The position numbers and the translations under genes are program-made. Shown here piece after piece: positions 1-64,000 of a DNA stretch of 64,000 bases. The stretch comes from a virus (taxonomy: Duplodnaviria > Heunggongvirae > Uroviricota > Caudoviricetes). The notes under the pieces were generated by a model that was not told the origin of the DNA, searched no databases, and saw only the letters and a list, made by a program, of their open reading frames with translations. Position 1 is the stretch's first letter. Each line of letters starts with the position of its first letter. The stretch covers positions 47,422-111,421 of IMG/VR virus record IMGVR_UViG_3300045960_000077; one strand, 5' to 3'.

Positions 1-2
1 AG

Positions 3-182
3 GCCGGGCTTGATGAAAAAGCATTGGATGATCTAGCTGATGGTGTTGCAGATACAGTGATTTATTTAATGCAATTATGTTCGCATGCAGGCATAGATTT
101 TGGTAAAGCTCTATTTGCCACAGCTGAGGAAGTTATGAAACGAGACTGGAAACAAAAGAAAACAGATGGGGTAAATAAATGA
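3..182 (+). CDS. MazG-like nucleoside triphosphate pyrophosphohydrolase, C-terminal fragment (5' end outside window)
   Basis: Frame-3 ORF running off the window start, translating AGLDEKALDDLADGVADTVIYLMQLCSHAGIDFGKALFATAEEVMKRDWKQKKTDGVNK*. Resembles the MazG C-terminal helix region. Its stop overlaps the nrdJ ATG (ATGA). Confidence 0.4.
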   Translation, partial: AGLDEKALDDLADGVADTVIYLMQLCSHAGIDFGKALFATAEEVMKRDWKQKKTDGVNK

Positions 183-2476
183 CCGAGCTTGAAATGAAGA
201 AAGCGCCAGAAATTCTGGCTGATTTTAATAAAGACATGTTTCTTGAAAAATACGCCGTTAAAGAGGCACCCCCATCAGACAATCCGATGGCAAAAGTCAG
301 AACGCTAGAAACTGAACCGTCTGAAGCATTTAAACGAGTCGCTAAAACATTAGCTGACGGATTTTCTAAAAATCTAAAAGAAGAAGGAAAACTGGCAGCT
401 GCCGATATTGAAGATGTATTTTATAGAGTCATGTCTGAACGTCGAGGTATTGTTGCTGGCCGGGCATTATTAGCTCTTGGCAATCCCTGTGTCAAATTGA
501 CTGCTCTCAATTGCTTTGTTGTGCCAATTGAAGATTCTATTGATTCTATTCTTGGTGACAGCTTTGAAGCAGCTTCAAAGATCCAGCAAGCAGGTGGAGG
601 ATTTGGAGCCAACTTTACGCCCATAAGACCAGAAGGTGCCTATGTAAAAGGTGTCAATTCAACAGCTTCAGGTCCTCTATCATTCATGCATACGTGGGAT
701 AGCATGATCGCTACGATGAAATCTGCAGGCAACCGCCGGGGAGCGGGAATTGCTATTCTCGACGTTAATCACCCAGATATTCTAGATTTTATTACAGCAA
801 AAAGAAATTCTGGTCTGACTAATTTCAACGTATCAATTGGTATTACAAACGACTTTATCGAAGCCTTAAAAGCCGATAAAGATTATGACCTCAAGCATGG
901 CGGTAAAATATATGGAAAACTCAGAGCAAGGGATGTATTCGACAAATTCGTCGACAACGCATATAATTATAACGAACCAGGTATCTTCTTCAAAGATCGA
1001 GTCAACGACGTCAGTAACACATACTATTACCAGAAAATTGAGAGCACTAATCCCTGCGGTGAGATCCCCTTACCGGCTTGGGGCTGTTGTGACCTGGGCA
1101 TGGTTATACTTCCCACTTTCGTACGAAACCCATTTATATCCCAGGAAATTGATATTGAAGGAATAAAAAACACCGTTAGAAGTCTAGTATTTATGCTTGA
1201 CACTGTTTTGGATGTCACTAACTATCCTGTTAAGAAAAATGAAAAAGTAGCTGTAGAAGATCGTAGAATTGGACTTGGCATTACTGGGCTAGCCGATATG
1301 CTAGCTATGTTGAAGATAAAGTATGATTCGGACGAGGCGATTTCATTTGTCGATGTTCTAATGCAGACCATTAGAAATGCCGCATATGACGCATCTGTGG
1401 AGTTGTCTAAACTAAAGGGTGCCTTTCCTAAGTTCGACCGGGACAAATTCTTGGCCGGGAAATTCATAAAAACATTGCCTGATTATATCATTGACGGTAT
1501 TTCTCAATACGGCATTAGAAACTGCTCAGTTCTCACGTGCCAACCAGCTGGTACAATTTCTCTACTTTTAAACAACGTGTCGTCGGGTATCGAACCAATT
1601 TTATCACTAAAGCAAAAGAGGAGAATGAGAGATGATCAAGGTAGCTACACACGACAACTTGATTTGCTTGACTATTCCTACAAATACTACAAGTCTGCAG
1701 GATTTGACAAAATCCACGGAGAAAAGCCAGGATTCTTTCAGACTATCAAAGACATCTCTCTTCAGGGCCACCTACGGATGCAGAATACCATCCAGAAGTA
1801 TGTCGATAATAGCATCTCAAAGACCATTAATTTCCCCGAAGGAACTGACTTCGATTCCTTCAAAAGATTCATGTTTAATGTCCTCACCTCTGATATGCTC
1901 ATTAAAGGACTTACAACGTATAGAGAAGGAACACTTCAATCTATTATAACCGACGATGATGACAGACCCGATGTCAAAGAAGAGGGTTATAGACGTAGAA
2001 GCTTCACATATCAAATTAAAAGAAGTTCTGGGCTACCATCGGCTCATGTTCATGTAACGTATAATAATAGTCAGGTTTCACAAGTCTTTGTAGTCTCTAG
2101 AGATGTTGATTTCTACAAGCAAATGCTGCCTTATTGCAGACTTCTTTCTATTATGTTCAACAAAGAGAAGAATCTAGAAAAGCTCCTTGAAATTCTACAA
2201 GAACTTGAAGATATGGACTTCGTTGAAGGGGATGAAAAGTTCACGTACAACGGGAAAACGTACGCACATTTCCTTTCAGCAATGAAAGAGTGTATTTGGG
2301 ATTGTCTAATTGAAATTGGTCTTATCAAAGATGAAGAGGATGATGAAGAAGAGATAGAAGTAGATGAATCTGAATGTCCCAATTGTCACGCTAAAAACTC
2401 TCTCGTGAAAGATGGAAAATGTTATATCTGTAATGTCTGCGGAAATTCTCCTCCTGGAAGTACTTGCAGCATATGA
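179..2476 (+). CDS. nrdJ: ribonucleotide reductase, class II (adenosylcobalamin-dependent, monomeric NrdJ-type)
   Basis: 765 aa with RNR catalytic motifs (NPCGEI, GIAILDVNHPDILDFI) and a C-terminal zinc-ribbon (CPNCH...CYICNVCG) typical of class II RNR. Confidence 0.8.
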   Translation: MTELEMKKAPEILADFNKDMFLEKYAVKEAPPSDNPMAKVRTLETEPSEAFKRVAKTLADGFSKNLKEEGKLAAADIEDVFYRVMSERRGIVAGRALLALGNPCVKLTALNCFVVPIEDSIDSILGDSFEAASKIQQAGGGFGANFTPIRPEGAYVKGVNSTASGPLSFMHTWDSMIATMKSAGNRRGAGIAILDVNHPDILDFITAKRNSGLTNFNVSIGITNDFIEALKADKDYDLKHGGKIYGKLRARDVFDKFVDNAYNYNEPGIFFKDRVNDVSNTYYYQKIESTNPCGEIPLPAWGCCDLGMVILPTFVRNPFISQEIDIEGIKNTVRSLVFMLDTVLDVTNYPVKKNEKVAVEDRRIGLGITGLADMLAMLKIKYDSDEAISFVDVLMQTIRNAAYDASVELSKLKGAFPKFDRDKFLAGKFIKTLPDYIIDGISQYGIRNCSVLTCQPAGTISLLLNNVSSGIEPILSLKQKRRMRDDQGSYTRQLDLLDYSYKYYKSAGFDKIHGEKPGFFQTIKDISLQGHLRMQNTIQKYVDNSISKTINFPEGTDFDSFKRFMFNVLTSDMLIKGLTTYREGTLQSIITDDDDRPDVKEEGYRRRSFTYQIKRSSGLPSAHVHVTYNNSQVSQVFVVSRDVDFYKQMLPYCRLLSIMFNKEKNLEKLLEILQELEDMDFVEGDEKFTYNGKTYAHFLSAMKECIWDCLIEIGLIKDEEDDEEEIEVDESECPNCHAKNSLVKDGKCYICNVCGNSPPGSTCSI

Positions 2477-2961
2477 TTAAAATAGCAGCGGGTATCTATC
2501 AGATAAAAAACGTCATTAATAATAAATGTTACGTCGGAAGCGCTGTTAATTTTCGGAGGAGGTGGTATAAGCATAAGCATGAATTAAACACCAAATGTCA
2601 TCATAGTCAAGCATTACAAAGAGCTTGGGATAAATATGGCGAGAATAATTTTCAATTTATTATTATAGAAGAAGTTCATGATAAAGCTGAATTAATAAAC
2701 AGAGAACAATATTATCTTGATACATTAAATCCTGAATATGTTATTTGCAAGACTGCGGGCAGTACGCTAGGAAAAACTCATTCCGAAGAAGCAAAGCAGC
2801 GAATGAGAAAACCTAGATCTGAAGAAACGAAACAGAAAATGAGAAAGCCTAAATCAGAAGAGCATAGACTTAATATGAGCAAAGCTTTCAAAGAAAAATT
2901 CAAAAATAAAGAAAATCACCCTTGGTTTGGTAGGCATCATAAAAAGGAGCAATATATATGA
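2464..2961 (+). CDS. GIY-YIG homing endonuclease with NUMOD3-like repeats
   Basis: N-terminal GIYQIKN...YVGSA...R..H motif (GIY-YIG) and repeated KQRMRKPRSEETKQKMRKPKSEEH DNA-binding repeats. Overlaps the nrdJ stop and the thyX start. Confidence 0.8.
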   Translation: MQHMIKIAAGIYQIKNVINNKCYVGSAVNFRRRWYKHKHELNTKCHHSQALQRAWDKYGENNFQFIIIEEVHDKAELINREQYYLDTLNPEYVICKTAGSTLGKTHSEEAKQRMRKPRSEETKQKMRKPKSEEHRLNMSKAFKEKFKNKENHPWFGRHHKKEQYI

Positions 2962-3617
2962 ACGTAGAAATAATAAGCTATACGCCAGAACCGGAATTAC
3001 TAATAGAAAAGGCGGCAAGAATATGTTACGATTCTTTCGGCAAAATGTCACCTCCAGAATCAACAGCCAGAATAATCGATCATCTTCTAAAATCTGGTCA
3101 TGAGTCTTGCCTGGAGCATGCTAGTGTCACTTTTCGGGTGGGTGGGGTTTCCAGAGCTCTTACTCATCAGCTGGTTAGGCATAGGCTTGCTAGTTACTCG
3201 CAAAGGAGCCAGCGGTACGTTAAAGAAGACTTCCAACAATATGTGACTCCACCAAGCATAAAAAACTTCGAAGAGGTTTGGTTACCAGATAACATCCGTA
3301 ACGCTGAAACTGGTGATAAAATAAAATCTAATCTAGCCGAAGAAATTTTTCTTGGAGCAATGTATAGTGCTTGGAATGCCTATAGAGAACTCCTCAAGTT
3401 AGGTATCAAAGGTGAAGATGCTAGATTCGTTCTACCAAATGCCTGTCAATCTGAAATTATCATCACCATGAACTTTAGAGAGCTTCGTCACTTCTTCAAA
3501 CTTAGGACCTCTAAGCATGCACAGTGGGAAATCCGAAATATGGCAAAAGAGATGTGGAATCAAGTAATGAAGATCGGTGCTGCCAATGTATTTGGTGACA
3601 TCGTATTCGAGGAGTAG
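2958..3617 (+). CDS. thyX: flavin-dependent thymidylate synthase ThyX
   Basis: ThyX signature RHRLASYSQRSQRY preceded by VTFRVGGVSRALTHQLV; 219 aa. Confidence 0.9.
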   Translation: MNVEIISYTPEPELLIEKAARICYDSFGKMSPPESTARIIDHLLKSGHESCLEHASVTFRVGGVSRALTHQLVRHRLASYSQRSQRYVKEDFQQYVTPPSIKNFEEVWLPDNIRNAETGDKIKSNLAEEIFLGAMYSAWNAYRELLKLGIKGEDARFVLPNACQSEIIITMNFRELRHFFKLRTSKHAQWEIRNMAKEMWNQVMKIGAANVFGDIVFEE

Positions 3618-3620
3618 AAT

Positions 3621-3926
3621 ATGAATCCATTTAAAGTAAGATTCTTTGACGATTATAGTGGATCAACACATATCGTGATTACGAAACTTATTGGTATGAA
3701 ACAGTACGTTGCTAAAGAGATAGCGCTGGAATTCGAAGAGATTCCAGAAGGTTCTTTCTTCAAAGCGCCTACATTAAGAATCAATTGGCACGATTCGAAA
3801 GACTTCATGGCTGCTCTCAAAGAGGCTCTTGACGGTGAGAAATTACCACCGAGTGCAATAGAGGGAGAACTAAAAGCCACCAAAGTGCATCTTGAAGACA
3901 TGAGAAAGCTGGTATTTGAGCCATGA
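3621..3926 (+). CDS. hypothetical protein
   Basis: 101-aa ORF translationally coupled between thyX and the dCMP deaminase gene. Confidence 0.4.
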   Translation: MNPFKVRFFDDYSGSTHIVITKLIGMKQYVAKEIALEFEEIPEGSFFKAPTLRINWHDSKDFMAALKEALDGEKLPPSAIEGELKATKVHLEDMRKLVFEP

Positions 3927-4390
3927 ATGTAGAGACGTACTCTATCAGTGAGATTTCAAAAAAGAATCTTCGATTCGTATACTTAGCAGAACACGTATCG
4001 GGATGGTCAAAAGATCCATCAACAAAAACTGGTTGCGTTATTGTCCGACCCGATTCAACTGTCGCTGCAGTAGGATATAATGGATTTCCAAGAACGATTA
4101 AAGACACTCCAGAACTTCTTAAAAATAGAGAAGAGAAATACAAAAGAACTATCCACTGTGAAATGAACGCTATCTTATCAGCAAGAGAACGCTTAGATGG
4201 ATATACGTTATATAATTGGCCTGGTCAGTCGTGTGAAAGATGTGCAGTCCATATAATCCAATCAGGAATTGCGAAAGTCATTTCACCGAAAATTTCAAAT
4301 GATTTTACTGAAAGATGGAAAGACCAAGCAAAACTCGCTGAAGAGCTTTTTATTGAAGCTGGAGTTGATGTAGTTTATATAAAGATGTGA
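3923..4390 (+). CDS. dCMP (deoxycytidylate) deaminase
   Basis: Zinc-binding deaminase motifs HCEMNAI ... PCERCA (HxE / PCxxC); 155 aa. Confidence 0.8.
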   Translation: MNVETYSISEISKKNLRFVYLAEHVSGWSKDPSTKTGCVIVRPDSTVAAVGYNGFPRTIKDTPELLKNREEKYKRTIHCEMNAILSARERLDGYTLYNWPGQSCERCAVHIIQSGIAKVISPKISNDFTERWKDQAKLAEELFIEAGVDVVYIKM

Positions 4391-4401
4391 AAGGATAATG
4401 C

Positions 4402-5037
4402 ATGTTGTATATTATTGAAGGTGCAAACTATGTGGGGAAAACGACGACTCTAGACATCCTAAAGAAAAAGAAGTCCTTCATTCACTTCTATCATCCGAGA
4501 TTCAATGATGCACAAAACTTCTCATTCAATTATAGAACTCCCTCGTCGCTTCACCCTCCCGCGATGGATGCGACCGTGCATATTCACAGAGACGTCGTCT
4601 ATCAGATCTCTCATATGACATGTCTCAAATATCTCGTCTCAGTCAAAGATAAAAAAGTTCTTCTAGACCGTTGTTTTTTGTCAGAAATGGTGTATAATGA
4701 ATTATATGACAAACAGATCTATCATGAATTCGTCAATGTTCTCAAGACTAATTTCGAATACAAGATCTTCCTCTTGACTGTAGGAGATGATGCTGCACTA
4801 GAAAAACGAATTACCGAGAGACTTAAGAAAGATCACGGAAAAGGATTTGGCATTCGAACAGATAAAGGATTTGTGCCAGAACCAGAGACAGTTGAAGAAA
4901 AGAGAAAAGCTCAACGAATCATTGAAAATCTCTATCGACATTTCATAAAAGAGTTTGAATTAAATTGTGAAGAAATAGACACGACGTATAAAACGCAAAG
5001 AGAAGTGGCCAAGATTATCACGGAGGCGAATGCATGA
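4402..5037 (+). CDS. P-loop deoxynucleoside monophosphate kinase-like protein
   Basis: N-terminal Walker A-like EGANYVGKTTT; its size and genomic context match phage dNMP kinases. Confidence 0.5.
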   Translation: MLYIIEGANYVGKTTTLDILKKKKSFIHFYHPRFNDAQNFSFNYRTPSSLHPPAMDATVHIHRDVVYQISHMTCLKYLVSVKDKKVLLDRCFLSEMVYNELYDKQIYHEFVNVLKTNFEYKIFLLTVGDDAALEKRITERLKKDHGKGFGIRTDKGFVPEPETVEEKRKAQRIIENLYRHFIKEFELNCEEIDTTYKTQREVAKIITEANA

Positions 5038-6167
5038 GTGATTATAATCCTATTATGAGCAAAGAAGATAAAGAAGCAGAAGATGCTGCCTATGAAAGAA
5101 TTAAGGCTAAATATAAAGAAGATATTGACAATATGAGAGAAGCAATGGGGACTTTGCCTTCGCAGGCTCCTAAAAAGACGTATAGTTGGAAAAATTCATT
5201 AGATTCGTTGTATGTCAAATTGAATGATTGGACCTTAAATCCATATCGTGCAATGGCATCAATGGCAGCAGCGACATGGGGAGACAATGAGAGTGGATCG
5301 ACTGGAAAATGGGAAAAGCTTACTCCTGAAAACCGATTTAGAATTGTACTCGCAATCCTTACCGGAAACACGCTTCCTCAAGCTTCGGAGGCTGTCCAAT
5401 TCACTTTCGAGGTTAATGGAACGCCACGCCATACTTTTGACCAACATGCCAGAGTCCGCCTCGGAACCGCTTTCGCCTCAATTGGAACAAGAGATAATAA
5501 CAAACTTGACGCAGATTTCCTACTTTATCCAGACGTATGTCGAAGAATGGAAGAAGACCCAGGATATGCTCTAGAGGTAGAACGATGGATTATAGCGACA
5601 AAGAACTTATACGAAAAAACAATATCATCAGGAACTGGGACTGGATCTTGGCAATCAGGTCGTGCTTTTCTGCCGATGAGTACGAATCATTCATACGTGT
5701 TCACACAGAACTATTTGGCACTAAAGGGTCAGTGCGCGAGAAGACTAATGGCATGCGAAGAAAGCTCTATCGTAGCACTGCATATCGCATTGAGGGAACT
5801 TGTTGGGAGAAAATTCCCATTGTTGGCAAACTACTTGCGGCCTGCTTGCGATGGCGCGAAGCGGTGTATTTATCACGAAGGGCCAGAGGGGATGACTAAA
5901 TACTTTAGTTCACTATTTGCCTGTTGCGGTAGATGGCCAACTAAAGAACAGTATTCAGAGTTTAATGTGAGCTGTTCTAGCTATGAAGAGCTTGCAGAAC
6001 ATGGATTTATTCTACCTGGTCCGACCGATTGGATCAAGTATGGTGAAAATGATTATGACAAGCTAGATCCTCGTGATAAGTTCTTCTTCGATGAAGAATA
6101 TGAGGGCGAAGATGTTCCTGTGTGGTTCCCTGAATCTGACGATAACGTATTCGACGCGAGGAAGTAA
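5034..6167 (+). CDS. divergent ThyX-like paralog (candidate pyrimidine-modifying enzyme)
   Basis: The segment FTFEVNGTPRHTFDQHARVRLGTAFASIGTRD aligns with ThyX VTFRVGGVSRALTHQLVRHRLASYSQRSQRY, but RHR becomes RVR and SQRY becomes GTRD. It carries N- and C-terminal extensions, giving 377 aa. Confidence 0.45.
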   Translation: MSDYNPIMSKEDKEAEDAAYERIKAKYKEDIDNMREAMGTLPSQAPKKTYSWKNSLDSLYVKLNDWTLNPYRAMASMAAATWGDNESGSTGKWEKLTPENRFRIVLAILTGNTLPQASEAVQFTFEVNGTPRHTFDQHARVRLGTAFASIGTRDNNKLDADFLLYPDVCRRMEEDPGYALEVERWIIATKNLYEKTISSGTGTGSWQSGRAFLPMSTNHSYVFTQNYLALKGQCARRLMACEESSIVALHIALRELVGRKFPLLANYLRPACDGAKRCIYHEGPEGMTKYFSSLFACCGRWPTKEQYSEFNVSCSSYEELAEHGFILPGPTDWIKYGENDYDKLDPRDKFFFDEEYEGEDVPVWFPESDDNVFDARK

Positions 6168-7123
6168 TGGGCAATCCTAACTATGATAACACAATCCTCG
6201 GATCGGGTATAGCTGGCTTAACTGTCTTTTATTATCTAGCTGAAAGCACAAGAACAAGAAACCTCGTAATAACTAACAATATCGCTAGTCAGACAAATAC
6301 AAAATTTCCGCTTGGACCCAGATTTCTACATCAGAGTAAAGATACAGAAGCACTGCTTCGTAGATTAGGGTTCTCCACCAAGACCAAAGAAATTTTCATA
6401 GGCTATAAATCAAGAGACGAGATAAGAAATTATGCATCAGATGATTTCAAAACACTGTATGTGATGAAATCACGAGGAACTACTAAAACTGAAGGGTCGT
6501 TTCTTTCAGGTGGTGGGAAATCAAGTTTTACAGCTTATGAAATCTCTCAGATAGCATTGGGTAAATCGCTATTGAATAAATGTCTAGAGATTGCTAGGGC
6601 ATCTGATCGCAATCATATCATCATAAACGATATTAAAAATATCAATCATAAGAAGATAGTAACGAATAAGAACGTTTATTATTCGGAAAATATAGTATCC
6701 ACCATTCCATTAGGGGCTTTGCTAAACGTCGTCTCAGACGGCTCAGTTCGTTTCAAACTATCGTCTTCTGGCGCAGAAGTCGTACACTTCTTTCTTACCT
6801 CGGATAAAGGCAAGGATGTATTCGACTATATCTATAGTGTCTCAGATTCATGGTACAGAAAAACATATGTTCCTGAATTCGATGCTTGGGTCTATGAAAC
6901 TCATAATGATGAAACATTTGAAGCCGAGTTTGGAAATAGAATTCTCGACAAAATCTCTGTCCGTTCTCAAATCACGCAAAGCATGAATCTCAAAGAATTG
7001 GGTGCAATTAAGCTTGTGGGTCGATATGCTCAGCTCAATCATTCAATCAAAACAGAAGACGTGATTCACTGGGCCCATAACTATACTAGAAAGTTCAATG
7101 GGAAAAAGAATGGGACTACTTAG
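6167..7123 (+). CDS. FAD/NAD(P)-binding oxidoreductase-like protein
   Basis: N-terminal dinucleotide-binding GxGxxG (ILGSGIAGLTVFYYLAE). Translationally coupled to the ThyX-like gene. Confidence 0.5.
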   Translation: MGNPNYDNTILGSGIAGLTVFYYLAESTRTRNLVITNNIASQTNTKFPLGPRFLHQSKDTEALLRRLGFSTKTKEIFIGYKSRDEIRNYASDDFKTLYVMKSRGTTKTEGSFLSGGGKSSFTAYEISQIALGKSLLNKCLEIARASDRNHIIINDIKNINHKKIVTNKNVYYSENIVSTIPLGALLNVVSDGSVRFKLSSSGAEVVHFFLTSDKGKDVFDYIYSVSDSWYRKTYVPEFDAWVYETHNDETFEAEFGNRILDKISVRSQITQSMNLKELGAIKLVGRYAQLNHSIKTEDVIHWAHNYTRKFNGKKNGTT

Positions 7124-7292
7124 TTTAACATGGGACTATGATTGCCCATGTCCCAAATGCGGATTTAAATTGATCGATGAATACGAACAGCTAGAGTTAC
7201 CTTTCAAAAGAAAAACTATTCATATAGATCTAGATGTTAGAAACCCAGAAAAACTTGATTTTATACGGAGAAATAATGAAAAAACTGTATGA
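7098..7292 (+). CDS. small hypothetical protein (Cys-pair CPCPKCG)
   Basis: 64-aa ORF overlapping its neighbours; weak support. Confidence 0.25.
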   Translation: MGKRMGLLSLTWDYDCPCPKCGFKLIDEYEQLELPFKRKTIHIDLDVRNPEKLDFIRRNNEKTV

Positions 7293-8256
7293 AGCTCAAA
7301 AAGAGTTCTTCGACAAGATAAACGCAGTCGAGTATGTTAATAAAACTCATGTCGATAGAATAAAAGACTATTGTCTCGGCATCAATAAGAACGTTACAGA
7401 TGTCATGAATACTCTTGACTGGGATCCGTCTAAAGAGCATAGAGCCAATTCACTTCTCCTTCAGAAGGTAGAAGCCACTGATGCCGTAGTTGACATTATA
7501 AAGTATGCCTTTAACATTTGCCATGAATTCGATATTGATTATGATACTTTAGTTCGCAAAATCAATATGAAAAATAAGACGATTGATCAAAAGTTCAATC
7601 AGCGTTTATTCATGGAAAGCTATAAATTTCAAAATTCTCATTATGCATTTATTATCGATATTGATGGTGTTTTGGCTGATATTGCATTAGCTTATAGAAC
7701 ATGGTTCGGGAATAAAATAGGCCTTGGAATATTTGAAACGTATCAATCTTTTCGTGATTGGAGCATTCGGAATATTGATAGGTATAGAGAACTAAAAGAA
7801 GAATATCGGCTGTCTGGTTATAAGATGATTATGCCTGCAGTTGATAATGCTAGAGACCTCCTTAGAGAATGCCACAAGAGAGGAATCGTATCTCTACTCA
7901 CGAATAGACCAGTCAAATCCTACCCTATTCTGTATATGTATACTGTCGAATGGCTATTCAATAGAGGTATGAGTCAGTGGGTTGACATGATTCATTTTAC
8001 CGATCTAGGCGAGAAAAAGTACTTTTTTGACCGATTTGCCGATAAAGAGGTTTACTTTATCGAAGATAATTGGTATAATGTAGTTAATACGATAGAACGA
8101 CCGAATGTATGCAACATTTATGTGAATAATGATACTAATAAAGATAAGCCGATCGACACAGAGTATATAAGCAAAACTGTAGACAACCTACAGGAAGCTA
8201 TCTCGTTTATAAAGGACTGCACAGATGATCAAAACGATAACGATTGCGGGAGTTAA
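7234..8256 (+). CDS. HAD-superfamily hydrolase (putative 5'-nucleotidase/deoxyribonucleotidase) with N-terminal extension
   Basis: HAD motif I (IIDIDGVLADIA) in the C-terminal half; nucleotide-metabolism context. Confidence 0.5.
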   Translation: MLETQKNLILYGEIMKKLYEAQKEFFDKINAVEYVNKTHVDRIKDYCLGINKNVTDVMNTLDWDPSKEHRANSLLLQKVEATDAVVDIIKYAFNICHEFDIDYDTLVRKINMKNKTIDQKFNQRLFMESYKFQNSHYAFIIDIDGVLADIALAYRTWFGNKIGLGIFETYQSFRDWSIRNIDRYRELKEEYRLSGYKMIMPAVDNARDLLRECHKRGIVSLLTNRPVKSYPILYMYTVEWLFNRGMSQWVDMIHFTDLGEKKYFFDRFADKEVYFIEDNWYNVVNTIERPNVCNIYVNNDTNKDKPIDTEYISKTVDNLQEAISFIKDCTDDQNDNDCGS

Positions 8257-11200
8257 GCATTCTGTTGAACCGATTGAAGTTGAAGGGAATTTTGCTGATC
8301 TTGTAGATTCAATCGCCGATATGTCAGTCAGCGCCTGCCAAAACTGTCCTCTCTCTAAACTAGAAATCAACAAAGATTTTGTGAAACCTTCGGGTTATCC
8401 AAGAGCTCGTATTATGTTCGTTGGAATGAATCCTTCGAACAAGCGCTGCTCCACAACTGTATTTGGTGGTGAAGATGACCGCCACAAAGCAATTGTCAAT
8501 GAAATGTTAAAAGGTGTCAATTTGACACGCGACAACGTCTATTTTACCAATTTCCTTAAATGTTCGACTGCAGATAACAAGTTTGATGAAGAATCTGCCA
8601 AGAGATGCGTAGGCAAACTCATTGACGAGATTGCCATCGTAGATCCTGATCTTATAGTATGTCTTGGCGAAACTGTCGCAAACCTGTTTGGTGTTGACTT
8701 CCATCATAATTTTGGTCCTGTCAAAAATGGAGATTATCTAGTTGCGAAAGCATATCATCCGTCTTATTTTATTAGAAGTGGAAAAAGTTCAGAAGATAAT
8801 CTTAAACTCCTCAAGGAGATGATAGATGAAATCAACCTCAGGAGCTTCGTCAACCTTCATGTTCATAACGAATTCTCAATTAGAGACGGCATTGGAACAG
8901 CTGAAGAGCATGTCATGTGGGGACTTAAACACAAGGCTCCAGCCGTTGCCCTCACAAATCACGGAAATGTATCTGTGTTCTTCAAGCAATATGAAGCATG
9001 CAAGCGTGCAGGTATCAAGCCGATCTATGGGGCAGAGCTATATATCATTCCTGATCGTGCAGCGCTTATTCCTTACATCGGTTCCGAGGCCGAAGGTGCT
9101 GTTGAAAAGCGCAAAGAGCTCGGAGGTAGCAGACATCACATACTTATTCTTGCCAAAAACTATACGGGATTAAAAAACCTCTTCAAGATTACATCATTAG
9201 CATTCATGCATTCATTCTATAAGTTTCCCCTTATTGACTTTGAATTGCTTGCTGAAAATAAAGAAGGGTTGATTATTTCTACTGCATGTGCTAGCGGAGA
9301 ATTAAATAGATTAATCGCTGCTGGCAAAAACAATGACGCCATCAAATATGTTGAAAAATATAAAGCTGAGTTCGGCGATAACTTCTATCTCGAAATGATG
9401 TCTATGAACTATAGTCATCAATGGGAACTTAATAAGTGCCTGTGGGACATCTCTAAGCAGACAGGCGTAAAGACCATTGTAACGACAGACGCTCATTATC
9501 TCTACCCAGATGATCAGAAAGTTCATGAAGCTATTCTATTGCTTCAAACAAAGATGTCATATAAGCAGAAGGACGAAGAAGAGCCCGATGAAGAGATTCC
9601 CGAAGAAGATCAGGATGTCGAAACTGAAAAGCTGTGGGAATTTACCGTAAAAGATCTCTATCTCAAAACATTCAATCATGTGTATAAAGATCATGAAGCT
9701 GGGAAATGGTTTGGTCTTGCAGAAAATGGAGGTGTCAAGAATGATTATGACGCTTTCACGACAACAATGAAAAATACATATGACCTGTTCACTAAAATAG
9801 AGAATTTTGATCTCGACAAAACAATCAAAATACCTAAGCTTTATGAAGATGGAGCGAAAGTCTTATACGATAAGATTGCCGAGGGCCTTAAATTTCGTAA
9901 TATTCCTAAAGATAAGCTTCCCGAATATAAAGCTAGATGTCGTAGAGAATATGACGTCATTGTCAAAATGGGATTTGTTGATTACTTTTTAATTCTAGAA
10001 GACATGATCCGGTGGACTAAGAAGACCTTTGGACGGTATTCTGTAGGGCCAGGTAGAGGATCTGCAGGAGGGTCGCTTGTCAATTACCTTACCGAAATTA
10101 CAGATATTGATCCAATCAAACACAATCTCCTCTTCGAGAGGTTCTTGGACGAGGGTAGGAAGGATTTACCCGACGTCGATATCGATTTCAGGCCTGATGT
10201 TAGAGACAAAGTTAAAGAATACCTCGTCACTAAATATGGCGCTGATAAGGTTGCTACTATTTGCAATTATCAAGTTGCTAAAGTTAAATCATCGATTAAA
10301 GACGCAGCCAGAATATACAACCTTGATTTTGCGGAAGTAAACAAAGTCACAAACGCGATTCCGTTTTTCATATATAATGGCAGCACTAAAGATACGATTG
10401 ATAATATGACGTATGAATGGATTAATGAACACTATAAAGAAGTCTCTGACTTCCTGAAGAGGTACCCCGATGTCGACAAACTATTTAGAAGGCTTCGTAA
10501 CTCGATTAAAGCGATTGGTCGTCACGCTGCAGGTTTGGTTGTCTCGGATGTCACGCTTTATGATTGGATTCCATTAGTTAGAGCTAGAGAAAATATTGTA
10601 ACGGCAAACACAGAAGGCGGAGATTATCATGAACTTACTGGCCAAGGATTTGTTAAATTTGATATTTTGGGCCTTAATAATATTGCCGTCGTCACTGATT
10701 GTATGGATCTTGTTAAGAATCGCTATGGCGTGGAGATCGATTGGGATAGAATTGATGTCGAGGCGCCAGAAGCTTATGGACTTGCTAAACGAGGAGATTT
10801 GCTTGGAGTATTCCAATTTGAATCAGGACTCGCCCATAGAGTCACCGATGACGTCCAGCCCGATTGTTTCGACGATTTATCAGCAATTAATGCAATCATT
10901 AGGCCGGGTCCCCTTGACATGGGAATGGAGAAGGAATTTGCACGAAGAAAGAGATCTGGTGACTGGGAAAAGAACGTACACCCAAGCTACGCCCAGCTTC
11001 TTAAGGCAACTTATGGAATCATTGTCTACCAAGAAGATTTCATGAGAATTTTCAGAGAGATTGGAAAATTCAACGCAATTGAAGTTAACAAGTCACGAAA
11101 GGATCTAGTCAAGTATGAACGATCTACAAAGTCAGAGACAGCAAGACTTAAGAGAGTGGATTCGTGGCATGATAAATTCATCAGTAATGCCTCCGAAGTC

Positions 11201-12202
11201 ATGGATGAAGAAGCCGCCAACAGTTTGTGGGATCTCATTAGATCATTTGCTCGCTATGGATTTAACAAATCCCACGCTGACGCCTATACAATTACAAGTT
11301 TTAGAGAACTATGGCTTAAAGCTCACTACGGATTAGAATTCTATACGGCTTTACTTAATAATACGTTCCGTGCGAAGGAGGATAAATATGGAACATCGTC
11401 GGTTGCAAAATATATATCTCATATCCAAACAAATCCTGTATACTCCTGTGAGGGAGGAAAGTTCGTCAAAAGACCAAAAGTTAGGATTTTACCTGTCGAC
11501 ATTAACAAATCAGGTAAGGAGTTCGAAATCGATGGTAACGATATCAGATTCGGACTCACCTTCGTTAAAGGAATAACGCCAGATGCAGCTGACGAAATTA
11601 TCCGAAATCGACCATTCAAATCCATTGGAGATCTTATCAACTCTGATAAAAAATCTCTCAAAAATAAGAGAGTCATCGTCGCACTTATCCAGTCAGGAGC
11701 TCTGGATTCTATTGCAGGATCAGAGGGAAGATCTGAACTATATAATCGATTTATTACTGAAAGAAAATATAAAGAAGATCCGGTTGCGTGGGACCTCACA
11801 GAAACAATACAAAACGAAATAGAGTATACGAACATCTCATTCACTGAAGTTGATTATTTCACTAGGCTAAAAGAGGCAGTGAAAGAAAAGCATGGTGATA
11901 AACTCAAGATGGCTGCACTTGAAGATGCTGCCGATCTAGATAATGGACGAGAAGTATCTTGTTTCTTTAGAATCAATATGATAATGAAAAAGAAAACAAA
12001 GAATGGAAAGAAATATTATGTGCTAGGTTTATCTGACGGCATCTCTAATATGGGTCGTATTTATTACTGGGCACATAAAGAAGAAAGTCCCATAAACTGT
12101 GAAGACAAGAAGATCATAAATAACGTATACATAGGTACAATCAATAAGCAAAACAATTTCTTCGGATTAAAGAAAGCGAGGTTTGTAAAGAGCATATGCT
12201 AA
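8225..12202 (+). CDS. dnaE: DNA polymerase III alpha-like (DnaE/PolC family) with N-terminal family-4 UDG-like domain
   Basis: N-terminus has CQNCPLSK plus AYHPSYF, resembling UDG family 4 CxxC and HPS motifs. It is followed by the PHP domain NLHVHNEFSIRDG and the DnaE core (GRGSAGGSLVNYLTEITDIDPIKHNLLFERFL); 1325 aa. Confidence 0.85.
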   Translation: MIKTITIAGVKHSVEPIEVEGNFADLVDSIADMSVSACQNCPLSKLEINKDFVKPSGYPRARIMFVGMNPSNKRCSTTVFGGEDDRHKAIVNEMLKGVNLTRDNVYFTNFLKCSTADNKFDEESAKRCVGKLIDEIAIVDPDLIVCLGETVANLFGVDFHHNFGPVKNGDYLVAKAYHPSYFIRSGKSSEDNLKLLKEMIDEINLRSFVNLHVHNEFSIRDGIGTAEEHVMWGLKHKAPAVALTNHGNVSVFFKQYEACKRAGIKPIYGAELYIIPDRAALIPYIGSEAEGAVEKRKELGGSRHHILILAKNYTGLKNLFKITSLAFMHSFYKFPLIDFELLAENKEGLIISTACASGELNRLIAAGKNNDAIKYVEKYKAEFGDNFYLEMMSMNYSHQWELNKCLWDISKQTGVKTIVTTDAHYLYPDDQKVHEAILLLQTKMSYKQKDEEEPDEEIPEEDQDVETEKLWEFTVKDLYLKTFNHVYKDHEAGKWFGLAENGGVKNDYDAFTTTMKNTYDLFTKIENFDLDKTIKIPKLYEDGAKVLYDKIAEGLKFRNIPKDKLPEYKARCRREYDVIVKMGFVDYFLILEDMIRWTKKTFGRYSVGPGRGSAGGSLVNYLTEITDIDPIKHNLLFERFLDEGRKDLPDVDIDFRPDVRDKVKEYLVTKYGADKVATICNYQVAKVKSSIKDAARIYNLDFAEVNKVTNAIPFFIYNGSTKDTIDNMTYEWINEHYKEVSDFLKRYPDVDKLFRRLRNSIKAIGRHAAGLVVSDVTLYDWIPLVRARENIVTANTEGGDYHELTGQGFVKFDILGLNNIAVVTDCMDLVKNRYGVEIDWDRIDVEAPEAYGLAKRGDLLGVFQFESGLAHRVTDDVQPDCFDDLSAINAIIRPGPLDMGMEKEFARRKRSGDWEKNVHPSYAQLLKATYGIIVYQEDFMRIFREIGKFNAIEVNKSRKDLVKYERSTKSETARLKRVDSWHDKFISNASEVMDEEAANSLWDLIRSFARYGFNKSHADAYTITSFRELWLKAHYGLEFYTALLNNTFRAKEDKYGTSSVAKYISHIQTNPVYSCEGGKFVKRPKVRILPVDINKSGKEFEIDGNDIRFGLTFVKGITPDAADEIIRNRPFKSIGDLINSDKKSLKNKRVIVALIQSGALDSIAGSEGRSELYNRFITERKYKEDPVAWDLTETIQNEIEYTNISFTEVDYFTRLKEAVKEKHGDKLKMAALEDAADLDNGREVSCFFRINMIMKKKTKNGKKYYVLGLSDGISNMGRIYYWAHKEESPINCEDKKIINNVYIGTINKQNNFFGLKKARFVKSIC

Positions 12203-12660
12203 GACAGCCAACATATATTGATTTAGAGGGAGCAGATTTAACTGGAAAGTCTACGCTCTTGAAGACCACATTTAAAGTATCTGACTATAGTAAAATTCTA
12301 TGCTTTCATGATCGAGGGATATTAACGCATTATCTCTACAATAAAGTTTTTGAAAGATTTCCAGAGAATAAAAAACTATGGAATGAAGAATTATACAAAT
12401 TTGTCCAAGATAATGGTATAATCATATTGACAGCTAGCAAAGAAACGTTAATCAATCGCTATCAGTCGAGGAGTGATGATTTATTCAAACTGGAAAATAT
12501 CATTAAAATGAATGATGCATACGTAGAGATTTATATAGATTGGCTAAGCTCTTTCGATACAGTAAAAATGATTGATGTTGGTAATAAAAACCCAATGCAA
12601 GTATATAAGGAAGCAGAAGAATTGTATGAACGAATGTATTCAAGAGGTGCAACATGGTAA
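12196..12660 (+). CDS. thymidylate kinase-like P-loop kinase
   Basis: DLEGADLTGKSTLLKT matches the Tmk P-loop pattern D.EG.D..GKST. Confidence 0.55.
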   Translation: MLRQPTYIDLEGADLTGKSTLLKTTFKVSDYSKILCFHDRGILTHYLYNKVFERFPENKKLWNEELYKFVQDNGIIILTASKETLINRYQSRSDDLFKLENIIKMNDAYVEIYIDWLSSFDTVKMIDVGNKNPMQVYKEAEELYERMYSRGATW

Positions 12661-13670
12661 GAGCATTCTTAACGGGTGAAAAAGGATTTATAGCTAAGAA
12701 TCTCATTAAGGTTGCAGCCGACCGTATTAAGTTTATAAACCGGGAAGCAGCTGGAACTGATAATTTTCTTTTCTGTAATAATGAAAAGGGTGAATTCGAT
12801 TTCACTAGCTCATTAGGCATAGGAATACTAAAGAAAGAATTGAAGCGATCTGAATGCGACGTTATAATTCATAATGGAGCGACTGTAGGCACTGATGTTT
12901 GTGGTCTACACCCAAAAGAAGCTATTCTCAATAATGTCTATGGCACATATAACATCGCCTTAATAGCTAAGCAATTAAATATCCCGGTTATCTATATAGG
13001 AACCACCGTCATATACGACACTCAGAAAGTTCAGCGCGAATGGATTACTGAGTCATCGCCAATATTCCCACGAACACTCTATGCTACGACCAAGTATGAG
13101 GGCGAGTTAATCATTAGAGCATATTGTCAGGAATCAAAATATTGCATTCTTCGCCCTCTTTTCTGCTACGGCGGTGAGGGAGACATGAATTCTCTTATTG
13201 CTAAAGCTATTTTTAACGATGTTTCTGGGAGAAAGAAGCCCTTTAAAATATTCTTAAACCCAGAAAAAATCAAAGATTATATGCATGTTGATGACTTTTG
13301 TCGAGCTATTACTGAAGCTGCTACAATGAAAACAATCTTGACTTCAAATACTGATTATAATATTTCTGCCGATGATCCTGTACGAACCACAGATATCGTT
13401 GACGAAATTGAATATAATAAAATCGATGTATCATATATCAGGTGGGTCCCAGAAACTGATTATCTCGGCAACCATAGAGTCGACAATACAAAATTTAAAA
13501 ATGTGACCAGAGGATGTTGGGAGCCTCAAATTTCTCTGGCTACTGGCATTAGAGCAGTTAGAGATAGCTATAATTATAATATTGATGAAAATTATAATCC
13601 ATTTGCGCATCTTGACAATATTGAAAAGAATAACGTTAATATTGAAACGCACTATAACTTCAAGGGGTAA
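12654..13670 (+). CDS. NAD-dependent epimerase/dehydratase (SDR family)
   Basis: Rossmann N-terminus (AFLTGEKGFIAKNL) and SDR catalytic YxxxK (YATTKYEGE). Confidence 0.7.
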   Translation: MVRAFLTGEKGFIAKNLIKVAADRIKFINREAAGTDNFLFCNNEKGEFDFTSSLGIGILKKELKRSECDVIIHNGATVGTDVCGLHPKEAILNNVYGTYNIALIAKQLNIPVIYIGTTVIYDTQKVQREWITESSPIFPRTLYATTKYEGELIIRAYCQESKYCILRPLFCYGGEGDMNSLIAKAIFNDVSGRKKPFKIFLNPEKIKDYMHVDDFCRAITEAATMKTILTSNTDYNISADDPVRTTDIVDEIEYNKIDVSYIRWVPETDYLGNHRVDNTKFKNVTRGCWEPQISLATGIRAVRDSYNYNIDENYNPFAHLDNIEKNNVNIETHYNFKG

Positions 13671-13672
13671 TT

Positions 13673-14254
13673 ATGTCTGTCATTAGTGAATATGAAGATC
13701 TTGTATACGAGCTAACTCATAGAGAGGGCGATAATCAAATAGTTAGTCTCCCGTATGAATGGACATTTAATTTTGAATATAATAATCTTGCAGCTTTTCG
13801 CGAACAATACTTAGATCAAGCACAATGGCTAGCTCTTAAAGGACCTCTAATTCGCACTAAAGATGATGTAATGCCGAGAGTAACAAGACCTCAACGATCT
13901 GGTATCTATGAAAAAGAACGCTATGAAAGAGATATGATTTTAAATGATCTGAAATTTGCAACACATATTATGATGAGCAAGTACAAAGAACCCATAGAAT
14001 CAAGAAGATTTATGGCAACTAATGATTCATGCCTGTCTTTCGTCCAAGTGACAGTCGATCAAAACAATTATAGATGGGTTTTTGTTAGTAGAAGTACTGA
14101 AGTTAATAAAATGCTACCCGCAGATTTATATACTATCGGAAATATAATAGAAAGATGGACTGAATGGTTCACAGAGTATAATTCTCAACACTACAGCCCA
14201 ACGAGAGGAATACGGATTTCATTCATGCTGAATAATCCTCACTACTACAAATGA
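13673..14254 (+). CDS. hypothetical protein
   Basis: 193-aa ORF, translationally coupled within the operon. Confidence 0.4.
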   Translation: MSVISEYEDLVYELTHREGDNQIVSLPYEWTFNFEYNNLAAFREQYLDQAQWLALKGPLIRTKDDVMPRVTRPQRSGIYEKERYERDMILNDLKFATHIMMSKYKEPIESRRFMATNDSCLSFVQVTVDQNNYRWVFVSRSTEVNKMLPADLYTIGNIIERWTEWFTEYNSQHYSPTRGIRISFMLNNPHYYK

Positions 14255-16440
14255 TTACTATAATTGCAGAGCCTTCAAAGAAAGCAGGAAGTCAGGAAAA
14301 ACTGGTTTCCATCTTCAGAAAGCTAAAAGAAGCCAATAAAGAACTCGAAATCAATCTCAAGATCGCTAAGCGAACAGATTCAATGCGAGGATATAGGCCT
14401 AAGGATGAAGAAGTCCTTATAATCTTTGGTGCCAAACTATATCAGCACGTCTTGAGAGACATCAATGAATTCGACAAGATGGCAGGTAATAGCCAGAGAG
14501 ATGTTCATAAGTTTTCTTATTTCGTTAGAAGAGATAAGAAGCATTATTTTATTGCCTGCATGCCTCCTATTGATCTGACAATGACCAAGCCTGATTCATT
14601 CTTGGCGTTTGAGTCGTTTATGAAAACGTTAATGTCGATAACGCAGAACTTCAAGATAAGTATTAGAGACGCATATTTAAACAAATCACTTCTTGCTCGT
14701 CGAGAGTGGCCTATTGATGTAGTTGAAAATGGATTCTCTCCGAAAACCAAACTATATATGAACTATAACGATGTCAAAGCGTATTTATATAGTTTATTCG
14801 ATCTACCTGCTTATAGCCTTGTTGCAATAGATACAGAAACTAACGGATTAGAAATCTGGGATGAGAGTAAGCATGATCTTAGGATTATGTCATTCGCTAA
14901 TGAAGACAACCTTGGTCACGCCATTAATCTATCACTTCCTGGTTTAACGGGATGCTATCAGAATGGTCAAGTACAGGAGATAAGAGACCTTGTTGAAAAA
15001 TACATTTTCGAAAAGCACAAAACATTCGTCGCTTGGAACTGTGGCTTTGATATATTTGCTATTTGTAATTTATTTAACCGTTCATATCGCGACTTTATCA
15101 AAGTCAACAAAATACTCGACGGAATGCAGCTCCTTCATGTCCTTTGTGAAAATAGAAAAATAGAAGGATATAATCTTAAAGCAGCTGCACGAGATCTTCT
15201 TAACTTTCCGCAATACTCATTCGTACAGAAATACCTTGATTATCTTAAAGAATGGCAGACATATTCTCCTGATAAGATCATCGAATCCGCCACCAACAGT
15301 CTAACATATGCTGCAGAAGATGCTGCTGGTGAGTATGCTTTGACCACGCGGATTAAACGAGAATTGGACGAAAATCCTATTTCTTTTCAACATGTTAATG
15401 CGATATCACCTAAAATAATGGCCGTCAAATTGGAAACCGAATGGAATGGATTTACTATCGATATAGAAGGAATGGTAAAGAACTCACTTGTATTTGGAGG
15501 GTGGGAACTCGACAATATTGTTAAACCAGTACTTAAGAAATGTCAAGACGCCAGCGATGGAAGATTACACGCAGAAATGTTTGTATTTTCAACTGTGACT
15601 GGTCGACTATTATATGGTAAGCCCTATCTAAATGGAATGAAAATAGGATCAAAAGCATCTGAATACTTCGTCGCAGATCCTGGGCACACATTAGTCTATG
15701 TCGACTTAGACTCAGCTGATCTTAGATCTGCAGCATTAGTAGCTCAAGAGAAAACTCTCATCTCAGATCTTAATGACGAAGGAGATTATTATATCAAGTT
15801 CGCTAAAGAATTATTCGGAGATATTGAGATAACTGATAAAGAAAGAAATGTTGCAAAGCTGTTCATTCTCAGTATGCTTAATTATGCAGGTGACACTACT
15901 ATCGCTAAAGAAACAGGTGTCAGCGTAGGTGATGTAAAAGCCTATAAAGAAAAGTTCTATAATCGATATCCGAGGATGAGAACTTATCAGGTATACCTAC
16001 AGACTTTCCTAAGACAAAATAATTATGTGTTCTCGCCTACGTGGAGAATGAGGAGATTCTCTGAAGATGATCTAGATCCTGCCACGAATCAGTGGAAGTC
16101 GATTTTAAGTGCTCAGAATTTCCCTTTTCAGTCTACAACGGCAGATCTTATGGTCGTGAATTGCTTCAGCTTCTTAGGAAAAACTCGAGAATATGGCGTA
16201 AAACAGTGCCTTTTAAACGTAGATGCTGCTATTTTCAACGTTCCCGATGAACATCTAGATACAGTTAAGGACAAGTTCAGCATATTCGAAGAAGTTCACA
16301 GTGATATTATAAGAGGTGCAAAATATTTTCAAGAAAAAGTGTTTTTTGACCTCGCTGAGTCTAATTTACCTATTGTTATTCCGCAGTTTACGTACAAATT
16401 GTATCGTGGGAAAAACCTCAAAGATATGGAGAAATGGTAA
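14251..16440 (+). CDS. family A (Pol I-like) DNA polymerase with 3'-5' exonuclease domain; motif C appears altered
   Basis: DEDD exonuclease motifs are present (AIDTETNGL, WNCGFDIFAI, YAAEDAAGEY). Pol A motif A-like DLDSADLR and motif B-like RNVAKLFILSMLNYAG are present. The motif C position reads LLNVDAAIF rather than LLQVHDEL. Confidence 0.6.
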   Translation: MITIIAEPSKKAGSQEKLVSIFRKLKEANKELEINLKIAKRTDSMRGYRPKDEEVLIIFGAKLYQHVLRDINEFDKMAGNSQRDVHKFSYFVRRDKKHYFIACMPPIDLTMTKPDSFLAFESFMKTLMSITQNFKISIRDAYLNKSLLARREWPIDVVENGFSPKTKLYMNYNDVKAYLYSLFDLPAYSLVAIDTETNGLEIWDESKHDLRIMSFANEDNLGHAINLSLPGLTGCYQNGQVQEIRDLVEKYIFEKHKTFVAWNCGFDIFAICNLFNRSYRDFIKVNKILDGMQLLHVLCENRKIEGYNLKAAARDLLNFPQYSFVQKYLDYLKEWQTYSPDKIIESATNSLTYAAEDAAGEYALTTRIKRELDENPISFQHVNAISPKIMAVKLETEWNGFTIDIEGMVKNSLVFGGWELDNIVKPVLKKCQDASDGRLHAEMFVFSTVTGRLLYGKPYLNGMKIGSKASEYFVADPGHTLVYVDLDSADLRSAALVAQEKTLISDLNDEGDYYIKFAKELFGDIEITDKERNVAKLFILSMLNYAGDTTIAKETGVSVGDVKAYKEKFYNRYPRMRTYQVYLQTFLRQNNYVFSPTWRMRRFSEDDLDPATNQWKSILSAQNFPFQSTTADLMVVNCFSFLGKTREYGVKQCLLNVDAAIFNVPDEHLDTVKDKFSIFEEVHSDIIRGAKYFQEKVFFDLAESNLPIVIPQFTYKLYRGKNLKDMEKW

Positions 16441-16715
16441 TGCCAATTTATGAATTTCAATGCCCAAAATGTAAAAAAACAGAGGAAACTATATTCACAT
16501 TTAGCGAATTTAAATCTCTTTTCGATGATGATGACATTGGTAGATGCCTCTGTGGGACGAAGATTTACAAGAAAAATCAAGTAATCAACTTTGCAGGTGG
16601 AATCAATATGAATGCTTCTGCAATGGGGATTAGCCAGCGGAAATATAAAGGTGCAGCAGGAATTCGTCCCATCATTGACGGGAAAGTTCGTAATGATATG
16701 AAACCCAAGTACTAA
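16434..16715 (+). CDS. zinc-ribbon protein
   Basis: CPKCKK ... CLCG cysteine pairs; 93 aa. Confidence 0.4.
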   Translation: MVMPIYEFQCPKCKKTEETIFTFSEFKSLFDDDDIGRCLCGTKIYKKNQVINFAGGINMNASAMGISQRKYKGAAGIRPIIDGKVRNDMKPKY

Positions 16716-17536
16716 TGATTCACCTAACGAGTCTTCTTCATACGATGTCGCCCTATGCAAATCGATGGGGAGGGCCTCGATATAGGACTGAAGAGCTTGC
16801 AAAGTTTTTAAATAAACATCTCTATAATCAACAAGAAGATCAGCTTCGTAGAGCCGAGATCGTAAATATGTGTTTAGCACATGATGCTTTTGTGGGTTCT
16901 AGACATACGCCTTTATACCCGGCAGCTATTTTAAATCTTGGTGAATGGACAGCTTGGCGTATAAAAGATGAATTAGGATTTGAAGCTGTATTTGCTAAAG
17001 GGACTGAAATTTTAGTCTATAGAGACGAAGAGATAAAGTTTATAAAGATTGAAGATATAAAACCAGGCGACATGAGAGTAATTAATTTCGAACGAGTTGA
17101 TGAATTTAAAAATGATAAAATGCATCATCACTTGGCTTTGACTGAAAATTTCTTATCAATCAAATGTGATACATACGACGAAATTCAGATGCTTCTATGT
17201 GATGGCATAACTGCGATGACGATACTTAGAGAAACCGATAGTATCGTTTACAGAGTTGATCAATTCAATTCTGAAAATTCTCAAGAAGTCTATTTTGTCG
17301 AAGTGACTGAAGTCGAAAATGTGGAAAATCAACAATTTTTTTATATGTACATTAATCCTTTCAGCTATTCATTAAAAAAGAACAGAAATCTAAGCAACCC
17401 TTCTGGAGACCGTGTATATAAGCATCGGTTAGATACAACAGGGCAACGATGGCTGGAAAAAATGAGATCTAAAGTTTTTGCAATGAAGAAAGACAATATT
17501 CCAGTAAAAATGGAGCTAAAGCATGTTAAAGATTAA
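16715..17536 (+). CDS. hypothetical protein
   Basis: 273-aa ORF with the ATGA start/stop overlap pattern. Confidence 0.45.
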   Translation: MIHLTSLLHTMSPYANRWGGPRYRTEELAKFLNKHLYNQQEDQLRRAEIVNMCLAHDAFVGSRHTPLYPAAILNLGEWTAWRIKDELGFEAVFAKGTEILVYRDEEIKFIKIEDIKPGDMRVINFERVDEFKNDKMHHHLALTENFLSIKCDTYDEIQMLLCDGITAMTILRETDSIVYRVDQFNSENSQEVYFVEVTEVENVENQQFFYMYINPFSYSLKKNRNLSNPSGDRVYKHRLDTTGQRWLEKMRSKVFAMKKDNIPVKMELKHVKD

Positions 17537-17692
17537 GATAAAGAAGGGAGTCGAGAAACTGGAAATTCCTCTTGGCATATACGTAAACGGGTATATAATT
17601 AAAGCACCCTTGTGCCCACAACCTAAAAGTATGGTACTATTAAACAATAGGGTGAATACAAACGTTCACACCGATCACAAAGGAGATTAACA

Positions 17693-18385
17693 ATGGCTAC
17701 ACCCAAGACAATCGTTTCAGAGCAATTTTTCCACAAAACGTCTACAATGAGATTCGAATTAGGATCTTACAAGGATGCTACAAAGTTTAAGATTGAAATT
17801 GCACCTCAGCTTCAACAGAACGGTCAACCCGTAGAAAAACGCTTCGATTATGATCAGAAGCTTTCAATGGTATTCGGGCTTGGAGAGATTCTTAGAATCA
17901 AGCGATTCGTAGAGAATATTCTCAACCCACAAAAGGCTAATGTTCCAAAAGATGGATATGTAATTGAACATTTCTTCGAAGTCGATGGACAGAAGAAGAA
18001 ATCAGCTTTATTCATGAAGAGAGTTGATAATCTTCTCAAGAATAATGAAAAGATGTGGGCGCAGTGTCCATATCAATTTGCCTACAGCGTTGCAGTAACT
18101 CTTTATTCTTCAATGAAGGAGAAATCAACTTCATTTATCATGTCATCTGAAGAAGCCTATTGGGTGATGAATGAAATGCCGTTCTTCGCATGGGCGTTTC
18201 AAGCAGAGAATGCTCGTATTCAAGATGAAAATAGAGTACTCAAGGCTTCGGGAGCACCACCTCCCGATACTTCTGGTCGTAGTCCATATAGAGCTCCTGC
18301 ACCAGGAGCAGATGTTTCAGGTGAACCAGGAACAGCCACACCAGCCTTCCCTTCGGACTCGGCTTTCGACGACATCCCATTCTAA
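17693..18385 (+). CDS. ssb: single-stranded DNA-binding protein (SSB)
   Basis: C-terminus ends ...SAFDDIPF, matching the bacterial SSB acidic tail DDDIPF. It follows a Pro/Gly/Ala-rich linker and sits between PolA-like and DnaB genes. Confidence 0.6.
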   Translation: MATPKTIVSEQFFHKTSTMRFELGSYKDATKFKIEIAPQLQQNGQPVEKRFDYDQKLSMVFGLGEILRIKRFVENILNPQKANVPKDGYVIEHFFEVDGQKKKSALFMKRVDNLLKNNEKMWAQCPYQFAYSVAVTLYSSMKEKSTSFIMSSEEAYWVMNEMPFFAWAFQAENARIQDENRVLKASGAPPPDTSGRSPYRAPAPGADVSGEPGTATPAFPSDSAFDDIPF

Positions 18386-18465
18386 TCTTTCAAAGGCAGG
18401 TTCTCTCGATGAGATTAAATTGCCGGGTCAGGTTCGGCAAGCCTGCCATTTTCTTGAGGTGACAA

Positions 18466-27376: not shown

Positions 27377-27959
27377 AAAAATAATTGAAGTCAAAATTTG
27401 GTTTGGTATATTTAGATGTCAGACGAGTTTTTGAAAGATCGATTAGCATATCTATATACTCGAATTTAGATCTCCTCTTTTGAGAATTATCAATCGTAAT
27501 GCTCGGTACAGAATATGATTGAATGTCTGATGGAGTCATAGTGATGCAACCACTTTGATAATAGCTGAATGGTGAAGATGCCGATGCAGATGATGTATAG
27601 TGCCCAGGAAGAGGCATGTCTTTAGTCACTTTTTCAATTTCATAATTTATATTTCTCGCCATTGCATGAAATGTGTATGCAAATGCCGCGCCACCTGTCG
27701 ATAGATAATCTCCCTTGAATCCCATATCATAAATAGACCTCCTGGTAACAGCATTTTGCACTGTCAAGACTTTATCTAATTGAGGGCTATATATTTTGAC
27801 TTGAAATCTATAACTATCATCTACACATGAATAATATGAAGAAATTGCTTTAAGTTTAAATCCATATGACGTCAATAAATGACGACATTCTGATTCAATA
27901 ACCTTCTGAAGAGCAAGCCTTAATTCATGTTCGATTCGTTCACTTGCTGCTGCTGCCAT
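27375..27959 (-). CDS. hypothetical protein
   Basis: 194-aa ORF. Confidence 0.45.
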   Translation of the reverse strand: MAAAASERIEHELRLALQKVIESECRHLLTSYGFKLKAISSYYSCVDDSYRFQVKIYSPQLDKVLTVQNAVTRRSIYDMGFKGDYLSTGGAAFAYTFHAMARNINYEIEKVTKDMPLPGHYTSSASASSPFSYYQSGCITMTPSDIQSYSVPSITIDNSQKRRSKFEYIDMLIDLSKTRLTSKYTKPNFDFNYF

Positions 27960-28466
27960 TTATTTTACTTTCTGATTGCCCACAGTAACAGTAGGAAGTC
28001 TCTTCATAATTTCCATCATCATCTGTTTCATGTCATTCATGTGTGCTGAGAGGAGTTTCTTGTTCTCTTCATCACGAGCTTCAATAAGCGATCTAATCTT
28101 CAAGTTGTACTTTTCATTGAGATCGTTTTCTTTCGCCTGAATCTTGAGATCGAGCATCTTCTTTTCATGCTCAAGAGTGTTGGCTGCTTTTTCTTTGTCG
28201 AGACTAATCAAGTGATTGATATCGACCTTTTCACGATTGAAATCAGATTGCATCTTCTTTTTCTCTAGTTCATTATCAGATCTAATAGTCTTGATAGCAA
28301 TCTCTAGATCGCGCTTTTCGATCTTCAAGCCATCAATAGCAGCCTGAAGGTCATCAAGTCGTTCCTGTAGGGATTGTTCTTTTGCTTCCTCTGTACCGAT
28401 GGAAGCGGCGAGATGATTTACAACTTTTTCGAGCTTTTCTTCGAGCGCTTTATTAATAAACATATG
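27960..28466 (-). CDS. coiled-coil protein
   Basis: Glu/Lys-rich heptad-like sequence. The start is trimmed to MHMFINK (RBS AGGAGG) to avoid overlap with tRNA-Leu. Confidence 0.45.
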   Translation of the reverse strand, partial: HMFINKALEEKLEKVVNHLAASIGTEEAKEQSLQERLDDLQAAIDGLKIEKRDLEIAIKTIRSDNELEKKKMQSDFNREKVDINHLISLDKEKAANTLEHEKKMLDLKIQAKENDLNEKYNLKIRSLIEARDEENKKLLSAHMNDMKQMMMEIMKRLPTVTVGNQKVK

Positions 28467-28518
28467 CATCCTCCTTGGGATATTAGTTACATTATACCAC
28501 ATACAGCGCCATTTTGTG

Positions 28519-28603
28519 TGCGGATAGAGGGATTCGAACCCCCACGCTGTTTCCAGCACTGCGTTCTAAGCGCAGCATGTCTTCCAGTTCCAATCATACC
28601 CGC
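28519..28603 (-). tRNA. tRNA-Leu (anticodon TAG), class II long variable arm
   Basis: The reverse complement gives acceptor GCGGGTA/TATCCGC, anticodon loop CTTAGAA, variable arm TGCTGGAAACAGCGT and T-arm GGGGGTTCGAATCCCTC. Confidence 0.7.
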
Positions 28604-28817
28604 ATTCTACTTCATTGGTAAAGCTTCGACTTTCTCTTTCGGTTCTGGTCGAGATTGGCATTTGCATATCTGATTTGTATTTTTAGGCACTCCACCCATA
28701 GAAACAAACTTTCTACGGACGCCTGTACCGCCACACTTATTACAAGTTTTTTCAAACTTTGGTTTATCTTTGAGCCTTGCTTGCCATCCCATATCTATGC
28801 CTCCTGATTATTTTATG

Positions 28818-28891
28818 TGCTCCAAACGGGAGTCGAACCCGCCCTGTACAGTTTTTGAGACTGCTGACTCTACCACGTGGCCTACTGGAGC
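28818..28891 (-). tRNA. tRNA with anticodon CAA (Leu codon UUG) but class I short variable arm; discriminator A
   Basis: Acceptor GCTCCAG/TTGGAGC, anticodon stem GCAGT/ACTGT, loop CTCAAAA, variable ACAG(G), T-arm GCGGGTTCGACTCCCGT. Confidence 0.5.
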
Positions 28892-28894
28892 ATG

Positions 28895-28967
28895 CGCCCT
28901 TGGGAAGATTCGAACTCCCAACCTGCGGGGTAGAAACCCGTTGCTCTAATCCATTGAGCTACAAGGG
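28895..28967 (-). tRNA. tRNA-Arg (anticodon TCT)
   Basis: Acceptor GCCCTTG/CAAGGGC, D-arm GCTCAATGGATTAGAGC, loop TTTCTAC, T-arm GGGAGTTCGAATCTTCC. Confidence 0.7.
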
Positions 28968-29561
28968 CATGCAATTAATTTATGCTTTTTCATTATTTAC
29001 GGAGATCTGATTCTCCTGCTTTTCCAATTATGTCATTTGTCATGACCTTTGAAAGATCATCCGAAAGTCGACCAGCTCCAACTGGAACTTCTCTTGGAGG
29101 AGTCTTAATTGTGTTTTGATGATTTTTAATCATGTTTTGAATTTCTTTAATTCTGTGTGAATTCATTACTTTATTGCTCCCTTTGCTGCATCGACTGCAG
29201 CCTTAGCTTTGGCTTCCGCCTCAGCAAATTTTATTCCATTTTTCTTCCCAACAAAAAATCCACCCACAAACGCACCAACAAGTAACAAAAGAATTACTAA
29301 TATCTCAGTCATTTTATCTCCTTATTATAAAGTCGGTTGATTCTCGGGGCCTTCATCTAATTCAAAGCCCTGAAGCTTCGAGTTACAGCCATACGGGCTT
29401 TCACGTTTCCATTCTGATGCCATAAATGGATCGGCAACAGCCGCGTTATACTTACATGATTTACCACAAGATTCGCATCCCGGGAGATTAACTAATGTAC
29501 TTGGCCGTTTCGTCATTTTGCTTTTCTTTTTCACCATATATGCTCCTTTTTTGTTTTACTG

Positions 29562-29633
29562 AGCCGCTTGTCGGTATTGATCCGACGACCTGTCGCTTAC
29601 AAGGCGACTGCTCTACCACTGAGCTAAAGCGGC
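29562..29633 (-). tRNA. tRNA-Thr (anticodon TGT)
   Basis: Acceptor GCCGCTT/AAGCGGC, D-arm GCTCAGTGGTAGAGC, loop CTTGTAA, non-canonical T-loop ATCAATA. Confidence 0.65.
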
Positions 29634-29636
29634 ATG

Positions 29637-29709
29637 AGGCGCTTACTGGAATCGAACCAGTTTCCTCTGCTTTGCAGGCAGGTAGCTAAAACCAATCACT
29701 CAAAGCGCC
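29637..29709 (-). tRNA. tRNA-Cys (anticodon GCA)
   Basis: Acceptor GGCGCTT/AAGCGCC, loop CTGCAAA, T-arm ACTGGTTCGATTCCAGT. Confidence 0.6.
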
Positions 29710-29825
29710 ATATGTATACTAAATTATGAAGATCTATAAAAAAAATCGCTACAGACGATAAAAAGGCTCGGCATCATAAGCATGGCCGGTAATGCCTCCA
29801 CCGAGCCCGGTCCCGGCAATAGATA

Positions 29826-29858
29826 CATTATACCACAACTGTCAAAAGATTGTAAATT
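29826..29858 (-). promoter_or_regulatory. sigma70-like promoter (TTTACAATC ... TGTGGTATAAT) driving tRNA-Cys/Thr segment
   Basis: The reverse complement reads TTTACAATCTTTTGACAGTTGTGGTATAATG. Confidence 0.5.
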
Positions 29859-31233
29859 AATAATTTACGTTCTTTCTAACTTCATCAAATGTATATTCTT
29901 TCACGATTTTGCCATTCTCGAATACAGTTTCAAGGACGTCTCGATCATACCATTTCGTGTCCTGCATGACGGTTTCATATCCTTCCATGGTCTCGATCAA
30001 GGCCAACTTCCCTTTCTTCGAGATCTTTACCTCATCAGTGATCGGCTCTTTGTAAACCATTACTTCTTTTCCATCCACTTTAGCGTACGATGCCTTCATT
30101 GCAAACTTGAAAGTATCACGATCAAGTTTTTGTAAGAGACCTCCACCCATCCCGAAGGCCACGTTCTCAATCGACCAACCAGTTTTGTAGACTCTCTCAA
30201 GAATCTCTCTAATTGTCTGTAAAGTACATCCGTCACCCTGAATGATTCTAACTTCAGGACGAAGTACTCTGTAGCCCTTCTTGTTGACAGTATATCCAAA
30301 CCTGTCGCCCAGAATTTGTAACAGTCGTTCAACTACATCTGGAGGATTACCACTATCAGGTCTGACAACTAACGTTCCACCCGTCTTTAAAACGAGGTCT
30401 TTCAGTTGTTTACCCCAGATATTGTCAGCAGCGTTATAGATGTCATAGCTGTCCGATACACAGGCATAGATCTTGCCAGGGCCGCCGTAAGCATTTACCA
30501 TATTTCTATAGGCATCTGCTTCTCCTCCACGTCCCCAAACTGTGATCGTGCTGTGCTCTGCTGCAGGGATAGAAAATCCAGCCATCCCAGCATTGTAATA
30601 TTTGTTCGCAGCCCAGATTCCTTCCACAGTATCCGAACCCATGAAGTTCACTAAGTGAGCTGCTCCACCAATCTCAGCCGATTCACCCGAAGAAACACCA
30701 CGTCCACCGAAATCATGGAGCCTGAACATGATCTGTTCCTCTGGGTTATCGCATGTCCTCTTGAGATAATCCATGATGGTTCTCTTGGCTCTAAAAGAAT
30801 TAGTTGCCACCGTCGTAGGGTACCAGACAGCCCTCATAAGAACCGTCTCAATGTAAGAAGTCAGCCAATAGCATTCAGGATCTGTATTTTCAACAGACAC
30901 CAAAATGTTCTTGAGATTCACTCTTCGTCCTTCGGGAACAGCCTTGATTCGGAGAGGGAGGAAGCCCTTGTGCTTCTTGAGGATGTATTCCCAACCCTCC
31001 TTGTTGAAGGGCTCGCCATGCGCCTTGAAGAATTCATCGGCCTCATCAATCATTTCCTGAGTGATTGGCTTGACAAAGAACTTCTTGAGGATCATTTGAA
31101 GTCCGAAAAATACTGTCTCGGGAAAGTCTCCACCGCGAGCTTCGATGTAAGAATAAACCTCGGTTGTTTTGGGCGGATACTGCCTCCAGTGGCTTGCCTT
31201 GTAGCTGTCAGTCATTAAGATCATGTTGTCCAT
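29857..31233 (-). CDS. nadV: nicotinamide phosphoribosyltransferase (NadV/NAMPT)
   Basis: N-terminal MDNMILMTDSYKASHWRQYPPKTTEVYSY matches the NAMPT family signature; 458 aa. Confidence 0.85.
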   Translation of the reverse strand: MDNMILMTDSYKASHWRQYPPKTTEVYSYIEARGGDFPETVFFGLQMILKKFFVKPITQEMIDEADEFFKAHGEPFNKEGWEYILKKHKGFLPLRIKAVPEGRRVNLKNILVSVENTDPECYWLTSYIETVLMRAVWYPTTVATNSFRAKRTIMDYLKRTCDNPEEQIMFRLHDFGGRGVSSGESAEIGGAAHLVNFMGSDTVEGIWAANKYYNAGMAGFSIPAAEHSTITVWGRGGEADAYRNMVNAYGGPGKIYACVSDSYDIYNAADNIWGKQLKDLVLKTGGTLVVRPDSGNPPDVVERLLQILGDRFGYTVNKKGYRVLRPEVRIIQGDGCTLQTIREILERVYKTGWSIENVAFGMGGGLLQKLDRDTFKFAMKASYAKVDGKEVMVYKEPITDEVKISKKGKLALIETMEGYETVMQDTKWYDRDVLETVFENGKIVKEYTFDEVRKNVNY

Positions 31234-31270
31234 TTGGAATCTCCTTCCTTAGCCAAACTGCTCTCCGCAG

Positions 31271-32299
31271 TTATCGGGCTAATCCGATGAAATGTTTGAT
31301 GATGTGGAAATGATCTTCGTAAAGCTTATCTTCCATGTCATAGAAAGCTACATACGGAATCCATTTAGCCTTTTCCGCATCATCACTCCCTTTCACACTC
31401 GGCAGTTCGCTCTGCCTGAGTACGAACAAAGAAGCATGTGTAATTGTACGTCCTCTCAAAGAGCGATTCGGAGCATCAAAAACCTTAGAAGTAATGAAAG
31501 ATCCTCTAATGACGTTCTTGTGTACACCAATCCGCGTTTCTTCCTTAAGCTCTCTAATTGTGCAATCTTCTAGCCTTTCATCTTGAGCCAAGAATCCGCC
31601 TGGGAGAGCCCAGAGGCCTTTGCCTGGATTTGCCTTCCTCTTGACGAGGAGAACGTGTCCATTGCAAAGAACTACAGCATCTGTAGTGACAAACGTAGGA
31701 GGATAGGGCATCGCCTTAAATGAATCTTTATACTCCTTGATGAACTTGTGCTCATCAGCTAAGCGTTTGTAATCTTCAGTAGCTCTAAAATCTTTAAGAA
31801 AGATCTTTGTAATTTCTGGACAATCAAGGTAGCGATAATCTATATCATATGAAAAATACTTGTCTCTAATTACCGTGGCTGCATGATTAACCACTTCATT
31901 TGTCTGAACGAATGTCCACTGAGGGAACATATCAAGATAGAACGTTGTATCGTCCTTCTTAGCTCCGACAAGTGCTACTTTGATTTCTTCATCATACGGA
32001 TCAATAACATCATTCACAACGCCCTGAACTTCAGCAATCCAATCTTGATCGTTATACAGGAAGTCTCTAATCGGTTTGATTGTCAGACGGTGCTGTTGTA
32101 CGTCAGGGACAGAATTTACAATCATGGCATACCGTTCGGCAAAAGAGAACGGGTTGCGGATATTTCTCGCAGCGAACGCAGAACCAACAAGTACGATAAC
32201 CTTGTCAGCTATATCCATAGCATTTGTGAGATTTTCTAAGTGTCCATTGTGGAGTGGCTGGAACCGGCCAATGAATACAGCGTAGTGATATTTGCGCAT
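31271..32299 (-). CDS. natV: bifunctional NMN adenylyltransferase / Nudix hydrolase (NatV/NadM-like)
   Basis: NMNAT motif GRFQPLHNGH and Nudix box GGFLAQDERLEDCTIRELKEETRI. The start is trimmed to MRKYHY (RBS GGAGGAG), because the upstream ATG lies in the promoter. Confidence 0.8.
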   Translation of the reverse strand: MRKYHYAVFIGRFQPLHNGHLENLTNAMDIADKVIVLVGSAFAARNIRNPFSFAERYAMIVNSVPDVQQHRLTIKPIRDFLYNDQDWIAEVQGVVNDVIDPYDEEIKVALVGAKKDDTTFYLDMFPQWTFVQTNEVVNHAATVIRDKYFSYDIDYRYLDCPEITKIFLKDFRATEDYKRLADEHKFIKEYKDSFKAMPYPPTFVTTDAVVLCNGHVLLVKRKANPGKGLWALPGGFLAQDERLEDCTIRELKEETRIGVHKNVIRGSFITSKVFDAPNRSLRGRTITHASLFVLRQSELPSVKGSDDAEKAKWIPYVAFYDMEDKLYEDHFHIIKHFIGLAR

Positions 32300-32344
32300 G
32301 GGATCTCCTCCCTCTCTGTAGTGGAACATCTCCTGTTCCATTAA

Positions 32345-32380
32345 TACCATTATACCATTAAATTAGACTTTTGTAAATGG
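32345..32380 (-). promoter_or_regulatory. sigma70-like promoter (TTTACAAAAG ... TGGTATAATGG) for natV-nadV
   Basis: The reverse complement reads CATTTACAAAAGTCTAATTTAATGGTATAATGGTA. Confidence 0.5.
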
Positions 32381-32394
32381 TTTCTTAAATTATG

Positions 32395-32465
32395 AGCCAA
32401 GTACGAGAATCGGACTCGTATTTCCTCCTTACCAAAGAGGCGGTCTGCCATTGACCTAACCCGGC
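32395..32465 (-). tRNA. tRNA-Thr (anticodon GGT)
   Basis: Acceptor GCCGGGT/ACTTGGC, D-arm GGTCAATGGCAGACC, loop TTGGTAA, T-loop TCCGATT. Confidence 0.55.
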
Positions 32466-32469
32466 ATGT

Positions 32470-32541
32470 GTCCTCGGCGAGACTCGAACTCACAATAAAT
32501 GGTTCGTAGCCATTCGGTTTATCCATTAGCCTACGAAGACA
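32470..32541 (-). tRNA. tRNA-Arg (anticodon ACG)
   Basis: Acceptor GTCTTCG/CGAGGAC, anticodon arm AATGG-CTACGAA-CCATT, T-arm GTGAGTTCGAGTCTCGC. Confidence 0.65.
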
Positions 32542-32543
32542 TG

Positions 32544-32630
32544 CGGAAGGTACTGGATTCGAACCAGTGCAGGTATTACCCTGACTCTAGTTTAGCAAAC
32601 TAGTGCAATACCAGACTCTGCCAACCTTCC
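32544..32630 (-). tRNA. tRNA-Ser (anticodon GCT), class II
   Basis: Acceptor GGAAGGT/ACCTTCC, anticodon arm CTAGT-TTGCTAA-ACTAG, long variable arm, T-arm CTGGTTCGAATCCAG. Confidence 0.7.
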
Positions 32631-32631
32631 A

Positions 32632-32802
32632 TTATACTATCTTGTCGTAAATCTTTTCACCTAAAAATCTAAATCCCCATCCCAAAACAACTCTCCAGGG
32701 AAATCCACACCAAGGTTCGTTCCCTGCAGCACAGCAAATAGCTAAAATAAATCCAATCTCAAAATAAAAGAGTAAAAACACTATAATTATTCCAAGAATC
32801 AT
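32632..32802 (-). CDS. small hydrophobic membrane protein (tentative)
   Basis: MILGIIIVFLLFYFEIGFILAICC... lies between tRNA genes. The start is trimmed to avoid the tRNA. Confidence 0.25.
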   Translation of the reverse strand: MILGIIIVFLLFYFEIGFILAICCAAGNEPWCGFPWRVVLGWGFRFLGEKIYDKIV

Positions 32803-32820
32803 GCTTGTCTCCTTTTTATG

Positions 32821-32904
32821 CGGTAGGAGTGGGACTCGAACCCACAGCACATTTAAGTGTTACTAGCTTTCGAAACTAGCTCCTCATCCAGCCGGATCCC
32901 TACC
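32821..32904 (-). tRNA. tRNA-Ser (anticodon CGA), class II
   Basis: Acceptor GGTAGGG/TCCTACC, anticodon arm CTAGT-TTCGAAA-GCTAG, variable hairpin CAC-TTAAAT-GTG, T-arm GTGGGTTCGAGTCCCAC. Confidence 0.6.
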
Positions 32905-33046
32905 TAAATAAAAGAACAGCTATTGAAGCAATAATCAATGTCCACTTAATAACGCGAGGCCAATTTGTTGGAGGTTCATTCGGACAATCATGAAATGCAA
33001 AATTATCCGGCTCTCCCATATATTTGTTACAATATGGACAATGCAT
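32900..33046 (-). CDS. small zinc-ribbon/transmembrane protein (tentative)
   Basis: MHCPYCNKY...HDCPNE followed by a hydrophobic tail; 48 aa. Confidence 0.25.
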   Translation of the reverse strand: MHCPYCNKYMGEPDNFAFHDCPNEPPTNWPRVIKWTLIIASIAVLLFR

Positions 33047-33065
33047 ATTCCTTCTCCTTTTTGTG

Positions 33066-33156
33066 CGGTGGCGGCAGGATTCGAACCTACGTAACGGACC
33101 GCTCCGTATGCACAGCCTTTCCAAGACTGCCTCTTACCAGACTAGAGTACGCCACC
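33066..33156 (-). tRNA. tRNA-Ser (anticodon GGA), class II
   Basis: Acceptor GGTGGCG/CGCCACC, D-arm CTC-TAGTCTGGTAA-GAG, loop TTGGAAA, variable ACGGA...TCCGT, T-arm GTAGGTTCGAATCCTGC. Confidence 0.65.
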
Positions 33157-33160
33157 AATG

Positions 33161-33243
33161 CGGAAGGTGAGGGACTCGAACCCCCGAGGCTTTTACACCC
33201 GGCTGCTTTCAAGGCAGTTTCCTCAACCGGCCGGATACCTTCC
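33161..33243 (-). tRNA. tRNA-Ser (anticodon TGA), class II
   Basis: Acceptor GGAAGGT/ACCTTCC, loop CTTGAAA, long variable arm, T-arm GGGGGTTCGAGTCCCTC. Confidence 0.65.
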
Positions 33244-33315
33244 GTAAAACCAAGCCTATTCGGCACCATTTCAGCTTGGCATGTGGTGTTTCACCGCCGA
33301 CCCACATTAATAAGG

Positions 33316-33519
33316 TTACCTCAATCTAGGAACGTTAATTGTTCCGATAGAACCGAATACCCCAAAAACGTTCAATAACCAAAGAACGACACAAATAATA
33401 ACGACAATATTTATGATGTTCTTAATCTTCGCATCCATCGGAATATATGTGTTTACGACCCATAACAACACACCAACGACAATAAGAATAATTACTAAGC
33501 TGATTAATGGCATAAGCAT
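33316..33519 (-). CDS. small hydrophobic membrane protein
   Basis: 67 aa with two predicted TM helices (LISLVIILIVVGVLLWVV, IVVIICVVLWLLNVFGVFG). Confidence 0.4.
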   Translation of the reverse strand: MLMPLISLVIILIVVGVLLWVVNTYIPMDAKIKNIINIVVIICVVLWLLNVFGVFGSIGTINVPRLR

Positions 33520-33557
33520 CCTCCTTCATAGATACTGGTTTATGCTTATGTACGTAC

Positions 33558-33627
33558 ATTTCTGTGCTGGCACCCTAGGAGTCGAACCCAGATTGAACGG
33601 TTCAGAGCCGTTTGTCCTACCATTGAA
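33558..33627 (-). tRNA. tRNA-Gln (anticodon CTG)
   Basis: U1-A72 acceptor TGGCGCC/GGTGCCA, D-arm GTTCAATGGTAGGAC, anticodon arm AACGG-CTCTGAA-CCGTT, T-arm CTGGGTTCGACTCCTAG. Confidence 0.65.
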
Positions 33628-33631
33628 CGAG

Positions 33632-33702
33632 GCGCCAATGTTTGACATGCCAGGGTTCGAACCTGGAACTTCTGGGTCAAAGCCAAATGTGATGCCATTT
33701 CA
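33632..33702 (-). tRNA. tRNA-Gln (anticodon TTG)
   Basis: U1-A72 acceptor TGACATG/CATGTCA, D-arm GTGAAATGGCATCAC, anticodon arm TTTGG-CTTTGAC-CCAGA, T-arm CCAGGTTCGAACCCTGG. Confidence 0.65.
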
Positions 33703-33872
33703 CCACATGTCAGTTTATGGTGGCTTACCTCAGTACCGCCCTGAGTAGGCCGCAGTTATGAGCCGCAGCTGAATACTTATTCGTAAGCCGTTGGTTGCGG
33801 GTACCGGAATTGCACCGGCTGACAGGGTTATGGGCCCCGCTTCTGCTCTCTTGCCGAATCACCCGCGTTATG

Positions 33873-34145
33873 TTACCATCTTTTAATCTTTGAGTTATCT
33901 AACATCATGTTAATGACGTTATCGTTGCCTTTTACGGCTTCATTATTGAATAAATTAATGAAACTTGCGCCCAAATGACAATCATTACAATTTCTTCCTA
34001 CAGTTGTTACAATTTTTATGTGATCCTGCGCATTTTGTTTTGAAACCCTTGCAGCATCTATATTTCTCGTAATCCCGGCAACTATTACGGTCAACGCAAT
34101 CATACAAGACACGATAGAAATACTTTTACATGTTTTTTCTTCCAT
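33873..34145 (-). CDS. hypothetical secreted/membrane protein
   Basis: 90 aa with a hydrophobic N-terminal segment; translationally coupled to the transglycosylase gene. Confidence 0.4.
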   Translation of the reverse strand: MEEKTCKSISIVSCMIALTVIVAGITRNIDAARVSKQNAQDHIKIVTTVGRNCNDCHLGASFINLFNNEAVKGNDNVINMMLDNSKIKRW

Positions 34146-34660
34146 TATAACCTCGCCAATACTTTCCGGAGCTTTGCAGCATATACCGCTTTATTCTCAT
34201 TATTAAATGAATGGTACGCTGCTAAATCTGTTTGCCCCATGCTTTTGTTTATGTTGATGATCTTACATGCAACTTCAACATTTTTGTAGACATTGAGAAG
34301 GTCTTTTGGGTCTTTAGTGAATCTGTTTTTCCAAGTTGGCCAATTAATCTGCATTAATCCATGATCGCCTGAGCTATTGATTAAAGTTGGTTGAAAGGTT
34401 GACTCAACAAATGCGATAGCGACAAGGTTTTTCGGTTTTATTCCGTAATACCTTGCATTCTCCACTATTGCAATTGCCACTTTCTTTTTTGTAGAATCAG
34501 GAACTTCAGCTCCTGTTTTGTCTATCATCTTCTCTACTTGTATCACTTCCGGATGATTCTCGGGATTCAGAATATAGAAAAATCTCTGATTTCCTCTTAC
34601 CAACAAGTATGTGAGTGACAACGTACATGCCATAATCGTTAACAACAGTATCTTTCTCAT
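34145..34660 (-). CDS. lytic transglycosylase (SLT domain) with N-terminal membrane anchor
   Basis: SLT catalytic motif IAFVESTFQP...GDHGLMQIN and an N-terminal hydrophobic segment. Confidence 0.75.
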   Translation of the reverse strand: MRKILLLTIMACTLSLTYLLVRGNQRFFYILNPENHPEVIQVEKMIDKTGAEVPDSTKKKVAIAIVENARYYGIKPKNLVAIAFVESTFQPTLINSSGDHGLMQINWPTWKNRFTKDPKDLLNVYKNVEVACKIININKSMGQTDLAAYHSFNNENKAVYAAKLRKVLARL

Positions 34661-34757
34661 TTCGGTGGGTTTTTCCTCCCATCGTGGATTTTGGCTCCTT
34701 TTTCGGTTGATATGTATATCATACTACATCTACAATAGATTGTAAACCAATAAATGA

Positions 34758-34827
34758 GCGGGTAAGGAGAATCGAACTCCTCGCTTTAGCTTGGAAGGCT
34801 AAGGTATTACCACTATACGATACCCGC
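34758..34827 (-). tRNA. tRNA-Gly (anticodon TCC)
   Basis: Acceptor GCGGGTA/TACCCGC, D-arm GTATAGTGGTAATAC, anticodon arm TTAGC-CTTCCAA-GCTAA, T-arm GGAGTTCGATTCTCC. Confidence 0.7.
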
Positions 34828-34829
34828 GC

Positions 34830-35069
34830 TTAATCAACGTCAAAATACTTTATCGTGAAATATGTACCACAAAAACACCCTAAACCAGCTGGTATTAAAA
34901 TCCATGCATCTTTTATGAATTCACCAATTGTAAAAGCGCCTACAACGTAAATAAAAATAGAAGCGATACCAGCCTTGAATGCTTTACCCTTCGACGACCA
35001 TCTTATATAGAGTGCCCATATAATGTCAGTAAAAAATAATGCAATAAAAATCACAATCCATTTTATCAT
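34830..35069 (-). CDS. small membrane protein
   Basis: 79 aa and highly hydrophobic (IVIFIALFFTDIIWALYI...). Confidence 0.4.
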   Translation of the reverse strand: MIKWIVIFIALFFTDIIWALYIRWSSKGKAFKAGIASIFIYVVGAFTIGEFIKDAWILIPAGLGCFCGTYFTIKYFDVD

Positions 35070-35725
35070 AATAAATCACGTGTAGATATTATTCCATCTT
35101 GTCCTCTATAGAATAGTGAAAACTTTAAGTCAATGGACATTGGAAATACTTCGTATAATGTTCTTGCAGCATCCTCTGGTCTACTAATGATGTCCCACTT
35201 GGTATTAGTATGAGCAGGACGTCTGAAACGCCCTGAGAGGAGCAATCTAAAGAACATTATATCACATAACGTACCCTCAAGCCAGGGCGTCCATTTAGAA
35301 AATCCAGCAACCCACTTAAGTGTACTTATGTTATTCAACAGCATCTCAGCTGTTTTCTGATTAATAAAATCACATGCTCCGAAATATAGTCCATCAAAAT
35401 TTGTTGTCTTGATTAAGATATTTCTAAGCTTCACTCTATTTATGTTATTGAGAGCTTGAAGCTTGTCTTTCTGGCCGTGGACACCAAAATAGCCGATCTT
35501 CAAACGGCCGTCTAAACCGACGTCCAATTTATAATTTAATGCAGCTTCTAATCCTTCAGCGGTTCCAAATACGTAATAAGAAAAGAGAGCATCATGTCCT
35601 GATTCATCATCATCTAGCTCTCTTTTTAGTTGTGCAAAAAATGGTTTGACTGATTCCTCATGAAGCTTGTCCCACTGCGCCTCATAAAGTTTAATAACGT
35701 ACTTGGTTTCAGTTCTGTTTTTCAT
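35066..35725 (-). CDS. hypothetical protein
   Basis: 219-aa ORF. Confidence 0.45.
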   Translation of the reverse strand: MKNRTETKYVIKLYEAQWDKLHEESVKPFFAQLKRELDDDESGHDALFSYYVFGTAEGLEAALNYKLDVGLDGRLKIGYFGVHGQKDKLQALNNINRVKLRNILIKTTNFDGLYFGACDFINQKTAEMLLNNISTLKWVAGFSKWTPWLEGTLCDIMFFRLLLSGRFRRPAHTNTKWDIISRPEDAARTLYEVFPMSIDLKFSLFYRGQDGIISTRDLL

Positions 35726-35726
35726 G

Positions 35727-35797
35727 AGCCCCCACTCGGAATCGAAACGAGATTTACTGCTTACGAAACAGTTGTTCTTCCATTGAACTATGAGGGC
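35727..35797 (-). tRNA. tRNA-Thr (anticodon CGT)
   Basis: Acceptor GCCCTCA/TGGGGGC, D-arm GTTCAATGGAAGAAC, anticodon arm ACTGT-TTCGTAA-GCAGT, T-loop TTCGATT. Confidence 0.6.
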
Positions 35798-35800
35798 ATG

Positions 35801-35873
35801 TGCTCCCGGTCAGATTCGAACTGACACTGTACAGGGTTTAAGCCTGCTGACTCTGCCGTTGGCCTACGAGAGC
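35801..35873 (-). tRNA. tRNA with anticodon TAA (Leu codons UUA/UUG) but canonical 73-nt class I structure; discriminator A
   Basis: Acceptor GCTCTCG/CGGGAGC, D GGCCAACGGCAGAGTC, anticodon arm GCAGG-CTTAAAC-CCTGT, variable ACAGT, T-arm GTCAGTTCGAATCTGAC. It is a sibling of the CAA tRNA at 28818. Confidence 0.55.
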
Positions 35874-36024
35874 ATGCTCTTCCAATTCTTCTAATTCTTC
35901 GCCAATTTCATCTTCTATAAATCTCTTGTAATACGAACGAAGCTCGGAATAGCTGTATATTCCGTCCCAGCCCCAGTAAATGGGTCGTTCAATGTTCGGA
36001 GATTTATTCATACTCCTCCTCATG

Positions 36025-36098
36025 TGGCCCTAGTGGGATTCGAACCCACACTTTACAGCTTCTCGAACTGCTCCCTCTGCCAGTTGGGGTACAAGGCC
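36025..36098 (-). tRNA. tRNA-like gene with anticodon GAG (Leu CUC) in class I frame; position 33 is C rather than U
   Basis: Acceptor GGCCTTG/TAGGGCC, anticodon arm GCAGT-TCGAGAA-GCTGT, T-arm GTGGGTTCGAATCCCAC. Confidence 0.45.
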
Positions 36099-36102
36099 AT
36101 GG

Positions 36103-36191
36103 TAGTCGGTGAGGGACTCGAACCCCCATCACGCCCTAATCTGGGGCTTACAGGGTATAAGCCTGCTGTTTTACCGTTAAACTAACCGACC
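36103..36191 (-). tRNA. class II (long variable arm) tRNA with anticodon TAT (AUA codon)
   Basis: Acceptor GGTCGGT/ACCGACT, D GTTTAACGGTAAAAC, anticodon arm GCAGG-CTTATAC-CCTGT, variable hairpin GCCC-CAGATTA-GGGC, T-arm GGGGGTTCGAGTCCCTC. Confidence 0.5.
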
Positions 36192-36192
36192 A

Positions 36193-37485
36193 TTATAATG
36201 TAAAAACGCCTTCTTCATCTAGAATCTCGTACAATCTTTCTTGAGGTACAACGCTTTCGTTCAAATAAATCGAATTGTATTTTCTCCGTAAGTTCACCCA
36301 GTGTTCCCACGAAATAAAATTTCCTTGCGGCGCCCATATATGCAAACGATTCCAATCAAACGTAGCAATATCAATCAAACCACTATTTACAGCATCGTTC
36401 CACACCCTTGTACCAGGTAACGGCATTAAAATATTAAATGATGCATGTACAGGAAACTTACCTTCGTGATAATTTTTCATTATCCACCGACAAGTTTCAC
36501 GAGTTTCTTCTTCTGTCTCGCTTGGCCAGCCAACAATCCAAGACGTTCCTAAAGCTACTCCCTTTTCATGAAACTTGTTAACTATTGCCTGGTTTTGAGC
36601 TACAGTGTTTCCTTTTCCTATGAGCTTCAGAATTCTATCATTTCCAGATTCGGCACTAAAAATGATTCGTTGAATTGGGTAAAAACTTTTTATGAGATCC
36701 AATAATTCATCATTAGCTTCGTGTACTGATATTTGAATAGTCATAAAATATGACTTTTTATTCAATCCTCTTTTTTTAAGTTTATCTATTATCTCATAAA
36801 ATCTCTTTTTATTTGCAACAAATAAATCGTCCATTACTGGGATGTGTTGAGAGCCAATTGCAACAAGACGTTCTATTTCATCAACAACCCAATCTGAACT
36901 ATTTAATCTAATCTTCTTCCAAAATGCCGAGCTGCTACAAAATGTGCATTTATAAGGACATCCTCTTGATGTGAAGATGTGCCGATTGTTTGTTATTCCT
37001 TCTCTATAAGGATGAGGAATGTCGTCTAAATTTGCAATCAATTCTCTTCTAGGAGCAGCGATCAATTGACCGTCTTTCCAGAAAACCAGACCATTTATCT
37101 TAAAAAGATCTTCTTCCTTTCGGCCATTCAAGAAGTATTGAATAAGCTCTAAAAAGGTCTGTTCACCTTCACCAATTACTGCGAAATCAATCTCAGGAAT
37201 CAGTGTCCCAGGCAGCCATGTGACGTGTTGACCGCCGATGACTATTGGCATTCCGGGATGCTGTTGCTTTATATATTGAGCTAAGTCCTTAGCTCGATTC
37301 CAATCTTGTGACAAAGTAGAAATTGCAATTACATCACATCGATGCAGATTCTCAAAATCAGCTCTAATCATCTCGACGGAATCACTTAAATGTTTGTGCA
37401 AATATGCCTTTAAATACCCGAATACCAGCTCAACGATAGGAGTGTCATCTTCGGGATCTCTCACATACACAAAGCCTATTCTCAT
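36193..37485 (-). CDS. B12-binding domain radical SAM enzyme (class B rSAM)
   Basis: N-terminal cobalamin-binding-like domain plus radical SAM CxxxCxxC (CPYKCTFCSS). 430 aa; paralog of 46831..48168. Confidence 0.75.
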   Translation of the reverse strand: MRIGFVYVRDPEDDTPIVELVFGYLKAYLHKHLSDSVEMIRADFENLHRCDVIAISTLSQDWNRAKDLAQYIKQQHPGMPIVIGGQHVTWLPGTLIPEIDFAVIGEGEQTFLELIQYFLNGRKEEDLFKINGLVFWKDGQLIAAPRRELIANLDDIPHPYREGITNNRHIFTSRGCPYKCTFCSSSAFWKKIRLNSSDWVVDEIERLVAIGSQHIPVMDDLFVANKKRFYEIIDKLKKRGLNKKSYFMTIQISVHEANDELLDLIKSFYPIQRIIFSAESGNDRILKLIGKGNTVAQNQAIVNKFHEKGVALGTSWIVGWPSETEEETRETCRWIMKNYHEGKFPVHASFNILMPLPGTRVWNDAVNSGLIDIATFDWNRLHIWAPQGNFISWEHWVNLRRKYNSIYLNESVVPQERLYEILDEEGVFTL

Positions 37486-37496
37486 TTATCCCTCAA

Positions 37497-37567
37497 TTGG
37501 TCCTTAGAAGAATCGAACTTCTGTCTTTTCCACGTCACGGAAACCGTCTACCATTAACATAAAGGAC
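37497..37567 (-). tRNA. tRNA-Val (anticodon GAC)
   Basis: Acceptor GGTCCTT/AAGGACC, anticodon arm TTTCC-GTGACGT-GGAAA, T-arm AGAAGTTCGATTCTTCT. Confidence 0.6.
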
Positions 37568-37570
37568 CGT

Positions 37571-37642
37571 GAGCGGGTGATGGGAATCGAACCCACCACC
37601 TTCTGCTTGGCAAGCAGACGTTCTACCGATGAACTACACCCG
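37571..37642 (-). tRNA. tRNA-Gly (anticodon GCC)
   Basis: Acceptor GCGGGTG/CACCCGC, D GTTCATCGGTAGAAC, anticodon arm TCTGC-TTGCCAA-GCAGA, T-arm GTGGGTTCGATTCCCAT. Confidence 0.7.
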
Positions 37643-37644
37643 CA

Positions 37645-37890
37645 TTAAATAGGAGCCCATGAAACGTCTTGTTCTACGGTCCCTTTGCCTCCGCATTTAG
37701 GACAACGTTCCTGTGCTCGTTTAAACTCGTGTTCATAAAATGCTTGGCCCGATAAATACGAACCTGATTCATCCCACTTAGGAAGTATTTTCTCTTCTTT
37801 AAAGTACATATCATCAAGCCGAATCTTAGGCATCACTCTATACTTCTGAAGCCACGCACCAACATCAGCATAACAATTTGTACAATGCAT
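37645..37890 (-). CDS. zinc-ribbon protein
   Basis: MHCTNCYADV ... CPKCGGKG; 81 aa. Confidence 0.4.
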   Translation of the reverse strand: MHCTNCYADVGAWLQKYRVMPKIRLDDMYFKEEKILPKWDESGSYLSGQAFYEHEFKRAQERCPKCGGKGTVEQDVSWAPI

Positions 37891-37914
37891 AGAGAACCCC
37901 CTTGTTGGAATATG

Positions 37915-37986
37915 CTCCCGAGGTAGGAGTCGAACCTACACCTAACCGGTTAACAGCCGGTCGCACTGCCTTTATGCTACACGGGA
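37915..37986 (-). tRNA. tRNA-Asn (anticodon GTT)
   Basis: Acceptor TCCCGTG/CTCGGGA, D GCATAAAGGCAGTGC, anticodon arm ACCGG-CTGTTAA-CCGGT, T-arm GTAGGTTCGACTCCTAC. Confidence 0.6.
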
Positions 37987-38050
37987 ATAAGTGGAAGGCT
38001 GCAAGCTGCCACTTGCATTTAATACTCAGCGTAACCTTCCAAATTAATTG

Positions 38051-39094
38051 TTAATGAGGATTACCAGTCAAAGGACCAACTGCATAAGAGCTGTTGCCTT
38101 GATTGCCCTGAGCGTCCACTGCTACAACGACGTATGCAAGATCATATGCATCTCCAAATGGAGGGGGACCATCGTCTCTAACAACTGTGAGAACAGGGAC
38201 AATCGTTCCAACATTCTTGTCGAATGTAATAGACAAACCACTTGTCTGACCAACCGACGCTGTTGAAATTACTCCATTACAATAGCGCATAGCGTAGACG
38301 ATATAGCTAACCGCACCATCAACGCCAGTCCATGTAACTTTAACCTTCCCTGCACTCAGCCCATCTGCAACTACAAACATAGGAGCCTTGAGCGGATCTA
38401 CATCAGGTGGAGGCACTGTCTGAAGCTGACCGAGCTTCGTCCATCCTTCGCCGTTCCACTGATATGCCCATCCAGTTGTAATATCAAGGTAGAAACCAAC
38501 ACCAAGATCACCTTCTGGAGGAGTTAAACCAAATGTTGCTGCATTACCAGCAAGAGCATTTAACTTTGAGAACAAAACACAAACTTTTCTACTAAGAGCA
38601 AATACTTTTTCTCCAAGAGCATCAAGAGACGCTTTAAGCTCAGCAATAGCTGCTGTGTTGTTATCAATTGCTGAACCCTGTTCAACTACGAGTTCCTGAA
38701 GAGCATAAAGTTCGCTTCGAAGATCACTTACTTCACTTCGAAGATCAGCAAGATCTGCCGTCAAAGCATCGAGCTGTGCCTGTTTAGCTTCACATTCTGC
38801 CTGGAGTGCTGCAATAGCTTCTGCATTAGCAGCACTATCTGCCTGAAGAACAATGATTTGTTCCTTAAGCTTTTCTACTTCCGCCTGAAGCGCAGTTACG
38901 TTGTCAATAATGACCGTGATGACATTATCATCACCCGTAATGGCTCCTCCGATGTTGTTAATCTGAGCCTGAAGGTTATTGATCTTGTAGTCATCATTCG
39001 TTGTGTCCAAGTTCGTAATTCCTTCAAGGCCACTGCCGCATCCGCTCAGAATTAGAGCGAAGCACAACATAAGCACTGATACAATTTTCTTCAT
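38051..39094 (-). CDS. lipoprotein with extended coiled-coil and C-terminal beta-rich domain (possible superinfection-exclusion/surface protein)
   Basis: Signal peptide plus lipobox (LILSGC), Ala/Leu/Gln/Glu-rich heptad region, and a C-terminal Ig/FN3-like segment (VKVTWTGVDGAVSYIVYA). Confidence 0.55.
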   Translation of the reverse strand: MKKIVSVLMLCFALILSGCGSGLEGITNLDTTNDDYKINNLQAQINNIGGAITGDDNVITVIIDNVTALQAEVEKLKEQIIVLQADSAANAEAIAALQAECEAKQAQLDALTADLADLRSEVSDLRSELYALQELVVEQGSAIDNNTAAIAELKASLDALGEKVFALSRKVCVLFSKLNALAGNAATFGLTPPEGDLGVGFYLDITTGWAYQWNGEGWTKLGQLQTVPPPDVDPLKAPMFVVADGLSAGKVKVTWTGVDGAVSYIVYAMRYCNGVISTASVGQTSGLSITFDKNVGTIVPVLTVVRDDGPPPFGDAYDLAYVVVAVDAQGNQGNSSYAVGPLTGNPH

Positions 39095-39142
39095 GCGTAT
39101 CTCCTTTCACTGCACCCGCTACATTTTTTGGTTCGCGGGATG

Positions 39143-39213
39143 TGGAGCTACCGGGAATTGAACCCGGGATTTGAGAATGCCATCCTCACGTGATCCCTCT
39201 TCACTATAGCCCC
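39143..39213 (-). tRNA. tRNA-Ala (anticodon GGC)
   Basis: Acceptor GGGGCTA/TAGCTCC with a G3:U70 pair and discriminator A; D GTGAAGAGGGATCAC; loop ATGGCAT; T-loop TTCAATT. Confidence 0.7.
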
Positions 39214-39433
39214 ATGTTGGCTATTTTTTTTACGAGGTTTAGCCTTCCTCGGCCCTGGTGCACCACTCACTTATTTATGGAAGTGAGACCGTTGAGTTTA
39301 AAATCTGCTAAGCTAACCAGCATAGCTGGGATTTGTCCTCTCGAACTTCAAGCCTAGCGTACTTCAGTGCAGAATCTCTGTCTAGCATCTCCCACGGTAG
39401 CCCGGAGGTGTTTTCTTAAACTAACTGAAGATG

Positions 39434-39504
39434 TGGACCGAAAGGGAATTGAACCCTTATCTTCCGGGTGCAAACCGGAGGCTCTCCCGTTAAGCTATCA
39501 GCCC
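39434..39504 (-). tRNA. tRNA-Ala (anticodon TGC)
   Basis: Acceptor GGGCTGA/TCGGTCC with G3:U70 and discriminator A; anticodon arm TCCGG-TTTGCAC-CCGGA; T-loop TTCAATT. Confidence 0.7.
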
Positions 39505-39514
39505 ATTAAATACA

Positions 39515-39877
39515 TTATAACACAACTGCGACGATTAGTAACTGTAAAATATGCCAAGCCTGATCGACGTGAAAAAGAAACTTCAATCTCGATAGAACAT
39601 CTGGATTAGTTTCATCAGCGCCGTCGAGCTTTTCTTTTTCAATCAAGTAGATCTTATATCGATCAGAGAACCAATGTCCCACAAATAAGAAGATCGGAAC
39701 CCATAATGACAATTCTTTAAAATAGGTAATCATCCAACAAACGGCAAATGTCCAAACGTATACGTGAACTCCCATGACAAATGGAAGTTTTCCTTTATAG
39801 TCAGACATAAACTTCGACTGCAAGCAAAAATCAAAAACCAGGTGAACGAATACAAGGAATAAAAATAGTTCTAACAT
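39515..39877 (-). CDS. polytopic membrane protein
   Basis: 120 aa with several hydrophobic helices (LELFLFLVFVHLVFDFCL..., VWTFAVCWMITYF...). Confidence 0.45.
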   Translation of the reverse strand: MLELFLFLVFVHLVFDFCLQSKFMSDYKGKLPFVMGVHVYVWTFAVCWMITYFKELSLWVPIFLFVGHWFSDRYKIYLIEKEKLDGADETNPDVLSRLKFLFHVDQAWHILQLLIVAVVL

Positions 39878-39909
39878 GCTGTTCTCCTTAATTAAGATGT
39901 GCCATCGAG

Positions 39910-39980
39910 TGGTTCTGCCCCACCGTCGGACGGTTATCAGCCGTCTGCTCTACTATTGAGCTACGAAGGCAAGCTGGGTA
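39910..39980 (-). tRNA. tRNA-Ile (anticodon GAT), non-canonical T-loop
   Basis: Acceptor GCCTTCG/CGATGGC (one mismatch), D GCTCAATAGTAGAGC, anticodon arm GACGG-CTGATAA-CCGTC, T-loop GGCAGAA. Confidence 0.55.
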
Positions 39981-40068
39981 CTGGCCTCAACCACTGTTTA
40001 TCGTGCAATCCGCTGCAGACGTTGTCACGAATCAAGCGATTTGTCGGTTTTCCCCATGTGCAAGGTAC

Positions 40069-40143
40069 TCGAATCGAACGAGTTTCTTCCGCTCTTCAGG
40101 CGGACGCTGAATCACCAGACTAGCTCACCCTGCATTATGTCGA
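40069..40143 (-). tRNA. tRNA-Phe (anticodon GAA), enlarged D-arm
   Basis: Acceptor GCAGGGT/ACCTTGC, anticodon arm TCCGC-CTGAAGA-GCGGA, T-arm ACTCGTTCGATTCGAGT. Confidence 0.5.
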
Positions 40144-40297
40144 TCTCTTCTAGTTCATATTCATATGTCATATGTTCCATACGATTACATTTAACGCAAA
40201 ATCCTCTGTCGGAAAGCCATCCCGTCGATCTAACAACAGATATGAACCCACAATCATAAATTACATTTAATCGTGCCGCTTTTTCCCAGTTTATCAT

Positions 40298-40873
40298 TTA
40301 ATCCCACAATGCTCTGAAATGTTTACCAAATAAAATCAGACCTTCTTGAACTCTTTTTTCAACTTCATGAAGCTCGGTATAATCTTCCGCGGCCGGCTTT
40401 TCAGGCCAAGTCTTCTTCGGATAATAATCCCATTCACGGCAATTTGCAATGTAATCCATCGCAAATATAATCTCGTCCAAAACTTTATCCCACTCTGCTT
40501 TAGCTACGTCATATTCCTCATCGGTATAGCTATATTTGTCAGGCGGAAAGAATAAAGTCGGTGTTCCGTGCTTAATTTTCTTCAGCTCTTTAAGTCTAGG
40601 TAGTGCAAACTTGGCAATGGTATAATCCAACGACCATAGATCTCTATCGCTCCAACCACGAGTGCATCGCTGATATGCCCGCTTAATATAACCGCTCATA
40701 TAACTTGGAGAAAAGTGCTTCAAAAATCTGTAAAACCAATAATAAACATCTTTACAATGATTTTCAAAGGTCGTTTCTTTTCTATGCTCCCAAGATTCAA
40801 GAACTTCATCGAGATCATATGCTGGCTTATCGGGCAGCTTTGGAGCTCTTTTAAAATATGACTTTATGCTCAT
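40298..40873 (-). CDS. hypothetical protein
   Basis: Start trimmed to MSIKSYFKRAPK (RBS AGGAG), because the longer ORF overlaps tRNA-Trp; 192 aa. Confidence 0.45.
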   Translation of the reverse strand: MSIKSYFKRAPKLPDKPAYDLDEVLESWEHRKETTFENHCKDVYYWFYRFLKHFSPSYMSGYIKRAYQRCTRGWSDRDLWSLDYTIAKFALPRLKELKKIKHGTPTLFFPPDKYSYTDEEYDVAKAEWDKVLDEIIFAMDYIANCREWDYYPKKTWPEKPAAEDYTELHEVEKRVQEGLILFGKHFRALWD

Positions 40874-40884
40874 TTTATCTCCTG

Positions 40885-40955
40885 CGGGAAGTGTAGGAAT
40901 CGAACCCACATAAGCTGTTTTGGAGGCAGCCGTCTTACCATTAGACGAACGACCC
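40885..40955 (-). tRNA. tRNA-Trp (anticodon CCA)
   Basis: D GTCTAATGGTAAGAC, anticodon loop CTCCAAA, T-arm GTGGGTTCGATTCCTAC; the acceptor stem has two internal mismatches. Confidence 0.5.
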
Positions 40956-40958
40956 ATG

Positions 40959-41030
40959 CGCCCTCTAGAGGATTTGAACCCCTAATAATTGGTTCGAAGC
41001 CAATCGTGATATCCGTTTCACTAAAAGGGC
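40959..41030 (-). tRNA. tRNA-Arg (anticodon TCG)
   Basis: Acceptor GCCCTTT/AGAGGGC, D GTGAAACGGATATCAC, anticodon arm ATTGG-CTTCGAA-CCAAT, T-loop TTCAAAT. Confidence 0.65.
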
Positions 41031-41033
41031 CTG

Positions 41034-41105
41034 CGTCCTCTGTAGGAATCGAACCTACAATTCAACGATAGGAGCGTCGCGTGAGATCCATTTCACTAAA
41101 AGGAC
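41034..41105 (-). tRNA. tRNA-Arg (anticodon CCT)
   Basis: Acceptor GTCCTTT/AGAGGAC, D GTGAAATGGATCTCAC, anticodon arm CGACG-CTCCTAT-CGTTG, T-arm GTAGGTTCGATTCCTAC. Confidence 0.65.
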
Positions 41106-41108
41106 ATG

Positions 41109-41182
41109 TGCCTCGAGGAGGATTCGAACCCCCATCTGACCGGGTAAGAGCCGGCTATAATAAGCCATTATACTACCGAGGC
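41109..41182 (-). tRNA. tRNA-Lys (anticodon CTT)
   Basis: Acceptor GCCTCGG/TCGAGGC, anticodon arm GCCGG-CTCTTAC-CCGGT, T-arm GGGGGTTCGAATCCTCC. Confidence 0.65.
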
Positions 41183-41183
41183 G

Positions 41184-41519
41184 TTAAAATCCTGCTTTCT
41201 TTCTTCTTGTAGGAGTATATTTTCTCCCGTTTCCTTTGTTCAATGCTTTATAATTAGGAGTCATAGCAGAACAATTAGGACAAATCACTCTAAGATTACC
41301 CTTTTGATTATTCTCATGATGCCCGTCTATATGATCAATCTCAAGAATAGGTCTATTAGTAAAAGGATTTCTCTTAGAAAATCCACAAACTTGACATGAA
41401 AAATCTGATTCTTCTATCAGATAGTCTCTAAGCCCATACGGAACTTTCCCTGATTTACTTACAGGATTTCCGCCAGATTCATAAATCTCTATGTATTTCT
41501 GAGTCGGTGTTTTTCTCAT
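41184..41519 (-). CDS. HNH homing endonuclease
   Basis: HNH motif CQVCG ... IDHIDGHHENN ... NLRVICPNCS; 111 aa, embedded in the tRNA array. Confidence 0.8.
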   Translation of the reverse strand: MRKTPTQKYIEIYESGGNPVSKSGKVPYGLRDYLIEESDFSCQVCGFSKRNPFTNRPILEIDHIDGHHENNQKGNLRVICPNCSAMTPNYKALNKGNGRKYTPTRRKKAGF

Positions 41520-41520
41520 G

Positions 41521-41592
41521 TACCCTGCAAGGGAGTCGAACCCTCATTTCCCGGCTTAAAAGGCCGCTATTCTACCATTGAATTAACAGGGC
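41521..41592 (-). tRNA. tRNA-Lys (anticodon TTT)
   Basis: Acceptor GCCCTGT/GCAGGGT, D ATTCAATGGTAGAAT, anticodon loop CTTTTAA, T-arm GAGGGTTCGACTCCCTT. Confidence 0.65.
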
Positions 41593-41759
41593 ATTCGGAG
41601 GATCAAGTTAGGATTACCCGCGGGAATCCCCAAGTTGCCTCCCGGTGAATATAGCCTCGAGGACCTTCATCACCTTATGTTGCGACGTGCCGGTTAATTC
41701 CAGTTACCGCGAGCCTTGTCAGCCCCGTCTTCAACCCTTTAGGGATTGATCACGCCATG

Positions 41760-41839
41760 TGCCGTTGGAAAGAATCGAACTTTCTTGGCCTAGACACGAG
41801 TTTTACAGACTCGCCACCCTCCATAGATGTCTACAACGG
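41760..41839 (-). tRNA. tRNA-Tyr (anticodon GTA), extended variable region
   Basis: Perfect acceptor GCCGTTG/CAACGGC, anticodon arm CGAGT-CTGTAAA-ACTCG, T-arm GAAAGTTCGATTCTTTC. Confidence 0.55.
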
Positions 41840-42048
41840 CATAAAATTTGAGATAACCACAAGGCGTTTGTAGTAGGTATACCGTTGTCGCTAGCAAGCA
41901 CATAACGTCGCCATTATGACCGCTCAGTCGATCTCGCCTTAATCACAGCTAGAATGCTGCAAATTACATGAGCGCCTCTACTCGTCATGCATCTGAGTTA
42001 TCTCTAGTAGTATGACTGCCGCCATACTACTAATTCAAAGATCAAATG

Positions 42049-42122
42049 TGTCCCTGAGGGGATTTGAACCCCTGTGAATAGCTTGAGAAACTACTATCCT
42101 GAGCCTGCTAGATGACAGGGAC
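42049..42122 (-). tRNA. tRNA-Glu (anticodon CTC)
   Basis: Acceptor GTCCCTG/CAGGGAC, anticodon arm GTAGT-TTCTCAA-GCTAT, T-arm AGGGGTTCAAATCCCCT. Confidence 0.65.
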
Positions 42123-42257
42123 ATGCGGCAGTTTTAAGTTCTGCAGAACCTGAGGAAACCTGCCAACCCTATCTACTATAAATCAGGAGGTGAACTCTGC
42201 CGCTATAGCAACTTATTAACGCCACCCAGTTTAATGGCTTCCTGATGATAGTACATG

Positions 42258-42331
42258 CGTAACCGACGGGATTCGAACCCGCATTCCACAGCTTGAAAGG
42301 CTGTTTTCCTAATCCGTTAGAAGACGGTTAC
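42258..42331 (-). tRNA. tRNA-Glu (anticodon TTC)
   Basis: Acceptor GTAACCG/CGGTTAC, anticodon arm ACAGC-CTTTCAA-GCTGT, T-arm GCGGGTTCGAATCCCGT. Confidence 0.65.
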
Positions 42332-42488
42332 ATAAACCGGTTTTTCGCCGCGGACTCAAACCTTTTCGTCCCTATCGGACTACTCAGGAGGATTACCGGA
42401 AACCTTCCGGGAGCGACCCGGCATCAAAGCAGGTTTTTAATAAACCAACGGCATTACCCGTATTGGAGGATACCTGCTGACCTTATTT

Positions 42489-42522
42489 AATACTATATCA
42501 CAATCTAAGACGATTGTAAATA
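42489..42522 (-). promoter_or_regulatory. sigma70-like promoter (TTTACAATC ... TGTGATATAGT) directed into the downstream tRNA segment
   Basis: The reverse complement reads CTATTTACAATCGTCTTAGATTGTGATATAGTA. Confidence 0.45.
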
Positions 42523-42523
42523 G

Positions 42524-43060
42524 TTAAGTTTGATCTATTTCTGTATTCCAGTAGAGGTATGATCTCCAATCCTCTGGAATGTTCTTGATGTGACGGTGAA
42601 TTGTGAACACCAAGAATTCAGGCTTCTTAGGTTTCTTGAATAACGTCATACCAGCCTGCTTTGGAGTCTTACAATCCTTAGTGCTGTTACAACGGATACA
42701 AGCAGCAACCAAGTTTGTCCACTCACTCTTACCACCCTGAGCCTTTGGCACAACGTGGTCGATGTTGAGAGTGGCAGGAGAACCCTTTTCACCGCAATAC
42801 TGACAAGTGTAAGCGTCTCGCAATAAGACATTCTTTCTAGTCAACTTTACAATGTTACGAAGACCAGAAAGTCCTCTCACATAGTTCACAAGCCTAACTA
42901 CCGAAGGAACCCTGATAGCGACAGACATTGATCGCCATGTGATGTCTCGTTCGGCTACAATAGTAACCTTGCCCGAGTACCACAATGTGATAGCTCTTTC
43001 AGCACTAATTAGACTTACGGCTTCATAGCTTTGATTTAAGAGCAATACTCTGTCGTTCAT
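42524..43060 (-). CDS. HNH homing endonuclease
   Basis: HNH motif YTCQYCG ... NIDHVVPKAQGG ... NLVAACIRCN. The start is trimmed to MNDRVLL (RBS GGAGG), because the longer ORF overlaps tRNA-His. Confidence 0.8.
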   Translation of the reverse strand: MNDRVLLLNQSYEAVSLISAERAITLWYSGKVTIVAERDITWRSMSVAIRVPSVVRLVNYVRGLSGLRNIVKLTRKNVLLRDAYTCQYCGEKGSPATLNIDHVVPKAQGGKSEWTNLVAACIRCNSTKDCKTPKQAGMTLFKKPKKPEFLVFTIHRHIKNIPEDWRSYLYWNTEIDQT

Positions 43061-43079
43061 GATTTCCTCCTTTTTATGG

Positions 43080-43154
43080 GGTGATCGACGGGGATCGAAC
43101 CCGCGTATAACTGGGTCACAACCAGTCGCGTTAAGCCACTTCGCCACGACCACC
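43080..43154 (-). tRNA. tRNA-His (anticodon GTG) with genomically encoded G-1
   Basis: An extra 5' G pairs with discriminator C73. Acceptor GTGGTCG/CGATCAC, anticodon arm ACTGG-TTGTGAC-CCAGT, T-arm GCGGGTTCGATCCCCGT. Confidence 0.65.
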
Positions 43155-43211
43155 GTTCATTTTTATTGCATGTTCATGCAACATGAACGCCCTAGAAAAT
43201 TGAACATTCAT

Positions 43212-43282
43212 TAGTCCCAGAGAGAATCGAACTCCCTACTTCTCGGTGTAAACGAGACGGTATACCAGTTACCTATGAGACC
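43212..43282 (-). tRNA. tRNA-Val (anticodon TAC)
   Basis: Acceptor GGTCTCA/TGGGACT, D GGTAACTGGTATACC, anticodon arm TCTCG-TTTACAC-CGAGA, T-arm GGGAGTTCGATTCTCTC. Confidence 0.65.
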
Positions 43283-43377
43283 ATTTCCGCTGTGCCTTTA
43301 CCTGTACCCAATCTAAGAGGTTATACCCTTAGTGACGGCCGGGTCTGCTCGAATGACTCGCGGATCAGTCCTTGTGT

Positions 43378-43453
43378 CTACGTGGTTGGATTTGAACCAA
43401 CGTCCTCCCGCTTCCAGGGCGGGTCGTCTGAATCCTGGCTGACTTACACGTAG
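43378..43453 (-). tRNA. atypical tRNA-like gene, anticodon probably TGG (Pro); enlarged D-loop, C at position 33
   Basis: Perfect acceptor CTACGTG/CACGTAG, anticodon arm CCCGC-CCTGGAA-GCGGG, T-arm GTTGGTTCAAATCCAAC. Confidence 0.4.
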
Positions 43454-43462
43454 GTAATAATG

Positions 43463-43538
43463 TCCGAGTAGCAGGATTCGAACCTGCGACCCCCTGCTCC
43501 CAAGGCAGGTGCTCTAAACCAGACTGAGCTACACCCGG
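43463..43538 (-). tRNA. tRNA-Pro (anticodon TGG)
   Basis: Acceptor CCGGGTG/TACTCGG, D GCTCAGTCTGGTTTAGAGC, anticodon arm CCTGC-CTTGGGA-GCAGG with G37, T-arm GCAGGTTCGAATCCTGC. Confidence 0.65.
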
Positions 43539-43601
43539 ATGCTGAGACCGCCTTTGTAAGACGGCCTCGTTCGCTACATCCACTCGTGGTGGATAAGACT
43601 G

Positions 43602-43675
43602 CGGCCCCGACCGGATTCGAACCGGCATACACTACCGTGACAGGGTAGGACATTAAGCCGTTATGATACGGGACC
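43602..43675 (-). tRNA. tRNA-Asp (anticodon GTC)
   Basis: Acceptor GGTCCCG/CGGGGCC, anticodon arm CTACC-CTGTCAC-GGTAG, T-arm GCCGGTTCGAATCCGGT. Confidence 0.65.
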
Positions 43676-43699
43676 ATACTATTACTATATTAGTAAGAT

Positions 43700-44197
43700 C
43701 TATACGTTTTTTGACTCTTGCTTTCGATTATGCCTTTTATTCAATTCAATTGTCACATCATCTTCGAAAGTTTTGTTCTTCAGAGTCTCGGTAATAAAAC
43801 CCTTTTTGTTATAGGGACACGAGATCCTCTCACACCGCAAAATACAAGTCGTATCGATCAGAGGTGATCCGCCATTAGGATCAAACGATTCACAATAAAA
43901 TCTAATCACGCCAAGTGTCTTATATTCAGTAGGAAGTTCGACTCCAAACTCGGGATCAAAGCAACCGGCCGGCCTCGTACATTCTCGAGCAAAAACCGCA
44001 TTCTTATATTGAGGGTGTATAAACACTTTCGATGGAAACTGAAAGCACTCAATATAGTTGTCGAGATCATACGGATGAATCTGATCATACTTCGGCCAAC
44101 GACCACGCTTGGGAGTGTTCTTAATCTTCTTCCGCGCTTTATCGATGTTTGCCTCTGTCAATCTGACTCTCGGCTTCTTCGCTTTTCCTCTCGGCAT
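43700..44197 (-). CDS. hypothetical protein, basic N-terminus and Cys-rich C-terminal half
   Basis: 165 aa; a consensus promoter and RBS AGGAGG lie upstream. Confidence 0.45.
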   Translation of the reverse strand: MPRGKAKKPRVRLTEANIDKARKKIKNTPKRGRWPKYDQIHPYDLDNYIECFQFPSKVFIHPQYKNAVFARECTRPAGCFDPEFGVELPTEYKTLGVIRFYCESFDPNGGSPLIDTTCILRCERISCPYNKKGFITETLKNKTFEDDVTIELNKRHNRKQESKNV

Positions 44198-44218
44198 GTG
44201 TTCCTCCTGATTGTATTA

Positions 44219-44254
44219 GAACATTATACCATACTCAGACGGGATTGTAAACAG
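44219..44254 (-). promoter_or_regulatory. sigma70-like promoter (TTTACAATC ... TGGTATAATG)
   Basis: The reverse complement reads CTGTTTACAATCCCGTCTGAGTATGGTATAATGT. Confidence 0.5.
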
Positions 44255-45220
44255 TTAAGATTCGTTTTCCCAAAAAACGCACTGAATAGCGTTCTTATCA
44301 GGTCGAATACATTTGAAGCGAGGATGCCTAAAATATCCCGTCTTTGGAATTCTCGACTGAGCTTCGATTGTAATCACTGTACCCAGTCGAGCTTTCTTAT
44401 TCAGAGAAAAATCAGCTCTTATATCATCAGGCATTCCAGAACATTGGCCGAACTTCTTGAGCTTACCATTCACATACTGTCCGAATACTACTGCCCCGAT
44501 CCAGCCTTGCGCAGCTAGCCGGCTAATAGTTGCCTTGTCATCACCCTTCTTAATCGTTTCAGCGGTAGCCTCTTCGTAGCCCATAACAACGACATCAAAG
44601 GTCGCCTGCGCTTTAACCTTCACCCAGGCTTTCTTATCAGTATAGGGAGCATCGAGCTTTTTGAGGATTACTCCTTCTCCGCCTTTGGCAAAAATATCAT
44701 CGCAGAACTTCTTCTTGTCGCCATGAGCTACTACAGGCTTTCTAAAATGATGATTAATCTGCAGATATTTAAAGAAAATTTCGGTCAGCAAGATCTTACG
44801 TTCTCGATATGAATAATGTTCGATATTCTTTCCCTTATATCTTATAATGTCAAAGACGTAGTACGAAACCCACTTGCCAGCGTTATATTGCCGCTCTACA
44901 GCCTCTTCTGGCAGACAACCCATGATAGTCGAGGTCGACATGCTATCATCACCAAACTTGATCTCACCATCGAGTACAGTTCCGGCCAAGTCGGGCAACA
45001 CAAAATTTGCCAAATGAGGAACGTTGCCGGTTTTCTCGGTGAATCGATTAGTCTTCTTCGAGATTGTCCTAGAATCAAACCGGTTGCCGTCTGCAAAGAT
45101 ATGCATCTTGAATCGTTCACCATCAAGCTTCTCTTCAGCAATATAATCATCATCATTCCACAGCTCTTCTGTGAACTTGCCTCTCGCTACTTGAGGTTCA
45201 ATCTGCTCTAATGGCTGCAT
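44255..45220 (-). CDS. ATP-dependent DNA ligase
   Basis: Adenylation motif I (AEEKLDGERF) and motif EGVILKK; 321 aa (minimal phage-type ligase size). Confidence 0.7.
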   Translation of the reverse strand: MQPLEQIEPQVARGKFTEELWNDDDYIAEEKLDGERFKMHIFADGNRFDSRTISKKTNRFTEKTGNVPHLANFVLPDLAGTVLDGEIKFGDDSMSTSTIMGCLPEEAVERQYNAGKWVSYYVFDIIRYKGKNIEHYSYRERKILLTEIFFKYLQINHHFRKPVVAHGDKKKFCDDIFAKGGEGVILKKLDAPYTDKKAWVKVKAQATFDVVVMGYEEATAETIKKGDDKATISRLAAQGWIGAVVFGQYVNGKLKKFGQCSGMPDDIRADFSLNKKARLGTVITIEAQSRIPKTGYFRHPRFKCIRPDKNAIQCVFWENES

Positions 45221-45242
45221 GCACGCCTCCTGATTAATATAA

Positions 45243-45277
45243 ATCTATTATATCTTATTATCTCTCGATTGTACATC
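45243..45277 (-). promoter_or_regulatory. sigma70-like promoter (TGTACAATC ... AGATATAAT)
   Basis: The reverse complement reads GATGTACAATCGAGAGATAATAAGATATAATAG. Confidence 0.45.
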
Positions 45278-45439
45278 TTTATTTTCATCGGGCCATGCAA
45301 TCTTTATCTTCCGCTCCGGCTTGTAGTAAACAAAATATTTCACAAATGCTATCAGGCAGATAAAAAACAGTGCTGCAATAAGATATTCAAGACCCTTTGT
45401 AGCGTATATGTCAACGCGTGAGAATGCACTATCAATCAT
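45248..45439 (-). CDS. small membrane protein
   Basis: 63 aa with a central hydrophobic helix. Confidence 0.35.
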   Translation of the reverse strand: MIDSAFSRVDIYATKGLEYLIAALFFICLIAFVKYFVYYKPERKIKIAWPDENKDVQSRDNKI

Positions 45440-45516
45440 TTTATTATCTCCTTAAAATAAAAGGTAGCCTTCAGATCACTCCAAAGGCTACCAGTTATTA
45501 CCATCGTGTCCGTTAG

Positions 45517-46149
45517 TTAGCAGTGCAAAAATTCTGTGTTGAATGTTCTAAGAGTTGGCTTATCCATTTTCTCTAGAACTTCGTAGAGATTTTTGTTGAA
45601 CTGGCCGCCGTCCGCCATTGTTATGCCCATTCCTTTAAATGGATTCATGTAAGAAGCCACAAAGTCTCTAAGGCGTTCGTATTCAAGAGCGAGCCAGCCT
45701 TCAGATCCGACATAGTTTGTCATCGCTAGAAGGTTCGCTTTAATTCTAGTTGGTCTAATGGTTATCATATGATCGGTCTCATATTTAATACCATCAGATG
45801 GGGAGAGGTTAGAATCAACCACTACGCCGTCAATTGGAGAAGGGATATGAAGCTGCTTCCCTTTACTTACAATTGTAAGAATAGGCTGTCCCTGTCTAAA
45901 CACTCTACCTTTAGATGGAACAATGATCTCATCAAATTGACCTACGAGATCTCTTAAAAATCTGTCTATTCCAATTTTGGCAATACCAGTTGGTTGAAAG
46001 TTAACCCACGAATGACCTGGATGGAAGTATAAGCTAGATGTCAATCCGCCAGAAGCTAAGCTCTTAGCTGTCGCCTTCTGATGCTGACGCATTTGGATCG
46101 CTACAACCGCAAACACAACCAACGTTAGCAGAACAAGCAAGAGTACCAT
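45517..46149 (-). CDS. hypothetical protein with N-terminal membrane anchor
   Basis: N-terminal hydrophobic MVLLLVLLTLVVFAVVAI; 210 aa. Confidence 0.45.
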   Translation of the reverse strand: MVLLLVLLTLVVFAVVAIQMRQHQKATAKSLASGGLTSSLYFHPGHSWVNFQPTGIAKIGIDRFLRDLVGQFDEIIVPSKGRVFRQGQPILTIVSKGKQLHIPSPIDGVVVDSNLSPSDGIKYETDHMITIRPTRIKANLLAMTNYVGSEGWLALEYERLRDFVASYMNPFKGMGITMADGGQFNKNLYEVLEKMDKPTLRTFNTEFLHC

Positions 46150-46447
46150 GTGACTCTCCTTCTTCCACGGGCTTGGATGTTAAGGTTGGGGAATCTAGTT
46201 CCCGGAACGATGGACACTCTCTGTGATGTTCGCCCGTACAAATCGAACCAGAGGCTAGACTCTCGTCGAACGGAATTAATACTGTCGGATGAGCCTTACA
46301 GAATAACATCTTCTTGACCCCGAGAAAAGGACAATTTAACTCACCCATAGCACCTCCCATTTTATAAATTAACACATTTAAATGTTTTATTATGAAATAA
46401 ATTATTGTTTTATAAAATCGGCACCTGGTAAAAAGTATTTCTTGCAC
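46064..46447 (-). CDS. hypothetical Cys-rich protein (overlaps the previous gene's 5' end; boundaries uncertain)
   Basis: 127-aa ORF overlapping 45517..46149 by 86 nt. Confidence 0.25.
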   Translation of the reverse strand: MQEILFTRCRFYKTIIYFIIKHLNVLIYKMGGAMGELNCPFLGVKKMLFCKAHPTVLIPFDESLASGSICTGEHHRECPSFRELDSPTLTSKPVEEGESHGTLACSANVGCVCGCSDPNASASEGDS

Positions 46448-46584
46448 TTATAGCAAGTTGCTTCCCATACAGATTTTTTCTCTGTGAAAAAAGAATTTTC
46501 AGGAATATGCTTATTGCACAGTGTCTGTGTATTGCACTGGTATGTTACAATATGCACAATTTCATCTATTTTAACTGTTTTCAA
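46402..46584 (-). CDS. small Cys-rich protein
   Basis: 60-aa ORF. Confidence 0.3.
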   Translation of the reverse strand: MKTVKIDEIVHIVTYQCNTQTLCNKHIPENSFFTEKKSVWEATCYKCKKYFLPGADFIKQ

Positions 46585-46829
46585 TAGACGTCACCATTTT
46601 CTTTAATTTTCTCATCTTCATAGGGAGCTGCTAAACGTCGATAAAATTCGAGCTTTGCACATTCGAGAACGCCAATGACGTCATTTATAGCAGTATATGT
46701 TTTCCCATGCTGCTCAATCCACAATAGACAAAGCTCAGTGATTATATAGTTTAGTTCTCCAACGGCTTCCGGTAACACATCGGGCGTTTGATACAATCGC
46801 CATCTTTGATCATCTTTAATATATGGCAT
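46581..46829 (-). CDS. hypothetical protein
   Basis: 82-aa ORF immediately downstream of the rSAM gene. Confidence 0.4.
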   Translation of the reverse strand: MPYIKDDQRWRLYQTPDVLPEAVGELNYIITELCLLWIEQHGKTYTAINDVIGVLECAKLEFYRRLAAPYEDEKIKENGDVY

Positions 46830-46830
46830 G

Positions 46831-48168
46831 CTAGTTCCTCACAATCACGTTGGCCATGTGGCCTTTGTTGTAGAACATCTCGATAATCTGTAATTCATAC
46901 TTGCCCATGATTTCAAATAATCGTTCCTGCGGGACCGTGTCTTCATTCAGATAGATGCTGTTATTCTTTCTACGAACATCGCACCATTTTTCGAATGAGG
47001 GTTCGTTAGATGTCCTATATGATGCAAAGATACCGAGACGATCCCAATTAAAGTTGTTCAAGTCTATTATACCACTTTTTACAGCGTCACTCCACACAGC
47101 TGTCCCAGGAAGAGGAGTTAAAATATTCACAGAAGACCAGGGATCAAGTTTCTCGTCTTTCATGTTCTTTATCATGAATTCGTATGTTGTAATAAGCTCT
47201 TCCTCTGTTTCAGTAGGCCAACCAACAATGAATGAGCAAACCGCCTTGATACCGTTTGCCTTTAGAACATCTAATGCTTTTTGATTCTGTGCAGCAGTGA
47301 CATTTTTACCCATCAATTGCAGCACTCTATCTGAAGCCGATTCTGCACCGAAATGGACCTCCTGAATGGGAAAGCCATCTTTCAACATGTCACAAAAATC
47401 TTGCGTGATCAGATTAGCTCTAGCGTTAATCGACGAATGAAACTTATCATTTAGTTTTCTATCTTTTAACTTCTGAGTTATTTCAATGAACCGCTGTTTA
47501 TGTGCTACAAACAAATCGTCTTGAATCGGGATTGCTGTAGCACCACAATTTACCAGATATTCCATTTCATTGACAACATAATTAGCGCTATGAAACCGAG
47601 TTGTCTTCCAAAACGCAGAGCTACTGCAGAACCTGCATTTGTATGGACATCCTCTTGATGTCATGAGATGCGGCACAAACGCTGGTTCCCTAAAAGGGAA
47701 TGGAATCTGATCAATTGGATCGATGAACGCCCTTGGATTATTCCTCATCGTACTAGAATAATGATGCACAAGACCGTCAATTTTCAAAAGATCTTCTACA
47801 CTTCCACTTTTCATCACATGCTTGACAAACTCAACTAACGTCTGTTCACCCTCACCAATGCACCCAAAATCAAACTCTGATGTAAGAGTATTCGGCAAAG
47901 CCGTTATATGTGATCCGCCAAGAATTGTGATAATCTTTGGCTTTTTAGTTTTAACATGCCGGGCAATGTTCCGGGCGAAGTTATAATCCTGCGTCGTGCA
48001 TGAAATAGCAGCAATATCATATTCATGAAGTTTATCAACGCCCACTCTATCAAACACAACAGAATCGCCAAGGTGTTTATGCATATATGATTTCAAATAA
48101 CCGAAAGCTAGTGAAGGCCACCAATGAACGTCAATTGGGTTTGTGGCTTGAATAAATCCTACTCTCAC
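46831..48168 (-). CDS. B12-binding domain radical SAM enzyme (paralog of 36193..37485)
   Basis: CPYKCRFCSS radical SAM motif; collinear similarity to the other rSAM across its length; 445 aa. Confidence 0.75.
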   Translation of the reverse strand: MRVGFIQATNPIDVHWWPSLAFGYLKSYMHKHLGDSVVFDRVGVDKLHEYDIAAISCTTQDYNFARNIARHVKTKKPKIITILGGSHITALPNTLTSEFDFGCIGEGEQTLVEFVKHVMKSGSVEDLLKIDGLVHHYSSTMRNNPRAFIDPIDQIPFPFREPAFVPHLMTSRGCPYKCRFCSSSAFWKTTRFHSANYVVNEMEYLVNCGATAIPIQDDLFVAHKQRFIEITQKLKDRKLNDKFHSSINARANLITQDFCDMLKDGFPIQEVHFGAESASDRVLQLMGKNVTAAQNQKALDVLKANGIKAVCSFIVGWPTETEEELITTYEFMIKNMKDEKLDPWSSVNILTPLPGTAVWSDAVKSGIIDLNNFNWDRLGIFASYRTSNEPSFEKWCDVRRKNNSIYLNEDTVPQERLFEIMGKYELQIIEMFYNKGHMANVIVRN

Positions 48169-48659
48169 TATACCACCCGTGCCAATTGTTTACCTGCAAC
48201 ATTGCACAACCAATCGGCGGCTTCAATGTGAGTACGACACATCTTATGGCTATGCGCTTTAGCCCAAATTGATGGAAAATCGCAATCAGAAAAACAGATA
48301 ATCATCTTGCCCGTTGACCACCCAATGTATTGCTCCATCGGTGTTCCCCACCCTGGATTAGTAGCATTGACAATAAGAACATCTGATTTGGCGATTTCCA
48401 TCTTATCCATTTGAACAACAAAAGGACCTTCTGCTTCAAGCTCGCCACCCTTTTCAAGCCATCGATTACAAGGATTGAGAATGTTGAAAAAATATCCTTT
48501 AGTCAAAGACTTTGCATTTGGAGTATCATTCCATCTAGGAATAGGAATTGGTTTAGTATGATTATTCAAAAAATCTATAACTTCGTCTCTCCATCCCTTG
48601 GCTTGTTCTTTACCCAGATACATTGGACCCGATAGATATACAGTAATTATTTTAGACAT
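48168..48659 (-). CDS. nucleoside 2-deoxyribosyltransferase-like (NDT/DNPH1-fold) protein
   Basis: VYLSGPMY (compare the NDT YLAGP motif) and NPGWGTPMEQYIGWS (compare DSGTAFEIGYA, which carries the catalytic Glu). Start/stop overlap with the rSAM gene. Confidence 0.55.
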   Translation of the reverse strand: MSKIITVYLSGPMYLGKEQAKGWRDEVIDFLNNHTKPIPIPRWNDTPNAKSLTKGYFFNILNPCNRWLEKGGELEAEGPFVVQMDKMEIAKSDVLIVNATNPGWGTPMEQYIGWSTGKMIICFSDCDFPSIWAKAHSHKMCRTHIEAADWLCNVAGKQLARVV

Positions 48660-48885
48660 GCTTTTTGTTTCTCCTGAAGATTTTCATTTCCCTTATTTCA
48701 TCCATAAGTCTATTATACCACGGTTTATCGGTATAGAGAGCCGGATCATTAAATCGATGGCTATCCTTCACTGTCCCGTAATAGTTAGAAAAGAGTGTGA
48801 TATCGACATTAGATTCTTTAGGAAGTGGACAATCACGGAGAGTTCTATAAGCGCATACAGATTTTTCTTGACTACTTTTAATCAT
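48652..48885 (-). CDS. hypothetical protein
   Basis: 77-aa ORF. Confidence 0.35.
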   Translation of the reverse strand: MIKSSQEKSVCAYRTLRDCPLPKESNVDITLFSNYYGTVKDSHRFNDPALYTDKPWYNRLMDEIREMKIFRRNKKHV

Positions 48886-48896
48886 GCGACCTCCAA

Positions 48897-49196
48897 TTAG
48901 TGAGTTGTATCCTTTATTTCTAGATCTTCTGGGCTGTGTCCATCAGCAAGGAAACGTCCCATCCAAAACGCATTAGGATCGCCAATTTTAAAAACCTGAT
49001 CTTTTGTCATAGCAATTCCATTATCTAGATCAAACCACAATAATATATCGCTTTTCATTCTACCATCAACAAATCCCTTGATAACTGGAGCTGCCGATGT
49101 CATGGTCTCATCAAGAAAGACATGATCAATTCTCCAATTATCTATCAGTACTGGTTCTTGTTTCATTTCTTCGGATTTCCTTTGCATAGATAACAC
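48897..49196 (-). CDS. hypothetical protein
   Basis: 99-aa ORF. Confidence 0.4.
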   Translation of the reverse strand: MLSMQRKSEEMKQEPVLIDNWRIDHVFLDETMTSAAPVIKGFVDGRMKSDILLWFDLDNGIAMTKDQVFKIGDPNAFWMGRFLADGHSPEDLEIKDTTH

Positions 49197-49465
49197 GATC
49201 CATTCCCTTTCGTGACATTAACACACGTCATACAAATTAATGGATACTCAGAATGTAAAGCAACTTCATCTTCTGTTATTCTATGAAATTGACGATAATT
49301 CTTATCTTTCAATACAATCTTATTAGTTAGATCCAAAACCATGTCTGCTCTGTCGAACATTATCTGTGAAGGGAATCCCCGTTTGTGAGGAGCTTTGATT
49401 CTAAATTTTGGACCATCTGGATAATCAATTATAACGCTATAAATAATAGGCGACTCATCAGTCAT
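49163..49465 (-). CDS. hypothetical protein
   Basis: 100-aa ORF. Confidence 0.4.
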   Translation of the reverse strand: MTDESPIIYSVIIDYPDGPKFRIKAPHKRGFPSQIMFDRADMVLDLTNKIVLKDKNYRQFHRITEDEVALHSEYPLICMTCVNVTKGNGSCYLCKGNPKK

Positions 49466-49475
49466 CTACGTCACC

Positions 49476-49886
49476 TCAGTCTAGTTTTTGTTGTTTCTCT
49501 TTTAACTTTTGAATCTCAAATTCTGTCTGACGTTTTTGAGTTTCTAGTTCAATCCTCTCTTTCGGTGATATATTCTCTTTCAATCTAAGTTCAATCTTAA
49601 TGAGAAGATCTTGCTTACGATCAACAGCTCTATCCAGCTGATCATATTGAAATGCTTTGCCTAATACTGCAACTTGATTTTCTACATCTGCTATCTTAGA
49701 TTTCACGACCTGATCTTTTGCATATCTGGCATCTGCATTAGAGATAAAACCCCAGATCATCCCTCCAAGAACTAAAAACCCGATGATACCAGAAACAATC
49801 TTAGTTGTCTTACTAAACCACGGTTCTTTTTTTGAGTCGCTTTTTGATGTTCTTTTCACTCTTTGCTTCACCATATAATACTCCAA
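49476..49886 (-). CDS. membrane-anchored coiled-coil protein
   Basis: TM segment IVSGIIGFLVLGGMIWGFI followed by a Lys/Glu-rich coiled coil. Confidence 0.4.
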   Translation of the reverse strand: MEYYMVKQRVKRTSKSDSKKEPWFSKTTKIVSGIIGFLVLGGMIWGFISNADARYAKDQVVKSKIADVENQVAVLGKAFQYDQLDRAVDRKQDLLIKIELRLKENISPKERIELETQKRQTEFEIQKLKEKQQKLD

Positions 49887-50067
49887 ATTCTAGCCACAGT
49901 CGCTGTCGCACTGCATCATAATATGAGTCATCAAATGTCTTATATTCGCTTTTCTCTGGAAATAATACTGTATATGCTTGAATAGCGTTTTCGACAAATT
50001 TATCATAAATGTCGTGTGACAGATTTATGAAAATGCGATCTGTCTGTAATCTAGTTAATTTTTTCAT
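49813..50067 (-). CDS. hypothetical protein
   Basis: 84-aa ORF. Confidence 0.35.
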   Translation of the reverse strand: MKKLTRLQTDRIFINLSHDIYDKFVENAIQAYTVLFPEKSEYKTFDDSYYDAVRQRLWLEFGVLYGEAKSEKNIKKRLKKRTVV

Positions 50068-50092
50068 CTCAACCTCTAGATACTAAATTAAC

Positions 50093-50317
50093 TCAGTTAA
50101 GGAATTTCTTTGATGTGTTTTCAAGTGCAGAATCGATTAGAGACTGCATATACGTTTTAATATCAAAATCTTCTTGTCTATGAATAGCATCTAAAACACG
50201 GCTCCAAGCTGTTTCTATGTATCCATCGACTTTAACATGATGGTCGGCAAGATCTGTTTCATCAGCCCTAGTAGCGAGAATGAATTCACAGAACTCTATG
50301 AGCTTAGAATATTTCAT
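50093..50317 (-). CDS. hypothetical protein
   Basis: 74-aa ORF. Confidence 0.35.
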   Translation of the reverse strand: MKYSKLIEFCEFILATRADETDLADHHVKVDGYIETAWSRVLDAIHRQEDFDIKTYMQSLIDSALENTSKKFLN

Positions 50318-51216
50318 TACTTGTTAAGATTCATGTTGCCCACGATTGGAACACCCATCGGGCCAACCGGAAGATAAATAGTTGAGTGATTAGGCGATCC
50401 GACCATAGCCTTCTGAGCTTCAATTGCTTCATGCTGGAGGTACTGATTTGTGAGCTTAGCCTGAATGATTTCCATAGCTTTAGCAATACCTTCTGCTTCA
50501 ACAATGCGCTTTTCCTTCTTCTTCTTTTCAATCTCAATCTCTGTATTGTATCGTTCGAGGTCCTGAGTTGTCTTCATTTTAAGAGCAACAGCCTCAGCAA
50601 CCTGAGAAGGATACTGAATATTGCCTACGACAACCGACATAATCTGGAATGGCGAACCTTCAGCGTACTTGATTACACGCGCTTGGATATTGTGACTAAT
50701 TTCATCAATCTTATCCTTGATTGTCAAACCATCATACTTCTGGATTTCAGACCGAGCAAATGTACGGACGTTTTCCTTCAAGAAATCCATATACGCTGCA
50801 TTCAACAGCGGAGTCTCACCCTTATGATCATTAATCGTCGAATATTTTTCAAAGAACTCTCGAGCTTGTGCTTTGTTCAGCTTCCACACAACATGCACCT
50901 GAAATGCCACCTGCATGTTATCCTTTGAAAGGACTGCAGTCTCTCCAGTAAACGATTCTGCAATAGAATATGGTGTAATTGATACGTTACGAACGTGTAG
51001 GAGCCACCCTCTACCAGGCGACGTGGGTCCATCCTGGAGTCCTACAAAGGTTGTCTGTCCGAATACTGCACCACGAGTCAGATAACCAACATAGCCTGCC
51101 TCCGTCTTTGGATTGCTAGATCCAAGAAACCATACAAATGCAAAAATAACAAATAACGCTCCTGCCACTGATGCTACAAAAGCCGCTGGAAATTTAATCG
51201 GTTCCTGATTCGACAT
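50317..51216 (-). CDS. SPFH/band-7 (stomatin/prohibitin-like) membrane protein
   Basis: N-terminal TM segment, an SPFH-like core (VLSKDNMQVAFQVHVVWKLN) and a C-terminal coiled coil. Confidence 0.6.
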   Translation of the reverse strand: MSNQEPIKFPAAFVASVAGALFVIFAFVWFLGSSNPKTEAGYVGYLTRGAVFGQTTFVGLQDGPTSPGRGWLLHVRNVSITPYSIAESFTGETAVLSKDNMQVAFQVHVVWKLNKAQAREFFEKYSTINDHKGETPLLNAAYMDFLKENVRTFARSEIQKYDGLTIKDKIDEISHNIQARVIKYAEGSPFQIMSVVVGNIQYPSQVAEAVALKMKTTQDLERYNTEIEIEKKKKEKRIVEAEGIAKAMEIIQAKLTNQYLQHEAIEAQKAMVGSPNHSTIYLPVGPMGVPIVGNMNLNK

Positions 51217-51586
51217 GCGTTGTCTCCTTTTTCTTAAAGAATTGTTTCAGGTCTTTGACTCCCTGCTTTACGAACCGCCTTATTGATAGACGAGGTTGAA
51301 TGACTTTAATTTCTGAATGAGCGCCTTGATATAGCCGCGCCTGATTTTCGGCGAATGATACTATCCCAGCAATGTGATTTTCATTATCAAAGCCACGAGA
51401 TCCCTGGTATCCTGAAACACCTGAATGGCCTGAGACCCCAGAATGACCAACATAGTGATACACGCCACCACTATCTCGAATGAGCTCTCCTTCTTTCTTG
51501 GCATTCTCTAAACGTTGTAGAACCTCTGTCGAAGTATAAACACGACCACTACGAGGTTGCTGCGCTCCTAATCCGTCATCCATCAC
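51194..51586 (-). CDS. hypothetical protein with GVSGHSGVSGYQGSRG repeats
   Basis: 130-aa ORF; GC content begins to rise here. Confidence 0.4.
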   Translation of the reverse strand: MMDDGLGAQQPRSGRVYTSTEVLQRLENAKKEGELIRDSGGVYHYVGHSGVSGHSGVSGYQGSRGFDNENHIAGIVSFAENQARLYQGAHSEIKVIQPRLSIRRFVKQGVKDLKQFFKKKETTHVESGTD

Positions 51587-51728
51587 TTAGCTCCAGGTGT
51601 ATATACCACAGAAGATTTAGACGTCGGCTCATCAAAATATTTAGCAATTGACGGAATCATGATCGCCGTCAAGATAAAAATAATCGCAACAACGATTAAA
51701 AGTTCCATTAATGTAAAGCCTTTATTTT

Positions 51729-52007
51729 TCATGCTTTTCTCCTGTTCGCGTTGTCCTCAATCACTTTTTGCCAACCAACTACAGGTTTAGTCTTCTTGGG
51801 AGTTGGCGGAGGATTTATCGCGGCGGCTATATGCTCACGTCCCACCCAATGTGGATCACTTTCAGCCACCTTCGCGCACCTCTCCCTCTCGTCTGTACGG
51901 ACGGCGCGGATGAGGGCACGGATCGCCTCTAATATTTTTACGTCGTCGCTGGTTCCAATTCCAGGCGGGAATACCAACTTCCTCAGTTCCTTCTCTTCTT
52001 TCAGCAT
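51729..52007 (-). CDS. hypothetical protein
   Basis: 92-aa ORF. Confidence 0.35.
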   Translation of the reverse strand: MLKEEKELRKLVFPPGIGTSDDVKILEAIRALIRAVRTDERERCAKVAESDPHWVGREHIAAAINPPPTPKKTKPVVGWQKVIEDNANRRKA

Positions 52008-52028
52008 CTCATCCTCCCGTGAAGAATC

Positions 52029-52358
52029 TTATTTAACATCTAACCATTCCCACCCGTCAGGAAGCGGTTTTGAAGGATCTCTATACTGTCCCCATGCAGC
52101 ATGACGAGGCCGGGAGTATCTCCAGCCCAGGCGCCTCGCCGCGTTTTCGTGGCATCTTCCAGGGCGCCAGGGTGTCCAAACAGACCTTCTTCCTACCATT
52201 TCATCTTCTAACTTCTTAGAACATTTCGCACATAGAAGCTCTGGTTCAGGAGGGTCTACATCATTGCTGCTTCCGAAATTAGTGAATTCATCGAAGTCCG
52301 CATATGAGAAGAACTTCCCACAGTGACTACATCTATTGCATCCGCGCCAGCTCATCAT
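52029..52358 (-). CDS. zinc-finger protein
   Basis: CNRCSHCGKF ... CAKCSKK cysteine pairs; 109 aa. Confidence 0.4.
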   Translation of the reverse strand: MMSWRGCNRCSHCGKFFSYADFDEFTNFGSSNDVDPPEPELLCAKCSKKLEDEMVGRRSVWTPWRPGRCHENAARRLGWRYSRPRHAAWGQYRDPSKPLPDGWEWLDVK

Positions 52359-52364
52359 AACTCC

Positions 52365-52556
52365 TTATAGTGTCGATCGCACTCTAAGAATGTCACTGAT
52401 TTTATTGAAAGCCACATCTCTAGAAGCACTACCGAAGAGACGCGTGAGATCTCCAGAATTGTATTCTCTAATCACTTCCTCAATTTTCTCTAATTTCTTC
52501 AGGCGGTCAACAGACCATTCGATAATCTCGATTGCTTCTTCATTCGGTATGTTCAT
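52365..52556 (-). CDS. hypothetical protein
   Basis: 63-aa ORF. Confidence 0.3.
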   Translation of the reverse strand: MNIPNEEAIEIIEWSVDRLKKLEKIEEVIREYNSGDLTRLFGSASRDVAFNKISDILRVRSTL

Positions 52557-52670
52557 TATTTCTTCCTTTTCATTATCGATATGATGTATGACAACTGCAG
52601 TGAGATCACTACAAGAAGCACCATTATTCCAAAAGTATAGTAGATCATCGCATTCGCAATTTCAATCATT

Positions 52671-53012
52671 TTACACCTTCGCCCGTCTGCGTAGTTCGTC
52701 AACTCGATCCCTCGGTGCCCACGTTAATGCTAATTCGAACGCTTCCTTCATACGGGCGTTGTCGGCTTCAAGTTTAATTGTAACATTGTGTTCACTTATC
52801 CCGTAGTCCATCCACTTCTCCACTTCGGCGTGGAGGGCTTTCAGTTCTTCATCAACTGCCATCGCGTTATTTCTTGCGCGTTCCTCCTGCCACTCATGGT
52901 CGCTACGCAACCTCTCCACCTCGGCGCGGAGGGCGGCGCATCCGTGGCAATACCACTCGCACGATGGGTCGTGACCCTCGGACATTGTTCTCCAGCATTC
53001 GCAAGCCATCAC
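52671..53012 (-). CDS. hypothetical protein (CxC...C..C N-terminus, coiled-coil)
   Basis: 113-aa ORF. Confidence 0.4.
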   Translation of the reverse strand: MMACECWRTMSEGHDPSCEWYCHGCAALRAEVERLRSDHEWQEERARNNAMAVDEELKALHAEVEKWMDYGISEHNVTIKLEADNARMKEAFELALTWAPRDRVDELRRRAKV

Positions 53013-53239
53013 CCCTCCCCCATCAGATAGTCGCGGACGGCACGGGCGATGCCGGATGCAGTTCTTGACCCCAGCGGTAGTCTCTCCAACACTTCTGCCA
53101 TCCCCTCCACATCCTTCGCCCGGCGGATCACGGAGTCGGCGTGGAGGATGGCGGCATCATTCGGAGACTTCGCACCCGACATATCCACTCGACTTCTTGC
53201 GCCATCAACAATCCTATCCCATTCCTTATCCCAGCTCAT
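53009..53239 (-). CDS. hypothetical protein
   Basis: 76 aa; a consensus promoter lies upstream. Confidence 0.4.
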   Translation of the reverse strand: MSWDKEWDRIVDGARSRVDMSGAKSPNDAAILHADSVIRRAKDVEGMAEVLERLPLGSRTASGIARAVRDYLMGEG

Positions 53240-53265
53240 TTGGCCTCCGATTTTTGATTTGATAA

Positions 53266-53300
53266 TTCTATTATATCATCAACGGGAGGGATTGTACATC
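53266..53300 (-). promoter_or_regulatory. sigma70-like promoter (TGTACAATC ... TGATATAATAG)
   Basis: The reverse complement reads GATGTACAATCCCTCCCGTTGATGATATAATAG. Confidence 0.5.
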
Positions 53301-53308
53301 GTTAACTA

Positions 53309-53521
53309 TCATTTTGAGAGTCTCTTCATAAGCCATTCAATCCATCGGTGAGGTATTTTGAGTCTACCAATTTTGAATTCAGGTTTTATAGAATCTTTAG
53401 CAATGATCTCAAGAGCGTCCTTTTCACTAGTAGTCTTGCCTATCTTATGCAGGGTGATGAGCCACTTAGCTACTAGCCAAATGGACGCAGTCACTATGAG
53501 CAATGTTAATGAAGCCTTCAT
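53309..53521 (-). CDS. small membrane protein
   Basis: 70 aa, with the hydrophobic segment LTLLIVTASIWLVAKWLITL. Confidence 0.35.
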   Translation of the reverse strand: MKASLTLLIVTASIWLVAKWLITLHKIGKTTSEKDALEIIAKDSIKPEFKIGRLKIPHRWIEWLMKRLSK

Positions 53522-53843
53522 GTTTTACCTTGTAACCTCGCGTTATATGAAAAATATGGGGAAGGCGATATGCTAGCTCTAGAGATTTTCAACGTTTCAA
53601 CATTTGGTGAAAAACGCTGTGCATTGAAAATTTCTGCTAGCTCTAGAGATTTTTGTGTTCATTCATTCAATCAAGGGACTCATCCTCGCGCTCGCCTCCA
53701 GTTACATAGGTGGGCCCCATTTATTGGTGCTCCTCGCCTTTTTATCCCAGACCACTCACATAGCAGACTCCCAACTCTCGCGACGCTAGTCTCAGTCTAC
53801 AGCGAGCTCACTCATTGAGTCTCACTCTAGCACGTTACTAGAT

Positions 53844-54191
53844 CTAACCGTTGTTGTACGTCCTGATGACAGTCTCTCCGGTGTTATCATCTACATAGGC
53901 ATACTGCCAGTCACGCAGTGACTCTACATAGTCCTTTGCATCCTTGAGACCGATGTACTTAGAGTAGTTGTTGTCAGTGCAGTACCGACGGACAGTCCTG
54001 ATTGCAGGGATCTTGCCGCCCACTGGGTCAATGGAGAGAACCAGTTTACGGAGTGCACCCTCATGATCTATGGGCTGAATGGGAGCCACTGTTGCCGGGT
54101 CCCAGTGAGGAGTGAAGTATGCATCCTCACCATCGGGGTTGACGATGAGGAAACCGTTGTTGATCTTGAATACTACTGATACTGGGTTCAT
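53844..54191 (-). CDS. hypothetical protein
   Basis: 115-aa ORF. Confidence 0.4.
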   Translation of the reverse strand: MNPVSVVFKINNGFLIVNPDGEDAYFTPHWDPATVAPIQPIDHEGALRKLVLSIDPVGGKIPAIRTVRRYCTDNNYSKYIGLKDAKDYVESLRDWQYAYVDDNTGETVIRTYNNG

Positions 54192-54410
54192 CTATATAGC
54201 CTCCTGGCTTAGATATGAAGTGTCGATACAGTCAGTGCCGCAGAACAGGACCTCGTTTTCATAGTCCTCATCAGAGATGAAGGAGTTGCCAAGGTCGTCT
54301 AACCCAGTGCCTGCAATGTAACAGTAGTCCTCCTTGCGGATCTGTTTGTTGCAGAAGGAGCAGCGGCCTTCAACCCCGATGTACCGGGTGATGTGAGTGA
54401 TGTTAGTCAT
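54192..54410 (-). CDS. hypothetical Cys-containing protein
   Basis: 72-aa ORF. Confidence 0.35.
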   Translation of the reverse strand: MTNITHITRYIGVEGRCSFCNKQIRKEDYCYIAGTGLDDLGNSFISDEDYENEVLFCGTDCIDTSYLSQEAI

Positions 54411-54660
54411 TGTAGATTACTACCTCCCACCCAGGAAGCCACGATGACTGATATTTCCAGCCAAGAAGCTCATTGTCGACTGAACCATCGCGGAGCTCGT
54501 TGTTAGCATCAGTCGAGAAAGGATAGACTTTGCCGGTGCGGTGAGACTTGATCTGAATACACTGAGGGATGTATCCGCCGGGAGTCAGATCAGATATTTC
54601 CGCAGACAGAGTCTTGCGAACGGAATCGACCGTGAACTGATTCGTGCAGTATGTGTCCAT
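54403..54660 (-). CDS. hypothetical protein
   Basis: 85-aa ORF. Confidence 0.35.
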   Translation of the reverse strand: MDTYCTNQFTVDSVRKTLSAEISDLTPGGYIPQCIQIKSHRTGKVYPFSTDANNELRDGSVDNELLGWKYQSSWLPGWEVVIYND

Positions 54661-54776
54661 TACCCTACCACCTCGATTCTGTCAGAGCCACAATCCGGGC
54701 AATCTTCAGCCAGATCATCGTCGCCATTCTCTTCCCACTCCCAACCGCAACGGTGGCAGTAATACTCACGGGTCAT
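54660..54776 (-). CDS. small zinc-ribbon protein
   Basis: MTREYYCHRCGW...CPDCG. The start is trimmed to lie downstream of the promoter (RBS AAGGAGG). Confidence 0.35.
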   Translation of the reverse strand: MTREYYCHRCGWEWEENGDDDLAEDCPDCGSDRIEVVG

Positions 54777-54798
54777 TTGCGTCCTCCTTGATTTGGTA

Positions 54799-54834
54799 AG
54801 TCCATCATACCATTTCAGAGAGAGATTGTAAAGG
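54799..54834 (-). promoter_or_regulatory. sigma70-like promoter (TTTACAATC ... TGGTATGATGG)
   Basis: The reverse complement reads CCTTTACAATCTCTCTCTGAAATGGTATGATGGA. Confidence 0.5.
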
Positions 54835-54835
54835 A

Positions 54836-54860
54836 AAAGGGAGGGCCGTAATGGCCCTCC
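54836..54860 (-). terminator. rho-independent terminator hairpin (for gene 54870..55829)
   Basis: GGGAGGGCC-gtaat-GGCCCTCCC. On the minus strand it is followed by TTTTCCTTT. Confidence 0.55.
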
Positions 54861-54869
54861 CATCTAGTG

Positions 54870-55829
54870 TTATGCAGCCAATTTCACCATTGAGGTGAGG
54901 GTATCGAAGGTCTTCTGAGTCTTCATACCCACGGTGCCGAACCACGTGGAGGCAAGGAGCTTCTCCTCCTTAGCGGCACCCTTTCCACCCTTCACGTTGG
55001 TGTAGTGATTGAGGTATTCCGTGACGGCATTGTAGCCGCCCCACGCAGTCCCCTTCACACCGGGAAGGTTGGTACCGAGACCAGTACGGGAGAGCTCGAT
55101 GACTTTCTCCTGAATCGTCTCGATGCGGTTTTCCTGCCGCTTGGACTTGTCAGCATTGGGAGCCGAGAACACTTTCTCGACCAGCTTGAGGAGCTGGGGT
55201 TCCGTGAACTTGATCTCCTTCATGCGGTTGAAAATGGTGTCCATTTCACCGAAATACTTCATGGAACCATCGAATGCCTTCCGAGCATCCGCCATCCTCA
55301 GCTCCACATTCGTGGTGTGACGGATGACGAACTTGTTCTTGGCATTGCGGATAGCTGCCTGGATCTGATTTGCACACCAGATCCTGAAGTCCAGGGCCGC
55401 CACCATGATGGGAGACACACCATTGTGGGAAGTGGACATGAGCATGTACCGTTCCACCGGATCCACACCGCCATCACCGGGAACCTTCGCAAGCATCCAG
55501 ATCAGCTTGCCGTCACCGATGTTGCCGACCGTGACGTATTCCGCGGAGCCCTTGCCGATGTAGCTGTCCATGAAGTTCAGAGCACTGACATTCTGAACAG
55601 GACGGTAGGAGTTGCCTACCACACCCAAGGGACGGCCGTCCGAAGTACGGACCGGGACGAATTTCCCAGGGATGATGCTGGTCTTGCCGTTGAAAGTGAC
55701 CTTCGCGGGCTGCATTTCAACAGTCCAATCCAGTCCACCCTTGGTGAGAGCCTCCGCTGCAGTCATGGAGCCCTCGATCTTGGTACCTACCCTATTCCAA
55801 ATCGGAATAGGCCGCTGTGCATTAGCCAT
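54870..55829 (-). CDS. hypothetical protein (319 aa; largest gene of the GC-rich island)
   Basis: Strong ORF in GC-rich codon usage, with a dedicated terminator. Confidence 0.5.
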   Translation of the reverse strand: MANAQRPIPIWNRVGTKIEGSMTAAEALTKGGLDWTVEMQPAKVTFNGKTSIIPGKFVPVRTSDGRPLGVVGNSYRPVQNVSALNFMDSYIGKGSAEYVTVGNIGDGKLIWMLAKVPGDGGVDPVERYMLMSTSHNGVSPIMVAALDFRIWCANQIQAAIRNAKNKFVIRHTTNVELRMADARKAFDGSMKYFGEMDTIFNRMKEIKFTEPQLLKLVEKVFSAPNADKSKRQENRIETIQEKVIELSRTGLGTNLPGVKGTAWGGYNAVTEYLNHYTNVKGGKGAAKEEKLLASTWFGTVGMKTQKTFDTLTSMVKLAA

Positions 55830-55831
55830 TA

Positions 55832-55972
55832 CTCAACCTCCTCGTTGGGGAGCATGGAGTCGATGTCCATGTCCGGTCTGTAGTATTCGTCGGTTCCCAT
55901 TCCCGCCGAGCCGAGAGCCGACTCAATCTCGAAGCTCTCATCCATGTACGGTTCGTAATCGTCCAAGTGCAT
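55832..55972 (-). CDS. small acidic protein (not in ORF track)
   Basis: Translates as MHLDDYEPYMDESFEIESALGSAGMGTDEYYRPDMDIDSMLPNEEVE. It has RBS GGAGG, its stop overlaps the next ATG (TAATG), and a consensus promoter lies upstream. Confidence 0.3.
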
Positions 55973-55990
55973 CCTCCTTGATTTTGTTAA

Positions 55991-56026
55991 GTCTATTATA
56001 CCACTATACAGGGAGATTGTAAAGGA
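55991..56026 (-). promoter_or_regulatory. sigma70-like promoter (TTTACAATC ... TGGTATAATAG)
   Basis: The reverse complement reads CCTTTACAATCTCCCTGTATAGTGGTATAATAG. Confidence 0.5.
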
Positions 56027-56031
56027 CTATT

Positions 56032-56367
56032 TTAGCCAGATGGAGGTGGGACACCCTTCATCTCACCCAGTGTGATCACTGTTGATGCCTCTACCCAGAG
56101 TGGCTCCTCTCCCATTCGGTTGAGTACGGCCACCTTCTGTTCCTTCGGGTAGAAGTACATCAGTCTTGGATACCATCTACGTTGAGGATCGTTTCTGAAC
56201 TGGACAGCAGCCGCCCATTCAGTCCTCTCGGGGCTGATATATGCATCGAGCCAGACGAATCTGTAGTTGATATCTAGTATTACCTTCAGAGCCCGATGTA
56301 TTTCGATTGCCTTAACAGAAGAACTTGGGCTTAGCGGCATATTTAGCCTCCTGCCGTTTCCTTGCAA
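56032..56367 (-). CDS. hypothetical protein
   Basis: 111-aa ORF. Confidence 0.4.
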   Translation of the reverse strand: MQGNGRRLNMPLSPSSSVKAIEIHRALKVILDINYRFVWLDAYISPERTEWAAAVQFRNDPQRRWYPRLMYFYPKEQKVAVLNRMGEEPLWVEASTVITLGEMKGVPPPSG

Positions 56368-56566
56368 TTGAACGGCGGTTCACTTCGAGGAATTCACCGG
56401 GAGTCTTCTCGATGAAGATCTTCCAGGTCGGAGGGATCCGTTTGATACCCTCAAACTCCTTGATCTGGTCTATTGCATCCAGATCATCCTTAGCTTCCAT
56501 GTGTTTGTCATTTACCGTGTCCCAGGTTATTTGAGTTGCTGGGACGTAGTAGTACATTCTAGCCAT
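56312..56566 (-). CDS. hypothetical protein
   Basis: 84-aa ORF. Confidence 0.4.
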   Translation of the reverse strand: MARMYYYVPATQITWDTVNDKHMEAKDDLDAIDQIKEFEGIKRIPPTWKIFIEKTPGEFLEVNRRSIARKRQEAKYAAKPKFFC

Positions 56567-56769
56567 TATTCACACTCCTTCTTCCGCTCGGGAGATAAGC
56601 ATCGGAAATGCCGTTGGGAACCGTCGTTATCAATGTACATTGTGGCAGTACTGACCTTCCTGTTGCACTTGAAACAGTCAGTATGATTGTCATGCCGATA
56701 TTGAGTCCGGTAAACAGGCTGACACAGCCCCACCGTCTCGCCATCAATTATAGTATATTTTGTTCTCAT
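56566..56769 (-). CDS. hypothetical Cys/His-containing protein
   Basis: 67-aa ORF. Confidence 0.35.
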   Translation of the reverse strand: MRTKYTIIDGETVGLCQPVYRTQYRHDNHTDCFKCNRKVSTATMYIDNDGSQRHFRCLSPERKKECE

Positions 56770-57083
56770 ATTACCAGCTCCTGAGGGCTGTACCGGATCA
56801 CGCCCTCATATTCGAGTTGAGAGATTTCGAAGGGAGTGAGAAAGTCATCGCTCACTACCTCCCAGTCGACGAGGTACTCTTCGACGTAGTCATTCCTGTG
56901 AGTGACCTGAGGCTCGACCTTCGCCACAGTCTCCTCGATGAGTTCGGGAGTGATGATGGAAGGGAGGCTGACGAAGTACGGACCAGCCGACTTGAACTTC
57001 CAGTACTGAGGGCAGAGTCCGATGCCATCCCAATCCCACGCGCCGTAATTCTCGAGGTACTGAGTGTAGATCATGAGCTTCAA
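56766..57083 (-). CDS. hypothetical protein
   Basis: 105 aa; promoter and RBS AAGGAG lie upstream. Confidence 0.4.
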   Translation of the reverse strand: MKLMIYTQYLENYGAWDWDGIGLCPQYWKFKSAGPYFVSLPSIITPELIEETVAKVEPQVTHRNDYVEEYLVDWEVVSDDFLTPFEISQLEYEGVIRYSPQELVI

Positions 57084-57107
57084 GATTTTGTTCTCCTTGA
57101 TTTTGAT

Positions 57108-57146
57108 AAGTCCATTATATCACCCTATACAGGGATTGTAAAGGAC
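57108..57146 (-). promoter_or_regulatory. sigma70-like promoter (TTTACAATC-17 bp-TGATATAATGG) with palindromic spacer CCCTGTATAGGG
   Basis: The reverse complement reads CCTTTACAATCCCTGTATAGGGTGATATAATGG. Confidence 0.55.
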
Positions 57147-57457
57147 TAATTTATCGTTGGAGGATCCCAATAACGCCAAGCATTGTTCATAGCCATCCAG
57201 ATGTTCTGCCGCCCGACAGGGTTGGATGAATGAATATCATATCCAATCGGATCCAAAACCCCGTACACGGCATCCTCCTCGATGTGTTTGGCCACGTCAT
57301 AGCCCGTGCCTCCTTCACCCAGATCGTGGTCAAATGAGATATGCTTCACTATTCCCATGTTGATGAGCCCGATTGCCTGTTCAGCCGTAGTGCATGTTAT
57401 CCACGACTCATCAGGAGCAGGACGGACATCATCGAGCCAGATTTTGATGTTATTCAT
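57146..57457 (-). CDS. hypothetical protein
   Basis: 103-aa ORF (MNNIKIWLDDVRPAPDESW...ISFDHDLGEGG). Confidence 0.4.
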   Translation of the reverse strand: MNNIKIWLDDVRPAPDESWITCTTAEQAIGLINMGIVKHISFDHDLGEGGTGYDVAKHIEEDAVYGVLDPIGYDIHSSNPVGRQNIWMAMNNAWRYWDPPTIN

Positions 57458-57736
57458 TTACCACTCCGGGTTGAGCATTTTAGTGAGAAATTTACTGTCA
57501 TCTTCAGCTATCCCCATATTGAGAGAATCAGACCTCCCATATGCAATAGCTTGAACGTTGTCACCATCAGGAGCTATACTAACAAAGCCCGCTGAAGTGA
57601 TGTTACCCGTGAGATACTTGTGATTCACATTCTTGAAGTCTCGATGTGACATAGCCTCGTTGAATATGATGGCAAAGCAGTAATCCACCATTACATATTT
57701 AAGCTTCATATTATTCATTTCCCTCCCCAGGGTCAC
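57458..57736 (-). CDS. hypothetical protein
   Basis: 92-aa ORF. Confidence 0.35.
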   Translation of the reverse strand: MTLGREMNNMKLKYVMVDYCFAIIFNEAMSHRDFKNVNHKYLTGNITSAGFVSIAPDGDNVQAIAYGRSDSLNMGIAEDDSKFLTKMLNPEW

Positions 57737-57893
57737 CGTAGGCCGCCATTTCCACCAGCCGATAGAGCTTTTCCAGCTCTTCCTCGGTGTAGGGTTCTAC
57801 GTCAGAGCCAAGGTCACGCTCCATGTCATGCTTTTCGTAGTATTCCTCGGTCATAGCACCCTCCATCATTTTGATAAGACCATTATACCACAC
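57711..57893 (-). CDS. small acidic protein
   Basis: 60 aa; a promoter lies upstream. Confidence 0.3.
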   Translation of the reverse strand: MWYNGLIKMMEGAMTEEYYEKHDMERDLGSDVEPYTEEELEKLYRLVEMAAYGDPGEGNE

Positions 57894-57909
57894 TAAACAG
57901 GGATTGTAA
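57876..57909 (-). promoter_or_regulatory. sigma70-like promoter (TTTACAATC ... TGGTATAATGG)
   Basis: The reverse complement reads GGTTTACAATCCCTGTTTAGTGTGGTATAATGG. Confidence 0.5.
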
Positions 57910-57957
57910 ACCGTAGTGGGGGCGCCTGTAATAGCACGCCCCCCGTAGGGTTATTTG

Positions 57958-58401
57958 TTAAGCGACCATTAGCACTTCAATCCAAGAAAACATGGAGCTC
58001 GAAGTGCCATCGCTTCCATCGATGAGTATCGCTGGTTTATTATTGATGGTTAATTCGTAAAAGCGTGAATAGTTAGCGCTCCAGCCATATTCGAAGTAGA
58101 GATCTTCGCTATCCACGCGATTATCGTCGTCGCCAAAACCCCATTGCGCACACATAAGCTCGGAAAGCTTGGGAGTTATTTTGCTATCGCTATCGGCCTC
58201 GCTATTAAAAATTTTAACGTTAGCGGGATCCACGCCCTTTGATTTGAAGTACGCCATGAGAGCAATTTTGGTGATTTTGAAAGTCGCCGGAAAGATATCG
58301 CTATCGTCCTCGCCATCGCTCATATCTTCGCCTTCGTAATAATCTTCCAGCGTACCTTCTAAAGCGTTGATTTCGTTAGCGGGAATTTCGAAGTTTTTCA
58401 A
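57958..58401 (-). CDS. acidic hypothetical protein
   Basis: 147 aa, Asp/Glu-rich. Confidence 0.4.
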   Translation of the reverse strand: MKNFEIPANEINALEGTLEDYYEGEDMSDGEDDSDIFPATFKITKIALMAYFKSKGVDPANVKIFNSEADSDSKITPKLSELMCAQWGFGDDDNRVDSEDLYFEYGWSANYSRFYELTINNKPAILIDGSDGTSSSMFSWIEVLMVA

Positions 58402-58433
58402 GCGGGCTCCTTTTTGAGCTTTTTATTTAATAA

Positions 58434-58468
58434 TTAAATTATATATTAAATAGGGTAGATTGTAAACA
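58434..58468 (-). promoter_or_regulatory. sigma70-like promoter (TTTACAATC ... TAATATATAAT)
   Basis: The reverse complement reads TTGTTTACAATCTACCCTATTTAATATATAATT. Confidence 0.45.
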
Positions 58469-58695
58469 ATTATTTTCGCCAACGACGACGAGACCGCCTG
58501 AATAGGGTAGGTGATACCCCGGCGGTCTCAATTTCGGTCCGTGGGAGTGGACCGTGAATGTTAAAGAGCGTGCATACCACGGTCGCCATATCACTGAGTG
58601 GCTATATCCACCCACGACCCTTATGATGCACTATGGATGGGCCGAGTTACCTGGACGGTGTTCAAACCCGAAGGCCCGCCGTCCGCCTCATCCAT

Positions 58696-58733
58696 TAAAT
58701 ATATCATACTACAACTACATCCGATTGTAAACT
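58696..58733 (-). promoter_or_regulatory. sigma70-like promoter (TTTACAATC ... GTATGATATAT) with no annotated ORF downstream for about 230 nt
   Basis: The reverse complement reads AGTTTACAATCGGATGTAGTTGTAGTATGATATAT. Confidence 0.45.
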
Positions 58734-59106
58734 AAAATTTCACGCCATGCATACGGAAGTATCCCTTACCATGAAACGGACAATCATCACGCTCACACAA
58801 CAGCATGCACTGCTCATCCGTATATGGTGTGTTATACACAGCACATAGGAAGGCATTAGCCTTCACCGGCCACACCACATTAGCATCGAAGTCAATCTTC
58901 TTCTTGACAGTCTTCTTCTTAGCTGGTGTAGCAGGTTGTCCTGTAGGCACATAGGGAGATTCAGGAGAAGGGACAGTCCTGAGTAGCATCTTCTCAGTAG
59001 CAGTTAGCTTAGTACCGCCCTTCTTCTTCTCCCTTAGCACATTGCTAGCCGCCAACCACTCATAATAGTTAGCAGCTAGCAACTCCTCTTTAGTTCTACG
59101 TCCCAT
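58732..59106 (-). CDS. hypothetical protein
   Basis: 124-aa ORF. Confidence 0.4.
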   Translation of the reverse strand: MGRRTKEELLAANYYEWLAASNVLREKKKGGTKLTATEKMLLRTVPSPESPYVPTGQPATPAKKKTVKKKIDFDANVVWPVKANAFLCAVYNTPYTDEQCMLLCERDDCPFHGKGYFRMHGVKF

Positions 59107-59462
59107 TACTTGAGCTCGAAGGTACCAATGACACCATCGACTGACGGAGCCTTGTCCTTCGCCTTGTGACGGAAGATTTCCTCCACAATGAACTTCACAC
59201 CAGTGGTGGGAAGACCCTTGAGCTTGATCTCATTCTTGAAAGCCATGAGAGCAGAACCCCGACCCAGGAAGGGACCAAGCACCTTACCCTCGGAATCCTC
59301 TACCTTAAACTGGAGAGACTTGAAACCGTACTTCCCCTTGGGAGCAGTCTTATGCCCACCATTATCCGCCTTGAACTTACGATACGCCTCACCCATTGCC
59401 TTGTCTGCTTCAGTTAATTTCATGCTGTTCTCCTTCATATTTGTCATCGTACTCATCCTCAA
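59106..59462 (-). CDS. hypothetical protein
   Basis: 118-aa ORF. Confidence 0.4.
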   Translation of the reverse strand: MRMSTMTNMKENSMKLTEADKAMGEAYRKFKADNGGHKTAPKGKYGFKSLQFKVEDSEGKVLGPFLGRGSALMAFKNEIKLKGLPTTGVKFIVEEIFRHKAKDKAPSVDGVIGTFELK

Positions 59463-59634
59463 GCAGTGAATCCAGTTCCCTCACGAGATTCTTCGGACCC
59501 CTTCGCTTCTCGTTCTTCACAAGCGGCTTTGCCCGAGTCCTCATATCCAAATCCTTGGTGAATTCTCGTGCAATTTCCTTGTGCCTCTTGACGTCGAAAT
59601 CCCTAACGTCCTTGTATGTCTTGCCCACGACCAT
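59410..59634 (-). CDS. hypothetical basic protein
   Basis: 74 aa with RBS GGAGG. Confidence 0.35.
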   Translation of the reverse strand: MVVGKTYKDVRDFDVKRHKEIAREFTKDLDMRTRAKPLVKNEKRRGPKNLVRELDSLLEDEYDDKYEGEQHEIN

Positions 59635-59659
59635 GATACCTCCGAATTCCAGGTTATAC

Positions 59660-59695
59660 TACTATTATACCATTAAATTACGCGATTGTACAGGG
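59660..59695 (-). promoter_or_regulatory. sigma70-like promoter (TGTACAATC ... TGGTATAATAG)
   Basis: The reverse complement reads CCCTGTACAATCGCGTAATTTAATGGTATAATAG. Confidence 0.5.
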
Positions 59696-59926
59696 GTTAC
59701 CCATTGATTTAAAATCTTTTGCAAACTCGCCCCCATGATTCCACCAAAGGGCCTCATCATTCCAGTCACCTTCGAGAAGAACGCTGACTTGGACGGCTTG
59801 GTCACAGGTAACCGTCAATACCTTCCCACAAATAGTTTTGAGCACAACGTCAACTCTACGTTCCTTCTCGTTCCACTCAAATACCGCAGGAAGGATGTTC
59901 TTATGTTCCTTACCTAATAGGATCAA
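59678..59926 (-). CDS. hypothetical protein
   Basis: 82-aa ORF. Confidence 0.35.
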   Translation of the reverse strand: MILLGKEHKNILPAVFEWNEKERRVDVVLKTICGKVLTVTCDQAVQVSVLLEGDWNDEALWWNHGGEFAKDFKSMGNPCTIA

Positions 59927-60117
59927 GACCGACTCCTGTAATCCGCAAGCGGATTGATTTTAGAGCTAGTGGTGAACTTAAACAGTACTGGCTTCAAGTC
60001 ACGATCCCTCACCTTGACAGTGACCTCAATCACCCTGAAGTGCTTGAACAACAGATCACTGATTTCGGGAAACCAGCTAGTCATCTGCTCCTGACAGTCG
60101 GTGATGTGTTTCTTCAT
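59923..60117 (-). CDS. hypothetical protein
   Basis: 64-aa ORF. Confidence 0.3.
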   Translation of the reverse strand: MKKHITDCQEQMTSWFPEISDLLFKHFRVIEVTVKVRDRDLKPVLFKFTTSSKINPLADYRSRS

Positions 60118-60335
60118 TTGGGGAACCTCATCGTGATATAGTTCTCCAACTCCCGAAGGACGGCAGCCTTATTTCCCCTGAAGCCCTCAGCCTTCAGGAT
60201 GGAGTACACCGACCGACCCCTACGTTTCATCCCTGCAATTTCCAGTTTGAGAGCTGCCTTGAGCGTCATCAGCCTGTAAAGCTCGATGTGCTCACCCGTA
60301 ATCACCGTCCCACCCACACCAACCTCGATAGCCAA
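60114..60335 (-). CDS. hypothetical protein
   Basis: 73-aa ORF. Confidence 0.35.
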   Translation of the reverse strand: MAIEVGVGGTVITGEHIELYRLMTLKAALKLEIAGMKRRGRSVYSILKAEGFRGNKAAVLRELENYITMRFPK

Positions 60336-60368
60336 TTTATTGGCCTCCTTTATTTGATAAGTATATTA

Positions 60369-60406
60369 TATCACCCGAAACCGTGATTGTAAAGGACTAA
60401 TATACT
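60369..60406 (-). promoter_or_regulatory. sigma70-like promoter (TTTACAATC ... TGATATAATATAC)
   Basis: The reverse complement reads CCTTTACAATCACGGTTTCGGGTGATATAATATAC. Confidence 0.5.
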
Positions 60407-60945
60407 CTTTCAAGGTATCCACGCCCGGGACCACACGCCGTATGATAGCGACGCTGCCCACGCTGGATCTTATTGTGGATGACAGTGGATAAGTGATATA
60501 CAAATCCACAAGCGGGACATTTATATGCCCATGTCCGTGACTGGCGAGCGAAGTCGGATTTCCCCATCGTGTGGCACCGAGACTCATCGGCACCCAAGAG
60601 GTGCATCGTATGCTGGAACGTGTAGCCATGGACGTCACGCTTTGTACGCCTGCGCCCGAAGTTATACGAATCTCTCACATGAGAAGGGTCACGCGTGGCG
60701 ACCAACCAGCAGTGGACAGCCTCATGCGGGACAGTACGATCGAGCATGTCTTGAGCGTGTTCCCTCACGTAGCCAAGGTTCAAGCGAATTGTATGTCCGC
60801 CAATCGCCTGGCCTGCACAGCTCTTAGAGCGAAGGTCGAACAATACCTTGGGGACAGGGAGCTCACGCCCGAAGTGAAGCTGAAGTTTCTTCCAGCTCGC
60901 AATCACCTTTTCCTGCGCAGCCTTAGTAAACTCGTAATTCGTCAT
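60397..60945 (-). CDS. SprT-like zinc metallopeptidase with C-terminal zinc ribbon
   Basis: HExxH (VPHEAVHCWL) plus YKCPACGFVYH; 182 aa. Confidence 0.55.
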   Translation of the reverse strand: MTNYEFTKAAQEKVIASWKKLQLHFGRELPVPKVLFDLRSKSCAGQAIGGHTIRLNLGYVREHAQDMLDRTVPHEAVHCWLVATRDPSHVRDSYNFGRRRTKRDVHGYTFQHTMHLLGADESRCHTMGKSDFARQSRTWAYKCPACGFVYHLSTVIHNKIQRGQRRYHTACGPGRGYLERVY

Positions 60946-60971
60946 GCGGTATCAGCCTCCGTATTTGATGA

Positions 60972-61007
60972 TACCATTATATCAATTACTTACGAGATTG
61001 TACACCA
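60972..61007 (-). promoter_or_regulatory. sigma70-like promoter (TGTACAATC ... TGATATAATGG)
   Basis: The reverse complement reads GGTGTACAATCTCGTAAGTAATTGATATAATGG. Confidence 0.5.
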
Positions 61008-61270
61008 ATTTCTTTGAACTCATTAAGAAGCAGAGCCTTCACGCGCCTGAGTTTGTCAGCATTGAGTCCTGCTCTTGACCTCCACACTCCAGCCTCGTAG
61101 GGATACTGCATCTCTGGGCACTTGTTGACAACGTCATCATCTTTCCAATCATCACTGGGGTTAGTTTCGTTGTCAATCGACTCCAACCACCAGTCTAAGT
61201 TTTGGATGATGGATTCCACGCGATATTTAATTTCGTCCTTCCTCATCGAACCTCCACGTATTTGCAGCAC
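60986..61270 (-). CDS. hypothetical protein
   Basis: 94-aa ORF. Confidence 0.35.
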   Translation of the reverse strand: MLQIRGGSMRKDEIKYRVESIIQNLDWWLESIDNETNPSDDWKDDDVVNKCPEMQYPYEAGVWRSRAGLNADKLRRVKALLLNEFKEIGVQSRK

Positions 61271-61434
61271 GTCTGAATGAGATGATCGTAGTCACCCGAC
61301 GTTGCTTCCTTCCGGAATTCATCCACCAATTCCGAATGTCCACCCTTACGGAGTGCTTGACTCACCTTACCCATGAGAGCGAATGCATTTCCGTCAGTAC
61401 CGACCAGCTTGACCTTAATGTTTGTTATTGGCAT
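61243..61434 (-). CDS. hypothetical protein
   Basis: 63-aa ORF. Confidence 0.3.
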   Translation of the reverse strand: MPITNIKVKLVGTDGNAFALMGKVSQALRKGGHSELVDEFRKEATSGDYDHLIQTCCKYVEVR

Positions 61435-61662
61435 TTAGTCCTCCAGCTTTTCGTTGGGATCACCAGGGTTAATAATCTCCGTCCATCCAGGTACCAGAGC
61501 ATCGAATTCCGACGTTGTGATTTCCTGCAAGCGAGGCTTGCATTCGCATCGTTTCCACGCAGGGAGCGAACGCTGCGTGATCTTTGATACCGTGAGATAC
61601 GCCGGAAATACCACGATCGGGGTATTACAGGCGGGACATTCGATGTTCGTTTCGAATCGCAT
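61435..61662 (-). CDS. zinc-ribbon protein
   Basis: CPACNTP ... CECKPRLQE; 75 aa. Confidence 0.35.
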   Translation of the reverse strand: MRFETNIECPACNTPIVVFPAYLTVSKITQRSLPAWKRCECKPRLQEITTSEFDALVPGWTEIINPGDPNEKLED

Positions 61663-61684
61663 TTAATTCCTCCGTTATTTGATA

Positions 61685-61719
61685 AATCATTATACCATAT
61701 TCAACCGTGATTGTAAACT
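61685..61719 (-). promoter_or_regulatory. sigma70-like promoter (TTTACAATC ... TGGTATAATGA)
   Basis: The reverse complement reads TAGTTTACAATCACGGTTGAATATGGTATAATGA. Confidence 0.5.
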
Positions 61720-62008
61720 ACGGTTTTCGCTTCGGTTCCCATGAAAGACCAAGATACTCCGTGACATAATACTTATTGAAAGCGTGGAGCAGGCCGTATT
61801 CCATATTCGTTACAAATTCGAATTCTTCGTCACAATTATCGTCGAATTTAAATATGCTGCGAATATCCAAGACGAAGCGTTTTTCCAACTGCTCCCTCAT
61901 TTCATCTTCAAAAGCGCAGGCACGCTCATCACAAAATTTCTTGAATTCATCAGAATTCTTGATTGAGTCGACAAGCACATCACCCACTTTTTCCCAGTTG
62001 ATTTCCAT
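61718..62008 (-). CDS. hypothetical acidic protein
   Basis: 96-aa ORF. Confidence 0.35.
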   Translation of the reverse strand: MEINWEKVGDVLVDSIKNSDEFKKFCDERACAFEDEMREQLEKRFVLDIRSIFKFDDNCDEEFEFVTNMEYGLLHAFNKYYVTEYLGLSWEPKRKP

Positions 62009-62400
62009 TACTTAAGCCCTCCCCACGAGCCAAACCAGATTTTGAACGACGTAGCGTTCTTACGATTCGTACCGAATGAAGAGCGATATTCCTTGGGACC
62101 AAGGAAAAACAGCTGCGCCCAGGGACCACATTCCTTTAAGCGTCCATTTTCCCACTGATACTTGGGGCGAGACGTTTTGAACCCCAGTTTCTTAAGCTCC
62201 TTACGAGCGAGCTCTCGGTATTCCAGCGGGATCTTGTACAGGCCGGGATAATCCACAGCCAGAGCGTACAGTACATTCGCTCCATGATCCAGGAAATACC
62301 GAGCGTTTTCCCTGTGATAATTATCCGGGAAATAGTGAGTCGTCACGCCATCCGTGATAAAGCAATCAGGCGATGCCGTTATGATGCGGGGCTTACCCAT
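62008..62400 (-). CDS. hypothetical protein
   Basis: 130-aa ORF. Confidence 0.4.
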   Translation of the reverse strand: MGKPRIITASPDCFITDGVTTHYFPDNYHRENARYFLDHGANVLYALAVDYPGLYKIPLEYRELARKELKKLGFKTSRPKYQWENGRLKECGPWAQLFFLGPKEYRSSFGTNRKNATSFKIWFGSWGGLK

Positions 62401-62401
62401 T

Positions 62402-62545
62402 ATACTTCCTCCTCGATAGCGATGTTGGTGGGTTCTACGCCTTCGGGATATTCAGCATAATAAATATCCGTCATTACCTTGTTCGCCTCCACCTCACTTG
62501 GAGCGTCGAACGTAAAAGTTACTGTATAGCTGGCCATTTATCGGC
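62402..62545 (-). CDS. small acidic protein (not in ORF track)
   Basis: Translates as MASYTVTFTFDAPSEVEANKVMTDIYYAEYPEGVEPTNIAIEEEV. Its stop overlaps the next ATG (TAATG), and a promoter lies upstream. Confidence 0.25.
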
Positions 62546-62561
62546 CTCCTTGATTTGATGA

Positions 62562-62597
62562 TTCATTATATAATACTGTTACGAGATTGTAAAGGTT
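62562..62597 (-). promoter_or_regulatory. sigma70-like promoter (TTTACAATC ... TATTATATAATGA)
   Basis: The reverse complement reads CCTTTACAATCTCGTAACAGTATTATATAATGA. Confidence 0.5.
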
Positions 62598-62845
62598 TAT
62601 CCTCCAAGCCTTTTGACGAGATGCTTGTAGACTTGACGCTCGAATTCATCAGCGAATATTTCATCATCATCGCTATCTGGACAAACCAGCCTGCCCACTA
62701 TTCTGTGATCACATTCGCCTGCAATATCACAGAAATTGTCATTAACAAGATCTAAAAGCGCTTCAGCGACCGCATGCGCCTCTTTCATTTCCCATTTCTT
62801 AAGAGTAATCATTACGGCCTCCACCTGTAGTTGGGACCTTCCCAT
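62597..62845 (-). CDS. hypothetical acidic protein
   Basis: 82-aa ORF. Confidence 0.35.
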   Translation of the reverse strand: MGRSQLQVEAVMITLKKWEMKEAHAVAEALLDLVNDNFCDIAGECDHRIVGRLVCPDSDDDEIFADEFERQVYKHLVKRLGG

Positions 62846-63198
62846 TTACGGTTGATCGCCTGAATTCCCTCAAAGGCGAGCTCCTTATCCCGGTTGAAGT
62901 TAAGCTTGATACGCCCCTTCCGGGTGTATTTTATAGCTCTTTCCTTCGACCACTTGAAGACACGGTGCCACGAAGCGCCGTGGTCGGCTGATACGTAGAC
63001 CGTATCCTTCGAAGCGGGACGAACCAGGATGCCGTATTCGGTCTTGTTCCAGGCGATGCCCCTGTCATAGGAGCCGACCTGATTACTGGTTTCCTCCGAC
63101 TCAACCGTCACCACCTTCTTGCCGAGGAGCGCTTTCTTGCCCTTGAGCTTGATATACTCCTCTTTGACTGGAGTCTTGCTAAGCTTGGGATACGCCAT
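62812..63198 (-). CDS. hypothetical basic protein
   Basis: 128-aa ORF. Confidence 0.4.
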   Translation of the reverse strand: MAYPKLSKTPVKEEYIKLKGKKALLGKKVVTVESEETSNQVGSYDRGIAWNKTEYGILVRPASKDTVYVSADHGASWHRVFKWSKERAIKYTRKGRIKLNFNRDKELAFEGIQAINRKWEGPNYRWRP

Positions 63199-63336
63199 TA
63201 CTGAACCTCCCTCATAATCGTGACCAGATTACGGATGAGATCGCTAAGGATTTCTTTCTTATCATCGACCCGCATGTCCTCGATGTAGTCCTCAACTTCA
63301 TGCAGAATGTCTAGAACAAAATCACCCGTTTTCATG
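63199..63336 (-). CDS. small protein (not in ORF track)
   Basis: Translates as MKTGDFVLDILHEVEDYIEDMRVDDKKEILSDLIRNLVTIMREVQ. It has RBS GGAGG, its stop overlaps the next ATG, and a promoter lies upstream. Confidence 0.25.
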
Positions 63337-63358
63337 TACGTCCTCCGTTATTTGATAA

Positions 63359-63394
63359 GACTATTATATACGGTGAAGCCGTGATTGTAAAGGA
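63359..63394 (-). promoter_or_regulatory. sigma70-like promoter (TTTACAATC ... GTATATAATAG)
   Basis: The reverse complement reads CCTTTACAATCACGGCTTCACCGTATATAATAG. Confidence 0.5.
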
Positions 63395-63664
63395 TTATTT
63401 GAGTACGAGCACCCTCGTGACCCGCTTGCTTTCCGGAAGGCTTTCGTCCGGATTCGCCTCGAGATACTCAGCCTCCTCGATCTCGTCCTCGCTTGCCATT
63501 GCCAGCTGCGAGTGATAGTCGGAGTACTTCACGTAGCCCTCCTCGAGGTCGTCGACCTTGTCGAAAAGGACCGACCGCCAATAATCCCTCGAGGGAAAGG
63601 CGAAGCCGACCTCAAGATCCTCGTCGAAGCCCTCCAACGCCATGATCAATTCCTTGACCGTCAT
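63395..63664 (-). CDS. hypothetical acidic protein
   Basis: 89-aa ORF. Confidence 0.35.
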   Translation of the reverse strand: MTVKELIMALEGFDEDLEVGFAFPSRDYWRSVLFDKVDDLEEGYVKYSDYHSQLAMASEDEIEEAEYLEANPDESLPESKRVTRVLVLK

Positions 63665-63886
63665 TTAACGCTCCTTCCAGTCGACAATTGCCTCGTCATA
63701 GGTTTTGAAATAGTGACCCCAATAAGCGTCGCTGTTCGCATCCACCGCCCAGGTGACGTACTCATGCGCGCCATGTGTACGAGCGCATACAACGCCGTGA
63801 TCATTTGAGCGCTGCTTGAACGCCAGAACCGTCGCACCGTTCGGGAGCGGGTTCTTGATAGCGAAGAACTTAAATTCGTGTTCCAT
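63665..63886 (-). CDS. hypothetical protein
   Basis: 73-aa ORF. Confidence 0.35.
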   Translation of the reverse strand: MEHEFKFFAIKNPLPNGATVLAFKQRSNDHGVVCARTHGAHEYVTWAVDANSDAYWGHYFKTYDEAIVDWKER

Positions 63887-63908
63887 TCAACCCTCCGTGA
63901 TTTGATGA

Positions 63909-63944
63909 TACCATTATATAATACGCAGACGAGATTGTAAAGGA
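63909..63944 (-). promoter_or_regulatory. sigma70-like promoter (TTTACAATC ... TATTATATAATGG)
   Basis: The reverse complement reads CCTTTACAATCTCGTCTGCGTATTATATAATGG. Confidence 0.5.
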
Positions 63945-64000
63945 TTAAATTTCAAGGCAATAATTGAATTCGCCGGCAGCAATTGCTGCCTTCAACGTAG

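Follow-up and report, generated by a model that had tools for sequence, protein, structure and literature searches.

Introduction

Can a tRNA that carries a leucine anticodon on a class I body, with a short variable arm, serve as a leucine tRNA? A tRNA cluster in the window raises this question. The window is the whole stretch of DNA analysed, 64,000 nucleotides from a virus of the class Caudoviricetes. A sequence-only reading of this DNA regarded bacterial tRNA-Leu as always class II. For the short-arm leucine tRNAs found here, it proposed charging by LeuRS, the recoding of UUR and CUC codons, or a role as decoy, inhibitor or anti-defence tRNAs. We conclude that these tRNAs are most probably ordinary ones for leucine, with no sign of recoding, because they are members of a widespread family of short-arm leucine tRNAs. 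We place the probability that they belong to the type I tRNALeu family and function in leucine decoding, charged by the LeuRS of the host, at roughly 0.8.

The leucine tRNAs of the array

The CAA, UAA and GAG tRNAs belong to an array of 37 tRNAs on the minus strand, between 28.5 and 43.7 kb. The leucine tRNAs of this array are as follows.

28519..28603 (ARAGORN 28518-28603), minus strand: class II tRNA-Leu, anticodon UAG (ARAGORN; Rfam, 42.3 bits)
28818..28891, minus strand: type I (class I) tRNA-Leu, anticodon CAA (ARAGORN; Rfam RF00005)
35801..35873, minus strand: type I tRNA-Leu, anticodon UAA (ARAGORN; Rfam RF00005)
36025..36098, minus strand: type I tRNA-Leu, anticodon GAG (ARAGORN; Rfam RF00005)

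The three short tRNAs matched Rfam RF00005 over their full length, at the coordinates of the sequence-only reading. The scores were 40.2 bits for the CAA tRNA (E 5e-5; the lowest Rfam score in the array), 50.0 bits for the UAA tRNA (E 1e-7) and 48.8 bits for the GAG tRNA (E 2e-7). ARAGORN placed Leu(caa) at 28817-28891, Leu(taa) at 35800-35873 and Leu(gag) at 36024-36098. Both programs gave the same class I cloverleaf, and ARAGORN returned 5-nt variable loops and the anticodons CAA, UAA and GAG, with no long arms. The class I fold, leucine anticodons and discriminator A73 that had been read from the letters were thus confirmed by software.

In the ARAGORN cloverleaves, each of the three tRNAs has a 7-bp acceptor stem, a 5-bp anticodon stem, a C13.A22 mismatch and a D loop of 10-11 nt. 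The D stem has 3 bp (GGC/GUC in two tRNAs and CCC/GGG in one), and all three tRNAs have a canonical T loop and the discriminator A73. The variable loops are ACAGG (CAA), ACAGU (UAA) and AAAGU (GAG); the ACAG motif previously ascribed to these tRNAs is therefore present in the first two, and AAAG takes its place in the third. The variable arm of at least 10 nt with a stem that is canonical for class II is absent from all three. Their D arm and core are of the leucine type, with the 3-bp D stem, unpaired 13:22, U8-A14, and G18G19 followed by N-A-G-A. Position 15:48 is A15:U48 in the UAA tRNA, whereas the CAA tRNA has C15:G48 instead. The 7-nt anticodon loops are CUCAAAA (CAA), CUUAAAC (UAA) and UCGAGAA (GAG). 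The last has C33 where U33 is expected, as had been noticed earlier.

The class II Leu(UAG), also correctly recognized in the sequence-only reading, has a 15-nt variable arm and a weak D stem (U12.C23), and completes the leucine isoacceptor set of the array. The array also holds a degenerate member, an Ile(GAU) tRNA at 39900-39970 with the T loop GGCAGAA, which was matched by Rfam and missed by ARAGORN. No LeuRS gene was found within the 64,000-nt window.

Conservation in relatives and other viral genomes

Two related IMG/VR contigs, L001 and L002, encode class I tRNAs for GAG, UAG, UAA and CAA, which is a full leucine set. The UAG isoacceptor is class I in these relatives, whereas it is class II in the window. 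Proteins of the related contigs are 63-88% identical to those of the window. The Leu(UAA) tRNAs of the window and L001 are 100% identical; the Leu(GAG) tRNAs are 85% identical, and that of L001 has a normal anticodon loop, CUGAGAG.

We compared 155 unique class I tRNAs with leucine anticodons from 120 viral loci. A73 was present in 155/155, U8 in 154/155, A14 in 150/155, A15 in 151/155 and U48 in 145/155; A73, U8, A14, A15 and the acceptor stem lay outside the retrieval pattern. G18G19 was essentially invariant, 13:22 was C.A in 131/155 and the variable loop had 5 nt in 149/155, but some positions within the D loop, the variable loop and the T arm were fixed by the pattern, and their conservation is partly by construction. 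The acceptor, D, anticodon and T stems were 85-100% paired, with 3-6 pair types each. RNAalifold recovered the cloverleaf independently from 40 sequences, with compensatory changes at 18 of the 21 base pairs. The tRNA calls in the window are not due to chance, since this tRNA type recurs, with compensatory changes, in the relatives and hundreds of further genomes.

The D-arm signature was found in 136/155 class I and 18/28 class II leucine tRNAs, and in less than 20% of nearly every other class I-fold isotype; non-leucine tRNAs with long variable arms were too few for it to be judged. The alanine identity pair G3:U70 was absent among the viral class I leucine tRNAs.

Distribution of the family

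A genome scan revealed the type I tRNALeu family as a single-copy chromosomal gene in many Actinomycetota; the matches listed include Streptomyces and about 70 further actinobacterial genera. In these bacteria, the type I form is part of the normal chromosomal tRNA complement, and the view that bacterial tRNA-Leu is invariably class II does not hold. Among viral sequences, more than 120 IMG/VR contigs contain the family. Members annotated just as tRNA-Leu are also carried by cultured phages whose hosts span six phyla, the hosts including Cyanobacteria, Bacillota, Enterobacteria, Myxococcota and Actinomycetota. Enterobacteria phages carry type I tRNALeu even though E. coli LeuRS rejected one such tRNA. 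In the searchable literature, we found no comment on the class I architecture of phage tRNA-Leu.

The window copies are 74-86% identical to chromosomal copies from Nocardioides, Aeromicrobium, Streptomonospora and others, versus 69-74% for the best non-leucine tRNAs; their nearest neighbours are all leucine tRNAs. The CAA tRNA is closest to class I Leu(CAA) tRNAs of viruses and actinobacteria (74-80% identity), and the UAA tRNA shares 86% identity with Leu(UAA) from the chromosome of Nocardioides iriomotensis (L149). The family is far more widespread than the single biochemical study in S. coelicolor suggests.

Charging and leucine identity

Type I tRNALeu probably lost the long variable arm while the other bacterial leucine identity elements were retained: A73, U8-A14, the 3-bp D stem, G18G19 in a D loop of the leucine type, and the Levitt pair A15:U48. 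LeuRS does not read the anticodon and has no strict requirement for the long arm. In infected cells, the LeuRS of the host probably puts leucine on the CAA, UAA and GAG tRNAs, which would then be used on the ribosome. Together with the class II Leu(UAG), they would enable the phage array to read all six leucine codons.

Both S. coelicolor LeuRS and the human mitochondrial enzyme leucylated the type I tRNALeu(CAA) of S. coelicolor in vitro (Fan et al., Nucleic Acids Res 2019, PMC6614811). [quoted passage not shown] LeuRS probably recognizes A73 together with the Leu-type D loop and tertiary core. The earlier proposal of charging by LeuRS through A73 alone is therefore favoured with regard to the enzyme, but probably not with regard to A73 as the sole determinant.

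However, a transcript of the S. coelicolor type I tRNALeu(CAA) was not charged when E. coli LeuRS was used (PMC6614811), and acceptance by the LeuRS of an arbitrary host is consequently not guaranteed. Which host LeuRS enzymes charge type I tRNAs is thus a testable question. Other features count against the window copies as working tRNAs: an elongator with C33, such as the GAG tRNA, is unusual, and the CAA tRNA scores about 40 bits and has C15:G48.

Meaning of the leucine codons and alternative explanations

The window encodes RNR and DnaE, and in both every leucine codon aligned mainly with leucine in distant cellular homologues (UUA 0.42, UUG 0.47, CUU 0.38, CUC 0.41, CUA 0.35 and CUG 0.35). 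These comparisons reveal the meaning that the genes expect rather than the amino acid that these tRNAs deliver. Codons read by the class I tRNAs and by the class II tRNA did not differ in their alignment with leucine. In close relatives, the leucine codon positions of RNR and DnaE were L at 70-89%. A codon-by-codon comparison with a close relative revealed UUA exchanged with CUN and CUA with UUA, all six leucine codons interchanging freely.

Recoding would require that a synthetase other than LeuRS charges the class I tRNAs, and that another amino acid is inserted at UUA, UUG and CUC/CUU in phage or host mRNAs. The codon comparisons of RNR and DnaE in the window gave no evidence of this, and the suggestion that UUR and CUC are recoded was not borne out. 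In favour of recoding stand only the formal mismatch between a class I body and a leucine anticodon and the rejection of a type I tRNALeu by E. coli LeuRS in vitro. However, the D-arm and tertiary signature is of the leucine type and common to class II tRNALeu, and without G3:U70 the body has no such non-cognate identity pair. Moreover, by established identity rules, anticodon-dependent synthetases would refuse NAA or NAG anticodons, and the four-anticodon class I set of the relatives fits a normal isoacceptor family. We regard recoding as extremely improbable. Where a phage or an actinobacterium encodes a short-arm tRNA with a leucine anticodon, the gene should be interpreted as a normal type I tRNALeu rather than as evidence of codon reassignment. 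The notion that the short arms are deletion scars of non-functional copies carried along in a large array is also very hard to sustain. The degenerate Ile(GAU) tRNA, the weak D stem of Leu(UAG) and the low score of the CAA tRNA are what decay might leave. However, the UAA tRNA is fully conserved between the window and L001 despite the divergence of Leu(GAG) and of the proteins, compensatory substitutions extend across hundreds of genomes, and the variable loop is held at 5 nt.

The tRNAs may instead mainly absorb or evade host toxins that target tRNAs, such as anticodon nucleases or CCA-modifying toxins that recognize long arms, or they may inhibit LeuRS. Phage T5 tRNAs reportedly escape anticodon nucleases by loop substitutions, and the toxin MenT3 is said to pick tRNASer via its long variable arm; both cases would speak for such a role. 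In our data, the only positive pointer is the C33 of the GAG tRNA, a recurrent low-frequency phage variant that is no more than suggestive. C33 with a GAG anticodon recurs in L052 and L084. Bases other than U at position 33 occur in 36/1600 phage tRNAs and are enriched with G34 (GAC 4/19, GAU 4/44 and GAG 3/20). In contrast, the invariant A73, the intact acceptor stem and T arm, and an anticodon stem-loop that is canonical in two of the three tRNAs indicate that aminoacylation and decoding are under selection. On the chromosomes of Actinomycetota, this type of tRNA serves as a housekeeping tRNA, and we identified no toxin that targets tRNALeu via the variable arm. Therefore, we consider a decoy, inhibitor or anti-defence role to be quite unlikely. 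It is doubtful, though somewhat less so, that the loss of the arm and the C33 of Leu(GAG) are adaptive, either as an escape from toxins or nucleases that recognize class II arms or standard loops, or for function in hosts whose LeuRS treats these tRNAs unlike host tRNALeu.

An adjacent tRNA(UAU) with an extra arm

Outside the leucine set, a tRNA that adjoins Leu(GAG) also has an altered variable region.

36100..36191, minus strand: tRNA, anticodon UAU (AUA, Ile), 92 nt (ARAGORN; Rfam, 61.6 bits)

This tRNA has A73, an encoded CCA and a variable arm of 22 nt. The arm forms a hairpin of 4 bp with a 7-nt loop, CAGAUUA, and is similar to the tRNAIle(GAU) anticodon arm. In its minimum-free-energy fold, the tRNA adopts a five-arm cloverleaf. 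The extra arm recurs in 75 unique phage tRNAs. In many AUA-reading phage tRNAs (unmodified-type UAU), it copies the anticodon-arm loop of tRNAIle(GAU) and its C29-G41 identity pair. We found no description of this arm in the literature. UAU tRNAs are poor substrates for ordinary bacterial IleRS; with the E. coli enzyme, charging is about 360-fold worse (PMC3575796). Recruitment of IleRS by the extra arm, if it occurs, would represent a new way of building tRNA identity, and this by-product of the analysis may matter more than the short leucine tRNAs. Should the arm loss in the leucine tRNAs be adaptive, it may be read together with the arm gained by tRNA(UAU): phage arrays would then actively re-engineer variable regions, moving or removing recognition elements.

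Comparison with known systems

By its published features, type I tRNALeu(CAA) of S. coelicolor (PMC6614811) shares the class I fold, a leucine anticodon and A73 with the window copies. Both have a 5-nt variable loop beginning with ACAG (ACAGC in S. coelicolor; ACAGG and ACAGU in the window). However, the window copies are phage-encoded, within a 37-tRNA array, and the type I form, limited to CAA in S. coelicolor, extends to UAA and GAG in the window and to UAG in its relatives. Cronobacter phage S13, Mycobacterium phage Myrna, cyanophage P-RSM6, Bacillus phage P59, Lactobacillus phage Bacchae and Myxococcus phage Mx1 carry tRNA-Leu of the same family, with 74-77 nt and 5-nt loops. These phages infect different host phyla, and megablast gave no match between cultured phages and the window at the genome level.

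Horizontally acquired tRNA clusters of mycobacteria contain a tRNALeu(TAG) with a short variable loop, which was mentioned in passing (PMC6582537). They are likewise arrays of probable phage origin, with the short-loop tRNALeu beside tRNAIle(TAT). Unlike the window, they sit in a bacterial chromosome, and the paper gives no identity-element analysis. Animal mitochondrial tRNALeu(UUR) is also a class I tRNALeu with A73. However, it has a dedicated LeuRS and different identity rules, we saw no sequence relationship to the window copies, and S. coelicolor LeuRS does not charge it (PMC6614811).

Code-transgressing tRNAs, in which body and anticodon are mismatched, include the nev-tRNAs of nematodes (PMC3333845) and, in humans, Leu-CAA-5-1, a mutated tRNAMet gene (PMC8450103). 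The window tRNAs resemble these superficially, since the pairing of anticodon and body class departs from the textbook. However, nev-tRNAs and Leu-CAA-5-1 have the body of another isotype, whereas the window tRNAs combine a Leu-type D arm and core with codons that behave as leucine.

Results

Three short-arm leucine tRNA genes and their array

The sequence-only reading had described class I tRNAs with the leucine anticodons CAA, UAA and GAG at three sites, and a class II tRNALeu at 28519. ARAGORN and Rfam made the same calls at all three sites, and the drawn structures agreed; therefore, that observation was correct, and the strand is the minus strand. The class II gene was also real.

28818-28891 (-): type I tRNA-Leu(CAA), ARAGORN and Rfam RF00005 (40.2 bits)
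35801-35873 (-): type I tRNA-Leu(UAA), ARAGORN and Rfam RF00005 (50.0 bits)
36025-36098 (-): type I tRNA-Leu(GAG), ARAGORN and Rfam RF00005 (48.8 bits)
28519-28603: class II tRNA-Leu(UAG) with a 15-nt arm

The three type I tRNAs each have an acceptor stem of 7 bp, a D stem of 3 bp next to which C13.A22 is unpaired, a D loop of 10-11 nt ending in GG(U/C)AGA, an anticodon arm with a 5-bp stem and a 7-nt loop, a canonical T arm, and A73. Their variable loops are 5 nt long: ACAGG (CAA), ACAGU (UAA) and AAAGU (GAG). The ACAG motif previously assigned to this loop is thus present in two of the three and absent from the GAG tRNA. As had been noted, the anticodon loop of the latter (UCGAGAA) carries C at position 33. 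The z-scores of single-sequence thermodynamic folding were weak (-1.1 to -1.5) and, since such values are typical of tRNAs, were kept out of the evidence.

ARAGORN detected 35 tRNA genes, every one of which lies on the minus strand of the window from 28.5 to 43.7 kb, and Rfam RF00005 added two (39900-39970 and 43377-43453). A CAU anticodon was found in none of the 37 tRNAs of the array (28500-43700), and nearly all other amino acids are covered; therefore, the array lacks elongator Met, initiator and lysidine-type Ile2 tRNAs. The Rfam-only tRNA at 39900-39970 (-; 49.4 bits), missed by ARAGORN, combines a mismatch at T4.T69 with a non-canonical T loop (GGCAGAA); its anticodon loop is CUGAUAA (GAU, Ile). 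It is either a decaying or an unusual tRNAIle(GAU).

U33 is near-universal in tRNAs. Among 1600 unique phage tRNAs, 36 had a loop with another base at this position, and these were concentrated in G34 anticodons (GAC 4/19, GAU 4/44, GAG 3/20), the GAG cases being the window and two loci fetched for comparison, L052 and L084. The other Rfam-only tRNA, at 43377-43453 (-), adjoins a normal Pro(UGG) at 43462-43538 and itself combines the anticodon UGG with C33 in the loop CCUGGAA, which is also present in L073 and L076. Both C33 variants therefore recur in unrelated IMG/VR contigs, and these counts and repeated occurrences make C33 a minor but recurrent variant among phage tRNAs. It may represent either drift that is tolerated or a means of evading loop-specific nucleases.

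The phage and its genes

A megablast search of INPHARED with window positions 28400-36300 returned no match; the phage is uncultured and lacks a close relative in culture. The window encodes a DnaE-type polymerase with a fused uracil-DNA glycosylase (UDG) domain, PolA, a class II ribonucleotide reductase (RNR), NAMPT, an NMNAT-Nudix protein and a ligase, together with two B12-binding radical SAM proteins. The best cellular matches of DnaE and RNR belong to mixed taxa, and a search of the window for a WhiB-like motif as a host clue found none. We also considered a phage-encoded LeuRS and rejected it because the only window ORFs of at least 700 aa are RNR, DnaE and PolA; no other ORF is long enough.

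Several features of these genes were noted separately. In the polymerase III alpha (8225-12202, +, 1325 aa), the uracil-DNA glycosylase superfamily domain (residues 58-193) is N-terminal, ahead of the PHP domain, and the fusion is kept across the phage clade (P0121-P0143). The two radical SAM genes are paralogous (36193-37485, - and 46831-48168, -). The NAMPT gene (29857-31233) and the NMNAT-Nudix gene (31271-32350) are interspersed among the tRNAs.

A family of short-arm viral leucine tRNAs

A protein-seeded search of IMG/VR with the radical SAM gene adjoining the tRNAs returned nothing, and relatives were found by DNA patterns taken from the tRNAs. A pattern from the two sibling tRNAs yielded two IMG/VR contigs (163 kb and 116 kb) that share the tRNA array. 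In both, the GAG, UAG, UAA and CAA leucine isoacceptors are all 73-75 nt long and hence class I. Their Leu(UAA) is identical to the window copy, and their Leu(GAG) has a normal anticodon loop, CUGAGAG.

A looser tRNA pattern matched at least 120 IMG/VR loci, and the family counts were taken from 120 of these. Among the loci listed, ARAGORN called 208 class I tRNAs with leucine anticodons (155 unique) versus 28 of class II. At every locus, at least one tRNA is constrained by the pattern used for the search, at positions 46-50, in the T loop and in part of the D loop; outside the pattern lie the acceptor stem and, with their frequencies among the 155 unique sequences, A73 (155), U8 (154), A14 (150) and A15 (151). 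U48, the last base of the variable loop, was present in 145, 13:22 was C.A in 131, and G18G19 was essentially invariant. Pairing was 85-100% in all stems, and each position showed three to six types of pair. RNAalifold recovered the cloverleaf from 40 class I sequences with no structure supplied, and 18 of the 21 pairs showed double substitutions.

The leucine D-arm signature was found in 136 of the 155 class I and 18 of the 28 class II leucine tRNAs, whereas nearly all other isotypes with a class I fold had it in less than 20% of their tRNAs, non-leucine tRNAs with long variable arms being too scarce to judge. The short-arm genes are therefore tRNALeu bodies without the arm rather than other isotypes with mutated anticodons.

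Other forms of variable region were observed in phage tRNAs. A second short-arm leucine subtype has a class-II-like D arm (G9, G13, GAAUUGGUAUAC) and the variable loop AUUUU, and in other leucine tRNAs the variable region is of intermediate length (7 and 10-12 nt). These intermediate lengths and the second subtype suggest that the long arm was lost more than once, in a stepwise manner. ARAGORN also assigned long variable arms to phage tRNAs with anticodons of isotypes that are normally class I.

Loci of phage tRNAs with other variable regions
Second subtype and intermediate-arm Leu: L004 2198-2274, L012 2208-2285, L052 7032-9884, L019 6949-7024, L089/L103
Long arms (Asn GUU, Lys CUU, Gln UUG, Pro AGG/GGG, Cys GCA, His GUG, Arg ACG): L012 1556-1824, L026 5673-5758, L032 1850-1947, L041 4143-4242, L087 3559-3650, L094 7274-7357, L102 4751-4837, L114 6147-6232

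Meaning of the leucine codons

The window RNR and DnaE were each aligned with 89 distant cellular homologues (31-41% identity). The top homologue residue was leucine at all six leucine codons, and the leucine fraction at non-leucine codons was 0.01-0.25.

Mean leucine fraction in distant homologues at window leucine codons (RNR and DnaE)
UUA: 0.42 (n=21)
UUG: 0.47 (n=15)
CUU: 0.38 (n=47)
CUC: 0.41 (n=25)
CUA: 0.35 (n=25)
CUG: 0.35 (n=9)

Codons read by class I tRNAs did not differ from those read by class II tRNAs, and in close relatives the window leucine-codon positions are leucine at 70-89%. Codons were also compared one by one with the DNA of L362, a relative with 84% RNR identity. Among 19 window UUA codons, L362 has UUA at 4, CUU at 3, CUA at 3, CUG at 2 and UUG at 1; at 7 of 21 window CUA codons, it has UUA. 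Given the exchange between UUR and CUN together with the leucine alignment, the six codons behave as synonymous. Recoding of UUR or CUC by differently charged tRNAs, one of the possibilities proposed from sequence, thus left no comparative signal in the RNR and DnaE alignments or in the L362 exchanges. This comparison removes the trace that recoding would leave, but it does not prove what the tRNAs carry.

The leucine bias of AUA columns in the distant homologues (L 0.25 versus I 0.15) raised the separate possibility that AUA is read as leucine by tRNA(UAU), a long-arm tRNA of the array. We rejected this because window AUA positions are isoleucine at 69% in close relatives, and 14 of 23 sites exchange with AUC, AUU or AUA in one relative, versus 3 with leucine codons. 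AUA thus behaves as isoleucine in this phage lineage.

A tRNA(UAU) with an anticodon-arm-like variable arm

36100-36191 (-): tRNA(UAU), 92 nt, with A73, an encoded CCA and a 22-nt variable arm

This gene lies two bases upstream of the GAG tRNA, and one B12-binding radical SAM gene ends two bases from it. A link between the arm and this neighbor was considered and rejected: a radical SAM homologue was present in only 3 of 84 tRNA(UAU) loci among those listed, and there is therefore no general association.

The loci of the leucine survey, which are unbiased for isoleucine, contained 13 unique long-arm and 12 short UAU tRNAs. GAU(A/U/G)A occurred in all 13 long UAU arms versus 2 of 109 Leu, Ser and Tyr arms. 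A targeted scan gave at least 75 unique phage tRNAs with at least 54 unique arms (window, L006, L016, L041, L045, L052, L057, L091, L092, L111, L243-L361 and L370). Among the matches listed, the arm forms a hairpin with a covarying 3-5-bp stem and the 7-nt loop C-A-G-A-U-(U/A)-A, flanked by 2-4 nt ahead and 5-6 nt behind, and in 45 of 52 arms C-G forms the third pair counted from the loop, the position that matches C29-G41. Nureki and colleagues reportedly described C29-G41 in 1994 as an IleRS identity pair in E. coli. This pair is present in 20 of 44 anticodon arms of phage tRNAIle(GAU) versus 86 of 1102 other tRNAs. Based on the loop and the matching third pair, the variable arm is a copy of the tRNAIle(GAU) anticodon arm. 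Decoding by this copy is unlikely, since it has A33 and in many cases U37.

For E. coli IleRS, charging of a tRNAIle with a UAU anticodon is approximately 360-fold worse than that of the lysidine form (PMC3575796). As a working hypothesis, we speculate that the GAU recognition element missing from the UAU anticodon is provided by the arm, which may act as a recognition mimic for IleRS and so compensate for the poor recognition of UAU.

BLAST of one tRNA(UAU) variant against INPHARED gave no match, and a second variant matched five records. The cultured phages found to carry the gene are only Synechococcus phages S-SRM01 and S-SKS1, in which it is unannotated, and Sinorhizobium phage Phosso, in which it is annotated as tRNA-Ile(tat) (93 nt). 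We found no description of a long-arm tRNAIle(UAU) in the searchable literature.

Discussion

The three genes encode type I tRNALeu. We consider it probable (approximately 0.8) that these tRNAs receive leucine from the host LeuRS through A73 and a Leu-type core and, with the class II UAG tRNA, complete a set for all six leucine codons.

Such tRNAs are also present in cultured phages. A consensus family member matched 262 INPHARED records, and all matches inspected were genes of 74-77 nt with leucine anticodons, annotated plainly as tRNA-Leu. They include Cronobacter phage S13 (UAA and CAA), Mycobacterium phage Myrna (GAG and CAG), Cyanophage P-RSM6, Bacillus phage P59 (two genes), Lactobacillus phage Bacchae and Myxococcus phage Mx1. 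The searchable literature yielded no paper devoted to the class I tRNALeu of phages.

In bacteria, a class-I-specific UUR pattern matched at least 120 loci in GTDB species genomes. Among the matches listed, 72 of 80 were Actinomycetota (Streptomyces, Nocardia, Mycobacterium, Rhodococcus, Corynebacterium, Bifidobacterium, Arthrobacter, Nocardioides and Microbacterium are among the genera), and the remainder were scattered over other phyla. At each listed locus ARAGORN called a single class I leucine tRNA, either Leu(UAA) or Leu(CAA); it was the sole tRNA within 8 kb in 111 of the 120 loci listed, on contigs of up to 11.6 Mb. The bacterial gene looks like a housekeeping chromosomal gene. The window Leu(UAA) is 86% identical to the copy of Nocardioides iriomotensis, versus 69-74% for the best non-leucine tRNAs.

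Published work bears on charging. Removal of the variable arm mainly reduces affinity for Aquifex LeuRS (PMC2377443), and a mycobacterial genome paper briefly mentions that the tRNALeu(TAG) of a tRNA cluster gained by horizontal transfer has a short variable loop (PMC6582537). Streptomyces coelicolor has, beside four type II tRNALeu, a type I tRNALeu(CAA) with the variable loop A44C45A46G47C48 (Fan et al. 2019, PMC6614811). Therefore, the premise of the sequence-only reading that bacterial tRNALeu is invariably class II was wrong, and the actinobacterial chromosomal copies also contradict it. The S. coelicolor tRNA is leucylated by the single LeuRS of that organism, with a kcat/Km approximately half of that for the type II UAA tRNA; human mitochondrial LeuRS charges it as well, whereas the E. 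coli enzyme does not (PMC6614811). Enterobacteria phages carry type I tRNALeu although E. coli LeuRS rejected one in vitro. The type I tRNALeu(CAA) of S. coelicolor (PMC6614811) represents exactly the situation of the window.
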